Source: a virus
Taxonomy: Duplodnaviria > Caudoviricetes
Reading direction: 5' to 3' (one strand)
Length of the DNA: 55,529 nt
Virus record (IMG/VR): IMGVR_UViG_3300025030_000131
Span: 1 to 55,529 of that record
In this document: positions 1 to 55,529 of the stretch, piece by piece
Position numbering within the stretch: position 1 is the first letter of the stretch
Layout of the letters: each line of letters begins with the position of its first letter
Notes under the pieces: generated by a model
The model's database searches: none
What the model was told of the DNA's origin: nothing
Seen by the model: only the letters and a program-made list of their open reading frames with translations
Made by a program: the position numbers and the translations under genes

Positions 1-113
1 GTTCGCTCCGTGATCCGCACGGTGCTGAATGACTTGATACGGAAATTGGACTCCCGCCCCATTGGGAGTTCGGACTCCACCAGTGATTTGAAGGCCATTC
101 TGGAAACAGTGCC
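1..113 (+). repeat. Direct repeat, identical to 4204-4316 (3' part of the second copy of the 107-aa gene)
   Basis: Base-by-base identity over 113 bp, then synonymous divergence: both copies end VPRRKRG*. Confidence 0.95.
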
Positions 114-136
114 GCGCAGAAAGAGGGGGTAAGATC

Positions 137-328
137 ATGGCTAAGAAATCAGGTCCAACACCAAAAGGATATGTCAAGGTTCTCATCAATATCCCTATTG
201 CCTATGTTGCCGTGATGAAAGCCAAGAACGCAGAATGTGGCGGGCATTATTCTGTGAGTGAGCAAATCAGAATTGCCATACGCGGACATTTATGCGGATT
301 GATATATATTAGTCTGCTCAAATCATAG
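137..328 (+). CDS. Small basic protein, possible ribbon-helix-helix DNA-binding protein
   Basis: 63 aa; strand VKVLINIP followed by helices (SVSEQIRIAIR); its stop TAG overlaps the GTT at the start of cassette 1. Confidence 0.45.
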   Translation: MAKKSGPTPKGYVKVLINIPIAYVAVMKAKNAECGGHYSVSEQIRIAIRGHLCGLIYISLLKS

Positions 329-431
329 TTCGGCTGACGCTGCGCTCACCCCAAAGTGCGGGGTGGCTTGGTCAGCCGAATGGGCGAGCGTAAGGAACGC
401 AGTAATTCGGCTTGCTAAAAGGAAAAACGAG

Positions 432-689
432 ATGCAAAAATTCATGTGTAATGTATGCGGTAAATTGCATGGCTTGTTCAACGAAGCCGCACTTTGTCAC
501 CCTGACGTGGTAGTAAAAGAATTTCCGGACTTGCCTGACCGCGCCGCCGAACTACTGCGTGCACCCGTCCAATCCGAGCATCCTTGCCCTGATTGCAATG
601 GTGACGGTCTTTGTTTGTATAAAGACGGTATGCAAGAGTGTGTTCGTTGCATGGGGTCGGGCAAGGATAACCGCTCGGATGGCGGGTGA
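432..689 (+). CDS. Cassette 1 gene: Cys-rich protein with two CxxCxGxG motifs
   Basis: RBS AAAAGGA upstream of ATG 432; CNVC, CPDCNGDG and CVRCMGSG motifs. Confidence 0.65.
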   Translation: MQKFMCNVCGKLHGLFNEAALCHPDVVVKEFPDLPDRAAELLRAPVQSEHPCPDCNGDGLCLYKDGMQECVRCMGSGKDNRSDGG

Positions 690-705
690 CGCTCGCCCAT
701 TAGAA
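546..705 (+). other. attC site 1 (long, 160 bp; R' is ATT instead of GTT)
   Basis: GCCGAAC...GCGT[G]CACCCG pairs with CGGGTGACGC (extrahelical base); ATCCGAGC/GCTCGGAT and ATCCTTGCCC/GGGCAAGGAT arms. Confidence 0.75.
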
Positions 706-718
706 AGCCCAGGCCAAC

Positions 719-1513
719 ATGCTTGATAGCCAAGTGAGAAAACCAATTCAAGAAGCCTTTCCCGCCTTACAGTCTGGGCGTGAATTAGTTTGGTTTTCTT
801 GCGGCGCTGCCTCGGCTTGCACGGCAAAATTAGAAGTCGAGAAAAATCCAAACGTGGAGCTTCTCTATTGCAATACTTTGCCCTTTGAGCATCCAGATAA
901 TCCGCGCTTCATGGCCTGTGTTGAAAAATGGACTGGCAAGGAAATCAAGATTTTGCAGTCCGAGAAATACACTGATATTTTCGATGTTTGGCGAAAGCGT
1001 AAATTCATCTTATCTGCGCCTCCTGCGAGAATGGCAATTTGCACAATTGAACTCAAGCGAGCAGTCCGCGAACAGTATCAATCATTTGGCGATGTACACG
1101 CGTTTGGTTTTGGCGTGGATGAACTCGCCAGGATTGCCCGCTTCGAGCGCGATAATCCAGAGATTGCGCTTACATGGCCTTTGCGTGATGCTGGAATGAA
1201 CAAACAGGATTGTCTAAATATGCTCATGCAGGCAGGCATAGAACTTCCTGCCATGTATAAGCTGGGTTATAAAAACAATAATTGCATTGGTTGCGTGAAA
1301 GGCGGTAAAGGATATTGGAACAAAATCAGAGTAGATTTCCCCGAATATTTTTGGAACATGGCGCGATTTGAGCGCGAGATAAACGCCAGAGTTTTCAATG
1401 ATGTCTGGCTTGACGAACTTCCACCTACAGCAGGCCGCTATGAAAGCGAATATGAGATTGAGTGCGGGCCAGTCTGTGGGGCATTTCCAACAACGCGTGC
1501 AGCGGATGGCTGA
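719..1513 (+). CDS. Cassette 2 gene: PAPS reductase-like (adenine nucleotide alpha-hydrolase) phage protein
   Basis: WFSCGAASA PP-loop-like motif, CTIELKR, NNNCIGCVKGGKGYW. Confidence 0.75.
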   Translation: MLDSQVRKPIQEAFPALQSGRELVWFSCGAASACTAKLEVEKNPNVELLYCNTLPFEHPDNPRFMACVEKWTGKEIKILQSEKYTDIFDVWRKRKFILSAPPARMAICTIELKRAVREQYQSFGDVHAFGFGVDELARIARFERDNPEIALTWPLRDAGMNKQDCLNMLMQAGIELPAMYKLGYKNNNCIGCVKGGKGYWNKIRVDFPEYFWNMARFEREINARVFNDVWLDELPPTAGRYESEYEIECGPVCGAFPTTRAADG

Positions 1514-1544
1514 AAAGCGCCACCGCTAACGCTTTCCGTTAGCC
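1485..1544 (+). other. attC site 2
   Basis: TTCCAAC-AACGCGTGCAGCGGA...CCGCTAACGC-TTTCC-GTTAGCC. Confidence 0.85.
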
Positions 1545-1580
1545 GCCCACTGGCTCAACGTGGGAGAAAAGGAAACGACA

Positions 1581-1790
1581 ATGATTGAAGATTTGAATAA
1601 GCGCTTTACCTATCACGCCCCGAAAGAAAACCAGCCGCAGAAGTATGAGAATATCCGCAAGAATGCGCTGGCATTTGCTGAATTGCTGAATGAGATGTGT
1701 CCTGATTCGCGCGAGAAGTCATTAGCAATAACGGCTCTCGAAGAAGCGGTAATGTGGGCAAACGCCTCCATTGCCCGCAATGAGGCATAA
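1581..1790 (+). CDS. Cassette 3 gene A: Acb2/Tad1-like hairpin protein (putative cyclic-nucleotide sponge)
   Basis: FTYHAP...KYENIR...CPDSREKSLAITALEEAVMWANASIAR, recognised as the family pattern; RBS AAAGGA. Confidence 0.65.
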   Translation: MIEDLNKRFTYHAPKENQPQKYENIRKNALAFAELLNEMCPDSREKSLAITALEEAVMWANASIARNEA

Positions 1791-1791
1791 C

Positions 1792-2037
1792 ATGGCGCAG
1801 ATCACCCAAGAAGAATTATCTCGAAAGTTGAACAAAAATGGCTGGGCGTGGCATTTGGTCAGCACCATCACGCCCGGAATTGTGCGTATCCAAATGGCAG
1901 ATGATGGCGAAGAAGAAAGTAATTGGCGCAAATGTGTTGAAGCGCCAACTCTCGAAGAAGCTGTCATGGAAGCGGAGAAATTAGTCAATAGTATCAACGC
2001 TTATGAATATGGGCGCCAAGTCAGTGAGGGCGGCTAA
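1792..2037 (+). CDS. Cassette 3 gene B: hypothetical, paralog of 2146-2415
   Basis: Shared QEEL..L.KNGW.W, TPGIVR.QM and WRKC.EAPTLEEAV blocks. Confidence 0.75.
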   Translation: MAQITQEELSRKLNKNGWAWHLVSTITPGIVRIQMADDGEEESNWRKCVEAPTLEEAVMEAEKLVNSINAYEYGRQVSEGG

Positions 2038-2122
2038 CACAACGTGCAGGCGACTTGGGGCGGGCTGGCGTACTGAAAGCGAAGGTAACGCCGCCCCAAG
2101 CGCCTAACGCAAACCGTTCTAC
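2032..2122 (+). other. attC site 3
   Basis: GGCTAAC-ACAACGTGCAGGCGACTTGGGGCGG...CCGCCCCAAGCGCCTAACGC-AAACC-GTTCTAC. Confidence 0.85.
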
Positions 2123-2145
2123 CGCCTCTTGGCAAAAGGAGAAAC

Positions 2146-2415
2146 ATGGAACAAGAAGAGTTAGATAAACGATTGAAAAAAAATGGCTGGGATTGGTTTT
2201 TATTCTCAAATCTCACGCCTGGCATTGTCCGCTTGCAAATGGGTGCGGAAGTTGAAACGCTCACAGAATGGCGTAAATGTTTTGAAGCACCAACCCTCGA
2301 AGAAGCCGTAATAAATGCGGAAGCGTTTATAAGTCAGATAAGCGCATCCGAATATTACAGGCAGTTGAATCAAGATAGTATCAATCGCGCAACATTACGC
2401 GCGTGGGATTTGTAG
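2146..2415 (+). CDS. Cassette 4 gene: hypothetical, paralog of 1792-2037
   Basis: RBS AAAAGGAGA; clear similarity to the upstream gene. Confidence 0.8.
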   Translation: MEQEELDKRLKKNGWDWFLFSNLTPGIVRLQMGAEVETLTEWRKCFEAPTLEEAVINAEAFISQISASEYYRQLNQDSINRATLRAWDL

Positions 2416-2418
2416 GCG

Positions 2419-2513
2419 GTAGAACAATGCGTGCAGTGGACAAGAACGGGCTGGGCTTTTTGGACAGGTTCTACAAGTCCTCCCGTTCTTGCCACTAACG
2501 CTTGCCGTTGGGC
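2419..2513 (+). other. attC site 4
   Basis: GTAGAAC-AATGCGTGCAGTGGACAAGAACGGG...CCCGTTCTTGCCACTAACGC-TTGCC-GTTGGGC. Confidence 0.85.
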
Positions 2514-2528
2514 TTCTGAGAAAGGTGA

Positions 2529-2756
2529 ATGATGGCAGAGAAAATGATTACCTACTTTGGCGAACCCGCCCGCGTTGCATGTGATGAATTATGCACAAAG
2601 GCATGGGGTATCAATAATCGTCCGAAAGTCGAATTGAGCGACGACGAAGACGATTACGAATATCTCGCAGACAGCGAATTACCCGAAGCACCCGCAGACC
2701 CTGGCACGTATGAAGGCGGGCGCAGGGCGTTTTCAATTCCTGCACCATTGGGGTGA
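2529..2756 (+). pseudogene. Cassette 5 gene, probably 3'-truncated; no downstream attC
   Basis: RBS AAAGGTG; no R'' complementary to GTTGGGC found downstream; sequence appears to switch to an unrelated fragment near 2720. Confidence 0.45.
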
Positions 2757-2932
2757 TTTTGCAACAGACGGTTTTCGCATCCATCTGGACTCCTCCCTCA
2801 CCCGCCGCACGATCAAGGATGTGGAGGCCCCGGACTTCTCCGCCCCCTATGCACTTCCCTCCCCCATCCCAATATTGGGCAGGTTAGGGCTTTGGAACCC
2901 GCCACCGAATATGCAACTTCCATCATCTATTA

Positions 2933-2960
2933 CAAACAGGCTGAAATAAGCCTGTTTTTT
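2933..2960 (+). terminator. Rho-independent terminator closing the cassette array
   Basis: AAACAGGCT-GAAATA-AGCCTGTTT followed by a T tract. Confidence 0.7.
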
Positions 2961-3020
2961 ATTGGGGGAATTTATAGAATATATGTTCTAAATATGATAT
3001 AAGTTGTCCATACAATGGGC

Positions 3021-3048
3021 TTGACTACGCTTCACAACCTGTTATAAT
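3021..3048 (+). promoter_or_regulatory. Sigma70-type promoter
   Basis: TTGACT-16 bp-TATAAT. Confidence 0.55.
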
Positions 3049-3119
3049 TGGGGTTGTAAAGCGTTGGCGTGTAGTTTGACAATAACCCCCAAACATGGAA
3101 AAGAAAAGAGGCTATAAAC

Positions 3120-3560
3120 ATGAAAACAAATGAAATTCCCGCAATTAGAACCGAATCACTTCTCGCTGATGAGTTGAGTGAAAAAAGAATCGGCTACAAA
3201 GTGGTCTGCTCAAAAAATACGAAGTCATTCTCTCCTGCCACGTCATCTGCGCTACAACGTATCACATACCGGCTCCATCGAGAGACCCGTCAGATACGCG
3301 GCGAGTTTGGCCCGTTGGCAGTGTTTGACACGCTCGAACACGCAGAGAGGTTTTTCGTGGATTATGGCGACCACATTCTGCGGGTGGAATATGAACCGTC
3401 GGATGAGGACGAGTTGTGGAAGAAAAACCCGCCATCTTTTGTAAAATCATGGCGCGGCTATTCGGCGCAATCAAATGGCACAAGTGAAAAATCCCTGGAC
3501 ACCTGCCCAGCCGGGACAATACTGGCGTCCTCGGTCTATGTGTTGGAGATCATAAAATGA
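3120..3560 (+). CDS. Hypothetical protein
   Basis: 146-aa ORF with RBS AGAGG; ATGA overlap with the next gene. Confidence 0.7.
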   Translation: MKTNEIPAIRTESLLADELSEKRIGYKVVCSKNTKSFSPATSSALQRITYRLHRETRQIRGEFGPLAVFDTLEHAERFFVDYGDHILRVEYEPSDEDELWKKNPPSFVKSWRGYSAQSNGTSEKSLDTCPAGTILASSVYVLEIIK

Positions 3561-3814
3561 CAATGATTCCACAAATCATAGAACTGTATCTGCGGCTGGA
3601 CGGCGAATTCGCCTCTCATAAATATGAGGAAAGTTATGAGGCGAGCTGGACATGGAAACCCGAGGACATTGCATACCTCGAACAGATCAAAACAATTGAC
3701 GACCTGGGCAACTATGATCACAACAATGATTACCTCTGTGCGCTCGCTTATGACTGTGCCCTTGCGATGGGACTATCAAAGTGGGATGCCATGAGCGTCG
3801 CTAACGATCACTAA
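3557..3814 (+). CDS. Hypothetical protein
   Basis: 85-aa ORF translationally coupled to the upstream gene. Confidence 0.65.
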   Translation: MTMIPQIIELYLRLDGEFASHKYEESYEASWTWKPEDIAYLEQIKTIDDLGNYDHNNDYLCALAYDCALAMGLSKWDAMSVANDH

Positions 3815-3891
3815 TACATGGAACAGAAAAGAGGAAATAGACAATGCCTAGAACAAGACAATTAGTTCCCTGAAAGAGGTCAAAAAAAAGG

Positions 3892-4008
3892 ATGCCCGAA
3901 GGTGCTAATTCCATCATGGACATTGGGGCTGGGGATGGCAGGGTGCTGAAATGGCTGGCGGAAAAAAGCAGGGATGTAAAACCGTGTATAATCAACCCAG
4001 GAGCATAA
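3892..4008 (+). pseudogene. Remnant of a SAM-dependent methyltransferase
   Basis: Translates to MPEGANSIMDIGAGDGRVLKW (motif I), then runs into the repeat that starts at 3970. Confidence 0.5.
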
Positions 4009-4316
4009 CCCATGAAAAAAACGAAACCAACCACCCCCAACCCATCCACCCTGAAATCGCGCCGGCGCTATCTGCTTCTGGATGCCGTGGCACGCCGGGT
4101 CCTGAATGACTCTAACGTATCGTGGTCGTCCGTGGGATCGGAGTTTACCGGCAGACTCCTCCCCGCCAAAGGCGACACCCTATCCACCATCACGGAGAAG
4201 GAAGTTCGCTCCGTGATCCGCACGGTGCTGAATGACTTGATACGGAAATTGGACTCCCGCCCCATTGGGAGTTCGGACTCCACCAGTGATTTGAAGGCCA
4301 TTCTGGAAACAGTGCC
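3970..4316 (+). repeat. Full copy of the ~347-bp direct repeat (promoter-like TATAAT, RBS and most of the 107-aa gene)
   Basis: 3970-4069 equals 55430-55529; 4204-4316 equals 1-113. Confidence 0.95.
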
Positions 4317-4335
4317 CCGAAGGAAAAGGGGATAA
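4012..4335 (+). CDS. Hypothetical basic protein (duplicated early gene)
   Basis: RBS AGGAG; TGTATAAT upstream; the second copy keeps the C-terminal peptide through synonymous codons. Confidence 0.8.
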   Translation: MKKTKPTTPNPSTLKSRRRYLLLDAVARRVLNDSNVSWSSVGSEFTGRLLPAKGDTLSTITEKEVRSVIRTVLNDLIRKLDSRPIGSSDSTSDLKAILETVPRRKRG

Positions 4336-4384
4336 ACAAGATTAGGGTATCGTGGCACAATCAGCCACGCCTAAAAGGAGAAAC

Positions 4385-4618
4385 ATGGAACAACTTACCA
4401 AGTCAGTCGAAAGAAATTGCCATCACAACAACACGGTGGTTTATAGCCGCATGATCTCGCGTGCCACACGCGAAGAGCCAGCCGAATATTTAGAGTGGGG
4501 AATTTGCAAGGACTGTGGCAAGCTGCTGGACTATTCCGATATTCCTAGCGACGCTGAAATCACAGATGGCGACAACGAACCATCAATACGCGGAATGCCT
4601 AGTGAGTTTTATGATTGA
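4385..4618 (+). CDS. Hypothetical protein with a CxxC motif
   Basis: RBS AAAAGGAG; CKDCG. Confidence 0.65.
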   Translation: MEQLTKSVERNCHHNNTVVYSRMISRATREEPAEYLEWGICKDCGKLLDYSDIPSDAEITDGDNEPSIRGMPSEFYD

Positions 4619-4828
4619 GCGCCACCGGACAAGAATCCGCACCCTCGTAAAATACCAACGGCCCCGCATGGAACGGGGCCGTTGGTGTTTCTGGAACTCA
4701 CCCTGATATGGGAGTCGGGAGGGCAGGCTAGGGGGGGTAGCCTGCCCTCCCTTCTTTATTTTATGCGGATTGGTGTATTTGTCAAGAGTTTGGCAAGGGA
4801 ATGCGCCGTCTGAGTAGTTGCACAACCC

Positions 4829-4857
4829 TTGACATATTAGAAAATCCATACTAAAAT
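4829..4857 (+). promoter_or_regulatory. Sigma70-type promoter
   Basis: TTGACA-17 bp-TAAAAT. Confidence 0.6.
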
Positions 4858-4888
4858 CATTCCATAGTAACGACCTATATCCTAACTC

Positions 4889-5269
4889 ATGGAAAAGAAG
4901 GATGAAATGACAAAAACAAAAAACACAGGACGTGGCATATCCACCCGTAAGCGGGAAATCCGCGACGCTCTCATGGGTAAAAAAACCGAAACTCAAATCA
5001 TGCTTGGTGAAATTAAGATAATGATGGGGGGTGGCACATTGGAATATCATACTTGGTTTGATCGTACATATAAACTTCGTGCCGCAGGGGATCAGGAAAA
5101 GTACGAGCAGGTGATCCGCAGGAAATACCTGTACCTGCTGAAAAAGACTCAAGTCCCATCCCCTGCCCCACTTCCAATAACTGACCACCTCCCACCCCTG
5201 ACTGCATCCAATGTCCTGAGTGATTGGATGTGCGCCAACTGGCATTTGATCCCGGAAGTGAGCTTCTAA
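4889..5269 (+). CDS. Hypothetical protein
   Basis: ORF downstream of the promoter; TAATG coupling to the next gene. Confidence 0.65.
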   Translation: MEKKDEMTKTKNTGRGISTRKREIRDALMGKKTETQIMLGEIKIMMGGGTLEYHTWFDRTYKLRAAGDQEKYEQVIRRKYLYLLKKTQVPSPAPLPITDHLPPLTASNVLSDWMCANWHLIPEVSF

Positions 5270-6477
5270 TGGCACTCGATCACACTTCCATCAGCCCTGA
5301 CCTGACTTTCAGGCAGTCCGAGATCGATCCCGTTATCCGTGATTATGTCTGCGCCGTCTGTCATCTCGACCTGGCTGTTCAATACATCCCCAACCATGAG
5401 CGGGTATTCATCGTTTGCCCCGATCATGGGAATGTCTGCCTAAGCGGTCGCGTCATGCGCTCCACGGTCTCGATCCAGATGGAAAACTCCGTCCGTGATT
5501 ATTACACCATGTTATCCGCTCTCCCCGACCTGTTTGGCAATATCTGGATGAACGGCATCCCTCGCGACCAGGCCTCTCGGATCGCGCATGTGTCTGTTTG
5601 CGCCCTGTGCGGGAGTCCTCTGGCTATGCAGTGTATTTGGGATGAGGATAAGCGTAAGATCCTGCCCGATATAGTCAGCCTGATGTGTTCCTACTCGCAT
5701 GGCAATGTTGGCCTGAACGGGATTGGATTCGTCCATCAATCGGATTACATTTTCGTCCCGCCCGTTGAGATACGCAGGGTAGAAAGACTCCGCCGGGATC
5801 TTCCCCAAAAACAACCATTGGATTTTAGCAAGCATCCGAAGTCTGCCGCCTTTGAAAAATTGGGCGTAATTTCCTTTGGGAACGGGCTGGAGTCCAACAG
5901 GAATGGCTCTGACCATTTTCGGGTGATGGTATCCAACAGAAACTACCCTACCCTGGCGAAACAATTCGGAAAGGAACTCGCCCGGCTCACTGTCCGACTC
6001 CCATCCCCCTCCATCACTGCGTCCCTGCACACGTCTTTGGAGTGCTACCGCAAAGGAGCCATGATCGCAAAGGCTGTCCGTGTCGAGGATGGGTCGTTTC
6101 GGTGGGAATATTACAGGGACCCGGATACACATGAGATTGACATTCGGGGCGGCCGCTCCCTCACTTTGGCCGGCCTGAGAATGTCCAATAAAGGCGTTGA
6201 TCTGGATGTGCCCATTTATAAAGACTCGAAGGGCGAGGGTCATCCCCTGCAACGTGTGGCGCGTATGCGCCTGGTCATCCCGGAACTGGCTGAGTTGAAT
6301 GGATCGCCCGTTACCGGGTATTTTGAAATGTCATTCAAGGACGATGATACAACCGTTATTGAGGAAGGAGTCCGTATTGCAAAACAACAAGGGAATACCG
6401 AGGGGTTGATGTTGAACGAAACACCCCTGACCCTATCCCTGAGGGATGGGCGGGTATATATTCAAAAAGGAGAATAA
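5269..6477 (+). CDS. Hypothetical: duplicated Zn-ribbon N-terminus; C-terminus possibly Gp3-like recombination directionality factor
   Basis: CAVC..CPDHG and CALC..CSYSHG repeats; KLGVI..DHFRV..LTVRLP pattern (weak). Confidence 0.5.
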   Translation: MALDHTSISPDLTFRQSEIDPVIRDYVCAVCHLDLAVQYIPNHERVFIVCPDHGNVCLSGRVMRSTVSIQMENSVRDYYTMLSALPDLFGNIWMNGIPRDQASRIAHVSVCALCGSPLAMQCIWDEDKRKILPDIVSLMCSYSHGNVGLNGIGFVHQSDYIFVPPVEIRRVERLRRDLPQKQPLDFSKHPKSAAFEKLGVISFGNGLESNRNGSDHFRVMVSNRNYPTLAKQFGKELARLTVRLPSPSITASLHTSLECYRKGAMIAKAVRVEDGSFRWEYYRDPDTHEIDIRGGRSLTLAGLRMSNKGVDLDVPIYKDSKGEGHPLQRVARMRLVIPELAELNGSPVTGYFEMSFKDDDTTVIEEGVRIAKQQGNTEGLMLNETPLTLSLRDGRVYIQKGE

Positions 6478-6478
6478 C

Positions 6479-6673
6479 ATGCCACAATCTCACACAGAGA
6501 CCAGAAACGGGATCACCGCCACCGTCTGGCCGTCCCCATTCAGCGCAGCCCAATGGTGCATTATCGTCACCAAAGGCGGCAATATGCTCACCGATACAGT
6601 GAGTGCGTCTGATCAAACAGACGCGGTAAACCTGGCTTTTGAAAAAGGGATTGAGCAGGGAATAGGAGAATAA
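6479..6673 (+). CDS. Hypothetical protein
   Basis: RBS AAAAGGAGA. Confidence 0.6.
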   Translation: MPQSHTETRNGITATVWPSPFSAAQWCIIVTKGGNMLTDTVSASDQTDAVNLAFEKGIEQGIGE

Positions 6674-6674
6674 A

Positions 6675-7871
6675 ATGACTGACATAACCGTTATAGACGA
6701 ATTGGTATCAAAAAGGGACGCGGCGCGGAAGGAAGAAACCGCATCGAAGGAACAACGCACAGCACAGGCACAGGAGTCGATTGCCAACGATGCGCGGGAT
6801 GAAATCGGGAAGGACGGCCTGGGCTGGCTTCTGGATTATGGAAGGGAGTTGTTATCCGTGGACAGTAAAGGGAATGGGGTTTTTGAGTGGACTCTCTCCC
6901 CGAAAGGGATAAGGGAATTGAATATTTGCCCGGTCCAGATTGTGGCAGAAAGGCCTTTCGGCTGGCGGGCGGACTTTCGTTCGAATGAGGGCGTTCCCTT
7001 CCTATCCCTTCGCTTCGAGGTATTAAATTCAAATGGGATTTTCTCAACCATCCAAAATAAAGACGAGTGGTTGACCCGCGCCAGGGATGAGTATCAGCAC
7101 TATAACTCTCTCGTGGAGTATGAGGCGGCCCGGAAACTGACCGTCGAGGATGGGTATCCATTCAATGCGTACTATAACGAGGATGAGGAAAAGGCACGCC
7201 TGCATTATGAAAAACTATGCCAGACCGCGCCTGGCATGATGGAGTCGTGGGATAAGGAATACAAGGAATATCAGAAAGAGATCAATAAGATCAAGACCGA
7301 TAAACAGAAGACGGCCGAAGAGGAGTCCGCTCATCAGAAAGTGAAAGACTCCTATCGCAAGGCGTGGGGGGAATACAAAGCGGCTGCCCTCGCTGTCTAT
7401 GCCCACAATGAGAAGATTATCCAGGAGGCACAGGCGGAATTTCGAAAGACGGCCACTCTCTACGAATTGACTTATGGAGTCGTGGCCCTCGATGCGGATG
7501 AGAAATATGTCGAGACCCGTACCGTGTGGGTAAAGACGATGGGCACAAAGGAAGGCATGTTCACCCTGCTGGATGGGGACATTATCAAGTATCACCATCC
7601 CATATCCCTCCGCAAGGTCGAGGCCGGCACGGAGGATGGAGCCAGTTATGTCCACACGTTCTATCTGGCTGAAAATCCAAACGGAGTCCCTGGTTACAAC
7701 GCCCGCATACAATACCTGTTCGGGATCACCACCGAGGAGATGATCCGGGAATCCTTGACGGCCAGGGGCTTGAAGGAATATCCCGCCCAACCGGATAAGC
7801 CGGATGAATTGCAATGGTTCGAGGCGGAATTGATTCAGGGCGAGAAGTCCGAGGTTGAAGATGATCGATAA
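6675..7871 (+). CDS. Hypothetical coiled-coil-rich protein
   Basis: 398-aa ORF, RBS AGGAGA. Confidence 0.75.
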   Translation: MTDITVIDELVSKRDAARKEETASKEQRTAQAQESIANDARDEIGKDGLGWLLDYGRELLSVDSKGNGVFEWTLSPKGIRELNICPVQIVAERPFGWRADFRSNEGVPFLSLRFEVLNSNGIFSTIQNKDEWLTRARDEYQHYNSLVEYEAARKLTVEDGYPFNAYYNEDEEKARLHYEKLCQTAPGMMESWDKEYKEYQKEINKIKTDKQKTAEEESAHQKVKDSYRKAWGEYKAAALAVYAHNEKIIQEAQAEFRKTATLYELTYGVVALDADEKYVETRTVWVKTMGTKEGMFTLLDGDIIKYHHPISLRKVEAGTEDGASYVHTFYLAENPNGVPGYNARIQYLFGITTEEMIRESLTARGLKEYPAQPDKPDELQWFEAELIQGEKSEVEDDR

Positions 7872-8154
7872 GAAAAAGACTCCCCGCCCCTATTATGACC
7901 TGGCCCGGCTCGTTGCGATATACCGGGCTGTGGAAGAGTACAGGCAACAGCATGGGGGGGACAACCCCTCCATGCTGGATATTGTGAAGTTGGGACTGGC
8001 ATCCACGCCGGGAATGGTGTCTTATTATTACAGGCACATGCAGCGCATGGGGATGATAGGGCGCACCTTCCATCGATCCCGATCCGTACAGCTTCGCCCT
8101 TTGGAGGAAGCGGATCCGGCTATTTTGGAACATTTGAAAAAGGAAAAGGAATAA
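7861..8154 (+). CDS. LexA N-terminal-like winged HTH protein
   Basis: IYRAVEEYRQQHGGDNPSMLDI..LGLAST..V.YY..M...G.I.R pattern. Confidence 0.65.
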   Translation: MIDKKKTPRPYYDLARLVAIYRAVEEYRQQHGGDNPSMLDIVKLGLASTPGMVSYYYRHMQRMGMIGRTFHRSRSVQLRPLEEADPAILEHLKKEKE

Positions 8155-8157
8155 AAC

Positions 8158-8481
8158 ATGGCTACAATTAATTGGAATATGTCGAAACACGAATTTGAAT
8201 TGATCCTTAAGATAGCAGTTCGTGCCAGGGAACTAACAAAGGATACGGAAATTCACGCCAGGAAAGATACTCTTGAAATGGATGTCGCAGCCTGTCACCT
8301 GAATGGTTGCCCACTGCGATTGCAGGAGTTATTGGATGCCGACAATGGAAACTTTGCCCATGACGTATTTGGCATCCAAAAATATATTGACCGCAAGACC
8401 GGGAAGTTGATGGACTGTTTCGATCCCCGTTACTCTGTCCCGGAGAATGCGGTTGAGGAGGTATCCAATGAAAAAGTTTAA
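8158..8481 (+). CDS. Conserved phage hypothetical protein (DUF6874-like)
   Basis: MDVAACHLNGCPLRLQELLDAD..NFAHDVFGI..YIDRKTGKL.DCF.PRY. Confidence 0.65.
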   Translation: MATINWNMSKHEFELILKIAVRARELTKDTEIHARKDTLEMDVAACHLNGCPLRLQELLDADNGNFAHDVFGIQKYIDRKTGKLMDCFDPRYSVPENAVEEVSNEKV

Positions 8482-8622
8482 GGCCGTTTGGGTGGACGGG
8501 GATGGTAAGGTTGTCCTGGGCGTATTGACCAATCTTGTGAACGCAGGGGATGAGGCGCGTTCCAAGTCGGCTATGGGTTTTTTGGCCTGGGTGCAGGATG
8601 AGGAAAATAATAAGGTGGAGAT

Positions 8623-8814
8623 ATGATCCAGCCCATACGTCCCGACCCGGACGAGGAAAAAGCCGTCGAAATAGGTACTTACAAGGGATACACCTTGATC
8701 CTGACCAGCAAGGAGCGCATCCTTGTATTGATCTATGATTTGACGTATCCCGCCTATACCCTGCCGGATGCCAAGAAGCTGGTGGATGATCTTATGGATT
8801 CTCGCAAGAATTGA
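8623..8814 (+). CDS. Hypothetical protein
   Basis: RBS GGAGA. Confidence 0.55.
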   Translation: MIQPIRPDPDEEKAVEIGTYKGYTLILTSKERILVLIYDLTYPAYTLPDAKKLVDDLMDSRKN

Positions 8815-8822
8815 AATGGGGG

Positions 8823-8851
8823 TTGCAAATTTTTTCTTTCACCTGTATAAT
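8823..8851 (+). promoter_or_regulatory. Sigma70-type promoter
   Basis: TTGCAA-17 bp-TATAAT. Confidence 0.6.
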
Positions 8852-8883
8852 CCCTGTTGGATGCAGTGACAGAAATGTCACTA

Positions 8884-8917
8884 CCAACCGGGATCCTATA
8901 TCTCGGTTGGTTTTTTT
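8884..8917 (+). terminator. Rho-independent terminator
   Basis: ACCAACCGGGAT...ATCTCGGTTGGT followed by a T tract. Confidence 0.7.
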
Positions 8918-8993
8918 ATTGACACAATCAGCCAAGTCGTGATAGGATAGCAGGCATAATACATATAGCATCCACTATATAGGAGATTAGATC

Positions 8994-11984
8994 ATGATAG
9001 CAATACCCGACCTGCAATGGTCAACAGCCAAAGAAATTCAAACAAAAAACGGTCCGCGCATGTTGCGAACCGCTGAGCCTACCCCCGATTTTTGGGAGTC
9101 CTGGCGCTCAAACAAAGATGCTCTTAAATTATTGGGAGTATCCTGTTCGCGCGATGAACGCTCCGGCGAATGGAAAATATGCTGGTGGCAGGAACTTACC
9201 GCCGAAACAAAACAGGAGCGCGCCGCATCGGTAGAGGCGTCGCGTGCCGTAAACGCAGAAATCGAACTTCCAAAACCGGATGGGCTGGATTACATGCCTT
9301 TCCAACGTGCCGGTATACGATATGCGCTTGATCGCCAAAATGTTCTAATTGCCGACGAAATGGGACTCGGTAAAACCGTAGAGACAATCGGCATTATCAA
9401 TGCAGACCCAGCCATTGCCAGCGTAGTTATTGTTTGCCCCAAATCCCTAAAGCTCAACTGGAAAAGGGAACTGGAAAAATGGCTTACCCGCCCGCTTTCG
9501 ATTGGTGTGGTAAACAATTCATGGCTCGCCTCAGATATTGTCATTCTGAACTATGAAGCGACTGGTAAATTTTCTGAACAACTCAAGGCGCATGAGTGGG
9601 ATGCGGTGATTGTAGATGAATGTTTTGTTGGAAATACTCTAATCGAAACCATCGAGGGTTCATGTCAAATAAAAGATTTACACCCTGGTATGCGCGTTGC
9701 GTCCTTCAATTTTTCAAGTAATGCGGTGGAATACAAAAAGATTTTGTATGTGAATCATCGACCAGCACCAAATATTTTATACAAAGTGGCTGGAAATGTA
9801 AGCACAGGCAACCATCCATATTATACAGAGGAGAGCGGTTATGTTAAGGCAAAGGAAATCTGTGGAAAGACTGTGCGAGCGTTGCGAAGTGTTATTTACA
9901 ACCCCGTCAAAGGGGAAGAATACCGCACGTTTTTGTTCGAGGAGATGCGTCAATATGGGAAACTCGTACGGCAAGAAACAAGTGCACAAAACGTACACGG
10001 CGACATGTCAGGAATGCGGGAAGGAGTTTATTCGAAGGGTTTTTGGACTCAGGTTTTGCAGTACGTATTGTTCTGCAATTTGGAGAGTAAGAACCATTAT
10101 CCATCCAGCCAAAAAGAACCCCAGCACTTTTCGAGAAAAAATTTCGAGCGGATTGAAAAGGGCTCATCACGAACGTCCTGGGTGGGCAAAAGAATCATCG
10201 AGGCGGATGAAAGAAAACAATCCAATGCTCAACGCCGACGCGCGCGAAAAAATGAAACAATCACTGACCGGGCGTACGTTTTTGGCGCGGGGAGGAAACG
10301 GAACGATTACGAGCCAACAAAAGAAACTTTTGAGCGCATTAGGATGGAGCGAGGATTGGTTAGAATATCCAATCAAGACGGCTTTAGCAAGCAAGAAATT
10401 CAAATCGCTTCCGAATTGCTACAAGGTGGACATAGCCAGCCCGAAACACAAATTAGCCATAGAGGTAGATGGCAAAACTCACAAACTGAAAAAATGGAAT
10501 TTTCTGGACAAACGAAAGACGGAGATTTTGAATTATTTAGGGTGGACGGTATTGAGATTTACGAACGAGGAAGTGGATCAGAATTTGAGCAGGTGTGCTC
10601 AGACGGTTTTGTCTACAATATCGAAGTAGAGGACAATAACAACTATTTTGCAAATGGAATATTAGTCCATAATTGTCACTACATCAAAAACAGCAAGGCA
10701 CAGCGCTCTAAAAATGTAAAATCAATACCATCACGCAGAAAAATCAGATTGACCGGGACACCAATCGTCAATAGGCCGATTGAACTTTATAACATCATAG
10801 AAGATTTACATAATGGTTTTGGTTCGTTTTTCTCGTTTGCCAAACGCTATGCCGGCGCACACAAAAATGGCTTCGGTTGGGACTTCTCAGGTGCTCAAAA
10901 TCTGGATGAACTGCAAAAACGATTACGAGAAACAATCATGGTGCGCCGTTTGAAAAAGGATGTACTCACAGAACTCCCACGGAAAATCCGTCAGATTGTG
11001 GAGGTGGAAGCCGACACTCCCGCCGCAAAACGGGCGGTAAAATCAGAACAGACTCATGAATCTGCGTCCGAAGAGAGACTGTCAAATCTCCGCGTATCTG
11101 TTGAGTTAAGCAAGGCGGAATCAGAGGATGCGTATAAATCAGCAGTTGCACGCTTGACAGAGGCGTCGCAGGTTGATTTTACTGAAATGGCCCGCTTGCG
11201 CCACGATACTGCTATGGCAAAAGTTCCCGCTGTGATAGCGCATATTACAAACGCGCTGGATGACAATGACAACAAAATTATTGTCGCCATCCACCACCAC
11301 GATGTAGCCGCCGCGCTTATGGATGGCCTGGCAGAGTTCTTTCCGGTTATTTTGACTGGCGAAAATAGCGAACAGGAACGAACTGCATCAGTGGACTCAT
11401 TTCAAAACGATCCGAAGGTGCGCGTGTTTATCGGCTCGATCACTGCCGCAGGAGTTGGGATCACCCTGACAGCTTCCTCGCATGTAGTGTTTGCCGAATT
11501 AGACTGGGTGCCGGGGAATATCTCGCAAATGGAGGATCGCGCTCATCGTATTGGTCAAACCGAAACGGTACTGGTGCAGCATATCGTATTATCCGATAGC
11601 CTGGATGCACGGATGGCAAATGCGATTATTTCAAAACAAAATGTGATAGACAATGCGCTTGATATTAACCATCCCGAACGCTCCGCGCCGGTGTATGAGC
11701 CAAAAAATAAAAGCGCATCTCATGGAGCGTCAGTATCCGAAATAGAGAAAATTGCAGAGACATTATCAACCGAACAATGTGCAATGATACATAATCAATT
11801 GCGTTATCTCGCCGGCATGGATGCCGACCACGCCAGCAGCTTGAATGGAATTGGATTCAACAAAATAGATACGCAGATTGGTCATGACCTGGCCGGGCGT
11901 GAGTGGCTTACTCCTAAACAGGCTGCGCTTGGAATTAAAATCTGTAAGAAATACCATAAACAGTTGATTGATTGGAAGGCATAA
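8994..11984 (+). CDS. SNF2/HARP-family helicase, intein-containing
   Basis: ADEMGLGKT (motif I), DE|CH (motif II, split by the intein), LTGTPIVN, MVRRLKKDVL, QMEDRAHRIGQ; RBS AGGAGA. Confidence 0.92.
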   Translation: MIAIPDLQWSTAKEIQTKNGPRMLRTAEPTPDFWESWRSNKDALKLLGVSCSRDERSGEWKICWWQELTAETKQERAASVEASRAVNAEIELPKPDGLDYMPFQRAGIRYALDRQNVLIADEMGLGKTVETIGIINADPAIASVVIVCPKSLKLNWKRELEKWLTRPLSIGVVNNSWLASDIVILNYEATGKFSEQLKAHEWDAVIVDECFVGNTLIETIEGSCQIKDLHPGMRVASFNFSSNAVEYKKILYVNHRPAPNILYKVAGNVSTGNHPYYTEESGYVKAKEICGKTVRALRSVIYNPVKGEEYRTFLFEEMRQYGKLVRQETSAQNVHGDMSGMREGVYSKGFWTQVLQYVLFCNLESKNHYPSSQKEPQHFSRKNFERIEKGSSRTSWVGKRIIEADERKQSNAQRRRARKNETITDRAYVFGAGRKRNDYEPTKETFERIRMERGLVRISNQDGFSKQEIQIASELLQGGHSQPETQISHRGRWQNSQTEKMEFSGQTKDGDFELFRVDGIEIYERGSGSEFEQVCSDGFVYNIEVEDNNNYFANGILVHNCHYIKNSKAQRSKNVKSIPSRRKIRLTGTPIVNRPIELYNIIEDLHNGFGSFFSFAKRYAGAHKNGFGWDFSGAQNLDELQKRLRETIMVRRLKKDVLTELPRKIRQIVEVEADTPAAKRAVKSEQTHESASEERLSNLRVSVELSKAESEDAYKSAVARLTEASQVDFTEMARLRHDTAMAKVPAVIAHITNALDDNDNKIIVAIHHHDVAAALMDGLAEFFPVILTGENSEQERTASVDSFQNDPKVRVFIGSITAAGVGITLTASSHVVFAELDWVPGNISQMEDRAHRIGQTETVLVQHIVLSDSLDARMANAIISKQNVIDNALDINHPERSAPVYEPKNKSASHGASVSEIEKIAETLSTEQCAMIHNQLRYLAGMDADHASSLNGIGFNKIDTQIGHDLAGREWLTPKQAALGIKICKKYHKQLIDWKA
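9621..10673 (+). mobile_element. Intein (351 aa) inserted in the DECH motif
   Basis: Block A CFVGNTLIET, block B STGNHPYYT, blocks F/G VYNIEVEDNNNYFANGILVHN, +1 residue Cys. Confidence 0.92.
9841..10629 (+). CDS. Zn-finger + DUF559/Vsr-like endonuclease nested in the +1 frame of the intein
   Basis: CERC/FCSRRC and CQEC/FCSTYC motifs; YKVDIA...LAIEVDGKTH...DKRKTEILNYLGWTVLRFTNEEV; RBS GAGGAG at ~9827-9832. Confidence 0.85.
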   Translation: MLRQRKSVERLCERCEVLFTTPSKGKNTARFCSRRCVNMGNSYGKKQVHKTYTATCQECGKEFIRRVFGLRFCSTYCSAIWRVRTIIHPAKKNPSTFREKISSGLKRAHHERPGWAKESSRRMKENNPMLNADAREKMKQSLTGRTFLARGGNGTITSQQKKLLSALGWSEDWLEYPIKTALASKKFKSLPNCYKVDIASPKHKLAIEVDGKTHKLKKWNFLDKRKTEILNYLGWTVLRFTNEEVDQNLSRCAQTVLSTISK

Positions 11985-11986
11985 AG

Positions 11987-12790
11987 ATGAAACTTTCAGA
12001 ATTTCTGTCAGATGTTGGTCGCCCTGTCGCGTTTTATCCAACCCTGGTGAAAGCCTTTGGGGATCGAAATGAGGCGATATTTATTTGCCAAATGGCCTAT
12101 TGGCGCGGCAAAGGTGAAAGTGAGGATGGCTGGATTTATAAAACTTCCGACGAAATAGAGGCCGAAACATCACTAACATATAAAGAACAAACCAACGTCA
12201 GAAACGGGCTGAAAAAGAAAGAATTGCTCAAGGAAAAACACGTCCGCACCGAGCATAAAATGTATTTTCGGGTCGATTGGGATAAGGTAAATTCTTTGTG
12301 GGGGCAGTTTACCGATGGTAAGGTGGTGCATATTACCAAAAGTAAACTGCCACCCTCCCCAAAGAAGGGTGGCAGTTTACCCGTTGGCATTTCGTTAAAT
12401 AGTAATACAGAGAATACAGCAGAGAATACAACAAAGATTAAAACCAGCGTGGAGAAACCCGCAAAACCACCGACACCGCCCGAAGTAAAGCTATTCCGGG
12501 AGGCGACTGGCCGATACCCCGCAAGATCATCATTTACAACCGTTGTAGATGCCATCCAAAAAATAGGAAAACGTCTGGGGCGGGATGTGATTTGTGATGA
12601 TCTCAAACCATTTTTGACAGATTGGACTGACCGTGGGTGGAATCCAATGAATCTAGCATGGTTGAAGGAATGGGCAGTAATTGGCTCGATTCCGACAAAT
12701 GGAAAGAAACCTGCTTTCCAACTGCGGGAGTCCGCGAACCGCGCCGCCCTTGCTACAATGAAATTTGACGATGAAGGGAATCTAATCTAA
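11987..12790 (+). CDS. Phage replication initiator (N-terminal winged HTH)
   Basis: RPVAFYP...AIFICQMAYW...GWIYKTSDEIEAETSLT..EQ..VR..L. Confidence 0.7.
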   Translation: MKLSEFLSDVGRPVAFYPTLVKAFGDRNEAIFICQMAYWRGKGESEDGWIYKTSDEIEAETSLTYKEQTNVRNGLKKKELLKEKHVRTEHKMYFRVDWDKVNSLWGQFTDGKVVHITKSKLPPSPKKGGSLPVGISLNSNTENTAENTTKIKTSVEKPAKPPTPPEVKLFREATGRYPARSSFTTVVDAIQKIGKRLGRDVICDDLKPFLTDWTDRGWNPMNLAWLKEWAVIGSIPTNGKKPAFQLRESANRAALATMKFDDEGNLI

Positions 12791-13449
12791 TGGCAACGCA
12801 AAATAAAATAAGGGATTTGCTAAACACGCTTGTTTCCCTGCCTAATGCCCCTGAGATCAGCGCGGATGTTGTACGGGAATATCATGCCGTTTTGGGGCAC
12901 TGGCCGGATGAACTGCTGGATATGGCCGTTCTGCATTACAAAAGTTCTGAGGTCTTTTTTCCCACCCCCGGCACTCTGAACAATAAGATACTCGATCTGC
13001 AATTCATGGCGATGGGCATCCCCACTGCGGCGGAAGCCTGGAGTCAGGTCTTGGGCGCGGTTAGGCAAGTCCCGACTGTGCTTTGTGAAACTGGCTCACA
13101 ATTACGAACGGCAGCCGAGGGCAGGATAGGCGGCGAATACATGAGCGCAATTGCGGATTATTCCATCCACTTCCGAAACTGCGAAATATGCACAGATGGC
13201 GGATGGAAGGAAATCTACGACCACCCGGTGGTTGCTGAAACGGTGCGACTGCTTGGGGGACGGGATATGCTGCTAACCGACAACCTGGCCGCAGATCGTA
13301 AGCAGTTCATTGACGCCTACCGCGAACGGGTTCAGATCGAGGGTCGCAAGTTTATTATGCCCCCGAAGATCAGGGATTTTATCGCAGACCAGCGCTTACT
13401 TGAGGTCGGCGATCAGGTAAAACAATTGGCGAAAGGAATGTCCAAATGA
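12790..13449 (+). CDS. Putative replicative helicase loader/inhibitor-like protein
   Basis: Coupled to the initiator; FFPTPG and PTAAEAWSQV motifs. Confidence 0.55.
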   Translation: MATQNKIRDLLNTLVSLPNAPEISADVVREYHAVLGHWPDELLDMAVLHYKSSEVFFPTPGTLNNKILDLQFMAMGIPTAAEAWSQVLGAVRQVPTVLCETGSQLRTAAEGRIGGEYMSAIADYSIHFRNCEICTDGGWKEIYDHPVVAETVRLLGGRDMLLTDNLAADRKQFIDAYRERVQIEGRKFIMPPKIRDFIADQRLLEVGDQVKQLAKGMSK

Positions 13450-13706
13450 GCGAACCCGTACCTGTATTGATTGCCCGTAAACACCTGCTTGAAAAGCAGG
13501 AAAGCGATAACCCTGACAAGGATTATTCGGCTGATTGGCTTGAACTGGCCGGCCTGTTTGATGAGGTTGAGAGTCGGGTTAATGCCCACTATTGCAGGAT
13601 CAAGGCTGGCGTAATCCAGAAGGCGAAACCCAAGAGGGAATCCCCCGTCAGGGATCAGGGAGAATTTGACTGGCAGAGTCGGGCAGATATTGGGGATGCT
13701 GAATGA
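13446..13706 (+). CDS. Hypothetical protein
   Basis: ATGA overlap with the upstream gene. Confidence 0.6.
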   Translation: MSEPVPVLIARKHLLEKQESDNPDKDYSADWLELAGLFDEVESRVNAHYCRIKAGVIQKAKPKRESPVRDQGEFDWQSRADIGDAE

Positions 13707-13873
13707 GTACAATGATATTCCGACCTGAGGTTAGAGATGGATTGTGCCGTGCGGCGATCATGCTGGCACGCGAGAGAAGTAATACTATCTACACGATTAC
13801 GACGACCCAGTTGGTAAATAATCTAATCCACGTTAGCAATACGGCTGACGAATAAAAAAATAGGAGATACACA

Positions 13874-14074
13874 ATGACCACAGTAAACAACACCAACGGC
13901 AAGGCAATTGATTTCGAAGCGGCATTCAATTTGATGGATGACGAAATCTGCGAAACTCTTGCAAACGATGGCAATGAGCGAACCGAGCAGGAATTTTTCT
14001 CGGCTTACGAGAAAGCCCACGAAGCAAAATACGGCGAAGAGTGGGAGCTCAGCAAAGCAAATCCTGTCTGGTAA
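13874..14074 (+). CDS. Small acidic hypothetical protein
   Basis: RBS AGGAGA; 66 aa. Confidence 0.7.
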   Translation: MTTVNNTNGKAIDFEAAFNLMDDEICETLANDGNERTEQEFFSAYEKAHEAKYGEEWELSKANPVW

Positions 14075-14076
14075 AT

Positions 14077-14382
14077 CATCGTCTGCTTACTGGTGAAAGT
14101 CCAGTTCTGGTAAGGGTCAGGCCGCCAGATAGCAGGCAACCGATGCAGTCGGGCGACTGATTGTGTCGAAGCGTTGTAACTCCCAGAGAAAGGGAAGCAA
14201 AACAATAGCCCGTAACATAAAGTGAAACTTGCAGCACCGACATGTTAGCCCCGAAAGGGGAAAAAGAGAGAGCCGAGCCTGTCACGCATGGCGAAGGCAA
14301 TAGAAGCGGTCAAGAACCTGTAAATCAGCCGTGAAGAACTCTCCGGTGTAGAGAGTATGGGATGTTGCGACAGCAGACGATG
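14077..14382 (+). ncRNA. Structured RNA resembling group II intron domain I only
   Basis: 11-bp closing stem CATCGTCTGCT/AGCAGACGATG; CTGGTGAAAGTCCAG; G-U-rich stem with GCGA loop; CCCC-GAAA-GGGG; GCCGAGCC..GGCGAAGGC; CTCTCCGGTGTAGAGAG; no domain V/VI seen. Confidence 0.6.
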
Positions 14383-14433
14383 GACGGCATATAACCGTTC
14401 TAACAGAAGGTATAAACCGAAAGGAGTAAAGGG

Positions 14434-15762
14434 ATGAAACAAATAACATCGTTGTCAACCGAGCGAGTTGCGAGGTTCCGGGAGTTTGTAGATAAGTGGA
14501 CACACCTCGGATTGTCCACCAAGCCGGCTAACCACCCAGGGGCTGAGGACGCTCTGCGAAGGGCGTATCAAGTGGCCGGCCTGACACCTCCAAAATTTAT
14601 TGTGTGGATGAAAAGCCCGCGCGACGCAGTCTTGGCATGGGCTTTGATCTTGTCCTGGATAGTTGACGACCAAGTGAGCGACCAAGTGAGCGCCCAAGTG
14701 ATCGACCAAGTGCGCGCCCAAGTGATCGACCAAGTGCGCGACCAAGTGAGCGACCAAGTGAGCGACCAAGTGCGCGCCCAAGTGAGCGCCCAAGTGAGCG
14801 CCCAAGTGCGCGACCAAGTGCGCGCCCAAGTGCGCGCCCAAGTGATCGACCAAGTGCGCGACCAAGTGAGCGACCAAGTGAGCGACCAAGTGCGCGCCCA
14901 AGTGAGCGACCAAGTGCGCGCCCAAGTGCGCGACCAAGTGATCGACCAAGTGATCGACCAAGTGATCGACCAAGTGATCGACCAAGTGATCGACCAAGTG
15001 AGCGACCAAGTGTTCGCCCAAGTGAGCGACCAAGTGATCGACCAAGTGATCGACCAAGTGATCGACCAAGTGATCGACCAAGTGCGCGCCCAAGTGAGCG
15101 ACTATATCCAACAACGCTGGTGGTGGACCGGCTGGGGCAATCAGGAATGGTGGTTGTCCTGGATCGATTACTTCGGCTCCGCCGTTGGAATATCGGCAGA
15201 AAAAATCCATCCATTACTTGATCTCGCAGAACACGGCCATTGGTATTGGCCGATGCAGGGTATCGCCGTGATGTGTGAAAGACCTTTGGCTATTCGGCGC
15301 GACGGACGCGGAAGATTGCATTGCGACGATGGACCGGCAGTGGAGTACGAAGGCTGGACGATCTATGCCGTGGATGGAATGGGGATCCCTGATTGGATCG
15401 TGGAGTGTAAGGACCAGATCACACCTGAACGCATCAACGCCGAAAAAAACGCGGAAATTCGCAGGATCATGATGCGCTTCTATGGTTGGGATCGCTGGCT
15501 GGAAAACGTCAAGGCGAAACTTATTGACCGGGATCCAGACCCCACCATTGGGGAGTTGTGGTCATTCAAAGACGTGGATGGTGTGACCGTGAAAATACTT
15601 AAGGTTCGTAATGGCACAAGGGAAGTAGACGGATACCGCAGCTTTTCTTTGCGCGTGGACTCGGATTGCGAGACTGCACTCAAGGCAAACAGGTGGACAT
15701 ATCCTTCCTGTCGTCAAATGTCGGAGCAAGATTACCGTATTCTAAATTCTGCAAGATCATAA
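14434..15762 (+). CDS. DUF6745-like phage protein with a central tetrapeptide repeat
   Basis: N-terminal AYQVAGLTPP.FIVW.SP; C-terminal GRLHCDDGPA..Y.GW..YAVDG and NAEIRRIM. Confidence 0.75.
   Translation: MKQITSLSTERVARFREFVDKWTHLGLSTKPANHPGAEDALRRAYQVAGLTPPKFIVWMKSPRDAVLAWALILSWIVDDQVSDQVSAQVIDQVRAQVIDQVRDQVSDQVSDQVRAQVSAQVSAQVRDQVRAQVRAQVIDQVRDQVSDQVSDQVRAQVSDQVRAQVRDQVIDQVIDQVIDQVIDQVIDQVSDQVFAQVSDQVIDQVIDQVIDQVIDQVRAQVSDYIQQRWWWTGWGNQEWWLSWIDYFGSAVGISAEKIHPLLDLAEHGHWYWPMQGIAVMCERPLAIRRDGRGRLHCDDGPAVEYEGWTIYAVDGMGIPDWIVECKDQITPERINAEKNAEIRRIMMRFYGWDRWLENVKAKLIDRDPDPTIGELWSFKDVDGVTVKILKVRNGTREVDGYRSFSLRVDSDCETALKANRWTYPSCRQMSEQDYRILNSARS
14668..15099 (+). repeat. 36 x 12-bp coding tandem repeat G(A/C)CCAAGTG(AGC/ATC/CGC/TTC)
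   Basis: Directly visible; encodes (D/A)QV(S/I/R/F). Confidence 0.95.
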
Positions 15763-15776
15763 AAAGGAGATCAGCA

Positions 15777-16121
15777 ATGAACAAGACTCAGAAAATCAAG
15801 TCAAATACTTTCGGCGCAATCCAGGGCGACGTTCCGATCCTGCGGGTAGGTGCTATTCCTGCGGATGCCAGGCCAACCAAGAACCGCCGCGTGGCAGAAG
15901 GTGAAACCACCGGGCACAACCACGAAGTGAGAGGCGAAGTCCAGATGTATGAAAACCTGGCTGGCTTTTACTTCGAGGTTGCCACAAGCAAGAAGGTGGA
16001 GATCGTGCATACCCCGGGTGGTGAACATGCCACGATTGAAATGACTCCGGGCCTGTACTTCGTGCCCCGTGAAGCACAGGTGGAATATGACGGCAAGAAG
16101 GAACGGCGCGTATTGGATTAG
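15777..16121 (+). CDS. Small His-motif protein typically paired with DUF6745 genes
   Basis: QGDV, AEGETTGHNH, H....EH..I...PG.Y, R.VLD; RBS AAAAGGAGA. Confidence 0.7.
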   Translation: MNKTQKIKSNTFGAIQGDVPILRVGAIPADARPTKNRRVAEGETTGHNHEVRGEVQMYENLAGFYFEVATSKKVEIVHTPGGEHATIEMTPGLYFVPREAQVEYDGKKERRVLD

Positions 16122-16197
16122 TTGAAGTAATGATCGTTCAACCGTGGTAGGGGGAGGGCGGGTAACTGCCCCCCCCCTACCACGACGGTGCTTTCTT

Positions 16198-16743
16198 ATG
16201 GCAGCAGTCCCATTTGTTCATAGCAATTTCGAGCGAGTTGCAAACGACTTTTACCCAACAATTGATAGCCGTTGCGTTTATGGTTTTCTCGAACACTTTG
16301 CGCCTGATGGTTTATGCGTTGATGTGTGCGCTCCCGATGGAAGCGGAATCGTTGACACTCTGAAAGCGTGTGGCTATAAAGCCGATGGATTACCAGACGC
16401 ATTTGCTGAAAATATTACCGCTCAATGGATAATAGCAAATCCGCCATACAAGCGCGGTCTGGTTGATGAAATTATCAATCGTCAAATTCAGCGGTTAGAG
16501 AATAAAGAAGTTTATGGGCTTGCAGTTTTGCTCCGTTCAAACTTCGACTTTGCTAAAGGTAGAAAGGCAATGTTTGACCATCCTTTATATTATGGTCAAA
16601 TCAAACTTCGCTTTCGTCCGTGGTGGAGTGAAGATAGAACGGCACAGCCAATTCATAATTACGTTTGGCAATTGTGGAAGATAAATTCATCTAGCCCAGT
16701 AGTTCTGTTTGCAAATGGTCTGCCGCCTAACAAAGGAAATTAG
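16198..16743 (+). CDS. Putative DNA amino-methyltransferase (small phage type)
   Basis: DFYPT, DVCAPDGSG (motif I-like), IIANPPY (motif IV). Confidence 0.7.
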   Translation: MAAVPFVHSNFERVANDFYPTIDSRCVYGFLEHFAPDGLCVDVCAPDGSGIVDTLKACGYKADGLPDAFAENITAQWIIANPPYKRGLVDEIINRQIQRLENKEVYGLAVLLRSNFDFAKGRKAMFDHPLYYGQIKLRFRPWWSEDRTAQPIHNYVWQLWKINSSSPVVLFANGLPPNKGN

Positions 16744-16812
16744 GAAATGGGAAAAGTTAAATATAACGTAAGCGAGTTGATTGGAATTTCCGTTAGAAGG
16801 GAGCATAACATT

Positions 16813-17196
16813 ATGGCTACTCTAAAATCGCCCAAACGAATCCAACGCAAAAGGATTTCCGGCTGGCATAACCCCCCGTCTACACGGTACTGCGGACGCG
16901 GGACTCGATGGGGAAATGTTTTTCGGATAGGGGGCCTATATCCGTGTGAAGATAAGAATCTGACTCGTGATGATGTATTGCTATTGAATCGCATGAGCCT
17001 TGAAATTCTGCTGAGGGATATGGGTGTGGATCGATTCGTCAGGGAATATCTTTTGCCCCTGAGTGGTTATAGACATCTATCCTGCTTCTGTCCCAGGACT
17101 CTCCCTTGCCATGTAGATCTGTGGATTGATTATCTGAGACTCTATCGCCCTGAGATCGAAATGATGAAAAAACAGGGCACGGTGCTTACCCCTTGA
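16813..17196 (+). CDS. DUF4326-like protein
   Basis: PKRIQRKR..GW..P....YCGRGTRWGN.F and L.G..LSCFCP..LPCH.D. Confidence 0.7.
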   Translation: MATLKSPKRIQRKRISGWHNPPSTRYCGRGTRWGNVFRIGGLYPCEDKNLTRDDVLLLNRMSLEILLRDMGVDRFVREYLLPLSGYRHLSCFCPRTLPCHVDLWIDYLRLYRPEIEMMKKQGTVLTP

Positions 17197-17273
17197 TAAA
17201 ATATGCCCCAATCCCGCTCAAAATCGCGGAATCAACCTGTTTTTTTCCCCTTGTGAGGCGTTTTGGGGGATTG

Positions 17274-17298
17274 GCCCGGCATCCTGCCGGGCTTTTCT
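17274..17298 (+). terminator. Rho-independent terminator
   Basis: GCCCGGCA-TCC-TGCCGGGC followed by TTTTCT. Confidence 0.65.
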
Positions 17299-17309
17299 GT
17301 TGTAAAACC

Positions 17310-17338
17310 TTGACAAGCGCCTCCCCCTTGCGTATAAT
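17310..17338 (+). promoter_or_regulatory. Consensus sigma70 promoter
   Basis: TTGACA-17 bp-TATAAT, perfect match. Confidence 0.8.
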
Positions 17339-17372
17339 AGGGAAAAACACACACAGAAAGAGAGATAAAAAT

Positions 17373-17582
17373 ATGCTAACAGACCGCCCGTTATCCCACG
17401 CTGAAAGTAAGTTGCTTGTCCGTTGGTTGCGCTCCAACAAAGGAGTCGCTGAGGACTCCTTTTCCCTGGATTACTTCTATAAAATCACCATCGCTGAGAT
17501 CGTCGAGCGATTGAAACAGGACAAAATCCAAGTCAAGGAACAGGAAGTCCTGGCCGGCATCCGCCGCCTGGTGGTTGCGTGA
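17373..17582 (+). CDS. Hypothetical protein
   Basis: First ATG after the consensus promoter. Confidence 0.55.
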   Translation: MLTDRPLSHAESKLLVRWLRSNKGVAEDSFSLDYFYKITIAEIVERLKQDKIQVKEQEVLAGIRRLVVA

Positions 17583-17857
17583 AATTCATTTCCTCCCCGC
17601 TCCGCGATCCCCTGTGGCTTGCTATGTTTATTCCCCTCAAGCCGTATCAACCACGACCGCCCCGCAGGTGCTTCGAGTCGCGCGAAATAGTAAATGGCTG
17701 GTATGGATATGGAATGACGAGGGATACGAGACTGGAGGTTTTATGAATTTCCTGCGCGGACCGGGCGGAACCTGCCTGATCTATGTGATTTGCGCCATAG
17801 CGCTGGTTCTGAGTGGATTGACTATCTATTTTATTTTCTTTTGGAAAGGATGACATC

Positions 17858-18481
17858 ATGACAAACAACCTAGAAACAGAAAACAGCGGGCGGGGATGTA
17901 TTCAACTCCTCAGCCTGGTTGCGTTTATTTGGGGGGCAATGATGATGTTTCCCAAAACGGTGGATCTGCTTACCAACTTCTCCCCCAACGAATTCATGGG
18001 TTATACCGATATGGCCGGCTGGTGGGCTATGGGTTCCGCCCTCCTGATCGAGGGTGTAATGGTCATTATGAAGATCAAAACCTGGGTCAGCCCATCCCGT
18101 AACCTGGTTGAATGGCTTTGGGATATTATTTTGTCTGTTTCCCCGTTCATCCTGTCCACATTCGCACAGATATTTGATGGGATGTTGGTACGCGATACGC
18201 TCTCTGAGCAACCGGCAGAAATTCAACTTCTGGTAACGTGGCTGGTGCCCGGCCTGCCTTCCATCATGATCGGACTTCTCATCGCCTTCGCATTGGTGGA
18301 ATCGGCGCCTGCCGGACTCTTCGGCGGGATGAGGGTAGGTAGTGTTGGCAATCCCCGCCTGCCAACACTCAAAAACCCATTTACAGCCCTGCGTGATTGG
18401 TGGCAGCGCGGTCCCAATCCCTCCAACACCAAGGGGAGTGGTAAGGCAAACCCTACCAAACTGCCAACACCTCAGCCCTAG
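17858..18481 (+). CDS. Multi-pass membrane protein
   Basis: About four hydrophobic segments; RBS AAAGGA. Confidence 0.7.
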   Translation: MTNNLETENSGRGCIQLLSLVAFIWGAMMMFPKTVDLLTNFSPNEFMGYTDMAGWWAMGSALLIEGVMVIMKIKTWVSPSRNLVEWLWDIILSVSPFILSTFAQIFDGMLVRDTLSEQPAEIQLLVTWLVPGLPSIMIGLLIAFALVESAPAGLFGGMRVGSVGNPRLPTLKNPFTALRDWWQRGPNPSNTKGSGKANPTKLPTPQP

Positions 18482-18496
18482 TGTTGGCAGAGGAGA

Positions 18497-18859
18497 ATGA
18501 CGATGAAGAAGAAATTGCCAACACCCGCCCCGATGAAACAGTCCAATTTCAAGGCTCCGACCGCCCCAATCCTGCAATTGTCCGCCGGCGCGCCTACTGG
18601 AAGGACCGCAGCAGGGCAACCCTACAAACCATCAGCAGGCGCGATCTCAGTGGACGCATCAACCCCTTATACGACGCCTATGCCTCCGATGTCTCCGAAT
18701 ATCAGAGACGTAGACGAGCAAAACGCGGCAATCCTGAGAGCCGCCGCCAATCAACTGTTGTCAGCCGGCTTCATGAGGAAAGTCAGATCCCGCAAGAGCA
18801 ACGAGGTCAAATTGTGCATGTCCCTGGATTTGTGGACGGAGGACTTGAAGCTACGCTAA
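18497..18859 (+). CDS. Hypothetical Pro-rich protein
   Basis: RBS GAGGAGA before ATG 18497; chosen over the overlapping 18481 frame. Confidence 0.5.
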   Translation: MTMKKKLPTPAPMKQSNFKAPTAPILQLSAGAPTGRTAAGQPYKPSAGAISVDASTPYTTPMPPMSPNIRDVDEQNAAILRAAANQLLSAGFMRKVRSRKSNEVKLCMSLDLWTEDLKLR

Positions 18860-18880
18860 TGCTGGCAGGAAAGGAGTCAC

Positions 18881-19258
18881 ATGAAACCTATGAGTAATTC
18901 ACTGTTGGCAATCTTTATATTGGTGTTGGCAGGCGTAGCCTGTACGAAGGCCACGCCTGCACCTGGGAGTTCCGCATCCCTGCCAACACCAACCCTTGAA
19001 TACGCCACACCCGGGTCCTTATCTGCCCCGACTCCGCCTATTGCCAACACCTGTCAGGCTGTTGTAAGCGCTGGCCAGGCAGGTGTTGGCAGACTCAGAC
19101 TTCGCTCCGGTCCTGCCAACACTTACCCGGAAATAGATGTGTTGACGGATGGGCAGGTGATCCAGGTCTTGGGAGTGGACGGCGATTGGCTCAGGGTGTT
19201 GGCAAACGGCGAGGAAGGCTATGTATACTCGGATTATGTCGAGGAGTGCGATGAGTAA
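18881..19258 (+). CDS. Lipoprotein with a bacterial SH3 domain
   Basis: Lipobox-like AGVAC, P/T linker, LRLRSGP..Y..I.VL..G..I.VLG..GDWLRV..GEEGYV. Confidence 0.8.
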   Translation: MKPMSNSLLAIFILVLAGVACTKATPAPGSSASLPTPTLEYATPGSLSAPTPPIANTCQAVVSAGQAGVGRLRLRSGPANTYPEIDVLTDGQVIQVLGVDGDWLRVLANGEEGYVYSDYVEECDE

Positions 19259-20110
19259 CCAGTTCATAAATCTAGTGGAGATACTTTGGGTGCATCTCTT
19301 CATTCTTGCCATCATCCTTGACGGCCTGATTGATTGCGAACCCGGTCAGTCCACACAGCGCCCGCCCGTAGTGGTAGAGTCTTACGGATCGTCCATCTTG
19401 CTGCATCTGCCCAAAGGATAATCCATCAAACCACTTCTGCTGATTATGGATGCGAGGCTAAATAATGCCAGTACCGCTTATTACCTATCTATATATTATT
19501 CTTGTCCTAGCTGATGTAATGTGTATACCTGTGGCAATTGTGAAGCGGGATTACCCCATACTTCATGGACTCTTATTTGCCCTGCCGTGGTTGTTGATCG
19601 GACTGTCATTTCATTACAATGTCTGCCCGTTTATTTTTTGTGCAGGATAAAAAATGAAACTCATAAAACTTCTCGCAATGTTCCTGGTTGGGTATCTGGC
19701 CTACAATCTACTGGCGTTTTGGGTTGGCTGTCTGTTTGGACTCTATCTCCCCGTTTGGGGCAGGTCTAAAAATCAAGGGGCAAGGTAATATGACTACGCA
19801 CAATGCAAATACCTCAAACCCGCCTTATGTGGTTGGGGATATTCTTGCAGGGAAGAAAACAAACTACCCGCATCTGGATGCGGTTGGGGATGTTGGTATG
19901 CTGTGTGACAGGCAGGGGCGTCCTCTTGCACATTACATGGTAATCAGGCTATATCCTGACCCAGTCACCAATGAGGTTTTGTATGTTGATATTCAACTCA
20001 ATCAAACGCGAAACCCATACAAAGTAATACCCAATCCTAACGCGACGTGTGAAATCCATAAAGTATTATTTCCATGCGCTCAGTGCGCCGTCCTGGCGAA
20101 GGAAAACTAT

Positions 20111-20150
20111 CAACAAAAAGACCCCTGACCCATCAGGGGTCTTTTTGTTG
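20111..20150. terminator. Bidirectional terminator at the convergence of the early and late arms
   Basis: Perfect 18-bp inverted repeat CAACAAAAAGACCCCTGA/TCAGGGGTCTTTTTGTTG. Confidence 0.8.
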
Positions 20151-20253
20151 TCTAAAACCGTGTATAATGAGGGTATGGAAACGCGCCCCTGTCCAAGCTA
20201 TAGCACGCCACCCGAAGCCTTGATTTCACATCCCGATCTCATGCTTCAAATAT

Positions 20254-20290
20254 AAGCCCATCATCCGGCGCGGACGATGGGCTTTTTTGT
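20254..20290 (+). terminator. Rho-independent terminator
   Basis: AAGCCCATCATCC...GGACGATGGGCTT followed by a T tract. Confidence 0.65.
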
Positions 20291-20293
20291 TAT

Positions 20294-20809
20294 CTACTTC
20301 TTGGCCGCCTTAGCCGCGGCAACTTTTGCATCATGGGCGGCAATGCTGTGAGACTTACCCACGAATGACCCACGCAGTACGTTTGCATAGAACTTCCTGG
20401 AAATCAGATCCGACATCCACACAAACAACGGCATAATCAATGCGCCGAAGTTGGCGAAGTCCTGCGCCAATTGATCGAGCCTGATGACTGCCAGCCATTC
20501 CGCGGCGTTAGGGAACCACAACGGAACGAAGTAGATAGCCAATGCCAGGATCAATATACTTGCCAGCCTCCAGTTTTGCGCGCTACCGTCAGGGAAGTAT
20601 TGGGGCAGGTACATCTTTCCCAACTGGATCAGGAATGACAGGGCTGATCCGACTCCCACCGAGGCCATAAGCGCGGTGAAGATCGAATTTAAAATGGCGA
20701 AGGGAGTCGGCTCTGCCGTCTCGGACAGTCCAAGCCCGACCTGGGCCGGCTGGATGAACAGGGCGGCAATGAACAGAACGATCACGATGGGTGTGAATAT
20801 CTTTGACAT
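20294..20809 (-). CDS. Membrane protein (holin-like)
   Basis: Several hydrophobic helices and a basic C-terminus; end of the lysis region. Confidence 0.55.
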   Translation of the reverse strand: MSKIFTPIVIVLFIAALFIQPAQVGLGLSETAEPTPFAILNSIFTALMASVGVGSALSFLIQLGKMYLPQYFPDGSAQNWRLASILILALAIYFVPLWFPNAAEWLAVIRLDQLAQDFANFGALIMPLFVWMSDLISRKFYANVLRGSFVGKSHSIAAHDAKVAAAKAAKK

Positions 20810-20845
20810 TTATTTTCTCCTTTTCTTTGACAGGCACATGCCTGT

Positions 20846-21778
20846 TTATAAATAACTTTTCACTGCTTCAACTACCTGCGACGGGCAAAATTCTTTTCCA
20901 ATGATCCTCCGCCTCCAGTCCATTATCATTTCATCCGATCTTCCCGCCGCCCTGATTAGTCCGAGTGTATCATCTACCGCAAGGATGTCCAATGGATACA
21001 TGAGTATATCCCTGTATTTCTCCCACGAACTGACGAACTTGAACGTGTCCTCGCTTCCGCCGTTCCGTGGTGGGGTATCCTCACTCATCATCAGGGTGGG
21101 AATTCCCAATGCCACGCTGGTATAGGCGTAGGTCTGGTGCCCTACAACCAGGTCGGCCCGCCGTGCATGTTCAAAATTCAGGTTTGTTTTTCCTTCAATA
21201 TAGGTTACATATCGTTCTTTTGTCAGGCCGTTTCCCTCGATTCCCCGTATATAACGCACGGTCAATACTATGTCCCCATTTTTGGCTAGTTTCAACAATC
21301 TGGAAAAGGTTGCTGCGTTGATGTCTTTGTCTAGTTTTGAAAGGAATCCGCTGCGGGTGGGATGGATCGGCGCGAATAAAATTTTGTGTGGCTTTTCACA
21401 GGGCTTGAAAGACTCTATGGGTGAGTACGACCAGCCCGCCACATGCAGGGGCTTGGAATAGCCGTAGGCACGCAGTATATCTACGTGCCCATCCGCTGCT
21501 ACAAATTGGGCGGTTGTATATGGGGAGGACGGGAATAATCCATCCCAGGCGATCCCCGGCCTTGCGGCATGGGGATAGATGAATAACCTTGATGCGCCTG
21601 TTTTTAGTTTTGGGATGAGCGTATTTACCCTGCCCGGATTATCTATGTCAATCAGGATGATCTGGGCCTGGGATGCCGCGACGTTACGAAAGCCGGCATC
21701 ATTCAAGGCTTTGACATAGGCAGAACCCTTGCCTTGATGATTGTAGCAAAAAACACTTCCATCCTTGATGTTATTCAT
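20846..21778 (-). CDS. Putative GT-B-fold glycosyltransferase-like protein
   Basis: FIYPHAA, KILFAPIHP, ADLVVGHQTYAY..VALGIPT (weak GT-B signature). Confidence 0.5.
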   Translation of the reverse strand: MNNIKDGSVFCYNHQGKGSAYVKALNDAGFRNVAASQAQIILIDIDNPGRVNTLIPKLKTGASRLFIYPHAARPGIAWDGLFPSSPYTTAQFVAADGHVDILRAYGYSKPLHVAGWSYSPIESFKPCEKPHKILFAPIHPTRSGFLSKLDKDINAATFSRLLKLAKNGDIVLTVRYIRGIEGNGLTKERYVTYIEGKTNLNFEHARRADLVVGHQTYAYTSVALGIPTLMMSEDTPPRNGGSEDTFKFVSSWEKYRDILMYPLDILAVDDTLGLIRAAGRSDEMIMDWRRRIIGKEFCPSQVVEAVKSYL

Positions 21779-21779
21779 T

Positions 21780-22541
21780 TTATTGCATTCCCATTCTGGA
21801 TAACAGCCCATCTGAATGATCCACCCATTCGAGACCCACCTTGTCCATCTGTGGTTTGATGGCAAGCAAGAATTGCGCTGTCTCGATCCAAAACCACATG
21901 GTATTCACTCCAAGATGCTCTGTAAAGTTCTTGGGCTTGAAATATACGTTCGGCTGATAGGATGGATATTTATAGGCATGATGATCCTGTCCTTCACGGA
22001 ATTGCAGATCATATCCTATGGTATGCACTTGTTTGCATCCCAGGATGCCTGCATGATGAAGCAGTTGCAGCCCAACAGTTCCCACGGCGAGTTTTAGCTC
22101 TCCGATGGCATCTTTATTTTTCATTGGGGAACCTTTGATATAGCCGGCACCATAATGGCGAAACGAGAAGTCTTCCGGCACGGCATCCGGTTCGAACATG
22201 GGCCGCTTTGAGACAGAGATTACATTATCTAGATTCTTCAAAAGCTCGACGCTTTTCCTGAACACAAGCCGAACTTTCGGGCCGGTACGATTGAGCATTT
22301 CCATCATGGCCTTGCCATAGGAATCACCTTTACGGGCAAGGCTGGCAGACCTTCGCATGTTCTCGATGCACATCCAATAATCCAAATCAGGGATCATGGA
22401 ATTTACCCCATTTGCACCCAAGACAACATCAGGCTTGATCTTGTCTGCCAATTCCTTCCAACCCAAAGCAGACGGCCCTCCCAAGACTATTAATGCGGCT
22501 TTGTTGTGAAACTTCCCAACATGTTCATTTATGTCATTCAT
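21780..22541 (-). CDS. Putative GT-A/sialyltransferase-like (DUF115/MptE-like) protein
   Basis: ALIVLGGPSA, V.GAN, DYW.C.E, LHHAGILGCKQVHTIGYD. Confidence 0.55.
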   Translation of the reverse strand: MNDINEHVGKFHNKAALIVLGGPSALGWKELADKIKPDVVLGANGVNSMIPDLDYWMCIENMRRSASLARKGDSYGKAMMEMLNRTGPKVRLVFRKSVELLKNLDNVISVSKRPMFEPDAVPEDFSFRHYGAGYIKGSPMKNKDAIGELKLAVGTVGLQLLHHAGILGCKQVHTIGYDLQFREGQDHHAYKYPSYQPNVYFKPKNFTEHLGVNTMWFWIETAQFLLAIKPQMDKVGLEWVDHSDGLLSRMGMQ

Positions 22542-22548
22542 TCGAGTC

Positions 22549-22914
22549 CTATCTCAGCCAGAATGTTGCATATAGACTTAAAATTAGTCCTATTATCGAA
22601 AAGAAAAACGAAGCACCTGTGAAAAAGAGTCCAACCCAAACAAGCCACGTTGCCGCTTTACTCTCTGCAATGGCCTTATAAGTGTTTAGTTCGTCAAGCG
22701 ACTTATCAATAGATTCAAATTTCACAGCAACCTCAGCGCGTGTAGGTGACTTGGCGGATTGTTCACGCAATGCTTCTCGAAATTCATTCATAGAATCAAG
22801 CCGTTTTTCCATTGAGAGACGCGCCTGTTCAATACGAATGTTCAATTCATCCAATTTTGAGTCGTTATAAGCCTTCATTGACTCAAAAGACCATATCTCT
22901 TTTTGTTTGTCCAT
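22549..22914 (-). CDS. Coiled-coil protein with a C-terminal TM helix (lysis-module accessory)
   Basis: EKRLDSMNEFREAL; hydrophobic C-terminus. Confidence 0.6.
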   Translation of the reverse strand: MDKQKEIWSFESMKAYNDSKLDELNIRIEQARLSMEKRLDSMNEFREALREQSAKSPTRAEVAVKFESIDKSLDELNTYKAIAESKAATWLVWVGLFFTGASFFFSIIGLILSLYATFWLR

Positions 22915-22926
22915 CTAGCTTTTTTC

Positions 22927-23250
22927 CTAATTGCTGTTCTCTACCAAGTTCTTGAGCAGGGGTAGAACCTGTATTATGGTGATAATCGTGGTTATAGCAA
23001 CTGCAACAAACTGACCAATAAAAGTGATGGCAAGAGTTGTCACCCAGAACCTTATGGACTTCATGAATTCGGTCAATACGTGAACATCCTCTTTTAGAGG
23101 TGCATTGCCGCCACTGCCGCGTATCAATATATCATCATGCTCTTTGGTAAGTGTTTTCACAAAACCCACCTCGGACGCCAAACTCCTGACCGTTGCAACA
23201 AGGTCAATTATGTCTTTTTCAAGCTGATCTAAACGCTCTGAGCTTTTCAT
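22927..23250 (-). CDS. Holin/XhlA-like protein
   Basis: N-terminal coiled coil and C-terminal TM helix; downstream of the endolysin. Confidence 0.5.
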   Translation of the reverse strand: MKSSERLDQLEKDIIDLVATVRSLASEVGFVKTLTKEHDDILIRGSGGNAPLKEDVHVLTEFMKSIRFWVTTLAITFIGQFVAVAITTIITIIQVLPLLKNLVENSN

Positions 23251-23294
23251 AAGGTTCTTTTTGTTTACCTAATACCTTTCCGGGACATAAAGAC

Positions 23295-24233
23295 TCAATA
23301 GATGGGTAAATTGTAGGGACTGTACCTTGCGCCGTTATCTACTAACTTGATTGATCTCTTTTCAATGTACGAAATCCCATCTCGCGTTCCATAGGGATAG
23401 GGAGTACCCAACTTGGGAAAATTATACGGAGGAAGCAAGTCAAGACATGCTTCTAATTGCGGCCATCCCGAAATTACCCAGGTTCCATTGGGAAGTTTTA
23501 CCGTTGTTTGCTCGGTAGCCCAATGCAATCTCCAGGGTTCTTGAAGTGCCTGTTCATACGTCGGCGGAGATTTGGAAAAGTTATAAGTTTCGACTGCCCA
23601 ATACTTATCATCAGTTCCAAGAAGTCTGACCAGATTGTTTCGCAGGACAATCGCGCAATTCCACTGATACGGGTCTTGTCCAGGATTACGATTTGTGACA
23701 GCATCGAACCTATTACGCTCTACAGGATGTCCGTCTGTAATCGCACGGGATATTTTAATAAAATCACCATACGCAAACATAAGGCTGCCCGGTGTAAATT
23801 TCGCATAGATCGTACCGTACTTATCATACCGTTCACGTTCCTCCCACGGAATGCGAGTTTCGACTTTTACTTTATCAATGATCTTTTCAGTATAGAAATA
23901 CTCTATCTTTCCACGAGGCAAACGACCCTCTGTTACGTGATCGAATAAACCATGAAGCCATCCATGCCACACGGGAGGAAGGTTTATGTATTCGTAATTC
24001 TGACCTTCAAACTTTGGGCGACCCTTTTCAGTGGCAGGCACTGCATAGTCGGGAAATGTATTGCCTCCAGCTATTTGCCGGGGCTGATAATCGTATTCTA
24101 TACTTTCGTAATCAGGCAACACAATCCCATACCGCTTACCATCAGCAGGTACTGTCAACCCGGTATCCCTGCGGACAAACTCTACGGGCGGTTGCTTGTC
24201 CCCTGCAAAGAGTCTTACCCTGATCTGAACCAT
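23295..24233 (-). CDS. Hypothetical protein
   Basis: 312-aa ORF overlapping the endolysin end. Confidence 0.65.
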   Translation of the reverse strand: MVQIRVRLFAGDKQPPVEFVRRDTGLTVPADGKRYGIVLPDYESIEYDYQPRQIAGGNTFPDYAVPATEKGRPKFEGQNYEYINLPPVWHGWLHGLFDHVTEGRLPRGKIEYFYTEKIIDKVKVETRIPWEERERYDKYGTIYAKFTPGSLMFAYGDFIKISRAITDGHPVERNRFDAVTNRNPGQDPYQWNCAIVLRNNLVRLLGTDDKYWAVETYNFSKSPPTYEQALQEPWRLHWATEQTTVKLPNGTWVISGWPQLEACLDLLPPYNFPKLGTPYPYGTRDGISYIEKRSIKLVDNGARYSPYNLPIY

Positions 24234-25405
24234 TGTACATCCGGGTTTATGCCGTCACCTACAAATACCTCAACTTTGGTTGTGGGGTTTGGGTTCATGA
24301 CTCTGACACGCAGGACTTCCTCACCATTCACCAAGACAAACTTCTGAGTAAACTCAATCTCTCGAAACTCCTTGATGGGTTCTTCAACTGGTGGGGGTTC
24401 GGGGGTTGGTTCTGGTTCTGGTGTGGGGGGTGGCTCAGTTCCAGGCGGTTCAATCTCATTACTCAAAATCAAGTTGGCTGTTGTGACTTTACAAGGTTTT
24501 GCCAACGGGACTTTTGTTTTATCAGCTTTGTAGTAGTGGGAGAAATTTATAATATCCGTCCCTGCTACACTTTTTTCACCATATACGTACTGTCCGCCGA
24601 AGAGAGTTGCCAGTTGAGCACTCCCATCCATTGGCTTAATGTTGCTCTGTGTTCCTGCTTTTGCTACACCTTTCATGGTTGCCTCCGCAAACATTCTAAT
24701 TTTTATTCCCTGCCCAATAGCAGGGTTGGATAACATAAATCTCTTACGAAATTCCTCTTCATTTCCGTTGAAATAACTCAGGTCAATGTTTCCACTGGCT
24801 ACACCGTAATCTGCACCAATTCCATTGTCCGTATATTGCCACAATGTCCAGTCAGTCCAGGGCTTTGGGATTAGCGGCTTGGACACTCCGTAGTTTGCAA
24901 TCCATAAATCATACTGTTTGAAATAATCCAGTGATGCCGCAGGTATGCTTACTCCAATTGTATTCTCGAACCACCAATAATAGCCAGTATAGATAAGGAT
25001 TTCCTTGCCTGGCAAAAGTTGTTTGAGACGTTCAATAAAAGTGTACCAGTTCTCCCATCCTTGATATAGACCATTATAGTTCTCTTCAAGGTCTACAAAC
25101 AGGGGCAACTCTCCCGAGTCATCACCAAGCAGACTCACCCACAGCTCCGCTTGACGTTTTGGTTCGGCCCGACTGTCAAAGAACCAGTATGAGCCTCGAT
25201 ACATTCCTGCCCGCTTTGCATTTGTCCATGAGACACTAAACATCCTGTCAGGCCAAAGGTTCTGTCCAGCACGAATGATGACAGCGGGAGTCATGGTTCG
25301 CATCCTGGAAAAGTCAATATATTGAGTGACTTCTCGAAGCGTCAAATCCTTGAACTTATATTGATAAAACGAAACATCAGGTCCGATTATTTTTGTATTA
25401 GGCAT
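24215..25405 (-). CDS. Endolysin, GH25 muramidase with a C-terminal extension
   Basis: GPDVSFYQ, RGSYWFF, LFVDLEE, IYTGYYWW, LWIANY, WTLWQYT, IDLSYFNG. Confidence 0.9.
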   Translation of the reverse strand: MPNTKIIGPDVSFYQYKFKDLTLREVTQYIDFSRMRTMTPAVIIRAGQNLWPDRMFSVSWTNAKRAGMYRGSYWFFDSRAEPKRQAELWVSLLGDDSGELPLFVDLEENYNGLYQGWENWYTFIERLKQLLPGKEILIYTGYYWWFENTIGVSIPAASLDYFKQYDLWIANYGVSKPLIPKPWTDWTLWQYTDNGIGADYGVASGNIDLSYFNGNEEEFRKRFMLSNPAIGQGIKIRMFAEATMKGVAKAGTQSNIKPMDGSAQLATLFGGQYVYGEKSVAGTDIINFSHYYKADKTKVPLAKPCKVTTANLILSNEIEPPGTEPPPTPEPEPTPEPPPVEEPIKEFREIEFTQKFVLVNGEEVLRVRVMNPNPTTKVEVFVGDGINPDVQWFRSG

Positions 25406-25543
25406 AGCCTATCCTCTTTAGTATGGCAACAATGACTGCTTTCAGTTCATCAACCGTCTTGGCAGCATCAACCTGCGCAAGCAGGGACACTGGCGTTGGC
25501 AGCACTTTGTCCGACGGTTTGGTTTTACCGATCTTTTTTGTCA

Positions 25544-25816
25544 TCACATACTCTCCACCAGTGACGGCACGCCGTTAATGTATGAAATGTAATACCGGCC
25601 GCTCTCGCTATAGATAGCCTTCGCCACGTCATTCCCCAGCACCGGGCTTGTGTTTTCGTCCAGATTAAAGACACCGTGGCTGGTTGGCGGGTTGTCGTAT
25701 TTACCGCCTGGTAAAACGTTGAGAAAGCCATCGGTTTCAAATGTGTCTGCGTTCAAACATACACCGACCTGAAAACGCATTAGCCTCCCCGAAGTTTTAT
25801 CGAAAATGACAATCAT
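25544..25816 (-). CDS. Hypothetical protein
   Basis: 90-aa ORF coupled to its neighbours. Confidence 0.55.
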   Translation of the reverse strand: MIVIFDKTSGRLMRFQVGVCLNADTFETDGFLNVLPGGKYDNPPTSHGVFNLDENTSPVLGNDVAKAIYSESGRYYISYINGVPSLVESM

Positions 25817-26130
25817 TCTTTGCTCCTATTCTGTGCAGCCAGCCACCCACCGAGCGCCACTGCGCCGCCGCTGAAAGCCAAGCCATATATAATTGCCTGC
25901 GCCGTGATTCCATGTAGAATAACGGCAATACCAACACCAGCCCAAACCGAAACACAGACAACGCACGTCACGCCGAGAGACGCCCATCTTCGGAAAAATG
26001 ATAATTCTTCGGGCGGGGTGTTTTGCTTGGTAATCCAATACCGAAACGGCGCAGAGATCATGTCTTGTCCTATGATTTGCGCCAGACGATAAGTCGCTAA
26101 AATCCCGACCAGTAGTATTACGATGTTCAT
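25813..26130 (-). CDS. DUF1360-like membrane protein
   Basis: LATYRLAQII.QD.I.APFR and TCVVCVSVW. Confidence 0.7.
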   Translation of the reverse strand: MNIVILLVGILATYRLAQIIGQDMISAPFRYWITKQNTPPEELSFFRRWASLGVTCVVCVSVWAGVGIAVILHGITAQAIIYGLAFSGGAVALGGWLAAQNRSKE

Positions 26131-26462
26131 TTCACGCTCCATTTCACATTGTTGAATAAGGATTGGCGAAGGCGCCACGTCTGCGCATAACTTGCGTGTG
26201 CTACCCACGATTTTAGGTGCCTTCTTACTGTCGCCGCATCCTTGCGGCCAATGCGATACAAGTAAGCTAATTGATGCACCATACGTGCGGCTCGGATCAC
26301 ATTGCGACGCGTCAGTCGGCGAACTCCAGGTCGTAACACTCGAAACCCAAGCCAATTGATGCCGGCGCTAACCGGGCTCAATATTGTACGAGTGGGGTTG
26401 AGGGTAAGACCTAATCCATGCAAGAAAATTACTATGGCTTCCCGCCACAGTGCAAGTTGCTG
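26127..26462 (-). pseudogene. C-terminal remnant of the DGR reverse transcriptase
   Basis: QLALWREAIVIFLHGLGLTLNPTRT...GINWLGFRV...SWVAHASYAQTWRLR (domains 6-7/thumb); no YxDD or N-terminal domains. Confidence 0.85.
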
Positions 26463-26551
26463 TTGGCGTTCCGCGGCGAGTTGTTGCCGTTGACCGTCCA
26501 GCCACCCGCGTTAGTCGAGTTGTTCCAGTTGCCGCCGCGGAGGAGGGCGCG
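26456..26551 (-). repeat. DGR template repeat (TR), 3'-truncated
   Basis: 96-bp ungapped match to the VR; AAC-rich; all 11 mismatches at TR adenines. Confidence 0.95.
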
Positions 26552-26568
26552 TAAGGTCCTGACCCCAG

Positions 26569-26952
26569 TCATACAGCATGCTCCAGGTAATAGTTGTGTG
26601 GAACGCTTTTATCAAGCGTGGCCCTCAACCATCCCCAAAGCAGCCGACCGACTTCGTCTAATAGTCCGGCGGCGTATTCATATTGCCGGAAGGCAATGTA
26701 CTTAAGCTCCATCGCCAGGCGAATAAGCGTTTTTAGTTGTCTCAACTTCACGACCAGGTCAGCCAGTGTGGCGGTTTTGCTTTGTTCTGCGTTGGCTTGT
26801 ATTGCGCCCAACATGATATCTGTCGCCAGTTTCTGTGTTTGCTCACCCAGCACGTAACGTTGAGTTTTGGGGTAGTTGGCAACAATAGGATAGAGCCATT
26901 TACAAAACTGATACAACCGATCATGAATGATGAGATGTTGTTTTTCTGCCAT
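26569..26952 (-). CDS. avd: DGR accessory variability determinant (four-helix bundle)
   Basis: YPKTQRYVLGEQ, LKTLIRLAMELKYI...YEY....LDEVGRLLWGW; located between VR and TR. Confidence 0.9.
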   Translation of the reverse strand: MAEKQHLIIHDRLYQFCKWLYPIVANYPKTQRYVLGEQTQKLATDIMLGAIQANAEQSKTATLADLVVKLRQLKTLIRLAMELKYIAFRQYEYAAGLLDEVGRLLWGWLRATLDKSVPHNYYLEHAV

Positions 26953-27002
26953 TGTTTAAGTCCAGATTACGGATTGTCAGATTACAGATTTCAGGAGAGA
27001 AA

Positions 27003-28163
27003 CTAGGAGCAGCAGCGGAAACCGATGAGGCTGAAGGCGAGCCGCGGCGAGTTGTTGCCGCTGACCGACCAGCCACCCGCGTAAGTCGAGTTGTTCCAGC
27101 CGCCGCCGCGGAGGAGGGCGCGAGGACCCTGCAAGGCGTCGGCTCCAGTGGTAGCTCCAAACGGTGAATACGACTCGCCACCCTCCGCTTCACCTGTCCA
27201 TGAGCTAGTCGTCCATGCAGACCCAGCCTGGTCTGTATAAACGTCCTGCACAGGTGACCAGGTCGAAACTCTTTCCCAAACATTACCGGTCATATCGTAG
27301 CAACCCAGCGTGGAGACGCAGTTGGCGAGTGTGCCGGTTGGGTTGCTATTGACGTTGGCTGCCGCAGTCCAGCAGGTTGTGTTATTGTTCGCGCCTGCCG
27401 GTGTGCCAAATGCTGCCATGCTCCATTCATCATTCGTGCATAAGCGTTTGCCTGCGTTCATGCAGGCTTTGTATTGCGCGAAATAAGTCAAGCTTACCCA
27501 GGGCGTAGCATTGTAGGCAGATGCCGCCGCATTCCCAGCGTGGATGGCCTTGCCGGTGTTGCCAGAATTAGACGCGATGTATATATCTATCATCCAGTTA
27601 GAGCCTGGATACTGTACCATACCCGGCTTCGGTCCCTTTTCTGGATAATCCACATCGCCATCTTCTCTGGCGCTTGCAACCGAATACCTCGAAATGGCGC
27701 TGCTGCCGTTATTGTGTAACCATCCGATCAATCTGGATGTTGCCACCGAGTATCCGCTTGGATAACTGGCACTCGCTGAAATTTTGACGTTGAACTGACT
27801 GCCCGTTCCCGCGACAGCATAGACATAATAATTCATGCCAGCCGCCTCCGATCCGGTGTCCAAATCTGCAAAGGTCGCATTGAACGCGGCAGTTCTTGCG
27901 TATCCGATCCCATTTATTTCCAATTCCCCCACGCCAACCTGGATCGTGCCTGCGTCGACGTAAGAGAGGAAGCATTTGTATTTTTTGCTCCGCCGATCCC
28001 CCCATACCCAGGCCGCCTGAACCTCGTCATAATACCCATCATGGCCTGTGGCGACGTCATGCACATGCTCGCCGCCAACCAAACCAGTGAGTGCATTGAT
28101 TTGTGCCGTTGCCAGGCGGATTGCCACCGCAGGCCGTCCATATTGAATATCATTCTTTTTCAT
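27003..28163 (-). CDS. DGR target protein: tail fibre/receptor-binding protein with an FGE-sulfatase-type C-lectin fold
   Basis: AGKRLCTNDEW, GCYDMTGNVWE, RALLRGGGW...IGFRCC; VR at the C-terminus. Confidence 0.9.
   Translation of the reverse strand: MKKNDIQYGRPAVAIRLATAQINALTGLVGGEHVHDVATGHDGYYDEVQAAWVWGDRRSKKYKCFLSYVDAGTIQVGVGELEINGIGYARTAAFNATFADLDTGSEAAGMNYYVYAVAGTGSQFNVKISASASYPSGYSVATSRLIGWLHNNGSSAISRYSVASAREDGDVDYPEKGPKPGMVQYPGSNWMIDIYIASNSGNTGKAIHAGNAAASAYNATPWVSLTYFAQYKACMNAGKRLCTNDEWSMAAFGTPAGANNNTTCWTAAANVNSNPTGTLANCVSTLGCYDMTGNVWERVSTWSPVQDVYTDQAGSAWTTSSWTGEAEGGESYSPFGATTGADALQGPRALLRGGGWNNSTYAGGWSVSGNNSPRLAFSLIGFRCCS
27027..27122 (-). repeat. DGR variable repeat (VR)
   Basis: AAC to GGC, TAC, AGC, CTC, TTC, CTC and ACG to TCG relative to TR. 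Confidence 0.95.
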
Positions 28164-30076
28164 TACGCAACCCTCCAGAATTCAAACGAAGAATATACTT
28201 CAACGTCTGTGTAATTGCTTACCCTGGCTTTGACAGATACGCCCACCCCATAATCAGCCTGCGCCGTCTGCGCCATATATTGGACTTCTAGAATTTTGGA
28301 TGCTGTCAATGTAAATCTACCGGACAGCGGAATATGCGCCCCAAAGTTCAGATGGCCTGTTACTCCCAACATATCGGGAACCATGACAGAGTCTGTTATG
28401 TTGTACAAACGTAATTGAGTCGCGTTTGTACCGTAGAACGCACATAGGATATGGGCATCATAAACTCCAGCGGCAAGTGTGATCTGATTGGATGCAATAG
28501 AACAAATTCCGCCAACGTCCTGTACCTCAGTATTCACAATTCTGGTTGTCCATGCGTTTGCCACTGCCGAGCCTCCCTCAGTTCCGTTTGCGCGTTCGTC
28601 ATGCAATAAAACATAATCAGGGGATTTGAGAGTAACAGACCCACCACCGTTATTTTGAAGTGTCCCATTGGGGACAATGATCTTCCCAACATTACTTACC
28701 GAGGGAGACCCATCCTCTTCTTCCATCGTCAGGTTGAATGGAGTTGACCCTCCCCCAAAAATTCCACCAGTTGTGACAGTCAACGTATCTGCCCCATCTG
28801 CCACCTGATCCACATTCAAGGTCAGGATGTCACCTTCTACGAAATCAGTAATCAGTGGGGTTGTGACCTTCACCCATCCGTTTACATCATCCCATTCAAT
28901 GACAGGTCGAAAGTCATCGTACACGTCCTGAAATATCGAGGTCATCCCGTTCAGGATAATGTCAAAGATGTTCGATCCATACGGTTCTCCCCACTTCCGC
29001 AGACGAAAATACCAAACATGGATATTGGCCGGCCCGGTGATCAATATCGAAGGGGCGATGTCATCCAGAACCGCAAGGGCACCGTCTTTTACAAAACCAA
29101 AAGCACCTCCGCCGCCACCTTCAATGCGCCAATCTGCCGCGCCCATAGTGGCATCGTATAACTTGTATATGATTGAAGTGCTCTGATCCAGCCATTCATC
29201 TGTGACAAGATAGCCCAAAGTCTCATCATCATTGACAGTGGGCGCGGTAAAATTCAAGAACTTGCGAACATATAGCGGATCGGTGATATCTAAATCAGGC
29301 GAAAAGACTGAAGGCGTATTGAGAATATCACCCCAATCAATAGCAGCCGCCAATCCTCCCTCACCCCCGTACCCCGTAAAGCGCGGATCGAAAATATCGG
29401 GATCGCTTGGATTATTGCCGATCCTGGTCTGACCTGCGTAGGTTTTTACTGAAAATAATAACCTGCGATTGTAGGCCGTTACGGGTATCTCCGCCGGGGT
29501 CAGTAACGGCCTTGAGTCTGCATCGCTACCCGCCTCATAATAGATCGTGCCGTCTGTGCCCACTTCCACATTGACCCATCGGGCATTGCCGGCCGGCACG
29601 TAGGAGGTCAGGTCGAAATCCTGTGTATTGATTACTTTGAATCCGTCCAGATAATACCAATATCCTCCAAGCTGCACGGTCATCCCTCCGGTGGGCGCGG
29701 GCAGGCCGCTCAGAATCTGTTCATTTCTAACCCATGTCGGGTTATCGCTCTCTCCGATGGTATGGTTGTGTTCCGGTATGTCGGGGATGCTTGTGTCGGG
29801 ATATACGTCCCTCGATCCCAAGACCTGCAATAAACTCGACCCAGGCAGATACCCCACCCACACCGGCCACTTGAGTCGGTTTGGGGAGCGTTGATTCCTG
29901 ACCTTCAATACCTGACCTGTGATATGGACGGTCACATATACCCGAAAAGAATCGTATTTGACTTCATCGGTGTGAAGATTTCCGATAAAGGCGGGAATCC
30001 GCGTATCCCGGCGGGCGATCTGAATGTCACCGATTAGATTGCGAGACTGTTTATCCATTATTCGATAAACCTGCAC
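28163..30076 (-). CDS. Tail fibre / minor tail protein
   Basis: Position; APTVNDDETLGY..W.D motif; Gly-rich linkers. Confidence 0.7.
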   Translation of the reverse strand: MQVYRIMDKQSRNLIGDIQIARRDTRIPAFIGNLHTDEVKYDSFRVYVTVHITGQVLKVRNQRSPNRLKWPVWVGYLPGSSLLQVLGSRDVYPDTSIPDIPEHNHTIGESDNPTWVRNEQILSGLPAPTGGMTVQLGGYWYYLDGFKVINTQDFDLTSYVPAGNARWVNVEVGTDGTIYYEAGSDADSRPLLTPAEIPVTAYNRRLLFSVKTYAGQTRIGNNPSDPDIFDPRFTGYGGEGGLAAAIDWGDILNTPSVFSPDLDITDPLYVRKFLNFTAPTVNDDETLGYLVTDEWLDQSTSIIYKLYDATMGAADWRIEGGGGGAFGFVKDGALAVLDDIAPSILITGPANIHVWYFRLRKWGEPYGSNIFDIILNGMTSIFQDVYDDFRPVIEWDDVNGWVKVTTPLITDFVEGDILTLNVDQVADGADTLTVTTGGIFGGGSTPFNLTMEEEDGSPSVSNVGKIIVPNGTLQNNGGGSVTLKSPDYVLLHDERANGTEGGSAVANAWTTRIVNTEVQDVGGICSIASNQITLAAGVYDAHILCAFYGTNATQLRLYNITDSVMVPDMLGVTGHLNFGAHIPLSGRFTLTASKILEVQYMAQTAQADYGVGVSVKARVSNYTDVEVYSSFEFWRVA

Positions 30077-33021
30077 AGGTAAATGTCAATCAACGGCGCA
30101 ATATACCCAAGATTGCCGGTCTTTTCAAAATAACTTGCCCCTACGTCGCCGGTGAATCGGATTACTATGCCGCCTCCGAAGATGAAACGATTGTCATCCC
30201 CGCAATTCTCCCATACATCTGATCCGTTGGGAATCACCCCAGATACCGGAACCCACGTTATTCCGGCGTCCTCTGTTTTATAAGCCGTGAAGGTTCCATC
30301 TTGTGATCCTGCCATGGCAATATTGGAAGTTGGGGAAAATGCTATGCCCTGCCGGCTGTCAGGTTGTATGGCCGTAAACGGCGTCTCGATCCCCGCTGCA
30401 AACCTCATGTATCCATTGGTAGGGTTGTTATAGACAATTAGAAAATCATAACCTCTGGCGGAAGTGGCATAGGGCGAATAACCGGATGCCCAAAAACTGC
30501 CTTGCACAGTGTCAGAATAAGCACCTGCCGCATTGAGTCTGATATAGACGGGGTTTGTAAGGCTGCCCTGAATCCCTGCACCGCTCACAGCCGCAATCGA
30601 CCAGCCGCCGCCATTCCAGAAAATTGGCTGTTCCGTACCATGCAACAAGTTTCGTATGTAGATGGGTGAACCCGCAACCGCGCCCTCGCAAAAAGTGATG
30701 TAGATACTTCCGTATTGTCCATCATTAGGCCACGACCACGCGCGACCTCCTGTAATGACAATGCTGTCATCCTGGTTGGGATCAACCCCTATCCCGCGTA
30801 TGCCGGAATTTAGGTACCATCCTTCCACTGGATAAGCAGTCCATGATTGCACTAATTCCCATGTGGCTCCCACGCCAGCCGCGCGATAAACAGACTCGTA
30901 TCCTTGATTGCTGCCTGCCTTTTCCTTTGTCAGTATGTAAATAGCTCCCACTGGTGTGACTTGAATTTGAACAATAGCATCCCTTTCATCTTCTGTAAGA
31001 CCATTATTCATGGTTTTCCAGATAACATCAGCGGCATCCGCGTCAAAATTCTCCGTATATAGGACTCCGAATAAGGGTGCTACAATCACAACTTTTTTGG
31101 GATGATTGAGATTGATTTCGCCGGGAGGCATGGGGGGGGAGATTGGCGGCGGGATTGGAATTGTCGGCGGGGGAGGGAGTTCAAAATCCTCATCAATTCC
31201 ACTATCCGCCGGCACGTCCCCATCGACATTCAACTCTTCCACCGACTCGTCCTCGAACTGCACAATGGTATGGGCATATCCAGAATCGCGATCCCATAAA
31301 TATTCAATGGAACGGGGACAAAGGTATCCGTTGTATGGGACTCCTCTTGGGTTGTCTGCGGCCAGCATGACGATACTGGCGCGGCAATATTGGGCGACAC
31401 TGAACATGCGGTTATTTCCAACAAACTCAACAGGCAAATCATCGAAGAGCCTGTTGTCCCATCCAACCAAAAGACCAGCCAGGGCATTGCCCTGACTCTG
31501 ACTTGATAATAATAACTTCTCCATTGAGTCGGGATCGCCATAAGGGAATGGGATATGACCCGGTGACAGGGAAAAATAGGCAAAACCAGACCCATATTGA
31601 TCCACCTTTATCCCAGAGGAAAGCATTTGTGCCCTTTCCTCATACAGGTGCAATTCAACGCCTATCATATCCTGCCAGTCATCCGAGGTAATGGCCTGCA
31701 CCACAGGCCAGGCCGTTCTATCGGCCTCCGGCACAAGCTGCGGCTCGACTCTCAGATAGGCATACCCCAACCGATCAAATACCAGACTGGCAATGATGCT
31801 CGTAAATGCCATTTCCTCGATTTGCGCCCACAGATTCGTATTGATGCTTGCCATTTCAAGTGCCAGCCTTGTGTCGTTGCTTGGGTAGAAATCACAGAAC
31901 CTCAAAACGGTGGAACGGTAACGGAGCAGGTGGAATATGGCGCGGTCTATATTCAGGTCGGGCATATCCGTCCACAGACTCGGAGTGTTGATCGCCCTTT
32001 CCAACCCGGTGGGGAAGGTGGTTATTTTAGCGAGCCAGTATTTCCAGCCCTGTATGGTGATCTCCACGTTGCCAGTTTCCTCGTTGAAAGACATGGCATC
32101 GTCTGAAATCCTGCCAACCGATACGACATTTTCCTCCCCTTCGCAGTACCCGATGGACTCCACCTGGGAGTCGTAATAATCCTTTGCAAATAGGATCGTA
32201 AAGGCGCGGGCAACCATATTGGTCAGGTCGGCGTTCTCCGTCATCTGCACTTCAAAATATACGTCCTTGCCCTCATTGACTCTCACGGTATGGAGGTAGG
32301 TATTGATCTCGTTGATGTCTTTGACAAAGACATAGCGCATGCCGCGATAGGTCTTTCCTTCGCTGGTCGTCGCTGTGCAATAGATGACATAATTTCCCTC
32401 GGCATCCCATTCAAAAGTAGGGGTAGCCGTGTTGGGATTGGTGATATTTGAGGATCCGGGGGCTGTCCATGCGTAGGATGCTATGGTTGCGCCGAAAACC
32501 CATGAGTTCGAGGCGTCCCGCTCCAAAGTTACCGGATTCCCCGAAAACGGGATGACCACATGCCCGCCCATGTTGACCACCGGCTCGAATTCCTCATGCT
32601 GGTCGGTATATGCCTCCTCGTAATCTATCAGGAATTCACCGTCCACGATCTTGATATGTTTTGGGAGAATGTCGTAATCGTCCGCAATAGTCAGGTAACA
32701 ATCGGCCTGCCAGTCGATATGAGACAACTCGCCAATGTAGAATATGCTGGAGGTGGGGGCTTTCCTGATCCTGCAAATGCCCAGGTCGCTTGCCCCGGCG
32801 GTTGTGCCAACCAGCATAGTCATATCCACCAGGACATCGGCTAATGTGCCGACTCCGGTATTGTAATCAATAGAACCCACCATGTCGGTTGAAGTGGGGA
32901 CTCCATTCAGGCGCGCGGTATAGATCACGTTTGGCACGCGGGGGATCACAAACATTTCCGAGTATTGATTCTTGCCTCGTTGTTTGGTTAGTTCCGGGGA
33001 GGTGATGGCTCTAACAGACAT
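30058..33021 (-). CDS. Large minor tail/baseplate protein with a PKD-like segment
   Basis: 987 aa after the distal tail gene; DASNSW...IASYAWT; Pro-rich linker. Confidence 0.65.
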   Translation of the reverse strand: MSVRAITSPELTKQRGKNQYSEMFVIPRVPNVIYTARLNGVPTSTDMVGSIDYNTGVGTLADVLVDMTMLVGTTAGASDLGICRIRKAPTSSIFYIGELSHIDWQADCYLTIADDYDILPKHIKIVDGEFLIDYEEAYTDQHEEFEPVVNMGGHVVIPFSGNPVTLERDASNSWVFGATIASYAWTAPGSSNITNPNTATPTFEWDAEGNYVIYCTATTSEGKTYRGMRYVFVKDINEINTYLHTVRVNEGKDVYFEVQMTENADLTNMVARAFTILFAKDYYDSQVESIGYCEGEENVVSVGRISDDAMSFNEETGNVEITIQGWKYWLAKITTFPTGLERAINTPSLWTDMPDLNIDRAIFHLLRYRSTVLRFCDFYPSNDTRLALEMASINTNLWAQIEEMAFTSIIASLVFDRLGYAYLRVEPQLVPEADRTAWPVVQAITSDDWQDMIGVELHLYEERAQMLSSGIKVDQYGSGFAYFSLSPGHIPFPYGDPDSMEKLLLSSQSQGNALAGLLVGWDNRLFDDLPVEFVGNNRMFSVAQYCRASIVMLAADNPRGVPYNGYLCPRSIEYLWDRDSGYAHTIVQFEDESVEELNVDGDVPADSGIDEDFELPPPPTIPIPPPISPPMPPGEINLNHPKKVVIVAPLFGVLYTENFDADAADVIWKTMNNGLTEDERDAIVQIQVTPVGAIYILTKEKAGSNQGYESVYRAAGVGATWELVQSWTAYPVEGWYLNSGIRGIGVDPNQDDSIVITGGRAWSWPNDGQYGSIYITFCEGAVAGSPIYIRNLLHGTEQPIFWNGGGWSIAAVSGAGIQGSLTNPVYIRLNAAGAYSDTVQGSFWASGYSPYATSARGYDFLIVYNNPTNGYMRFAAGIETPFTAIQPDSRQGIAFSPTSNIAMAGSQDGTFTAYKTEDAGITWVPVSGVIPNGSDVWENCGDDNRFIFGGGIVIRFTGDVGASYFEKTGNLGYIAPLIDIYLCRFIE

Positions 33022-33404
33022 TAGGTTATCTTCTCCAATAAAAGAAAGGATAATGAAAACTTCAATCTGGATTGATTCTCTCTCTGCTCGGCTTCCACCG
33101 GCCAGTACATCCTTGTCCTGTAATCCTCCCAGGCCGGGGAGGCAAGGGAGTCGTTGTAGAATCGGCCATAGACCTCAGCCGACAAGCCGGTGCAAAATGC
33201 CCTTAGAATATTGCGCGAACTTACATCTATGAATCCCCAATCCCAAATGCTTGTCGCAAAACCCTGTCCCAGGGTATGTAGACTCCCGGTTCTGACCGCG
33301 AGTGAGAATGGCTTAAATTCGCTTCTCGGTGCTCTCTTGACTCCCAACTCGAAAAGGTATTGCATGGCCTCATGGGTTGTGCCTATGGAAAACTCGTACC
33401 TCAT
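33021..33404 (-). CDS. Distal tail protein-like
   Basis: Position immediately after the tape measure gene. Confidence 0.5.
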   Translation of the reverse strand: MRYEFSIGTTHEAMQYLFELGVKRAPRSEFKPFSLAVRTGSLHTLGQGFATSIWDWGFIDVSSRNILRAFCTGLSAEVYGRFYNDSLASPAWEDYRTRMYWPVEAEQRENQSRLKFSLSFLLLEKIT

Positions 33405-35902
33405 CGTCTACCTCTTGGTTTCAGGGCGCTGGTAAATAGGCGCAGGGCTTTTTGCGCAGCCTCATCCTCGATGGCGCGGCGCTCTGCCAGGGGGATCGAG
33501 GAGTCGAATCTCCTCGAGTCGTTCAGAGTCAACGACCCGCTGGCTCCCGCGGCAAGCGTGTTCAATAACGCCTGTTGGGATAGATGACTGCCTATCAGAC
33601 TCTCGGCGGCGGCGGTGGTCGCCGGGGCAAGCACGAATTCCCGACTCTTCATGTTATACAGCCCGTCCCCGGTATATCCGCCGGAGTGCCGTGAGGGGAT
33701 CAGCCCCGCACCGGCACCACCGGATGATGTGCTTGTCCTGAAGAGCCGCGCCTGTGCCTGCAACCATAATTCGGTCTCGGCCAGGATCACGCTGTAATAT
33801 CGGCTCCGCAACAACCTCTCGGCGTTCATGGCGTTGCCCATGTCCTTGATCTGTTCGTAGGCCGCAATGATCCTGCGCCGGCGTTCCTCGTTGTAGGCCA
33901 TTTGAAGCTGGGCCAGTTCCTCGGCCTTTTGTCTTTGTATTTCCTGTAACCGTTGCGCGTGCGCGGCCTGTTCTTCCAGTATTTCCTGGGCGGCCCTTGC
34001 CTTCGCGTCGATTACATCCTGCTGGTATTTTGCCAGGCGTTCGGCGCGTTCGCGCTCGAAACTCCGTCGCAGGTCGGCCAACTGTATCTGAGTCTGCCTT
34101 CGGCGTTCCTGAATCTCCTTATCCGTGTTGTTCTCGATCTCGGATTTTTGACGGTCAAATTCCCTTTGAGCCTTGACCAATCCGAGCGCGTCGCGTGACC
34201 TGGTGAGCTCGTCTTTTTGAAGGGCGAAGTCCTCCTCCAGCTTACGCAGTTCCTCCTGCGCGTCACGTTGGATTTGCAGGACTTCCTCGTTCCCGTCCCG
34301 GATAATGTCGCCCCTTTGGGTCTGGTAATCAATCTCGGCTTGCTGGTTCGCTTTGGCAAAGTTCGCGGACAGGTTGGATAGGGTATCCGCAAGGGTGGCC
34401 TTGATCCGTGAAATGGACTGCGCCAGTTGAATATTGGCCTTTGCAATGGCGTCGTTCATGCGGTTGATGATGTCCACCCGGTCACTCGCCAGTTCCCTTT
34501 CGGCTTCGATGTTATCCTTTTCCAATTGGATGATGATCTTCATTCCTTCCGCGTCGGCCGCCGCCTGTTCGGTGGATGCGGAAAGGTCGTCGAGGGCATC
34601 GGTCAATTCGTCCATGTTGTCATCCAATCCATAGATGGCCTTGACTGTATTCCAGATGCTTGCGGCGGCTTTATCGCCCGCCGGCCCCGTCTTTTCGAGC
34701 AGGAGTAATAATGATCCCAGCGGCAAAAGTGCGTACTTCTTGAATGATTCCCCTATGTCTCCAAAGGATTGATCCGTCCCCATGATCTTGTTGAGTCCGC
34801 GCCTTTCAAGTTCCACCAGAAATGCGCCAGCCAGTAGAATCCCCGCCGCCGGCGCTACCTGCGCCAATGCGCCGGCACCTCCGATGGTTGCCGTTGCACC
34901 ACCCGCGATCTTCTGCCCAGCGACTCCCGCCAGGAATTTATCCACCGAGGTCTTGAACATATAAGTGGATGCAGCGTATTTCAATTGAGCGGCGATCAAG
35001 GTGACATCCGCAAAGAAGCGGACTCCCTTCGCTACCAACATACCCACCGCGCCCACGGTTGCTATGACCAGCCCTGTATTCAGGGCGGCCCTTACCAGGT
35101 CGGGATGCCGTTCAATGAACTTTGATCCCTTCTCGGCCAGGGCTGCGGCCTTTTCGAGCAGGGGCAGGATCGCGCTCATACCCACCCGTCCAATACGTTG
35201 ATAGGAAAGTTGTATCCTCTGCTGTGCGGTCAGCCACTTCCGGGTCGTCTCATCCACGACTCCGCCGGCTTCCTTGATCCTTTGGGCTTCCTGATTGGCG
35301 GCCAGGAAGATACTGCCCACGATGGCGGAACCGGTCAGGAATAACCCGCTGGATATGCGGTTGATTGCCAGTGCGGCTTGATTTAGATCGGCCACCCTTT
35401 TCTCGGTTTGGGCAAGCTGCTGGTCGAATTTTTTTATTTGCGCCTGGGCTGTCAGTGCAGCTCTGCCCGTATTGAATAGTTCATCCGACAGGTTCTCTAT
35501 TTCCCGCTCTGACAATCCACTCAATTTTGCCATGTCTGAAATGGCACGATTGAGCATTTTTATTTCTTGCTTTTCTTCTTTTATGGATTGCGCGGATTTC
35601 TCCGCAGCTGCGGCGCGGGATTTTTCTGCGTCAAGATTCACCTTTGAAAACTTACGCAGCTCATCGGCGGATACTTTTGCCCCTGTTTTTATATCAACAA
35701 GATTTCCCTCCATAAGCTTGAATGACTTGTTGAACTTTTCTGAAAATTTTTGAAAATCGTCTCCCAAAGAATCGGTAGCATGAGAGACAGACTTCTCCAA
35801 ATCATCCACGTTTTTGGCGGTCTTTTTTAGGCCGGCGTCAACCTCTGCCGACTTAGCCTTATCCAATATAAGTTGTAGTAGGAGACCTACATTGTCAGCC
35901 AT
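33401..35902 (-). CDS. Tape measure protein
   Basis: 833 aa, Ala/Gln-rich helical with hydrophobic segments; follows the tail chaperones. Confidence 0.85.
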   Translation of the reverse strand: MADNVGLLLQLILDKAKSAEVDAGLKKTAKNVDDLEKSVSHATDSLGDDFQKFSEKFNKSFKLMEGNLVDIKTGAKVSADELRKFSKVNLDAEKSRAAAAEKSAQSIKEEKQEIKMLNRAISDMAKLSGLSEREIENLSDELFNTGRAALTAQAQIKKFDQQLAQTEKRVADLNQAALAINRISSGLFLTGSAIVGSIFLAANQEAQRIKEAGGVVDETTRKWLTAQQRIQLSYQRIGRVGMSAILPLLEKAAALAEKGSKFIERHPDLVRAALNTGLVIATVGAVGMLVAKGVRFFADVTLIAAQLKYAASTYMFKTSVDKFLAGVAGQKIAGGATATIGGAGALAQVAPAAGILLAGAFLVELERRGLNKIMGTDQSFGDIGESFKKYALLPLGSLLLLLEKTGPAGDKAAASIWNTVKAIYGLDDNMDELTDALDDLSASTEQAAADAEGMKIIIQLEKDNIEAERELASDRVDIINRMNDAIAKANIQLAQSISRIKATLADTLSNLSANFAKANQQAEIDYQTQRGDIIRDGNEEVLQIQRDAQEELRKLEEDFALQKDELTRSRDALGLVKAQREFDRQKSEIENNTDKEIQERRRQTQIQLADLRRSFERERAERLAKYQQDVIDAKARAAQEILEEQAAHAQRLQEIQRQKAEELAQLQMAYNEERRRRIIAAYEQIKDMGNAMNAERLLRSRYYSVILAETELWLQAQARLFRTSTSSGGAGAGLIPSRHSGGYTGDGLYNMKSREFVLAPATTAAAESLIGSHLSQQALLNTLAAGASGSLTLNDSRRFDSSIPLAERRAIEDEAAQKALRLFTSALKPRGRR

Positions 35903-35903
35903 T

Positions 35904-36218
35904 TTATTGCTTATCCTGATCGCGCCATTGCTTGAAAATCTGCTGAACCATCTTCTCGAAGACGGAGTCTATTTCCAGAATATCGTCCATCAGCATATCG
36001 GGTTGTTCAAGAAAACCGCCCCTGTACGGAAGGTGTTTCCCGCCAAGAGCGCGATAGTTTGTCCAGTAGGGGAAAGCCCTATCGAATCTCTCTTTTGAAA
36101 TGTTGAACGTTTCAGGCAGGGAGTAGGACGGGTCTTTTTCGGGCAAAAGGTCTATGAGGACTTTTTGGATTTCAAAGGCTTCGGCCTTTTTGTTCTCGTA
36201 TTCCTGCTCTTTTTTTTT
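35904..36218 (-). CDS. Tail assembly chaperone, -1 frameshift extension (gpT-like)
   Basis: The -1 frame is open from the slippery site: KEQEYENKKAEAFEIQKVLIDLLPEKDP...LPYRGGFLEQP. Confidence 0.75.
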   Translation of the reverse strand, partial: KKKEQEYENKKAEAFEIQKVLIDLLPEKDPSYSLPETFNISKERFDRAFPYWTNYRALGGKHLPYRGGFLEQPDMLMDDILEIDSVFEKMVQQIFKQWRDQDKQ

Positions 36219-36604
36219 GCTTGTTCCTGCCTGTCCAGGTAGACCGTGAGTCTCCGCTCCTGCTCATCCAGCAGGGAGAAGATTTTCGGGTTCATCTTGC
36301 GGGCCTTCTTGACCCATTGCTCGATGTCCTCGCTCTTCAGCCAAAGGAATTCATCGTAGGACTTCGGCAGGTCGCCCTCGGAACAGGCCATACAGGGAAT
36401 ATAGAGCGTGAACAGGGAGTCCTTGATGCCCTCGCTCAGATCCGGGTCACCCTCGATGGCAACCACCATTTCACCGATCCTGCGGGATGTGTGGCCGGTG
36501 GTTTCGTGGATGATGATGATCCTCCCTGAAAGGTTGAATTCCTCGAATAATAGATGCGATTCCTTCAACCTTTCAAGGAGCGTTTGTTTCTCTGAGGCTT
36601 GCAT
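36152..36604 (-). CDS. Tail assembly chaperone (gpG-like)
   Basis: Between major tail and tape measure; A9G slippery run near the 3' end. Confidence 0.75.
   Translation of the reverse strand: MQASEKQTLLERLKESHLLFEEFNLSGRIIIIHETTGHTSRRIGEMVVAIEGDPDLSEGIKDSLFTLYIPCMACSEGDLPKSYDEFLWLKSEDIEQWVKKARKMNPKIFSLLDEQERRLTVYLDRQEQAKKKSRNTRTKRPKPLKSKKSS
36209..36218 (-). other. Programmed -1 frameshift site (A AAA AAG)
   Basis: GCA AAA AAA AAG on the - strand; the downstream ORF is in the -1 frame. Confidence 0.75.
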
Positions 36605-36607
36605 GGC

Positions 36608-37468
36608 TTACCTGTGCTGGTAAACGACTTGGATTTCGGTGCTGAGGCCCGGCGCGATATTGAAGGTGACGCCATCCACGGCAACCGTGTAATCCGCAGA
36701 ATCGACCAATTCCAGGGCGTCGTCGGTCTGCGCGCCGGAGAATACAGCTACATTGACGGTGGAGATGGCCTGGCGCGAGGCCGGGAACAGGAATTCAACC
36801 TGCGCTGTGGCGGCGATGAAAGCGGCGATTCTGTTTGGATAATCCGAAAAACCACTCCATAAGCCGGATTCAAACGCTCCCGTATCAGACACACCCGAAA
36901 GCGGATCATAGATGTCGGCCAATGGCGCAAGGGCTTCACCATGCAGATGATATTCCGTTGCGTTGGGGGCCAGATCGAATACCAGGTCAATTGGGTTCTC
37001 ACCCGCGCCCGGAAGGCGGGGGACGGCCTGGGTGTTGGGGATGATATGGAAATGGATGCCCTGCTGTTTGGTCTGCTTCGAGACTGCAGCCTGCCACAGG
37101 AACATGCCTACCGCCGGCTCATTGCCCTGCTGGTCGGTCATGTGCGGCAGCATCTTCATACCGGCCAATTCCTTGATGGTGAGGCCGGTCAGGGTCGCCA
37201 GCAGATCCAAATCCTCCGATCCCACGGAAAGTTCGCCGGATACGGCCTCCTGGGAGGGGAAAATTTGGGTCGCCAAAAGGCGGTCATTGCCGATGTGTGG
37301 GACTCGGCGGGCGGCGGGGATGGTCAGGTTGTACAGTTTGGTGGCGTGTACTTCCTGCCCGGCATAGACCAGTCCGCCAGCGGCCGCGGCGGGGCGGCCT
37401 TTGGTGTTCAGTTCGTACACCACGGCCCGCTGAAGACCGGAGTACATATAGGTGGATTCGACAGTCAT
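36608..37468 (-). CDS. Major tail tube protein
   Basis: 286 aa; synteny; strong RBS AGAGGAG. Confidence 0.7.
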   Translation of the reverse strand: MTVESTYMYSGLQRAVVYELNTKGRPAAAAGGLVYAGQEVHATKLYNLTIPAARRVPHIGNDRLLATQIFPSQEAVSGELSVGSEDLDLLATLTGLTIKELAGMKMLPHMTDQQGNEPAVGMFLWQAAVSKQTKQQGIHFHIIPNTQAVPRLPGAGENPIDLVFDLAPNATEYHLHGEALAPLADIYDPLSGVSDTGAFESGLWSGFSDYPNRIAAFIAATAQVEFLFPASRQAISTVNVAVFSGAQTDDALELVDSADYTVAVDGVTFNIAPGLSTEIQVVYQHR

Positions 37469-37471
37469 TGG

Positions 37472-37957
37472 TTACTCCTCTTTATTGATGGTCATCGTCA
37501 CAGTCAGGATCGTGACCTGTGCGATATGGGAAACAATATCGGATGCCGGATCGCGGTTGAGCGGGATGTATCTCGGTCGATCCGGGGCGGTCAAAACCGC
37601 ATCTGTGACTCCCGCAAGCCGATTTAGCTTGCGTCCTTCATAGGACAGGTTGAACAAATTGAATACCAGTGAGCGGAAGGCTTTGAAGTCTCTCCATGCC
37701 TGATCCTCTGTGTTTTTCCAGCGCACCAGCAGGTCGATCAATACTTCCCATTGGACGGAAAGAACGTCTGTACCGGCGAACCCGGAGGGGAAGGCGCCTG
37801 GGTAGGTGAGCGCGAAAGAGTCAAAACCCTGATCCAGAAACACGTCGTTCGATTTTGCGACCTGCTTTTCCTTGTTGACCCAGTTGAATTGGGCGGTATC
37901 CTGCAAAAGGGTGATGACACTGGATTCGCATAGGTCGAAATAATCAGTCGTTATCAT
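37472..37957 (-). CDS. Tail terminator-like protein
   Basis: Synteny. Confidence 0.5.
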   Translation of the reverse strand: MITTDYFDLCESSVITLLQDTAQFNWVNKEKQVAKSNDVFLDQGFDSFALTYPGAFPSGFAGTDVLSVQWEVLIDLLVRWKNTEDQAWRDFKAFRSLVFNLFNLSYEGRKLNRLAGVTDAVLTAPDRPRYIPLNRDPASDIVSHIAQVTILTVTMTINKEE

Positions 37958-38412
37958 CGGGTCTCGAATCCCTGTTCCTGGATGGTGACGATCAGCCTGT
38001 CACGCAGACTCTTGGGCAGGGAGCGCAGGACGGACTCTATTGCGATATGAAACAACTTCCAGCGGCCCCGGTGGATGCGGGATTGCCGTTTGCCGCTGAT
38101 AAACATGATGTGTGACAGGGGATTGGATACCTCTGCACCATCCTGGATGCGGATGGCCTTCCACGCGCCCACGGCCTGACCGCTGCGCTTGGTGGGGATG
38201 CCCCTGCCAAAACCATCGGTGGCAAAAAAGGCCTTGCGTTGCTTCGTGCTGTCCCATTGAACGGGATAGCTTATCGGTTTGCCTGGCTCCTGCATTTCAT
38301 CCCTGATATTCAGGGCTGCCAGCCACAGGGAGTATTCGAGGGTTTTCTTCATCTTCCCGAATAGTCCCATCAGGCCAGAGCGCATCGAGCCGGTGATTTT
38401 TATTTGAAACAT
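37954..38412 (-). CDS. Neck / tail completion protein
   Basis: Basic; synteny; KQRKAFFA, IHRGRW. Confidence 0.5.
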   Translation of the reverse strand: MFQIKITGSMRSGLMGLFGKMKKTLEYSLWLAALNIRDEMQEPGKPISYPVQWDSTKQRKAFFATDGFGRGIPTKRSGQAVGAWKAIRIQDGAEVSNPLSHIMFISGKRQSRIHRGRWKLFHIAIESVLRSLPKSLRDRLIVTIQEQGFETR

Positions 38413-38849
38413 TACAAGACCTCGAAGGTAGCCATGTTGCGGGAGGGTTTGTTCAATTTGGGCACTCCTAAATTTTCGAGTCCGATGGAACGCCGGGCAA
38501 CCCAATCGGATAATTCCTTGTCTATGGTAAGGTACGGGGAAGTGCCGGCCTCCAATGCCTTCCTGCTGAAGAAGCGTCCCGACCTGTGCGAATAATCCGC
38601 CAGGTCTGAGACAATTCCCTCCACCAGCAGGGTCAGTTCGGAAACGACCACCTCCAGGGTAACCGGGGTGTCAAATCCGGCATCAGCCAGCCTTACATCC
38701 ACGCTGTTTGAGACCTGTTCAAGCCATGCCTCGACCTGGCTCAGTGACGGGTCGGTGGCGGTTTCGTAAATACCGTCATCATCCAGCCATTCGCCGTTAT
38801 TCGTCCATTGCGCGTTGTGTGCGGCCACGCCCGCTGCTGATCCGTACAT
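38412..38849 (-). CDS. Head-tail adaptor
   Basis: MYGS...V N-terminus; directly after the capsid gene. Confidence 0.55.
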   Translation of the reverse strand: MYGSAAGVAAHNAQWTNNGEWLDDDGIYETATDPSLSQVEAWLEQVSNSVDVRLADAGFDTPVTLEVVVSELTLLVEGIVSDLADYSHRSGRFFSRKALEAGTSPYLTIDKELSDWVARRSIGLENLGVPKLNKPSRNMATFEVL

Positions 38850-38917
38850 GGTGGGGAGGAGTCCTTACGGGAGTCGGGACAAGATGGCCCCGACTCCCTC
38901 CTTTGGAGGATAACGGA

Positions 38918-39988
38918 CTAGCAGCCTGTGACGTGGATCACGCCGCAGGAACCGTTCGAGTCGTGCTTGACCCGGATGGTCAGGGCGGAGAAGATGCGGA
39001 AGTCGATCATGAATCCACCGAGACTATCCCATTGCACCGGGGTGATGTCCTGCGCGATTGCAATATCAGCCACATCGGGGGATAACTGGAATACGATCAT
39101 TTCACCAGTCGTCAGCTTGTGGGCCTGGTTGATGAATGACACTTCGGGCAACTGGGTCATGGCCGCTGTGCGTTCGGAAACGGCTGTACCCGACACGAGG
39201 GAATTGGTTTGGGCATACTGATCGGTGGCGACGTACACGCCATAAGGCCCGTAATAACCCAACTCCCGCAGGAAGGCGATTGCGCCGTTGAGGGTCTTGT
39301 AGAAATTGCCGCCAGTGCCGAAGTCGCCGCCGCCGCATTCGGCGGAGGTCTTTTGCAGGCGTTGGGGTTTGTTGGTCAGCCCGTAGACGACATTCGCGCC
39401 AACCTGTACATCATGGCCGTTGAAGATGATATCATCCACCTTGTCCTGCACGCGGCGGGTAGCTGTCCGCGACTGCGTGGTATCCAGGGAGACTCCGCTG
39501 CCGCGCCTCGAGGACTCCAACTGACGCAGGGAAAGCTGGAAATCCTTGTGGATCAACGGTACGGGGATGGACTGCGGGGTGAACGGAGTGCGGTCCTGTT
39601 CACCGCGGACAATGCCTTCCATCGAGACATTGGCCTCGGTCATGTCACCCAATTGTTCATAGGTGGAGATGATGACTCCCAACCCATCAAGGGTTTGAGT
39701 CAGTCCGAGACGCAGGAAGTCGTTGAGGGCGACATTCGGCGCACGGACAACGTCCAGAACTGCCGCGTCGATCTGCTCCCATTCGTAGCGGCGAAGCAGC
39801 GCATTGGCTACCATCACCTGCCTGAAAATTGGCTGACGGATCGGGCGGTTGTTGAAAACGACATCCTTGAACTCGCCGGTGGGGATCGAGACAACATTCT
39901 CTCCCCGCCTGTTGACATACGGGCGCAATGCGCTCAGGTCGAGACGGCCCTGTGTGGCGGTATAGGCTTGCTGGAATAAGGCGTTCAT
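38918..39988 (-). CDS. Major capsid protein (HK97 fold, encapsulin/Linocin-M18-like)
   Basis: LLRRYEWEQIDAAV, PVPLIHKDFQLSLRQL, YGLTNKP, YYGPYGVYV. Confidence 0.85.
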   Translation of the reverse strand: MNALFQQAYTATQGRLDLSALRPYVNRRGENVVSIPTGEFKDVVFNNRPIRQPIFRQVMVANALLRRYEWEQIDAAVLDVVRAPNVALNDFLRLGLTQTLDGLGVIISTYEQLGDMTEANVSMEGIVRGEQDRTPFTPQSIPVPLIHKDFQLSLRQLESSRRGSGVSLDTTQSRTATRRVQDKVDDIIFNGHDVQVGANVVYGLTNKPQRLQKTSAECGGGDFGTGGNFYKTLNGAIAFLRELGYYGPYGVYVATDQYAQTNSLVSGTAVSERTAAMTQLPEVSFINQAHKLTTGEMIVFQLSPDVADIAIAQDITPVQWDSLGGFMIDFRIFSALTIRVKHDSNGSCGVIHVTGC

Positions 39989-40453
39989 TTACAGTACCTC
40001 CACTTTGATGCGGACTGCCGCCCCGCCGGTACCCGGATCGTTATCGACATCCTCCAATGTCCGCGCTACCGGATTGGTTGTGCCGACCTTCAAATAGCCA
40101 TCGCCATTCGATTCGAGCAGGGCGTCCTGGTCAACCGTGTCGTTGCCAGTGCCAGCCGCAAGCAGGGCGTATACTTCATCACCCGGACGACAAACGGCAT
40201 AGCGGACGACTTCTCCATCCACATCGTAGGCAGTATCAATATCGCGACCCTCGAACAGGGCGTCCTCAACGGCAAACATCTTTTGGGCGAACCCGGTGGA
40301 TGTGCTGTGAGGCTGGACGGTTCCGGTGGCTGTTCTTTCGATCAGCATACCGGGCATGATCTCTCCGACCCCGTAAACGTCAAGGGCTTCGAGCGCCCTT
40401 TCCTTGTAGATCGGATCGCCTTTGAGAATGATTTTCTTGGGAAGAGGAGTCAT
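39989..40453 (-). CDS. Head decoration protein
   Basis: IMPGMLIE, LESNGDGYLK, RIKVEVL; between scaffold and capsid genes. Confidence 0.65.
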   Translation of the reverse strand: MTPLPKKIILKGDPIYKERALEALDVYGVGEIMPGMLIERTATGTVQPHSTSTGFAQKMFAVEDALFEGRDIDTAYDVDGEVVRYAVCRPGDEVYALLAAGTGNDTVDQDALLESNGDGYLKVGTTNPVARTLEDVDNDPGTGGAAVRIKVEVL

Positions 40454-40454
40454 G

Positions 40455-42665
40455 TTAGTTCACCTTTCCTTGTTCCTGAGCCGCATAGTTCAGGAGTAGA
40501 GAGGGAGTCGCCAAAATATCCTCGTCCCCGGCTTCCCCGCCGTTCGTGGCGGAATTAACGAACCCGCCGAGTGCGGCATAGTTGGTGGGACGATAGGACG
40601 TGTCGAGTTTCTCCAACACACCCAGGGTCATCCCGTTCAATACGGCCTCATCGAAGGGGCAGGCTTTATTGACGATCAGCCGCGCGACAACTTCCTTCTT
40701 TTTGGCTTCGGCTTCGGCGGCGGCGTTTTGCGCCATTGTGGTAGCCGCTTGCACACCCTCCTGAATGGTTTTGATGCCATTCGCAAGGGCCTGAATACTG
40801 GCAGGAACATCGGTGAGCGATTTGAGCAGAGCCGCAAACTTATCCACTCCGCCAGCCTCATTCACTACTGACTCAAGCCCGGTCAGTGTGGGGGAGAGGG
40901 CAGGGGCGGCGGGAGTTACGGAAGCGGTCTTGCCTTTGTCGTCAAACGACACATTCCATCCTGTGTTATTCAGGATTGTTTGGATCAGCTTCTTGATCTC
41001 ATCCATCTGGTTTTTCTCCTTGTTGAAATTTGGAAACAAATTAACAAGCCAGTTCGTAGGCTGACTTGGGGCTTGTGAATTGACATACCCTCCCCCGCTT
41101 TTATAGAACGGGACCTTCAGGAATACCTTGTCCCCATTGACCAGGGTTATATCGGTGATCTCCATGTCGAAAGGCTCGAAGGTATCCGCCGGGATCTCGT
41201 CGTCCTTGCCGATGTAGGCAATGGTGATGTGAGGGATAAAGCCGTGATCCGATGGGGTTTTGACCCCCTTCCAATCCAGATTACTTGAAAGCGTTTTGTA
41301 CAGTAGGGGAAGTCCGGGGCTGTCAAAGGTGAGGACAAAGGCATCCTGTTCCCCGCCGGAAATAAAGCGGGCTAATCCCTGCACCTGTCCCGCAACCTTT
41401 GGCTGATATTCGGCCGTTTCAAACATGGATTTCAATACCTGAATGGCATCCATGTCAGAGGTCTCACCCAAAAAGGCCAGCGTCATGTGAAGGTTGTCAT
41501 AGACTTCATCGGACATGAAGGGGAATTGAGCCTTGATCTTTTCCTTGATCGTATCGGGTAGCATGAAGGCGATCATGCTATTGGATGAATAGTCGGGATC
41601 GTCGGCGGCGTTCTCGAAAATGGCGTAGTTTTTCTTGACCCATCCCTCGCCTTTTTTCATGTAGCCGGCCCGCTTGCAAGCGCCCCAGGCTTTTTTAGCG
41701 GCAGTTTCCTCGTCATCACCGTCGGCCTTTGCCTTTTTATGGACTTCCTCCCACATCTTCTTCATTTTTTCAGGCATGTTTTCATTCATCATATTTTGAA
41801 TGTCCGCATACACATCTGCGCGATTCATCATTAAAATTTTCTTCGCTAAATCTTCAATCCTGCTTTCAATCATTTTCTTTTCGCCGGGCTTCAATTTTCC
41901 CGCCTTAAGTCTTTCTTCCAACAAATCCAACATGGCCCTTTCTTTTGTTCCTGCGCCACGCCGCTTATCCACCGCCGAATCACCTCCTCCCTCCGATGTG
42001 CTTCCGCCGACCTCACCTTTACGGCCTTTGTGCCACGGATGTGTTGTCGCATTTTCCAGTGACAGCAAATTATAAAAAAGCATACTGTTATTCATACAGT
42101 CCTCACAATTGTTGATGGCGGCTGAATTGCGATTGATCCCGCAGCCGTCCTTGATCGAGCAGGCTCCGGCTTCGTCCGGCAGCACCGCGATATGATCCGG
42201 GTGGATTTCACGCTGGACTCCGATGTAGGGCAGGCCGTTGTGTTTGCCTGGGATTTGATCTATATTGGCGTAATAGCCTGTGGAGGTTTCGATGATCTTA
42301 CCCTCTAGAATATCATCGTGGATTTGTTTGCCTTCCTCGGATGAAAGCAGGATCGCCTTGTCGAGCCAGTACTCTCCTGTTAGGCGGCGGTTGGCCGAGT
42401 CCAGCGATGCGCCAAAGAACCTGCCGAGTATGGGAACATCAGGGACTGGGACTCTGGCTGATCCGTTGTTTTGTTTGGGGTGGCGTAGGACGATAGGGAC
42501 TCCATCCCAGTCTTTTACAAAGGCCCCGAATTCATCCATTGGGACAAAGAACTTGTTTAGGACTCCCTCTACAATGGTCACACCCTTGACAACAAGATAC
42601 TCCTTGCCATCGAAGGTTTCAATTCTATGGGGGGTAAAGGGACTGAGGTTTGCGAAAGTGTGCAT
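40455..42665 (-). CDS. DUF2213 prohead protease/scaffold fused to ChaB-like and 2H phosphoesterase domains
   Basis: PIVLRHP, ETSTGY, PDHIAVLPDEAGACSIKDGCG; EETAAKKAWGACKRAGY.K....WVKK; LHMTLAFLG and FIPHITIAY. Confidence 0.8.
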   Translation of the reverse strand: MHTFANLSPFTPHRIETFDGKEYLVVKGVTIVEGVLNKFFVPMDEFGAFVKDWDGVPIVLRHPKQNNGSARVPVPDVPILGRFFGASLDSANRRLTGEYWLDKAILLSSEEGKQIHDDILEGKIIETSTGYYANIDQIPGKHNGLPYIGVQREIHPDHIAVLPDEAGACSIKDGCGINRNSAAINNCEDCMNNSMLFYNLLSLENATTHPWHKGRKGEVGGSTSEGGGDSAVDKRRGAGTKERAMLDLLEERLKAGKLKPGEKKMIESRIEDLAKKILMMNRADVYADIQNMMNENMPEKMKKMWEEVHKKAKADGDDEETAAKKAWGACKRAGYMKKGEGWVKKNYAIFENAADDPDYSSNSMIAFMLPDTIKEKIKAQFPFMSDEVYDNLHMTLAFLGETSDMDAIQVLKSMFETAEYQPKVAGQVQGLARFISGGEQDAFVLTFDSPGLPLLYKTLSSNLDWKGVKTPSDHGFIPHITIAYIGKDDEIPADTFEPFDMEITDITLVNGDKVFLKVPFYKSGGGYVNSQAPSQPTNWLVNLFPNFNKEKNQMDEIKKLIQTILNNTGWNVSFDDKGKTASVTPAAPALSPTLTGLESVVNEAGGVDKFAALLKSLTDVPASIQALANGIKTIQEGVQAATTMAQNAAAEAEAKKKEVVARLIVNKACPFDEAVLNGMTLGVLEKLDTSYRPTNYAALGGFVNSATNGGEAGDEDILATPSLLLNYAAQEQGKVN

Positions 42666-42800
42666 GGGACAACAAAACGCGAGAAGCCGTAAAGCTCTCG
42701 CGTTTGTGTCGTGCTTTCGCGTTCAGGTCAGGTGATTATAAGGAGTCTCGCCTGAGTTTCTAAAATATAGCATTATATCGGGAAATTTGCAAGCCCTGGG

Positions 42801-43424
42801 CTACCTCGGACATCTCCCACACTCGCATTTTGGAGGTGTTTTCTCGTCAATTGCCTTCAAAATTGCCTTTGCCTGTGCCTCGAATCGTTCTGCTTGATCT
42901 ACCATGTACTGCAGGTAGATGACTTTATGCTCATAGGTCTCGCGGCAGCGGTAGATTATGAAGGCCCCGCCGCACCCGCTGTAACGCATGTATATCTGGA
43001 CTTGTACAAAGTGTTCATGTAATGCGCGATTTCTTGATGGCCCATTGGCATATCGGTGGGCGGATACGGATTTTACCTCTATCAATGCGCCGTCAACCGT
43101 CTTGGCATCCAAGTGACCACGAAAACGGGTATCGAAGGGAGCCACAACTTCAACATTTCTGCCGGCGATCAGGTGGATGTGATCCAGTATTTTTAGGATA
43201 GAGTCCTCATGCTCATAGCCGGCAAAACTCATTCGATGGGTCTTTAGGTCTGCCGTCACTCCATCCTCGTATTCGAGATAGGCGCGGCGTGGGCAACCGC
43301 TAATCTTGCTCATGCCTAGATACTTACGATGAACATCAAAACCGCTATTGGCTGTGATGTAATCATTGATCGCTTTTTCAATCAAGTCTGTTCTCATTTC
43401 TTCCTCCGTTTTGTTTTCTGACAT
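42801..43424 (-). CDS. PD-(D/E)xK Cas4/RecB-like exonuclease
   Basis: GCPRR, RGHLDA...IEVKS, QVQIYM, terminal CECGRC. Confidence 0.75.
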   Translation of the reverse strand: MSENKTEEEMRTDLIEKAINDYITANSGFDVHRKYLGMSKISGCPRRAYLEYEDGVTADLKTHRMSFAGYEHEDSILKILDHIHLIAGRNVEVVAPFDTRFRGHLDAKTVDGALIEVKSVSAHRYANGPSRNRALHEHFVQVQIYMRYSGCGGAFIIYRCRETYEHKVIYLQYMVDQAERFEAQAKAILKAIDEKTPPKCECGRCPR

Positions 43425-43508
43425 GGGTTGTAAAATGAATGATCTTATTCGTTGGCATCATTTGACCTTGTAAGTCTGACTGTATCAACGTCAATCCATT
43501 CCAGCCTC

Positions 43509-43871
43509 TTATCCAACCATGATGGATGGTGGGGACGGAATCTCAATACCAACTGGCCGCCATAAATGGAGGGTGTGTGGGTGAACATTTACATATTGAG
43601 ATTGTTTTGGGTGAAGCTGCATAACAACATCCTCCTCATCCCAAAATATATTCTTTAATTGGCACATCTCCTTCCAAAGCGGCGTGGACATTTCCCTGCC
43701 TCTTTCAACATGGCAGGATACGTGCTCCCAACCCAATCCGTCGCTTGCAATACAAATCAATGAACGACCTACAATCATCGAAGGAAGGGTAAAACAACCG
43801 TTATTTTGAAAGGTTGAATCGCTCTTCATCCTTCCAGATGTAATTCTGTATTGTTCAGGAACTTGAAACAT
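43509..43871 (-). CDS. Conserved phage hypothetical protein
   Basis: IASDGLGWEHVS, P.W.EMC..K..FW, Q.HP..S.YVN.HP..LHLWRP. Confidence 0.75.
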   Translation of the reverse strand: MFQVPEQYRITSGRMKSDSTFQNNGCFTLPSMIVGRSLICIASDGLGWEHVSCHVERGREMSTPLWKEMCQLKNIFWDEEDVVMQLHPKQSQYVNVHPHTLHLWRPVGIEIPSPPSIMVG

Positions 43872-44803
43872 TAGACTCTCCGTTTCTTCAACTTACCAGC
43901 CGCCTTGTTCATATCCTTTTCATCCGCGTGGATGTAATTCTCCGTAGTGGTTATATTGTCGTGCCTGGCCAACTCCTGAGCCATTTTTATATCCCCCGTT
44001 TCCTTCCATACCTGGGAAACAAAGTAATGCCGAAATTGATGTGGCGTAACCCTCCACTTTGGACTCCGCTCCAGCAGGAGACTGCATATCTTTTCAACAT
44101 CACGGCGGGCAGTATCCGAGTCGATGGGGCGGGGAGGCTTCCTGGAGTTCCTTAGCGAGTGGGACACGAATACATAGGGACTCTGCGCCTTGCGTACCCT
44201 GTGATACTCACGGATCGCGGAGATTACATCCTCGTCAATGATGAAATAGGCTTCCTTATCACCCTTGCCGATGATGATCCCGCGCAAGGTCTTTGTGTCC
44301 AGGTCTGACATTTTTAGCCCGGCAGCCTCCGACGCCCTCAGGCCGCTTCGGGACAGCAGGATCACAAAGGCTTTGGCCCTTGCCAATAGGAAATCATCCT
44401 TTACCTCGATCTTCATCACTTTTTCGTCTATCTCCTCCAGAGCCGGCATGTCCATTTTGCGGAGTCGTTTCCCTGCCTTCCTTGTCTCGTTGCGGCGCAT
44501 ATAGCGGATTGAGTCCATATTGACCGTGTGGATTCTTTTGGCGGATAAATACTCAAAGAATAGAGCAATGATCGTGGCTATCAGCTTCTCCGTGTGCGGA
44601 TGCTTCTTCTTCAGGTAGGCCAGCAGGGTTTCGTAGTGCTTCTCAGACAGAGAAGCTATTGGAATGTTCTTTACCAGTGAGCGACGGAACACACTTGCGG
44701 CATAGGAGTATGTTTGGTAGGTATTTTTGCTCTTTGACCTCTGGATGATCGTCAACCAGTTGAAGAGGGCGGAAGAGACGGTTACGGTATTACTCATCCT
44801 CAT
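43871..44803 (-). CDS. Tyrosine recombinase (XerC/D-like integrase)
   Basis: SGLRASEA, GKGDK, TPHQFRH, LARH, TTENY catalytic set; lacks the IntI-specific insertion. Confidence 0.9.
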   Translation of the reverse strand: MRMSNTVTVSSALFNWLTIIQRSKSKNTYQTYSYAASVFRRSLVKNIPIASLSEKHYETLLAYLKKKHPHTEKLIATIIALFFEYLSAKRIHTVNMDSIRYMRRNETRKAGKRLRKMDMPALEEIDEKVMKIEVKDDFLLARAKAFVILLSRSGLRASEAAGLKMSDLDTKTLRGIIIGKGDKEAYFIIDEDVISAIREYHRVRKAQSPYVFVSHSLRNSRKPPRPIDSDTARRDVEKICSLLLERSPKWRVTPHQFRHYFVSQVWKETGDIKMAQELARHDNITTTENYIHADEKDMNKAAGKLKKRRV

Positions 44804-45446
44804 CCTCTTTTTCGATACCCTCCATTACCCTGATCTCACGTCCGCAGGATGGGCAGAAATTTGTGTAGTTATCCTTTGGATTGCATCCATCCGTAAATAC
44901 CCATGCGATTCCGCAAGTACCCTTCCATACGTCACCATCGGGATCATCATCCACCCCCCATACACAGTATGGGGGAAGCATTCTCTTTTTCAGGGACCCC
45001 ATGAATTCGCCATGCAGGGCCTGGGCGCGGGTCGGCGTAATGGACTTCCCTTCCTCGAATCCCTCGATTCCGTCCGTCCCCCATGTCATGACGTAAATAT
45101 CCACGTCATGCACCCATACCAGCAGGGACATGGCTCTGCCGATGCCGGCATGTTCTGAGAGTCTGAGGGGTTGATGCTCCCTCATGCGTCCATAGCGCAG
45201 ATTGGTATTGCTGTCCGTTTTGGTCTCGATCAGGACGCTCGTTCCGTCAGGCAGCAGGGCACGGTGATCCCCGCTTACCTTTTCTCCGTAGACCACCTGA
45301 TACACATCCTTGCGCCTTGCCTGTAAGTAGGGGATGGTGATAACCGGAGTCCCGATCTTCTCCACCATCAGAAATCCGATGGAGGCCAGATAGGATGCGG
45401 CCATTTGTTGACCATGTTTTCCAGACTGCTGTTGGATTTTAGCCAT
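44790..45446 (-). CDS. PD-(D/E)xK nuclease, RecU/Holliday-junction-resolvase-like, with a C-terminal Zn ribbon
   Basis: GDH...LIETKT, REHQ..RL; FCPSCGREI. Confidence 0.6.
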   Translation of the reverse strand: MAKIQQQSGKHGQQMAASYLASIGFLMVEKIGTPVITIPYLQARRKDVYQVVYGEKVSGDHRALLPDGTSVLIETKTDSNTNLRYGRMREHQPLRLSEHAGIGRAMSLLVWVHDVDIYVMTWGTDGIEGFEEGKSITPTRAQALHGEFMGSLKKRMLPPYCVWGVDDDPDGDVWKGTCGIAWVFTDGCNPKDNYTNFCPSCGREIRVMEGIEKEDEDE

Positions 45447-45554
45447 ATTATAATTCTCCTGCCATCTAATTAAATCCAGGATGCTGATTCTGTCTGCAAA
45501 CAGGGTTTCAATTTGATGTTCCAATTACGGTTTTCATGTTTTCATCCCTTGTTT

Positions 45555-45878
45555 TTAGTGATCGCTACCGGCCACAAGTTCCGCAAGATGCGCTATTGGG
45601 TAATTCGCATCCACGGCACACCTCTCGCATAGAGTCAGTTCGATGGGCTGCATAACCGCCTGTGCCATGTCTTTATCATCGCCCATAACACTTGCAAGGA
45701 CTGCGTTACCGAGATAAAAAGCAGAGAGGCCATCCTGGCGCTCTATATTTCTCATATCGACCATGAATCTCTCAATCTTCACGATCCAGAAAAAAAGCGC
45801 CCCATTGTGTCCGATCTTTTTATGGCATATGGAACATTCCGCGTGTTTCCTTAGTTCCATTTCATTCATGACTCTCAT
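45555..45878 (-). CDS. Hypothetical Zn-binding protein
   Basis: CSIC...CERC. Confidence 0.6.
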   Translation of the reverse strand: MRVMNEMELRKHAECSICHKKIGHNGALFFWIVKIERFMVDMRNIERQDGLSAFYLGNAVLASVMGDDKDMAQAVMQPIELTLCERCAVDANYPIAHLAELVAGSDH

Positions 45879-46621
45879 GACTCTCCTCGTTTCTCAAATC
45901 CCGGTACAGGGAATCCCCGATAGATATTGCCATCCAATGTATTGCCTCCGAATATTCCGCCGACCCGCCTGGTCCCGCCATTCTGCTTATGGAAGTATGC
46001 GACTCCGTAGGTTTGGCATTGATCGCGCACATACAGGAACCATGACTGCTTGGCAGGGCGGGGGATGTATTGAGTCTCAAATCCACTCTCTCCGCCTGAG
46101 ATAAGCCATTGAAAATCAGGCAGGACGGATGAAAAGTCAACCATGCCCAACGCCGGCTCATAGGAAATGAAACGCACTTTAGCCGGGATCTTCGAGAGAA
46201 TTTCAGCCCTGTACAGGTAATCCTGATTCTCCACACTGACTCCCAACCATACATTAGGATAACCATCGCCCCAACCATGGGGCAGGCGATCCCTGATATT
46301 GTCGGCTCTTTTGGTCAATATTTGGTAGGTATGCTGAGGCGTGGTGCGAATGATCTCCCACGCTTCATCCCGCCATTCGTCAGCCTGTTCGATAAACCAA
46401 TCAGACCATGAGCAGGTGAATATCAATTGCGGCTCGATCCATTTCAGGGGAGAGGTAAAGGTCGCGGGCGCGGCCCTTACGATCGCTTTCGGGTCTTTTC
46501 CGTACCTCAGGGACATATCCCGGAACATATAGCAGTTCTTACAACCGGGAGATACCTTCTTGCATCCTCTCCAGGGGTTCCAGGTAGCCATCGTCCATTC
46601 AATTGCTGATTGTTTGCCCAT
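45875..46621 (-). CDS. Phage Gp37/Gp68 (DUF5131) radical-SAM-like protein
   Basis: IEWT..TWNPWRGCKKVSPGCKNCY, QILTKR, NVWLGVSVENQ, W.ISGGESG. Confidence 0.9.
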   Translation of the reverse strand: MGKQSAIEWTMATWNPWRGCKKVSPGCKNCYMFRDMSLRYGKDPKAIVRAAPATFTSPLKWIEPQLIFTCSWSDWFIEQADEWRDEAWEIIRTTPQHTYQILTKRADNIRDRLPHGWGDGYPNVWLGVSVENQDYLYRAEILSKIPAKVRFISYEPALGMVDFSSVLPDFQWLISGGESGFETQYIPRPAKQSWFLYVRDQCQTYGVAYFHKQNGGTRRVGGIFGGNTLDGNIYRGFPVPGFEKRGES

Positions 46622-46972
46622 TACGACTCCTTATCTTTTTGGCACATTATCTATTGATGCTCTTGTGCTCATCCTTCCTTATCCTTTTTATATTGCTTCA
46701 ACAAACGGATCGCCAAACTTGCGGCGGTCTCATCGAGATCAATTTCAGCTTCCCATTCTTCACGCAAATACCTGGCGAGCTTCCGAATTTGCGACTCGAA
46801 ATAATCAGGTGGGGGGGGTGGTGGCGCTTTCAAAGCCTGCGCAGTCACAAGCCCTCACCGCGCAACCCTCAGCATGATTGGCAACATATTCAAGATGCTC
46901 ATAGATAGTGTGTCCACAAGTACAAATTGTTTTTAGTTGGCTATATGAATTTTCCATATTTTTTCTCCTATT

Positions 46973-47008
46973 TTATATACGCTATAATGCCTATTATAAC
47001 GTATATAA
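46973..47008. promoter_or_regulatory. Palindromic operator-like site overlapping a - strand promoter
   Basis: TTATATACGCTATAAT-GCCT-ATTATAACGTATATAA; on -, TTGATT-17 bp-TATAAT. Confidence 0.5.
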
Positions 47009-47283
47009 GGCGGAAAATCAAGTATTTTGATCCCCTGCTGTCATAGCTATGGCCTGATCCCCAATGAAAGCAGTAACATGAATTCCAGTGTTAGTTCAAT
47101 AAGTGAAAGCATGACAATATCCCCTGACATGGCTCTGATACCAGCTACCTTCATGTACACAATGCCGATAATGAATACTATCATTACACCCTCTGTTTCT
47201 TGACGGTGGTTATCTTTTGCAGTAGGCGCATCTGTGTGCCAATCTCCCTGCATTTCCTCATGCCGGCCCGCACCGCCCGAATA

Positions 47284-47619
47284 TCAATCCTTATCATCGT
47301 CTGGTGGTATCTGAGTTCCTGCCTGAGTTCCTTGATTAGAGTCTTGTTTGTTTTCATTCCCTGCCTCCGCTACGCTCTTGATCGCCCAAATAAAATCAGC
47401 AGCCTCGTTGTCGTTCATGGCCCGGTAGTGGTGGCCGTCGATGATTACAACGTCATCGGTCTGCCTCTCGACAGCCGCCGCCTGGTTGGCTCTTTTTACA
47501 ACATCTTTCAGGAATTGAGCCATGCCGTCCCCGATCATCAGCAGGTCAATCCCGCGCTTGATCCCGGTATCCATGATCTTGAATGTATGGTTGGTGGAAT
47601 CATATTTGCATGTCAGCAT
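47284..47619 (-). CDS. Hypothetical protein
   Basis: RBS GAGGAG. Confidence 0.6.
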   Translation of the reverse strand: MLTCKYDSTNHTFKIMDTGIKRGIDLLMIGDGMAQFLKDVVKRANQAAAVERQTDDVVIIDGHHYRAMNDNEAADFIWAIKSVAEAGNENKQDSNQGTQAGTQIPPDDDKD

Positions 47620-47635
47620 GACAGGACTCCTCTCG

Positions 47636-48007
47636 CTATTTCACTACGATAATGTTTTCGCATTTTGGGCAGCCCAAAGACCCCTCCCCGTCTATATCCG
47701 GCAGGGTATCGTCCACTGTGCCGGCCCATCCACAATTGGAGCAGGAGACCGCGACAATACCGACCTTTAGCAGCCCATCAGACTCCAGGAAAGAATTGTC
47801 TCTTTGTATATCCAGCTTTATCAACTCTTCTCGATAGTTCCAGTTGAGGTTGCCGGTGTCCCTGCTGTATTGCCTGGTTAATTCAATTTTCTTTTCTGAA
47901 AAATAATCCCGCCTTTCACCATCATTGGCAAATACAAGGGTTGCGCCTACCACATCTCCACCGGCGCAATGATGGACGGTTCTCATGGATTCACCCTGCT
48001 TGTCCAC
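47636..48007 (-). CDS. Hypothetical protein with a C-terminal Zn ribbon
   Basis: CSNC...CPKC. Confidence 0.55.
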   Translation of the reverse strand: MDKQGESMRTVHHCAGGDVVGATLVFANDGERRDYFSEKKIELTRQYSRDTGNLNWNYREELIKLDIQRDNSFLESDGLLKVGIVAVSCSNCGWAGTVDDTLPDIDGEGSLGCPKCENIIVVK

Positions 48008-48234
48008 TCCGTCATTTTTTGCAGGTCAAACAGGTTTTGCTGATAGTTTCTCTGCAGGTGCATGATGGACTCATGGTAGTCACGGGTAATCAATTGCTTT
48101 ATTTCCTCTATGGAATATGTCTTTTTACAGAGAGTACAATAGATTGACCCGTCATCCATGAATTGAAGTTTGCCCCATCCCTCGTTTATTAGTTTGTGGT
48201 TCGGACAGGCGATAAATGCGATTGGGGTATTCAT
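47983..48234 (-). CDS. Hypothetical protein
   Basis: RBS GAGGA; CPNH...CTLC. Confidence 0.55.
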   Translation of the reverse strand: MNTPIAFIACPNHKLINEGWGKLQFMDDGSIYCTLCKKTYSIEEIKQLITRDYHESIMHLQRNYQQNLFDLQKMTEWTSRVNP

Positions 48235-48245
48235 TTGATCCTCAC

Positions 48246-48503
48246 TTATTCAAAAGTTTGTCTGATAACTTCATCCCCATTCTCAATGGTGTGGTTGGGG
48301 TTGGGAATGACCCTGAATACCCTGCGCTCGGAAGTCCTGCCAAATTCGATCAGGTCAAACAGGGGAATCCGATAGACCAGGCCGCGCTTGTGAATTTCAA
48401 GCACATGCAGGTCAGCATGATATAGGAAAAGGAACTGCCCCCCATCGGTTTTTACTTCGACCTTGTTTCTGTGTGGTGCTGGCTGCGGCTTGGCGTCAGG
48501 CAT
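48246..48503 (-). CDS. Hypothetical protein
   Basis: Coupled to the upstream head gene. Confidence 0.55.
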   Translation of the reverse strand: MPDAKPQPAPHRNKVEVKTDGGQFLFLYHADLHVLEIHKRGLVYRIPLFDLIEFGRTSERRVFRVIPNPNHTIENGDEVIRQTFE

Positions 48504-49314
48504 TGGGTCTCTTTCTTGTCCGTATTTGACAAAGGCAATTTTCGCGGCATGTTGCCTGTGTAATGGGTACTATTTGATCTATTGGTATCCAGCCCAATTC
48601 CGCCAGTTCAATACAACCGGGGCGGTCATCGGAGTCATGGCAATGGTCTTCATTCTCGCCCAATATGCGTATGCCCTCATTGTGGCCGACTCTCCTGCCC
48701 GCCGCGAGTTTGGCATTCTGAAACATTCCATTGGCCGCCCTTGCCATCCTGCCCGCTGTGGACACGATACGCCCATTGAATGGCATTGTGCCTGTCTCAA
48801 TGGCTATCTTGAACATATCCAGCTTGTCGAAATACAGGATACTCCATAGATAAAAGGCGTTGCGGGTTGCCTCGTTCTCGAAAAGCAAGCCGCCCAATGT
48901 GACGGTCCACACAGCGCGGAACAGGGCTTTCAGGATCGAGCGGACTCTGGCGTACCAGATGACGAACAGGATCGCGCCGGCCATCATCTGCTTGGTTTGG
49001 GTTCGGATGCGGTTCTTGGCTTCCGTGGATACCTTGAACACGGCTCGGCGAATCTCCGCCTCCGAGACCGTTCGGTTGGAAAGGACTCTCCTGTACTTAC
49101 CACTTGCGGGATTGTAGATGAAATCCCGCTCACCCCGGCGCAGCGGGCGCGGGGAGGTTCCCATGCGGCGGGCATCCAATAAGCCGGGCAAGCCCGACAT
49201 ATTCCATAACTCGCGCATCAGTTCATCGTCTGTGATCGTGTGCGTGGTCAGGTAATGACGGGTCTCACTGGCCGACGAAGTGGGAAAGTTTTGAAGGATG
49301 CTGCGACTCGCCAT
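48496..49314 (-). CDS. Head morphogenesis / MuF-like minor head protein
   Basis: Follows the portal; C-terminal HC...C...C..NCLC. Confidence 0.6.
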   Translation of the reverse strand: MASRSILQNFPTSSASETRHYLTTHTITDDELMRELWNMSGLPGLLDARRMGTSPRPLRRGERDFIYNPASGKYRRVLSNRTVSEAEIRRAVFKVSTEAKNRIRTQTKQMMAGAILFVIWYARVRSILKALFRAVWTVTLGGLLFENEATRNAFYLWSILYFDKLDMFKIAIETGTMPFNGRIVSTAGRMARAANGMFQNAKLAAGRRVGHNEGIRILGENEDHCHDSDDRPGCIELAELGWIPIDQIVPITQATCRENCLCQIRTRKRPNA

Positions 49315-49316
49315 GA

Positions 49317-50888
49317 TTAGATCGTCCGTCCTGTTACGTCTTCTTCGGCCAACCCTTGCCCCGTCGCTATTCCAATGGGAATATTCTCGTCCTCATCGGC
49401 TTCGTTCTCCGACTCCCCTCCCCCACCGTTATTTGGCTCATCTTCCGCAGGCGTGTTGGGGGGCGAGTAATTATCGAAATGGCGGTCTGCAAAGTCTTTC
49501 AGGGTCATAAAGGTTTCGAAGTTGCCGTCCGTGATCTTGTCTATCACTTCGGCCTCGGCCTTTGCCACGTCCATCTTTTCGATGGGGGTCATTTCGTAGA
49601 GAGGCAGCCATTCCACGGAGAACTTGCCGGTGGAGGGCGCGGGGATAAACCCGTTCATGTATGCGTACTCCACAAAGGACTGCAACCACGGTTCGCAGGT
49701 TTGAGTCTGCCTGGCATTGATGACATTACCCACGTTCTTTTGATCCTGGCTGGATGCCAGTTCGCCGCGCTCAGACCCCAATAGAATCCTTTGGGGGATT
49801 CCCTCGGTGCCGGCCACCAAGCCGATCAGCAGGTCGGTCTGGTTTCTGCCGTCCACCATCTGCGTTGTTATCTGGGTCACGTCCATGTTCCTGAGTTGGA
49901 TCAGGAGTCTCATCTGGTGCTCGTAATTCTCGACCTGTTCATCCAATTTCGTGCGTTCGGGTGATCCCTCAGCCGGCAACTGGAATCCCTCCCTTGCGGT
50001 AAGGATTAGGACACGGCGGATATGCTGCCAGTAGGCCTCCGATGAGGATCCGGCCACCTTCTCCAGATCGTTCAGCCAGTTGAATGATTTTTTCAGGCCG
50101 GGGATGCCGTAGACGTTGGACCTGCTTCTCCCCTGTTTGAAGTGGATCACCCTGGTATGGTGTACCGGGATGGACTGCCCGTTCTCCTCGAACTGGCATT
50201 GATACATATTGGGGAGTCCATAACGGGGCGACATAATATCAGTCACAGGTTCGGTCAAAGTGACCTGGCCTTCGTCCAGCACTCTCAGGAATTCTATAAC
50301 GTTATTTCCTTCTGTGAGAGGTTCGGAGTACCTTGTCGTGCCCTTGACTCCCACCACGATCACGGCGAAGCGGGAAATACCCAATGCGACATCCAACTCA
50401 TTGAAGAGGCTTGCAAGTTTGAATTTATCAACAAGGTTCAGCCAGTCTTTCAGGAACGGCGTACTATCCTTATAGTCCGCCTTGTCCTTGCCATCGTGCA
50501 GGACGGGGAACTTGCGCCACGACTCGCCGGCCTTGAAGTCCACGACTCTTGCGGCGATGCCGTTGCGGTCATAGAGATTGTAAAAATCAGTAAAGACAAG
50601 TTCCTTTTTCCACCCCAGGACATCGTACAGGTCGCGCCGTCCATTGAAGGACTGTCCCAATGCGGATTGCAGGGCGGAGCGGCTCACAAGTGACGCCATG
50701 TTATTGACGATCTGTAAGAGGTCGTTTTTCTTCTGCTTCTGTATCACCTTGTCATCGAAATCAATCCCTGCCCCATAGAACATATTGCCCACCATTTGGG
50801 TCAGGTCTTTTTTTGTAACATCCCTGCCCGTCAGTTTCTTGGGGCCGGGATTGATACGTTCTGCGGCGGATATTTGTGTTTTTTTCAT
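49317..50888 (-). CDS. Portal protein (DUF1073-like)
   Basis: LYDRNGIAARVVD, RYGLP..Y, VHHTRVIHF, IPQRILLGSERGELASSQD. Confidence 0.88.
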   Translation of the reverse strand: MKKTQISAAERINPGPKKLTGRDVTKKDLTQMVGNMFYGAGIDFDDKVIQKQKKNDLLQIVNNMASLVSRSALQSALGQSFNGRRDLYDVLGWKKELVFTDFYNLYDRNGIAARVVDFKAGESWRKFPVLHDGKDKADYKDSTPFLKDWLNLVDKFKLASLFNELDVALGISRFAVIVVGVKGTTRYSEPLTEGNNVIEFLRVLDEGQVTLTEPVTDIMSPRYGLPNMYQCQFEENGQSIPVHHTRVIHFKQGRSRSNVYGIPGLKKSFNWLNDLEKVAGSSSEAYWQHIRRVLILTAREGFQLPAEGSPERTKLDEQVENYEHQMRLLIQLRNMDVTQITTQMVDGRNQTDLLIGLVAGTEGIPQRILLGSERGELASSQDQKNVGNVINARQTQTCEPWLQSFVEYAYMNGFIPAPSTGKFSVEWLPLYEMTPIEKMDVAKAEAEVIDKITDGNFETFMTLKDFADRHFDNYSPPNTPAEDEPNNGGGGESENEADEDENIPIGIATGQGLAEEDVTGRTI

Positions 50889-51085
50889 GATTGGCCTTCC
50901 TCTGTGAGGGTCATTCCCTCTATACTGGATAGGGGAATGAAAATGCACTCAGACTCTTGCAGGTTCTTGAAATCCGATCCCACAATACAAAGATGATCCC
51001 CGTCCACAAATGCGCGATAAGCGTGTTTTTTGATTACAGCCATTATAGCCACGTCAATTTTAGTGGGTTCGTAATATTCCAGCTT

Positions 51086-51352
51086 TTACCTGACCCAATA
51101 AAATAAACGGACTGCCAGGTGCAGCGGAATTGGATAAAGGACGGCATGGGCTGAGAAGGAGATGACATAAGCGACTGCGTATCCCGCCGGCAAAGTTGTC
51201 ATTGCATAGAGGGGGTAATTGATCCTCAGACTCTTGATCCAGACCGGGCCAAAAAAGTGACTATATGTTCTAAGGATTCCTTTTTCAGCCCAAAAGTAAT
51301 CGTTACCCTTGTGTTTTACATCCTCAAACCCGAATATCCAAAAGAATTTCAT
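51086..51352 (-). CDS. Hypothetical protein
   Basis: ATGA-coupled ORF between terminase and portal. Confidence 0.45.
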   Translation of the reverse strand: MKFFWIFGFEDVKHKGNDYFWAEKGILRTYSHFFGPVWIKSLRINYPLYAMTTLPAGYAVAYVISFSAHAVLYPIPLHLAVRLFYWVR

Positions 51353-51567
51353 GACTCTCTCCACTTCAAAGCCTGATCCAGATGGGAGATAAGGATCGTG
51401 GCCCATTTCCTGACATTCTCACAGCGCGGGCACAAAAGAAATAGTTCAGACTCCCGCGCCATCATGCAGGTGATGGGACTCTGGCAATGTTCTTTGAGAG
51501 CCGTCCTGTATTCCTGATGGGCGGATATGATCTTGGAAAGGTGGTTGAATTCAATACGTGGGAGCAT
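51349..51567 (-). CDS. Hypothetical protein
   Basis: 72-aa ORF, CPRC. Confidence 0.45.
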   Translation of the reverse strand: MLPRIEFNHLSKIISAHQEYRTALKEHCQSPITCMMARESELFLLCPRCENVRKWATILISHLDQALKWRES

Positions 51568-51578
51568 GGGACTTCCTG

Positions 51579-51773
51579 CTATTGGTACTCATACTCAACG
51601 ACAACCCAAAAAACGGGCTTACCATTCTCGTCCCTGTTCTTGACTGGAAACAGGTCGATCATGGGCTTCGTGAACTCAAGCCCCCCCCCTGGCATAACTT
51701 CATAAAGAGCGGGCGAAACACGTTCACCATCCACAAAGACATTCAATACTTTTGTTGGGGTAATTTTTGTCAT
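51579..51773 (-). CDS. Hypothetical protein
   Basis: 64-aa ORF. Confidence 0.45.
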   Translation of the reverse strand: MTKITPTKVLNVFVDGERVSPALYEVMPGGGLEFTKPMIDLFPVKNRDENGKPVFWVVVEYEYQ

Positions 51774-51806
51774 GGCTGTGTTTTCTGGTTTTTATTATAG
51801 CACTCT

Positions 51807-53444
51807 CTACCACGCGCCGGCTATGGGTTGATCGGGCGCGAATGTCATAATCAGGGACTCGGCCTTGTCCGGGCTCCTGCCAAGTGATTCCTTCATCTTT
51901 TCCTTGTGGCTGATTCGCACCTTGCCGTTATACACCTCGTAAGACGGCGCAACAAGCTCATCTATCAAATCATCGTCGGGCGGGATCATGGCTCCGGGGT
52001 CGTTTTTCAACCAGAGCATACACGACCACCATAATTGATCCCGAAGCTGTGGAAAGACTCCCATCTCGTTCCCGTACTCGTCCCTGGCAATGAAGGTGGG
52101 GCTGGACGCCACCATTACCTTCTCGGCATAAGGAATCTTCAATCCCTGCATACGCGGGGCGACGCCGGCCCCGACTCCCGTACCGTCCACGTTGACTTTT
52201 ATTTTATTCAACGGCACGTCAAGGAATTTTATGATCTCAGCGGCTTTGATCGCTGTCTGCTCCACGTCTATGCCGTTCCATGTGCGGATCGGCGCGACCC
52301 ACCCACCCCACCTTTGAGTCAAGGCGTTCTTATCCCTGCCCTGGTCTGCCACGTCAATCCCGATGATCGGGAATACGGCCTTTGGTGGAATCTCTCCGTG
52401 GAGAGCCACATAGGTCTGCCAGCGTGAGACGGCCATGTCCACCCAGGCGCGGGAGATTAATTGCATCTCGGACTGCGGGGGGTAGACTCCGATCACCTTA
52501 TAAAACAACTCAGGATTCTCCACCCTACGCCAGCCGGCGGGGAGTGGCGGGTAAGGGATATTTTGCGGGCTATTTGCAATCGACCCAACTAAAAATTGAG
52601 GGGTCTGGAAACATTCGAGATTCGGCTTTTCATCTTTCGCCATTGGCCTCGACCATTGATTGATGCGCCTGACGGTCATTTCCCTGGTGACTGCGCCCTT
52701 GATCGTTTCCACGCCTGTCAGTACGTTGGGATGATCGAAGGCGGAAAGGAAAATTATTTTTCCCTGTTTTTTCTTGACCATATTTGCCACATAGCCAATA
52801 TCTGCGCGGGGGTTGAACATAATGAGCAAACGCGCCATGCCGCCGGACATACAAGACTCTATCCCCTTGTACACTTCGGGCGGAACAGCGTCCCCTTCAT
52901 CCACAATGAAAAGCAAATGTGCAGAATGCTTTCCACTAAATTTTGCCTCTCTTTGTTCGGGCGTGCCAGTGGATGGAATAATGACACCAGAAATAAAGGA
53001 CTTGCTGCTTCTCTGGATTTTCATGCCCTCGCTGATTTTATCCTCTGCGAAGACGTGCGGATGATCGTGGATGATCGTTCCTATTTCACCCCATAGGATT
53101 TGTTTCAGGTTGTTTTCGGGAGGGGCGGCGCTGATGAACACCTTGCTGTCGGTAAACACTTTATAGAACCAGACCGCAATGTGCGCGGCTGAATGCGACT
53201 TGCCAATAGCATTAGCCGATACCGCAATTGTGACAGTGTTTTCCATAACGCTTTCAATCACCTGTTTGATGGGGTCTGTAAACCGTGTCTTTAGGTGAAT
53301 TTCATTGAAGCCCAAAGGGTCGCTGTCGAAAGAACCGTATCCGTGCAGGTATGATAGAGCAGTAGAGTCTCCCTTCACCGCCCTGTATCTCAATTCTGCC
53401 TCGGCTCGTATTTGCAGCTTACTCAGACTTTGACTTGCGTTCAT
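51807..53444 (-). CDS. terL: Terminase large subunit
   Basis: SANAIGKS (Walker A), LLFIVDEG (Walker B), MFNP, IGIDVA, LGRSPDKAESL. Confidence 0.9.
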   Translation of the reverse strand: MNASQSLSKLQIRAEAELRYRAVKGDSTALSYLHGYGSFDSDPLGFNEIHLKTRFTDPIKQVIESVMENTVTIAVSANAIGKSHSAAHIAVWFYKVFTDSKVFISAAPPENNLKQILWGEIGTIIHDHPHVFAEDKISEGMKIQRSSKSFISGVIIPSTGTPEQREAKFSGKHSAHLLFIVDEGDAVPPEVYKGIESCMSGGMARLLIMFNPRADIGYVANMVKKKQGKIIFLSAFDHPNVLTGVETIKGAVTREMTVRRINQWSRPMAKDEKPNLECFQTPQFLVGSIANSPQNIPYPPLPAGWRRVENPELFYKVIGVYPPQSEMQLISRAWVDMAVSRWQTYVALHGEIPPKAVFPIIGIDVADQGRDKNALTQRWGGWVAPIRTWNGIDVEQTAIKAAEIIKFLDVPLNKIKVNVDGTGVGAGVAPRMQGLKIPYAEKVMVASSPTFIARDEYGNEMGVFPQLRDQLWWSCMLWLKNDPGAMIPPDDDLIDELVAPSYEVYNGKVRISHKEKMKESLGRSPDKAESLIMTFAPDQPIAGAW

Positions 53445-53961
53445 CAATTTCTTTTTGGATAATGGAAGGATCAACCCCTTGTCGGAGTCTTAAGATTTGC
53501 TCAGGAGTGCAATCATCGAAGTCGAAATTATCATAAGTGACTCCCACTCTCTTTGGAGCCTCGACTCCTAAAATAGCGCAGCGTTGTTTGATGCAACTCA
53601 TAACCCCATCCAGGAACCGAGCATCCCCGAATTGCTTTTCCTGTTTGGCGGTTTTCGTTATCCCCATGGGACTCTCGGATTGTATCTGTGTAATGGCATT
53701 CCCCTGGCTCCGCTCCCACGCCTCCCAATATTCCAGTTCCAGGACATCCAACTTGGCAAGTTCCTTCTGTTTTGCTTCATTGATGTCGTAAACACGCTCC
53801 TCTTTCCATTCCGCCTGAAGCAGTTTCAACTCGCGGGATACTGTCGGCTGGCTGATCTTCAACTCAAAAGCGATTTCAGCCTGAATTTTTCCCTGCAAAT
53901 ATAAACGGGAGATATTTCTGCGATCCCGCTCTATCTCCGATGGTTTCCTGTCTTTTGCCAT
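53419..53961 (-). CDS. terS: Terminase small subunit (HTH)
   Basis: LYLQGKIQAEIAFELKISQPTVSREL HTH; directly upstream of terL. Confidence 0.7.
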   Translation of the reverse strand: MAKDRKPSEIERDRRNISRLYLQGKIQAEIAFELKISQPTVSRELKLLQAEWKEERVYDINEAKQKELAKLDVLELEYWEAWERSQGNAITQIQSESPMGITKTAKQEKQFGDARFLDGVMSCIKQRCAILGVEAPKRVGVTYDNFDFDDCTPEQILRLRQGVDPSIIQKEIDERKSKSE

Positions 53962-53976
53962 TAGTTTCTCACCTGT

Positions 53977-55245
53977 TTATTTCAACCTTTCAATCTTTAT
54001 TCCGGGGAATGCGTCAGTCATCCTTTGGAGTATGACGGCGCAATACGATTCGCTTATCTCTAATCCGCGTCCTTTGCGGTTTAGATTCTGGCAGGCTACG
54101 AGAGTCGTGCCTGAGCCGCAAAAGTTGTCTACAACAATATCACCTTCATCCGTATGGTTTAGCATAGCATTCATGGGTAATTCAACTGGCTTTATTGTTG
54201 GATGGTCGGGCGAGTGAAGTGGTTTATTTACATTCCAGGTTGATGTAGTAAATCCGCGTTTGTATCTCTTGTGTGTTTTTACCCACGTAAACAAAATGGG
54301 TTCGTGCTGATATTCATAGTCCAATCTTCCGAGCGAGAATGTCGGGGAGTTTTTTACCCAATTCAGAACGTGCCTTATCTCTAAGCCGGCATTCATCATC
54401 ATCATCATCATCAATCCCAACGAACCGCCCTGAGGACTGCACACAAACACAGAACAATCATCGGCTAAATAATTCTTTATCAAAGTAAATGCAGACAAAA
54501 GCATCGCGCCTAAATCTTCTTTCTCGCTGTCTTGGTCTGATTCTATGTCTGTTAAATTCCTTCCAGAAGGCTGGAAGGAATTTAACATCCTATTCTTTGC
54601 ACCAATCGAAACGCCATAAGGCGGATCAGTAAATAACAACGTTGCCTTCTCTTGCCTCATTAGTTTTTGAATATCTTGCTCACAGGTTGAATCCCCGCAT
54701 AACAATCTATGCTGACCTATGGCAAATAAGTCACCTTTGCGAACTTTCCATTTCTTCAACAACTCCGCCACCCTGTCTGTCTGCGGCTCTGCATCCGCGT
54801 TTTCGTCGCCCATGTCGAGGCCGGCTCCGAGCAACTCTTTTTCCGAAAATCCCCAATCCAGCAGGTCTGGTATTTCAAAGTTATCAGCCAGCTTATCAAA
54901 ATCCCATTCACCCGTATTTTTTCTCAGGCGTATGACGACTTCCTCCCGTTCCTTCTCGGTCAACTTGCGGGACGGGATACGCACATCTACCAGTGTACCA
55001 GGCGATACTTTGTTGATCTGCAATTCGACCATCAGTCTTTGATGGCCGTCAAGCAGGGGCAGCCTCTTCGCGCCATTCGCGGGCGCGGCGGCCACATACG
55101 GAATGACGTGATCGAATTTATTGATACTCTTTGATAATTCCCGTGCGTCGCTCTTCGATATTTTTACGGGATTCTTTTCCCACTCAATCAGGTCTTTCAA
55201 CTTGACGCGCTTTGTAGTCCATTTGATCTTATCTTTCTTTGCCAT
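53977..55245 (-). CDS. ParB-like N-terminus + N4/N6 DNA methyltransferase
   Basis: KNPVKI, LDGHQR; HRLLCGDST, TDPPYG, HPTIKP, DNFCGSGTT. Confidence 0.88.
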   Translation of the reverse strand: MAKKDKIKWTTKRVKLKDLIEWEKNPVKISKSDARELSKSINKFDHVIPYVAAAPANGAKRLPLLDGHQRLMVELQINKVSPGTLVDVRIPSRKLTEKEREEVVIRLRKNTGEWDFDKLADNFEIPDLLDWGFSEKELLGAGLDMGDENADAEPQTDRVAELLKKWKVRKGDLFAIGQHRLLCGDSTCEQDIQKLMRQEKATLLFTDPPYGVSIGAKNRMLNSFQPSGRNLTDIESDQDSEKEDLGAMLLSAFTLIKNYLADDCSVFVCSPQGGSLGLMMMMMMNAGLEIRHVLNWVKNSPTFSLGRLDYEYQHEPILFTWVKTHKRYKRGFTTSTWNVNKPLHSPDHPTIKPVELPMNAMLNHTDEGDIVVDNFCGSGTTLVACQNLNRKGRGLEISESYCAVILQRMTDAFPGIKIERLK

Positions 55246-55429
55246 CGCGCTTCCTTTTTTTATTCCTTCGGATTATTCGTAGTTTACCACATTGGCTACG
55301 CGATTTGAAGGATTCGGAAGTGAAATGACCCGCGCTCAATTCATAAAGAACATGGGTAGACGGCTGGATCATTTTGTGAAGTATGCCGATCATGGATGAA
55401 CAATACATCCTTTGTCCCGCTACTCGACA

Positions 55430-55529
55430 AGGGATGTAAAACCGTGTATAATCAACCCAGGAGCATAACCCATGAAAAAAACGAAACCAACCACCCCCAA
55501 CCCATCCACCCTGAAATCGCGCCGGCGCT
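55430..55529 (+). repeat. Direct repeat identical to 3970-4069 (5' part of the second gene copy, ATG 55472)
   Basis: 100-bp identity running to the end of the window. Confidence 0.95.

Follow-up and report, generated by a model that had tools for sequence, protein, structure and literature searches.

The window (the whole stretch of DNA analysed here, 55,529 nt) is a phage record from groundwater that includes terminase, portal, capsid and endolysin genes. Between positions 328 and 2510 it holds four co-oriented attC-type sites (550-701, 1489-1540, 2036-2118 and 2423-2509, all on the + strand). A first-pass annotation had claimed four attC hairpins in this region, and all of them are present, at most 4 nt from where it had placed them. 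The sites delimit four cassettes, possibly five, each ending in an attC-type site. The array lies within a 3.8-kb module bracketed by two copies of a 366-nt repeat, the first spanning the ends of the record (55430-55529 and 1-132) and the second, consisting of a leader and a 107-aa gene, at 3970-4335 on the + strand; the repeats match at 100% and 96% identity.

The cassettes and their genes are all on the + strand. Cassette 1 (406-699) encodes an 85-aa Cys-rich small protein (ORF 432-689 in the ORF list), the second half of which is encoded within site 1, and which has weak matches to phrog_31357 and phrog_3931; among 35 cassette ORFs, Zn_Ribbon_1 gave one match. Cassette 2 (700-1538) carries a PAPS-reductase-like gene (719-1513; phrog_424, E 5e-41). 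Cassette 3 (1539-2116; PF24729, E 2.1e-23; phrog_1454, E 1.8e-29) combines an Acb2/Tad1-like gene (1581-1790), whose product is a predicted nucleotide sponge matching Acb2_Tad1_hairpin with 82.7 bits (Pfam cut-off 27) over residues 10-66 of 69, with a gene for a small protein, paralog A (1792-2037). Cassette 4 (2117-2507) encodes paralog B (2146-2415), which is 55% identical to paralog A; in a protein atlas it scored 0.87 to unnamed viral clusters, which we treat as a lead only. The cargo is thus what had been claimed from the sequence, namely a PAPS-reductase-like gene, an Acb2/Tad1-like gene and small paralogs. Separately, short matches to 1687-1720 and 1740-1774 among sample contigs belong to Acb2-like genes of other organisms.

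At its left end the array begins with a junction, G328|T329, and a 77-nt ORF-free stretch (328-405, + strand) that could represent a ‘cassette 0’. This stretch contains a hairpin with arms at 329-338 and 371-380 (its first 10 nt complement 371-380), with a DNA fold of -21.7 kcal/mol (z -3.81), and it receives no score from the covariance model R1 described below. It runs into a mini site (379-411, + strand) of the form AAT-6-GCGT-5-ACGC-4-A|TT, which repeats the outer boxes of site 1 in inverted orientation, lacks the long stem and is complementary to 546-560 (14/15) and 689-701 (13/13). On the other side, the first gene after the array (2529-2756, by the ORF list; no family found in Pfam or PHROG) is followed by a terminator-like hairpin at 2934-2957 in a terminator scan, at which the transcription unit would end; gene and hairpin together span 2529-2957 on the + strand. 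A promoter scan yielded 8 sites against 5.9 +/- 2.1 expected by chance; because this is no excess, we do not name a Pc-like promoter.

The four sites share a layout in which the R'' box ending in AAC is followed by a 5-nt spacer, a stem containing GTGCA, a variable loop, a stem containing TAAC, a 7-nt spacer and G|TT. The R''/L'' arm carries two extra bases, and in the folds these appear as one bulged base and one asymmetric loop. A regular expression for the half-motifs recovered left/right pairs at 550/684, 1489/1524, 2036/2102 and 2423/2493, all on the + strand, and found no further pair on either strand of the whole 55,529 nt. The outer core sites are AAC and GTT in sites 2-4, and AAC and ATT in site 1. 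Integron outer core sites follow the consensus RYYYAAC/GTTRRRY. The R' heptamers fit it partially (GTTGGGC does, GTTCTAC does not), as would be expected because the sites are chimeric. Site 1 is degenerate, with A|TT for G|TT and TGAC for TAAC, and is recorded as lying entirely within ORF 432-689. The spacers of 5 and 7 nt are mostly non-complementary, and variation in the inner loop gives sites of 52-152 nt, site 2 being of a short type (52 nt). Unpaired central spacers and a variable terminal structure are features of attC sites in the part of PMC4889954 considered here.

Folding of the bottom strand as single-stranded DNA, which had been suggested as a check on the claim, bore it out for sites 1, 3 and 4 (z -4.37, -3.63 and -3.43; -39.4 kcal/mol for site 1) and did not for site 2, which folded no better than its shuffles (z -1.1). 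Across 99 phage-borne sites of this kind, 93.6% of stem positions are paired, against 67.2% in shuffled sequences and 28-41% when the alignment is slid, and stems contain 325 double changes against 97.6 in shuffles, figures to be read with the alignment having been fitted to the structure of the model.

A genuine cassette logic is seen at the G|TT boundaries. It had been claimed that the first bases of each cassette complement the cassette's own R''. The start of cassette 4, GTTCTACCGCCT (2116-2127), is indeed the exact complement of 2414-2425 (12/12), and that of cassette 3, GTTAGCCGCCC (1538-1548), complements 2028-2038 (11/11, or 9/10 beyond the triplet). Complementarity is weaker for cassette 2 (6/10), and cassette 1 has six contiguous bases in common. 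In eight phage loci, the pairing averages 7.06/10 over 34 pairs of neighbouring sites, compared with 4.17/10 for each site's own downstream sequence (n=42) and 4.23/10 for 1688 other pairs. These chimeric sites, in which R'' pairs with the start of its own cassette, carry the footprint that circular cassettes leave when joined at G|TT.

We compared the sites with bacterial ones by means of R1, a covariance model trained on 115 sites, bacterial only and mostly from Anaerolineae, some of which belong to arrays that adjoin true integron integrases. Since the training sites were retrieved with a 17-mer and a regular expression that were both derived from phage sites, R1 is family-specific and tests kinship with these bacterial arrays rather than membership in attC sites generally. 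With filters off, R1 scored 65 bits at 2028-2128 (site 3, E 2.8e-15), 54.1 bits at 2415-2519 (site 4, the last of the array, E 1.6e-12) and 46.1 bits at 1481-1550 (site 2, E 1.8e-10). Site 1 scored weakly (10.6 bits, E 0.18), and the window contains no other R1 match with E < 0.18.

The core 17-mer occurs in 120 genome loci, 70 of which are titled Chloroflexota, mostly Anaerolineae, and many of these 120 loci hold same-strand arrays of 5-10 sites. Chloroflexi are among the phyla with integrons in the portion of Cury et al. 2016 (PMC4889954) drawn on here. Five genomes bearing such arrays were searched for the integron integrase IntI: three encode a protein above the cut-off (438-470 bits), divergently oriented next to the array in two of these three, and none above it was found in the other two. 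The sites in the window are accordingly assignable by sequence to the attC family of Anaerolineae (Chloroflexota) chromosomal integrons. The host is presumably an Anaerolineae-type bacterium with an integron, an assignment drawn from the site family. The portal protein had no match in five Anaerolineae genomes, an empty result that says nothing either way.

The phage itself has no integron integrase, as the first-pass annotation had also claimed. In the whole record, the best match to the integrase model TIGR02249 scores 27.9 bits, far below the cut-off of 265; it belongs to the protein encoded at 43871-44803, which in a separate comparison scores 40 bits on this model. Likewise, no protein above the cut-off occurs in any of 11 phage records, one of which, G004 (locus L007), is complete at 38.4 kb and has a terminase, 12 sites and terminal repeats. 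The locus thus presents three strong sites and one weak site within 2 kb, in agreement with the definition of a CALIN by Cury et al. 2016 (at least two clustered attC sites with no intI nearby), and the phage record contains no complete integron, that is, no intI with the characteristic insertion beside an attI and an array. Lacking its own integron enzyme, this phage probably relies on that of its host.

Taken together, positions 328-2510 are probably a genuine integron cassette array that lacks an integrase and is carried by a tailed phage; a host IntI would have built it and probably continues to act on it. The earlier suggestion that the phage may borrow this enzyme is favoured in every part that a sequence can speak to (the site family, the lack of a phage IntI, the G|TT logic and the differing neighbours of a shared cassette, see below), and recombination itself we infer. 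Mechanistically, a host IntI could act in trans while the phage replicates or is present as a lysogen, on phage DNA that is single-stranded and folded. It might have seeded the array at a secondary site in the phage genome, and may still insert, excise and swap cassettes. The cassettes would be read as part of a phage operon ending at the terminator at 2934-2957, and could supply accessory or counter-defence functions, such as the Acb2-like nucleotide sponge and the PAPS reductase here and the orphan DNA methyltransferases that sister arrays add to the cargo.

The most serious alternative, which we nevertheless regard as unlikely, is that the array is a passive relic: it would go back to one capture from a host integron, either en bloc or through a lone IntI event at a secondary site, and would now undergo drift and decay with no exchange. 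The degeneracy of site 1, the scarred appearance of the left end (328-411) and the lack of a phage integrase are all compatible with this, and in the contigs, as distinct from raw reads, we saw no cassette-skipping joints and no circle junctions. Contig cover is low or absent over several parts of the array in X5, X7 and X9, and we base no conclusion on these gaps. However, complementarity between R'' and the cassette start still extends over 11-12 nt in cassettes 3 and 4, and holds across the 34 pairs, and several comparisons point to exchange. A contig from another sample (X5) is the same as the window over 324-703 and then continues with 218 nt of other DNA, and so carries a different cassette after site 1; the point of divergence is 2-4 nt from the predicted crossover A699|T700. 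The PAPS reductase is 69-79% identical in amino acids to copies in loci L003, L007 and L077, and the neighbours of its cassette differ between L003, L007 and the window. Nucleotide homology between the window and L007 is confined to 682-1540, stopping at the R' triplet and bounded by sites. Finally, when another 100 viral loci were sampled, 25 proved to hold sites of the same family; in this survey the 14-mer scan alone was unspecific, returning mostly single chance matches, and became useful after R1 scoring.

As no close relative was found, the same locus cannot be compared between phages. The phage GenBank collection gave only PAPS-reductase matches (74-76% identity), with nothing related to the locus as such, and a search for related loci with a 417-aa neighbour protein yielded none. 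One candidate, L267, was rejected: its helicase is 70% identical, but by tblastn it has no other gene in common with positions 1-14000 of the window, and its single site is on the opposite strand.

It is improbable that the cassettes are instead shuffled by homologous recombination, with the conserved 14-17-nt cores serving as microhomology between co-infecting phages and IntI playing no role in the phage. The L'-spacer-R' core is almost identical in many sites, and crossovers within it would also place boundaries near the site. Yet this leaves unexplained why the 10 nt beyond AAC remain complementary to the first bases of their own cassette across several hundred nucleotides (7.06 versus 4.2 of 10). 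Such pairing is of consequence only once a circle has been excised and its site has folded. The conserved bulges and the covariation in the stems are equally unaccounted for.

We consider it very improbable that the sites are recombined by the phage's own Xer-like tyrosine recombinase (43871-44803, - strand; NF040815, 119 bits, cut-off 220). This protein is the sole tyrosine recombinase of the record and a distant relative of IntI, and the IntI model also responds to Xer-type recombinases. However, about 30 residues that three Anaerolineae IntI proteins possess are missing from it, the IntI-specific insertion whose absence had already been remarked upon, and eight of the 10 other array-bearing phage records, including the complete G004 with its 12 sites, have no match to the IntI model at all. 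Least probable is an assembly chimera in which a bacterial integron fragment was misjoined to phage DNA at the flanking 366-nt repeat, a place where assemblers can misjoin, because an independent assembly from another sample and study (X7) joins 3970-4203 to 1-375, a contig of X1, possibly the source sample, covers 84-3999 unbroken, and arrays of this family are found within phage records that are complete and have terminal repeats.

Beyond the single locus, we tentatively suggest, at slightly less than even probability, that Anaerolineae phages maintain such integrase-less arrays, whose counter-defence and accessory genes form a common pool, open to exchange, that host integron integrases service in trans. 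Between the cassette proteins and the bacterial loci we found, besides the PAPS reductase of L077, whose 2.6-kb contig was binned with a CPR genome and is of unclear origin, only some distant matches to methyltransferases and a single short one (an ORF of L003 to L037), which is too little to claim that cassettes are shared between phage and host. If the idea of a shared pool is true, the integron would be used by both sides of the phage-host arms race, cassettes could flow from phage to phage, and perhaps from phage to host, at G|TT, and the attC type could mark the host range of uncultured phages. Phages that plug counter-defence genes into a cassette system through a host enzyme would have a concrete mechanism for rapid turnover of accessory genes. 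Their use of the host's system would also allow uncultured phages to be assigned by sequence to integron-bearing hosts, and would provide a rich, compact source of candidate anti-defence genes, as each cassette is a small self-contained unit.

In T4-type phages, promoter/stem-loop cassettes that bound small swappable early genes mediate modular shuffling. The array resembles these in having repeated intergenic hairpins around small swappable early phage genes. The T4-type cassettes depend on homologous recombination and carry promoters, whereas integron R/L boxes and G|TT chimerism mark the sites described here, which also have relatives in bacterial integrons. With the sedentary chromosomal integrons and CALINs of bacteria, as far as the consulted part of PMC4889954 describes them, the array shares R/L boxes, unpaired spacers, a variable terminal structure, chimeric sites and promoter-less, co-oriented cassettes. 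It differs in residing in a virus, in its phage-type cargo and in its sites: their length varies more and has a lower median, 102 nt against 121 nt for the same family in bacteria. Bacterial integrons have themselves been described as banks of anti-phage defence, in the portions considered of two preprints (10.1101/2024.07.02.601686 and 10.1101/2024.07.02.601719).

Insertion at attG illustrates how cassettes can come to lie outside any integron, and be expressed there from nearby promoters, through an integrase whose gene is somewhere else: IntI catalyses cassette insertion at non-att genomic sites (attG) in the sections used here of Loot et al. (bioRxiv 10.1101/2022.09.11.507474). Their demonstration concerns bacterial chromosomes and IntI1 rather than phage DNA or Anaerolineae; G328|T329 is a candidate for such a site.

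The closest precedent is the work of Qi, Rajabal, Ghaly, Tetu and Gillings (2023, Front Microbiol; PMC9892861), the accessible part of which describes CALINs in phage genomes, including those of virulent phages, recombination of phage-borne attC sites with attI1 under IntI1, and cargo that partly consists of counter-defence genes, namely orphan DNA methyltransferases. The statement in the first-pass annotation that attC sites in phages had been reported before is therefore correct. Its placing of the novelty in the cargo holds in part: the anti-defence flavour is already partly published, in the methyltransferase cassettes of that article, and the Acb2-like sponge is added here. A literature search, partial and excluding supplements, returned no paper with Acb2 in an attC cassette or with arrays in Anaerolineae phages. 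Their arrays and ours alike consist of at least two co-oriented attC sites with cassettes, in a phage and with no intI. In contrast to what the available part of their article covers, the phage here is uncultured and known from sequence alone, its sites are tied to the attC family of one host clade, the Anaerolineae, the arrays of its sister phages are far larger (one 38-kb genome has 12 sites), its cargo includes an Acb2-like sponge, and the G|TT chimerism is demonstrated statistically. With the present analysis, phage CALINs, so far described in a few cultured phages, are also seen in a sizeable number of viral contigs from the environment (25 of the 100 sampled loci). Phage CALINs were thus already known, and what is added here is the link to a host, the large arrays and the anti-defence cargo.

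To locate attC-type sites, the whole record was searched on both strands with regular expressions for two half-motifs, which gave left halves at 550, 1489, 2036 and 2423, and right halves with (G/A)TT ends at 699-701, 1538-1540, 2116-2118 and 2507-2509. All four left/right pairs (sites 1 to 4) are on the plus strand and in register, and no further pair of half-motifs occurs on either strand of the record, which bears out the four attC hairpins of the first-pass annotation. The window sites share a layout of AAC, 5 nt, a GTGCA stem, a loop, a stem ending in TAAC, GC plus 5 nt, and GTT, with the crossover point between G and TT. On the R''/L'' arm, a single base is bulged and one loop is asymmetric, which matches the extra-helical-base pattern of attC (features are named as in PMC4889954, figure 2 legend). 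In single-stranded form, the sites are predicted to form long imperfect hairpins. Folding supports site 1 (-39.4 kcal/mol, z -4.37) and, on the bottom strand, sites 3 and 4 (z -3.63 and -3.43), but not site 2, whose 52 nt fold no better than shuffles (z -1.1).

With a stricter pattern, sites of this kind are found in five further IMG/VR contigs, with 2-5 clustered sites apiece in regex scans. A search of one genome per species for the most frequent right-hand 17-mer yielded at least 120 loci; among the matches listed, 70 of 120 have Chloroflexota names in their record titles, mostly Anaerolineales, Anaerolineae or Anaerolineaceae, and many contain same-strand arrays of 5-10 sites. A match to the integron-integrase model TIGR02249 is found in three of five such array-bearing genomes (438-470 bits versus a cut-off of 265). 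In two of these Anaerolineae genomes (G007 and G009), the integrase adjoins the array and is divergent from it, as in the classical integron layout, and the arrays have chimeric crossover junctions too, as judged by eye. An Anaerolineales genome with arrays contains only IntI fragments (G006:C3:475509-475916; 82 bits, a 92-aa frame, one TGA in the second fragment), which may be an integrase pseudogene.

We built a covariance model (R1) from an alignment of 115 bacterial sites and zero phage sites, and searched the window with filters off. Its training sites had themselves been retrieved using a motif and regex that came from phage sites, so the model tests relatedness to Anaerolineae integron sites, not 'attC in general'. 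This Anaerolineae-specific model matches site 3 (2028-2128, 65 bits, E 2.8e-15), site 4 (2415-2519, 54.1 bits, E 1.6e-12) and site 2 (1481-1550, 46.1 bits, E 1.8e-10), but site 1 only weakly (542-711, 10.6 bits, E 0.18); the next-best match in the window has E 0.88.

The first-pass annotation had also claimed that the start of each cassette complements its own R'', and this is exact for cassettes 3 and 4: 2116-2127 is complementary to 2414-2425 at 12/12 positions (cassette 4), and 1538-1548 to 2028-2038 at 11/11 (cassette 3). Pairing with a site's R'' is not seen for the bases that follow the GTT of that same site (3-5/10). A chimerism statistic was based on 42 sites, 38 of them matches in phage loci and 4 from the window, with one partial match and weaker matches omitted; the 10 nt beyond AAC were compared with the 10 nt that follow GTT in the site before. 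Mean complementarity is 7.06/10 in adjacent site pairs (n=34), versus 4.17/10 for a site's own downstream sequence (n=42) and 4.23/10 for all other pairs (n=1688). Low scores of 2-4 are seen in 3/34 adjacent pairs, probably reflecting an undetected intervening site. Such complementarity in adjacent pairs would be expected only of cassettes that were once circular, with these two ends paired in the folded site, as in the integron mechanism. No ORF in the window crosses a crossover junction.

The window genes include those for a portal protein, large terminase, head protein, endolysin, helicase and ParB-methyltransferase, so the gene content identifies the record as a tailed phage. The window is an entire IMG/VR virus record (55,529 nt), classed as linear, with a CheckV completeness of 93%. 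Its final 100 nt (55430-55529) are identical to 3970-4069, its initial 132 nt match 4204-4335 at 96% identity, and a contig from another sample (X7) has 3970-4203 fused straight onto 1-375. These matches of the record's ends to internal sequence and the contig bridging 4203 to 1 thus indicate that the record is circularly permuted, cut inside the first copy of a 366-nt unit (a leader and a 107-aa gene). By repeat comparison, the two copies of this unit (55430-55529 plus 1-132, and 3970-4335) are on both sides of a 3.8-kb module (133-3969), inside which the cassette array is located. At the left end of the array, 329-338 pairs with 371-380, and the hairpin (329-381) carries an R-box heptamer found also in 379-411. 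The latter repeats the outer boxes of site 1 in inverted orientation (14/15 and 13/13 complementary) and lacks the stem; it gets no score from R1, and may be an ORF-less mini-cassette or scar.

Other repeats are also present in the record. A ribosome-binding site and first codons are identical over 21 bases upstream of the cassette-4 gene (2134-2154) and of the gene after the second 107-aa gene copy (4373-4393). Within ORF 14434-15762, about 35 head-to-tail 12-nt units (14571-15134) encode a tetrapeptide-repeat protein, and a minus-strand gene region has a 93-nt direct repeat (26459-26551 and 27030-27122; 90% identity, 571 nt apart). The 422-aa protein encoded at 53977-55245 (minus strand) combines a DNA methyltransferase match (phrog_498, E 3e-84) with a ParB-like N-terminal part.

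Sites of this family are also found in other phages. The seven first phage loci have 39 R1 matches at E <= 1e-3, including 12 within 5.2 kb in L007. This locus is part of a complete record (38.4 kb) that has terminal repeats and a terminase. In a further viral sample of 100 loci chosen by a 14-mer, 25 have R1 matches at E <= 1e-4, 21 of them at least two. Across 99 phage-borne sites, in an alignment fitted to the model's structure, 93.6% of stem cells pair versus 67.2% in shuffles (the observed value was reached by 0/500) and 28-41% in slid controls, with 325 double changes versus 97.6; the stem is maintained through compensatory change. Phage-borne sites (L003-L009 and the further viral loci) are shorter as well as more varied in comparison with bacterial ones (L010-L143), with a median length of 102 versus 121 nt and 9/99 versus 1/164 sites below 70 nt, the two sets having been collected differently. 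In several phage sites, as seen by eye, the 3' end of the cassette ORF is in the variable loop, often with CxxC-type Cys motifs (window 561-688; L009 9165-9312; L004 5838-5970; L007 6889-7021). Just one contig (L267) encodes a 70% relative of the helicase in the window, and it has one same-family site (5133-5233, minus strand, 46.6 bits), on the strand opposite to the helicase gene.

The PAPS-reductase gene is also present in three other loci (L003, L007 and L077; 69-79% amino-acid identity), and the neighbouring cassettes differ. In the nucleotide alignment of window 682-1540 with L007 3159-3994, homology extends from within the preceding site's conserved core to the R' triplet, where it stops. 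A 598-nt contig in a run from another sample and study (X5) is identical to window 324-703 and then runs on into 218 nt of unrelated sequence, which has a ribosome-binding site and ATG of its own. Its divergence from the window falls 2-4 nt beyond the predicted crossover between A699 and T700, and the shared bases are the common TTAG. Further X5 contigs have an exit point from the window at 2136 and entry points at 2423 and 316. Comparison for cassette gain, loss or reordering yielded a PAPS cassette bounded by sites with differing neighbours and a contig with a different cassette after site 1, but no cassette-skipping joint, nor any circle, among the assembled contigs (assemblies drop rare forms).

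As the first-pass annotation had stated, the phage lacks IntI: no integron integrase scored above cut-off in the 11 phage records tested (best score 28 bits), and the window's sole tyrosine recombinase is Xer-like, without the IntI insertion (about 30 residues common to three Anaerolineae IntI proteins). The first-pass description of the cargo likewise stands. The cassettes encode a PAPS reductase (phrog_424, E 5e-41), an Acb2/Tad1-hairpin protein (E 2.1e-23) and two small paralogs (55% identical), which have weak resemblance only, to unnamed viral clusters; cassette 1 encodes an 85-aa Cys-rich protein, its second half inside site 1. We scanned 35 cassette ORFs, of which 6 belong to the window and 29 to other loci, after omitting eight short ones and adding one longer one by hand. 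Families found were N6_N4 methylase (2), Dam (2), Acb2 (1), zinc ribbon (1) and PAPS reductase (3 by PHROG, 2 by Pfam); for most of the 35 none was found.

On sequence grounds, we identify the array as a CALIN (a cluster of attC sites lacking an integron integrase) in a phage, with Anaerolineae-type attC sites, chimeric sites and a cassette-level mosaic. The host would be an integron-bearing Anaerolineae-type bacterium, whose IntI could work in trans, with folded single-stranded phage DNA as its substrate. Insertion of the first cassette may have been at a secondary site; IntI1 insertion outside att sites is documented (10.1101/2022.09.11.507474). The cassettes are presumably co-transcribed with upstream phage genes, ending at a terminator-like hairpin (2934-2957).

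Elements of this kind are already known, since Qi et al. 2023 (PMC9892861) describe 17 CALINs in phages, as the first-pass annotation had indicated in noting earlier reports of phage attC sites. In that study, IntI1 recombined 5/6 phage attC sites with attI1, and methyltransferase cassettes are noted. Beyond this, and with no paper on these points in a literature search of partial coverage, the new findings are that phage sites match the integron family of one host clade, that such arrays have this size and frequency in uncultured phages, that chimerism at the crossover point is proved statistically, and that the cargo includes an Acb2-like sponge.

Follow-up and report, generated by a model that had tools for sequence, protein, structure and literature searches.

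Where does an intein whose middle carries no recognisable endonuclease keep its means of transfer? The question is raised by a helicase gene in a 55,529-nt stretch of DNA from a virus of the Caudoviricetes (IMG/VR record IMGVR_UViG_3300025030_000131; "the window" denotes this whole stretch). Here, a single open reading frame of 996 codons on the plus strand (8994-11984), without internal stops, encodes a SNF2-family helicase that is interrupted by an intein. A first-pass annotation, made from the letters alone, had proposed a two-frame composite selfish element, with an endonuclease gene that is translated independently from within the intein. Profile searches, per-frame dN/dS, intact reading frames and contigs free of indels support this central claim, and we consider the element to be, very probably, a mobile intein with a homing endonuclease encoded by a gene of its own, which is overprinted in the +1 frame. 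All features described in the following lie on the plus strand.

The helicase is recognisable on both sides of the insertion. According to the list of open reading frames and their translations, the N-extein (8994-9620) ends with the Asp-Glu of motif II (..VIVDE); it matches the Pfam family SNF2-rel_dom (E 4.2e-31) in two stretches, the best being residues 104-209. The C-extein (10674-11984) starts with the remainder of motif II, CHYIKNS, and matches Helicase_C (E 1.9e-11). Between them lies a class-1 intein of 351 residues (9621-10673), inserted in motif II between Glu and Cys (DE|CH), with the junctions VIVDE|CFVGNT and GILVHN|CHYIKNS; its boundaries were set by comparison with 18 other loci. 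Alleles lacking the intein are found in two loci, L039 (ITDE|CHLIKNS) and L040 (IVDE|AHLIKNS), both of which run on without interruption and share 69-70% identity with the C-extein of the window. The nucleophile at position 1 of the intein, directly after DE, is a cysteine (9621-9623) that is invariant in the 16 aligned inteins of our alignment A2. Block B has the form TGNH (TxxH, in ..STGNHPYY..), with a nearly invariant H65 in the same alignment, and the intein ends in His-Asn, followed by Cys at +1 (..ILVHN|CH, 10673/10674), with N351 again invariant in A2.

The predicted structure agrees with this assignment. In the AlphaFold2 (AF2) model, both intein ends (residues 1-89 and 304-351) assume the Hint splicing fold, with VIA-align Z-scores of 15-18 against solved structures of inteins and BIL domains (17.9 to 2lwy, 17.4 to NpuDnaB, 17.1 to NrdJ-1 and 16.0 to gp41-1) and superpositions of about 129 residues at 1.6-2.0 A (119 residues for gp41-1). 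The N-lobe (9621-9887; pLDDT 82-94) shares its last 16 codons with the start of the nuclease ORF, and within the C-lobe (10530-10673; ..FRVDGIEIYERGS..VYNIEVEDNNNYFANGILVHN; pLDDT 78-91), positions 10530-10629 double as coding sequence for the nuclease C-terminus. The C-lobe also matches the C-block of the Spl DnaX mini-intein in a sequence search of the PDB (E 2.7e-4), and its zone is the least diverged one in 12 of 12 pairs of relatives. In Pfam searches the Hint-type end blocks are matched below their own curated cutoffs throughout (PT-HINT, 26.1 against 27.7; Intein_splicing, 24.1 against 35.8), while three relatives exceed the cutoff for Intein_splicing (L008, 47.6; L014, 39.1; L017, 44.9). 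The normal splicing blocks that had been ascribed to this intein are in place, as is, in the model, the Hint fold. The earlier description of its middle as a segment of about 260 residues without a recognisable LAGLIDADG or HNH motif holds for the absence of a family match, as this middle has no match in Pfam, PHROG or the PDB, but not for its size: the part predicted to be unstructured comprises about 214 residues (90-303, 9888-10529), is free of stops and has pLDDT values below 50. It is rich in Arg, Lys and Glu.

The same DNA, read in the +1 frame, encodes a protein of 262 residues (9841-10629, with the stop TAG at 10627-10629), so that the two genes overlap over 789 nt. Its ATG is preceded at a distance of 7 nt by a Shine-Dalgarno-like GAGGAG (9828-9833). 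The protein has a pair of CxxC..CxxxC zinc ribbons, an RMKENNPM motif and, at its C-terminus, a catalytic domain of the EDxHD/Vsr-like type (DUF559). Pfam searches of both frames found DUF559 in the +1 frame only (PF04480, residues 192-260, E 3.8e-14; 52.9 bits, cutoff 20.6), and SNF2, Helicase_C and the Hint blocks in the host frame; residues 6-109 of the nuclease match PHROG 1271, which is labelled "HNH endonuclease". The first-pass annotation had thus located this zinc-finger nuclease, its GAGGAG and its ATG correctly. Among 18 sequences, C56, C59, C73, C77, D197, D210 and D223 are invariant, and E208 and H214 are conserved in at least 90%; the assignment of the conserved E, D, H and D residues to an EDxHD site follows the description of I-Bth0305I (Taylor 2011, PMC3239194). 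In Foldseek searches with the AF2 model of the nuclease (pLDDT 83.5), the first three ranks are taken by chains B and A of 3r3p, which is I-Bth0305I, and by the DUF559 protein 3hrl, with a probability of 1.00 and TMt values of 0.61-0.70. The E-values of the top ranks are only 8e-3 to 4e-2, with TMt 0.61 and E 8.2e-3 for the first match to 3r3p. Vsr itself (1cw0, 1vsr) follows at lower ranks. By these matches the predicted fold of the catalytic domain is Vsr-like and of the PD-(D/E)xK type. A phmmer search of the PDB detected 3hrl only, and not 3r3p; the link to I-Bth0305I is thus suggested by the predicted fold.

Could two frames of this length be open by chance? Across the same stretch, the third plus-strand frame contains 19 stops. 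Of the nuclease codons, 88 start with AA, AG or GA, and none of these follows a codon ending in T, while the T-ending share among codons that precede other codons is 30% (P about 2e-14 for 0 of 88). When the nuclease was shuffled among synonymous codons, none of 5000 shuffles left the helicase frame free of stops (mean, 14 stops). Both the avoidance of such junctions and the outcome of the shuffling recur in all 19 loci tested, with 6 of 5000 shuffles stop-free in L002. Free-standing or in-frame homologues, taken as controls (L013, L031 and L027), have 30-36 stops in the corresponding frame. The helicase frame is kept open by selection, and the double-open 789 nt reported earlier are real and beyond chance.

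These numbers also bear on the concern, raised with the original proposal, that the nuclease might be an in-frame intein domain which two compensating assembly indels have shifted out of frame. In-frame versions of the same nuclease inside an intein do exist elsewhere (L027-L030). However, assembly errors would not have kept the "wrong" frame free of stops at all 88 junctions and against all 5000 shuffles, and the identical +1 phase recurs in 33 other loci from independent projects. In addition, contigs of three runs, which belong to three studies, span 9455-10068, 9761-10309 and 10103-11379, as well as 10319-10642, with no gaps and no indel listed. Such an error is extremely improbable. We draw no inference from a soil run (X9) that covers the helicase in parts, all outside 9794-10593.

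Which of the two frames, then, does selection see at the level of the protein? In relatives with 28-59% nuclease identity to the window, whose own copy has no diverged close variant, NG86 estimates of dN/dS in the core overlap lie at 0.10-0.19 when the nuclease frame is read and at 0.8-2.9 when the intein frame is, next to 0.12-0.14 for the exteins; these estimators are biased in overlapping genes, dS is saturated in several pairs, and neither the pairs nor the loci are independent in phylogenetic terms, as one clade (L014-L026) contributes several of them. The substitution spectra of the relatives point in the same direction, as their maximum moves from the host third position outside the overlap to the nuclease third position inside it: in the Hint N-lobe upstream of the nuclease start, substitutions peak at host third positions, and within the overlap at host first positions. 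The nuclease frame is under purifying selection in these relatives, and the 214 residues between the Hint ends are a linker that is maintained stop-free by selection and predicted to be disordered. The earlier suggestion that the intein frame only has to stay free of stops is borne out for the core of the overlap, but not for its ends, where about 16 and 34 codons of the intein frame encode strands of the Hint fold, as judged from the model.

Some function of the middle itself, with both frames at work throughout, would be conceivable from its Arg/Lys/Glu-rich composition and from the few columns conserved in alignment A2 (L267, Q268 and R281). These columns, however, overlie invariant residues of the nuclease, and the low pLDDT, the lack of matches in Pfam, PHROG and the PDB, the host-frame dN/dS of 0.8-2.9 and the peak of substitutions at host first positions speak against a functional domain in residues 90-303, which we regard as very unlikely. 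We consider it somewhat less improbable, but still unlikely, that the +1 ORF of the window is a recently dead relic, with homing at an end and only the intein frame of any importance now. The homing-cycle model predicts decay after fixation and, with no diverged variant against which selection on the window copy could be measured, a recent inactivation would be invisible. Against this stand the completeness of the ORF, with its start, Shine-Dalgarno-like motif and all conserved zinc-ribbon and EDxHD residues, the 262 codons open in a frame otherwise prone to stops, and the strong purifying selection in relatives. A live nuclease gene in the +1 frame therefore remains our preferred reading.

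How would this gene be translated? Its Shine-Dalgarno-like motif and ATG lead us to infer translation independent of the helicase. In all 19 loci compared, the interval from the upstream +1 stop to the first CxxC contains an ATG, and a motif of the GGAG, GAGG or AAGG type precedes the ATG near the +1 start by 6-9 nt in 12 of the 18 loci other than the window; an obvious Shine-Dalgarno sequence is missing in 6 of the 19 (both counts by eye). A different route to the same protein would be programmed +1 ribosomal frameshifting, by which N-extein, Hint N-lobe and nuclease would be made as one fused protein; in its favour, the open stretch of the +1 frame begins as early as 9802, 13 codons ahead of the ATG. 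Frameshifting, however, leaves the leader ATG in 19 of 19 loci unexplained (joint chance about 2e-8, although the loci are not independent), as it does the Shine-Dalgarno-like motifs in most loci, including the GAGGAG of the window. Moreover, no shared slippery motif was noticed in a casual inspection, and the RNA fold around the nuclease start (9790-9880) is not significant (z 0.52). We thus hold frameshifting to be quite unlikely and favour an independent start. The same z-score leaves a regulatory hairpin at the nuclease start, which we had considered, unsupported.

The window is one of 34 loci with this layout, together with six records of isolated phages, 22 viral contigs and five genome contigs, and the phase is +1 in every overprinted locus. 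The layout is present in 22 of 35 IMG/VR loci, in five of seven genome contigs (found with a single nuclease protein as query) and in all six record groups of isolated phages examined, out of 40 records matched. The host genes are helicases, helicase-methylases and clamp loaders, and the carriers are phages of Vibrio, Pseudomonas and Corynebacterium as well as many uncultured phages. The +1 ORF, whose disruption in homologues would have counted against the original proposal, is intact in 34 of 34 overprinted loci. Four pairs of relatives share 96-100% nucleotide identity within the intein and 77-94% across the helicase on either side of it, and for a fifth pair the values are 85-93% and 60-75%, respectively; at the sequence level, this jump at the intein borders is a signature of homing in these relatives.

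The same nuclease also occurs in frame within an intein, in the Mu F-like protein of L027-L030, where DUF559 is read in the host frame. In the nuclease tree, the free-standing L013 and L046 and the in-frame L027 nest inside the overprinted clade. As only five of the 27 inner branches are starred and 14 are drawn open, the tree fixes neither a single origin of overprinting nor the ancestral state. Given this tree and the in-frame version, the invasion of a mini-intein by a free-standing endonuclease gene, as suggested in the first-pass annotation, is no more than a possible origin of the element.

Together, these observations suggest the following cycle. Ribosomes would start independently at the ATG (9841) 7 nt behind the GAGGAG and produce the nuclease, which would cut helicase alleles without the intein near their DE|CH codons in co-infecting relatives. 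Recombinational repair would then copy intein and nuclease jointly, completing the homing step, and the helicase precursor would splice itself to restore the DECH box. The constancy of the +1 phase may be understood by reasoning from the genetic code: in this phase, every stop in the helicase frame would read T|AA, T|AG or T|GA and could be removed by a synonymous change at a nuclease third position, whereas a TGA would be unavoidable in the other phase, on account of the conserved Met-Lys within RMKENNPM. Presumably, the phase is constant because stops in the host frame can be cleared in this synonymous manner. Beyond this we advance, tentatively and with the balance tipped slightly against it as a whole, a joint reading in which the +1 phase is a rule of the family and not an accident, about 34 codons at the 3' end code for folded parts of both the end of the nuclease core and the Hint C-lobe, the "fractured gene" split inteins have in this family their unbroken counterpart and possibly their precursor, and the family constitutes a large, unannotated stock of homing nucleases directed at DExH/Walker B codons.

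The layout has already been described as a kind and is not new as such. Out-of-frame intein endonucleases go back to Gorbalenya 1998, as cited in two recent preprints on non-canonical inteins with an endonuclease in another frame or on the other strand (Gosselin, Arsenault and Gogarten, bioRxiv 10.1101/2025.01.02.630785; Phillips, DeSimone and Gogarten, bioRxiv 10.64898/2026.09.14.751524). As outlined there, such inteins share with ours a contiguous intein frame, an overlapping endonuclease ORF with its own Shine-Dalgarno sequence and start, an in-frame middle without recognisable fold, signs of continuing transfer, and low dN/dS values in the endonuclease frame set against high ones in that of the intein (in our case, in relatives). 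The nucleases of the cases outlined are LAGLIDADG proteins (as a "+2ORF" in cyanobacterial dnaX, and antisense in actinophages), an antisense VSR-like enzyme and an endonuclease VII-like enzyme in "frame 3", and the non-canonical host genes are those for DNA polymerase, minor capsid, terminase and thymidylate synthase; ours, by contrast, is EDxHD/Vsr-like, on the same strand in +1, and sits at motif II/Walker B, in helicases and clamp loaders. We found no same-strand +1 endonuclease of the EDxHD/Vsr-like type in helicase inteins in the literature consulted; the supplementary tables of 10.1101/2025.01.02.630785 might list such cases.

Another close system is the fractured gene, in which a free-standing Vsr-like endonuclease gene lies between the halves of a split intein (Dassa et al. 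2009, PMC2677866). By that account, the nuclease family, the strand, the position between the Hint lobes and the phage DNA-metabolism hosts are the same, and the 3' end of the nuclease gene extends over C-terminal intein coding sequence, by 6-69 bp there and about 100 nt here. Fractured genes, however, have a broken host frame, two polypeptides and trans-splicing, whereas our intein lies in a single open host ORF of 996 codons, whose precursor would splice in cis; the non-coding hairpin spacer of 27-51 nt that precedes their nuclease has no equivalent here, where neither a spacer nor a significant hairpin is present. I-Bth0305I (PMC3239194), from a group I intron of recA, has NUMOD-type repeats; with our nuclease it shares conserved E, D, H and D residues, a similar length (266 against 262 residues) and the order of its parts, with DNA binding (putative in ours) at the N-terminal end and catalysis in the C-terminal domain. 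Being overprinted on an intein and having two zinc ribbons set ours apart. The ShiLan insertion, which conceals an HNH endonuclease, read out of frame, within a phage methylase (Arsenault et al. 2025, PMC11855218), likewise combines an endonuclease ORF in another frame with an insertion that is open in the host frame; it is reported to have no splicing domains, while a complete Hint fold, as predicted, flanks the overlap here.

The family thus connects contiguous inteins, out-of-frame endonucleases and the split inteins of fractured genes, and is for that reason relevant to the ways in which endonucleases are gained and exchanged by inteins. With its 789-nt overlap it offers a clean case of dual coding that obeys a measurable rule, the avoidance of T-ending codons before AA, AG and GA. 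In practical terms, it provides compact Hint domains that tolerate an insert of 214 residues, predicted to be disordered, and EDxHD nucleases with putative natural targets in helicase motif II. Annotation pipelines miss the nuclease gene; in the six isolated-phage records opened, the helicase CDS stands in each case without a nuclease gene annotated under it.

The window carries terminase, portal, head and tail-fibre genes by PHROG matches and is thus a phage genome fragment; groundwater metagenome runs contain DNA matching it. On its plus strand, an ORF at 8994-11984 encodes an SNF2-family helicase of 996 aa (Pfam SNF2-rel_dom, E 4.2e-31; Helicase_C, E 1.9e-11). As motif II of this helicase is interrupted, with junctions reading ..VIVDE|CFVGNTLIET...NYFANGILVHN|CHYIKNS.., the segment 9621-10673 (+) represents an intein of 351 aa. 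A complete ORF of 262 aa lies at 9841-10629 in the +1 frame of the same strand, with GAGGAG at 9828-9833 (+) and a 7-nt spacer to its start. Translation and ORF reading thus bear out the first-pass annotation, which had proposed from sequence alone that an endonuclease gene is overprinted on the intein. DUF559 was assigned only to the +1 product (Pfam, E 3.8e-14, 52.9 bits, cutoff 20.6), and the intein frame returned Hint-type end blocks only, every one under its cutoff.

Could both frames be open by chance? Each helicase codon combines the third base of a nuclease codon with the first two of the following one, so that a stop in the helicase frame requires a T-ending nuclease codon followed by one starting with AA, AG or GA. 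In the window, a T-ending codon precedes none of the 88 nuclease codons with these starts, while before all other nuclease codons 30% end in T (P ~2e-14 for 0/88). Synonymous-codon shuffles of the nuclease yield a mean of 14 helicase-frame stops, with 0/5000 stop-free, and the third plus-strand frame contains 19 stops over the nuclease stretch. Stops are likewise avoided in all 19 loci tested, stop-free shuffles occurring only for the isolated-phage locus L002 (6/5000), whereas 30-36 stops occur in the equivalent frame of the controls, namely free-standing homologs in L013 and L031 and an in-frame one in L027. The double opening is thus beyond chance. Alternatively, compensating indel errors might have displaced a nuclease that is really in frame. 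However, contigs from three metagenome runs of three studies match the intein region without gaps, at 0-3 differences, and no indels are listed for X3 (9455-10068 and 10103-11379; same study as the likely source sample), X5 (9636-9843, 10021-10339 and 10319-10642) or X7 (9761-10145, 10121-10309 and 10454-10604), a comparison made on contigs rather than raw reads and at low depths (3-7).

Substitution patterns in relatives show which protein is under constraint. Outside the overlap, differences are most frequent at helicase third positions (145, 105 and 318 by position for L020/L021). Inside it, they are concentrated at helicase first positions, corresponding to the third positions of nuclease codons (37, 10 and 9 for L020/L021; 96, 46 and 42 for L015/L020; 115, 71 and 62 for L001/L002), with the change setting in at the nuclease start. 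In 12/12 pairs, divergence is lowest over the nuclease end that shares its DNA with the Hint C-lobe; the pairs are non-independent and, where distant, roughly aligned. In the core overlap, dN/dS (NG86, only where dS was computable) is 0.10-0.19 for the constrained nuclease frame vs 0.8-2.9 for the relaxed helicase frame, with 0.12-0.14 in the extein; estimates of this kind carry a bias where genes overlap, yet the two frames differ widely. Selection acts on the nuclease protein in one coding frame and, in the other, keeps the helicase ORF open.

What remains of the intein? In its AF2 model, pLDDT is 82-94 for residues 1-89, <50 for 90-303 and 78-91 for 304-351. These two confident ends can be superposed on solved inteins and on BIL domains over ~129 residues (119 for gp41-1) at 1.6-2.2 A, including 2lwy (Z 17.9), NpuDnaB (Z 17.4), the NrdJ-1 split-intein fusion (Z 17.1), gp41-1 (Z 16.0) and the Spl DnaX mini-intein (Z 15.9), and structure comparison gave no meaningful match for the middle. 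The model thus shows an intact predicted Hint fold at the ends and a middle predicted to be disordered. Given the extent of the confident parts, the nuclease overlaps both lobes, its start covering the last 16 codons of the N-lobe and its last ~34 codons the C-lobe. Several metagenome contigs match the window only at 10637-10681, covering the junction and the final 35-40 nt of intein before it, and run into unrelated sequence on either side, which suggests that other inteins with a near-identical C-terminal block are present in these communities.

In an alignment of 18 nuclease sequences, C56, C59, C73 and C77 are invariant and constitute a zinc ribbon, an RMKENNPM motif is conserved, D197, D210 and D223 are invariant, and E208 and H214 nearly so. 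These residues fit the E-D-H-D pattern by which the EDxHD family is defined (Taylor et al., 2011, PMC3239194). The AF2 model of the nuclease (mean pLDDT 83.5) has the I-Bth0305I catalytic domain as top Foldseek match (3r3p, prob 1.00, E 8.2e-3, TMt 0.61), with the DUF559 protein 3hrl also among the best and Vsr further down; a sequence search of the PDB found 3hrl alone (E 2e-4). In 19/19 loci, the stretch from the upstream +1 stop to the first CxxC contains an ATG (joint chance ~2e-8, loci non-independent), and by eye 13 of the 19, including the window, have a motif of the GGAG, GAGG or AAGG type 6-9 nt before the start, from which we infer independent initiation. No significant RNA structure was found around the start in the window.

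The arrangement is not unique to the window. A tblastn search with the nuclease matched 40 isolated-phage records, always under a CDS labelled 'helicase' or 'hypothetical'. One record was opened for each of six groups, namely Vibrio phage CP-T1, Pseudomonas phage MR14, Corynebacterium phage phi673 and Vibrio phages 104E43.1, 159E43-1b and 1.194.O (together L001, L002, L003, L041, L042 and L043). In 6/6, the match is in +1 relative to an uninterrupted frame of 879-995 codons; only this long helicase or 'hypothetical' ORF is annotated, and the nuclease ORF has no CDS. Among 35 IMG/VR loci, 22 have the +1 layout, 9 are free-standing or weak matches, and in 4 (L027-L030, one element) the nuclease is an in-frame part of an intein in a Mu F-like protein; 5/7 genome contigs are overprinted and 2/7 free-standing. 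Overprinted hosts, 34 including the window, comprise SNF2 helicases, ResIII/DEAD helicases, helicase-methylase fusions and clamp-loader ATPases, with the intein always at the DE of motif II/Walker B or a few residues away. The overprinted unit is thus not limited to helicases, as it occurs in Walker B (LLDE|CH) of phage DnaX-like clamp loaders (L008:2325-4370, L010:2382-4493). Pfam scans of 8 overprinted hosts gave Hint or intein models but no host-frame DUF559; the host frame of L027 does contain DUF559, together with Phage_Mu_F of the head protein (L027:1447-3645, also L028-L030), so that canonical and overprinted versions coexist in nature. The phase is +1 in 34/34. By reasoning from the genetic code, this constancy may have a simple cause: as NNT and NNC are always synonymous, T|AA, T|AG and T|GA can all be avoided without changing the nuclease, and in the other phase TGA would be forced wherever Met precedes a codon starting with A, as in the RMK and KMK conserved in this protein.

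At L013:2806-4937, a free-standing homolog lies directly upstream of a helicase gene with a 1-nt frameshift right behind GATGAA, the Asp-Glu codons of its DExH box, where this intein family inserts; an assembly error, a repair scar and a protected target are all possible explanations. L038:2684-3496 holds a zinc-finger/HNH-type ORF (2743-3480), and a second plus-strand frame of 271 open codons covers nearly the same DNA; no long host ORF encloses the two.

Nucleotide identity in four pairs of related loci is 96-100% in the intein vs 77-94% in the flanking helicase, and in a fifth 85-93% vs 60-75%, the step coinciding with the intein borders. Such a step would be the expected product of recent lateral transfer, with intein and nuclease apparently moving as one unit in these relatives. 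The C-extein of the window has 69-70% identity to two helicases without the intein, in which the site reads ITDE|CHLIKNS (L039) and IVDE|AHLIKNS (L040). In the scenario we propose, the precursor would splice in cis with a 214-residue linker looped out, the nuclease would be translated by internal initiation, and its cleavage of empty DE|CH alleles would be followed by repair-mediated homing.

The two-frame element of the first-pass annotation is confirmed as an observation and supported in its core as an interpretation. It is solidly documented and unsurprising to intein specialists after the 2025-26 preprints, contiguous inteins with out-of-frame or antisense endonucleases being already in print (Gorbalenya, 1998, as cited in these). 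The cyanobacterial dnaX intein has its endonuclease encoded out of frame (Gorbalenya, 1998, as cited; Phillips et al., 2026, preprint, 10.64898/2026.09.14.751524), in actinophage inteins LAGLIDADG and VSR-like genes lie antisense and endonuclease VII-like genes in 'frame 3' (Gosselin et al., 2025, preprint, 10.1101/2025.01.02.630785), and 'fractured genes' have Vsr-like endonucleases between split-intein halves (Dassa et al., 2009, PMC2677866). Our literature searches turned up no description of an EDxHD gene lying in +1 on the same strand within helicase or clamp-loader inteins.

Elsewhere in the window, a 736-aa ORF among the structural genes (40455-42665, minus strand) matches PHROG 'RNA ligase' in its middle (E 2.5e-12), and a 422-aa protein (53977-55245, minus strand) has a ParB-like N-terminal part joined to a DNA methyltransferase domain (PHROG 498, E 3.3e-84).

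Follow-up and report, generated by a model that had tools for sequence, protein, structure and literature searches.

Between an anti-CRISPR-like gene and a gene of the DUF6745 family, a phage record of the Caudoviricetes carries a non-coding gap that is filled almost entirely by a strongly folded RNA resembling domain I of a bacterial group II intron, and the question raised by this locus is whether such an RNA has been domesticated by the phage or is merely what remains of a mobile element. The record analysed, hereafter the window, is the whole linear viral record of 55,529 bases, estimated to be 93% complete. A preliminary description, having recognised domain I from the order of its motifs, took the neat closure of the element and its retained wobble pairs as signs of a domesticated non-coding RNA or leader rather than of decay. 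The comparison with complete relatives presented here leads to a different reading: the element is very probably a dead, recently truncated fragment of a canonical mobile group II intron, now a structured spacer.

The gap, its neighbours and the folded element

According to the ORF list, the two genes that flank the gap both lie on the + strand (Table 1), and the DUF6745 repeat gene does begin just downstream of the element, as originally described. The upstream AcrIC5-like ORF retains its native 3' end (...CCTGTCTGGTAA), which abuts the intron fragment, and its C-terminus, EWELSKA(N/D)P.(W/Y)*, is common to nine homologues from other viral contigs. Because these homologues (61-70% identity) sit in otherwise unrelated viral contigs, the AcrIC5-like gene, whose Pfam family comprises anti-CRISPRs directed against type I-C systems, seems to travel as a small cassette; a terminator-like hairpin, and no intron sequence, comes after several of these homologues. 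On the other side of the gap, the ribosome-binding site of the DUF6745 gene overlaps the last intron-derived bases.

Several further observations concern the surroundings of the gap. The tandem array inside the DUF6745 ORF is built from the unit CGACCAAGTGAG, present in 36 tandem copies with 89% matches and yielding a four-residue repeat of the type DQVS/AQVR, and such 12-nt units were also encountered on a contig from an unrelated groundwater run, X5. Farther upstream of the gap lie a replication-initiator-like gene and a SNF2 helicase with intein-like segments; the HINT/intein-type matches in this helicase (approximately residues 203-289 and 534-560) fall between its SNF2 and Helicase_C parts, which suggests that an intein of roughly 350 aa may be inserted there. 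Synteny searches of IMG/VR returned no relatives of either the 219-aa upstream protein or the C-terminal part of the DUF6745 protein. The best tblastn matches of the terminase were Salinibacter phages, and naming a host on this basis was rejected, 41% identity being too distant.

Table 1. Positions of the element, its parts and its neighbours in the window
Feature	Position	Strand	Basis
SNF2-family helicase, 996 aa	8994-11984	+	
AcrIC5-like anti-CRISPR ORF, 66 aa, upstream gene	13874-14074	+	Pfam PF22147 AcrIC5, E 2.2e-20, 73 bits
5' junction, short microhomology: acr stop codon meets intron position ~8-16	14068-14076	+	Alignments; BLAST matches begin at 14068-14073
Group II intron domain I, helix I(ii) inward; closing helix CATCGTCTGCT (14077-14087) / AGCAGACGATG (14372-14382)	14077-14382	+	Inverted repeat, identity to relatives, consensus structure
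RF02003 (group-II-D1D4-4) match, 5' half of domain I	14087-14220	+	78 bits, gathering score 49
GGTGAAAGTCC	14092-14102		
12-bp G-U-rich stem with GCGA cap	~14141-14168		
CCCC-GAAA-GGGG	14251-14262		
GAGCCGAGCC...GGCGAAGGC	14270-14298		
CACGC hairpin loop, probable exon-binding site 1	14283-14287	+	Read from sequence
CTCTCCGGTGTAGAGAG	14339-14355		
Domain II leftover (inner hairpin GACGG...CCGTT), II/III joiner, first bases of domain III	14383-14424	+	blastn, 82.5% over 14385-14424 vs L023/L027
Shine-Dalgarno-like AAGGAG (14421-14426) and DUF6745 ATG (14434)	14421-14436	+	Sequence, ORF list, end of homology
DUF6745 protein, 442 aa, downstream gene	14434-15762	+	Pfam PF20530, E 3.8e-40
12-nt tandem array inside the DUF6745 ORF	14667-15102		Tandem Repeats Finder, period 12, 36.3 copies

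All the motifs from which domain I had been recognised are present in the element, the G-U-rich stem measuring 12 bp against the 11 bp claimed, and the inverted repeat of 11 nt that bounds them is likewise real, its arms being 100% complementary and separated by 284 nt. The predicted fold of 14070-14390 has an energy of -110.4 kcal/mol (z = -4.6 against 100 shuffles). The search against the Rfam group-II-D1D4 models that had been proposed as a check gave a match to RF02003 above its gathering score (E 2e-15) over the full model, positions 1-138 of 138, and together with an identity of 90-94% to domain I of complete introns this bears out the assignment to a group II intron. The other Rfam matches in 13000-16000 at low threshold, to snoRNA, miRNA and CRISPR-DR models, were dismissed as chance-level (E 1-8). 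A promoter and terminator scan of 13300-15000 found no site inside the element, and its counts did not exceed those of shuffles, so the element is probably co-transcribed with the + strand genes.

Complete relatives of the element and the parts it has lost

An exact 26-mer from 14077-14102, used as a query, retrieved 11 loci, two from genome bins (one Anaerolineaceae bin and one labelled Chloroflexus sp.) and nine from metagenomes. Six of them (L021, L022, L023, L024, L026 and L027, representing three sequence types) match the window from 14068 or 14073 to 14384 at 90.1-94.2%, the identity over domain I amounting to 94.2% for L023/L027, 93.0% for L026 and 90% for L021/L022/L024. Every one of these six loci carries RF02003 at 65-85 bits and, on the same strand, RF00029 (45 bits, cut-off 40) at 0.54 kb downstream in the ORF-less form or 1.7 kb in the longer form, and is thus a complete intron. 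The L027 intron codes for a protein of 433 aa in which RVT_1 and GIIM domains are recognised and which reaches 440 bits, against a cut-off of 300, with the equivalog model for group II intron RT/maturases, TIGR04416. The window copy has the same 92-pair fold, closing helix I(ii) and CACGC loop as both the RT/maturase-encoding introns L027/L023 (~2 kb) and the ORF-less introns L021/L022/L024/L026 (~0.85 kb), whereas GUGUG, helix I(i), complete domains II-VI, the upstream sequence ...AAC(A)AAGCGTG and, in L027/L023, the RT/maturase are features of those introns that it does not share. Homologues of the whole of domain I were therefore complete introns at six of six loci, none with boundaries confined to domain I, which is the very outcome that the preliminary description had named as telling against its proposal of domestication.

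The remaining five loci (L018, L019, L020, L025 and L028) match only the first 39-101 bases. The incomplete copies of L018, L019 and L020 (the same as L025), along with second copies in L021/L022/L024, keep the true 5' end and GCGTG, and each stops elsewhere, about 70, 95 or 100 bases in. In L021 (2903-3960), as in L022 and L024, a 3'-truncated copy comprising the first ~100 bases of the intron stands directly behind a complete ORF-less copy of ~0.85 kb, and it looks as if a new copy had homed into a still-intact target beside an older fragment. The sequence past the second partial copy in L021 is common to L018, the Anaerolineaceae genome bin; both L018 and L019 carry Chloroflexota labels. 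The 5' flanks of the intron in L018, L019, L020, L021, L024 and L027 share ...GC-N-YYAAC-AAAG-CGTG, of which the last five bases are complementary to the CACGC loop. The YYAAC part resembles the inverse core of integron attC sites, and this attC-like motif is a lead on the usual target of the intron family, not on the window fragment.

More distant relatives were sought among viruses. Whilst blastn in distant mode with 14060-14440 gave no match among INPHARED phages, a scan of IMG/VR with a degenerate domain I pattern yielded seven loci, five with RF02003 at 94-106 bits and two without any Rfam match; a second IMG/VR pattern returned L006 only. Three of the five RF02003-positive loci have RF00029 0.5-1.7 kb downstream and the other two end 263 and 354 nt past the match, too soon to be informative; this Rfam family thus normally marks complete introns. 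These loci belong to more distant members of the family, with an extra hairpin before GGTGAAAGTCC that is absent from the family of the window. Overall, the intron family comprises RT/maturase-encoding and ORF-less members, is common in groundwater, soil and peat communities, and is found as fragments in Chloroflexota genome bins.

The other parts of an intron are missing from the window, in agreement with the absence of a GUGCG 5' end, of domains V/VI and of an RT that had been noted from the start. RF00029, the domain V/VI model, had no match across the 55.5-kb record (six candidates scored; the record being ~93% complete), nor any within 13000-16000 even at E up to 10; GUGYG is absent at the 5' end of the window copy; neither an RVT_1 (PF00078) domain nor a relative of the L027 RT/maturase was detected in the phage record; and when three full introns were compared with the entire window by blastn, this locus was the only match at E < 0.04. 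A weaker match at 47343-47368 (27 nt, 85%, E 0.15) to the domain VI insertion of the relatives was considered as a domain V/VI remnant and rejected, given that no domain V hairpin lies beside it and that it falls within coding sequence.

The points of truncation can be read from the alignments. The 5' boundary of the relatives runs ...AAC(A)AAGCGTG / GTGTGTCCTGA(A/T)AA(G/A)TCATCGTCTGC..., the 5' splice site being read as GTGTGTCCTG... with helix I(i) following, and the window at the same junction reads ...AATCCTGTCTGGTAA ATCATCGTCTGC... The window bases up to TGGTAA are the own end of the anti-CRISPR gene, which in the nine homologues is ...SKA(N/D)P.(W/Y)*, and the intron homology hence starts in a microhomology at the stop codon (CTGGTAAAT in the window versus CTGATAAAT/CTGAAAAGT in the intron). 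At least the first seven intron bases, that is, GUGUG and the start of helix I(i), are missing. In the predicted fold of the complete relative L021, UCCUG (after GUGUG) pairs with CAGGA (after domain I) to form helix I(i), and CAUCGUCUGCU pairs with AGCAGACGAUG to form helix I(ii). The 5' strand of helix I(i) has gone with the truncation; its 3' strand, CAGGA, is lost within a gap of 24 nt near 14377-14385, which also takes the 5' strand of the domain II stem and is apparent against all six full-length copies. Towards the DUF6745 gene, 14385-14424 still hold a small hairpin that varies in sequence between relatives with its pairing kept, and the homology stops at ~14424, inside the AAGGAG motif and ~10 bases before the start codon.

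Taken as an intron, the phage copy thus retains helix I(ii) with all of domain I that it encloses, ~40 nt of domain II and the first bases of domain III. Gone are the 5' splice site, helix I(i) on both strands, the greater part of domains II-IV, domains V and VI and the intron-encoded protein. Domain V is the catalytic domain of group II introns and domain VI bears the branch point, and by established group II intron biochemistry the lost parts are needed for splicing and mobility. An RNA so reduced, in a record that has no RT either, should be unable to splice, reverse-splice or move. Judged by the usual anatomy of group II introns, the CACGC loop is probably exon-binding site 1. It is complementary to GCGTG, the pentamer that immediately precedes the intron in the relatives and that stands there in L018, L019, L020, L025, L027, L021, L023 and L024. 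The window's own upstream sequence (...CCTGTCTGG) is not complementary to this presumed exon-binding loop and so lacks the mark of a 5' exon. Among the properties of a functional intron, then, homology to domain I (clan CL00102) was found, and a 5' splice site with helix I(i), domains V/VI, an RT/maturase and exon complementarity were not. The properties of a fragmented remnant were all found, namely high identity to full-length copies and ends private to the locus, at intron position ~8-16 and inside domain II/III.

The consensus structure derived from the seven-sequence alignment (the window and the six complete copies) has 92 pairs, and its closing stem is simply helix I(ii) of the intron family, with 11 of 11 pairs kept in all seven copies and a change to G-U in some copies at two of the positions. 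Both the neat closure and the wobble pairs accordingly belong to native intron helices, identical or nearly so in the full-length copies, and not a sign of domestication. Three of the 92 pairs are non-standard in the window copy (two private and one common to L026), which leaves 89 intact; five of the six complete copies have no broken pair and L026 has one, the pair also broken in the window. Six substitutions are private to the window copy. These counts are too small to prove relaxed constraint, and there is no sign of selection for the truncated form; a divergence of ~6% represents too little time for visible decay, so that the intact stems say nothing about selection.

Environmental sequencing runs

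A k-mer search of the Logan index with a query of 567 bases found the whole query in four groundwater runs, which may be source samples. The query words were represented at 24-36% in ten DNA runs, which come from studies of soil, peat, permafrost, lakes and other groundwater, and at 14-22% in six RNA runs; runs with small word shares (X16-X20) form no part of the evidence. The contigs of four runs (X5, X7, X9 and X15) were aligned to 13600-14700. In all four, the foreign contigs cover only ~14068 to 14384-14424 (90-99% identity for the most part, below 90% in 12 of 35 records); none extends onto the anti-CRISPR ORF, and on the DUF6745 side they stop at ~14424, X5 alone adding short repeat pieces at 14667-14700. 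The lack of contig cover over the acr ORF and 14451-14635 is to be read as "not bridged by any foreign contig" and not as proof of absence.

The contigs of X7, X9 and X15 continue beyond the match into a GUGYG-type 5' end, domain II-like sequence or both. Upstream of the match they read ...GCGTGGTGTGTC / ...GTGGGTGCGTC, containing the GUGYG 5' splice site, and downstream those of X9 and X15 continue with AACAGGAGAG.TCTCATCTGG..., unlike the window. The 24 nt absent from the window also appear in foreign contigs, as an insertion behind 14377. The sole contig of X5 on the element, 216 nt and wholly inside domain I, carries no information on ends. In X15, the only RNA run of the four and a freshwater metatranscriptome, a contig of 482 nt matches 14068-14384 with 12 differences over 317 bases and a word depth of 168; it has a GUGCG-type 5' end and represents a relative, not the window's copy, and the intron family is probably transcribed at a high level in nature. 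Across the 11 loci found with the 26-mer, the nine loci with a related anti-CRISPR gene and the contigs of the four runs, no other copy has the same ends as that of the window. The nine anti-CRISPR loci gave no Rfam match at all, only the ORF itself being alignable. What would characterise a stand-alone family of domain-I-like non-coding RNAs, conserved boundaries without domain V and covariation, was thus not found, and the phage element is a relic, not a new kind of RNA.

Inert remnant, co-opted RNA, split intron or artefact

Some traits of the locus are tidier than an inert remnant need be. The gap is filled exactly, from two bases after the stop codon to the ribosome-binding site of the next gene; the 24-nt loss takes precisely the strand that would have paired with the one removed by the 5' truncation, which is neater than random deletion requires; and 89 of 92 intact pairs would also be expected under selection, although an identity of 94% to working copies explains them equally well. 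The boundaries, which coincide with a stop codon and the Shine-Dalgarno-like AAGGAG (14421-14426), the strong fold and its intact pairs would suit a co-opted remnant acting in cis, either as a structured 3' end protecting the anti-CRISPR transcript or as a leader supplying or regulating the DUF6745 ribosome-binding site, and Toro et al., in the passages of PMC4181065 drawn on here, hypothesise that intergenic 5' intron fragments may become cis-regulatory elements. Such a role is nonetheless improbable: the arrangement occurs once and is seen at none of the nine related anti-CRISPR loci, a copy still 94% identical to functional ones would have intact pairing in any case, and the element holds no terminator- or promoter-like site, with IMG/VR offering no relative of the DUF6745 gene or the 219-aa upstream gene for comparison. 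It would be a shade less probable still that the phage keeps a catalytically dead domain I, its recognition loop intact, beside an anti-CRISPR gene for an RNA function, as an exapted fragment in a counter-defence locus. Were this true, the exapted domain I might lend stability or insulation to the anti-defence transcript while driving translation of the DUF6745 gene or, more boldly, act as a decoy binding the targets of host introns or their RT/maturase.

That domain I is an independently folding scaffold, here with its probable exon-binding loop CACGC intact, and that the record is only ~93% complete, a point that also keeps the absence of other intron parts from being absolute, speak for a permuted intron, or for a split, trans-splicing one of which the phage carries one half; the other domains would then be encoded by the host or by the ~7% of the phage genome that the record does not cover. 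We regard this as very improbable, as no exon is left to join once the 5' splice site and helix I(i) are gone, the upstream ORF is complete without splicing, the break lies inside domain II/III with an extra loss of 24 nt, and the 55.5 kb contain no domain V/VI, RT or other intron piece, the short match at 47343-47368 having no adjoining domain V hairpin. Equally hard to credit is an assembly artefact in which an intron repeat of the community joined unrelated contigs into an arrangement found in no genome. Repeats are classic sites of chimeric joins, and samples of this kind widely contain this intron family, in multiple copies; yet both junctions fall at non-repeated, non-boundary positions sharing at most ~8 nt, too short for bridging by k-mer assembly, the gene orientation is uniform over the join, and 100% of the sampled 31-mers across 13874-14440, both junctions included, occur in four separately assembled runs from three samples, which may be the source.

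The reading of the element as a truncated, inert intron fragment can be put as a most likely sequence of events. A copy of the intron family would have lain in, or recombined into, the accessory-gene region of the phage. Short microhomologies would then have served as sites of deletion or illegitimate recombination that reduced this copy to its present extent. The remnant would most probably be transcribed passively with the + strand early genes, as a spacer between the anti-CRISPR-like and DUF6745 genes whose last bases happen to overlap the ribosome-binding site of the latter.

The closest known counterpart is FRE652, a fragmented bacterial group II intron described in the consulted parts of PMC4181065 as a 652-nt RmInt1-like remnant of Sinorhizobium. 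Both are intergenic 5' ribozyme fragments, about 89-94% identical to full-length mobile relatives, in which the 3' part with domains V/VI and the RT has been lost together with the first intron base(s), and in which the exon-binding loop can still be recognised; 5' fragments with lost 3' ends are the pattern described there for RmInt1-type introns. The window fragment is shorter, with domain I and ~40 nt against domains I-III and part of IV in FRE652, has lost at least 7 nt at its 5' end against 1 nt, and has the additional internal loss of 24 nt. It also resides in a phage at one known locus, whereas FRE652 is conserved across strains. Most bacterial group II intron copies are truncated or inactivated, as stated in the excerpt of PMC4424553 used here; truncation is a known and common fate of these introns, and in this respect the element is ordinary.

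Amongst phages, the group II introns reported by Merk, Jones and Eddy (NAR 2025, PMC12350094) match models of the same Rfam clan, CL00102, and likewise lie on viral contigs. In the portions of that paper cited here, 4 of 20 phage records in the curated set have a D1-D4 match without D5/D6, and group II intron matches occur in about 0.06-0.07% of phage records. The authors treat matches to D1-D4 alone as putative introns; the window differs in being called a non-functional fragment, because its 5' splice site and domains are missing.

The closest genomic relatives of the intron hint that the host of the phage may be a Chloroflexota bacterium. For phage biology, the locus documents a group II intron fragment in a setting where such introns are rare, and the gap between the AcrIC5-like gene and the repeat-bearing DUF6745 gene represents a probable recombination scar in an accessory-gene region. 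More generally, a structured, Rfam-positive "orphan" RNA of a phage need not represent a new RNA class; it can be what a mobile intron has recently left behind, and the deciding test for such orphan RNAs is the search for near-identical relatives and the comparison of their ends.
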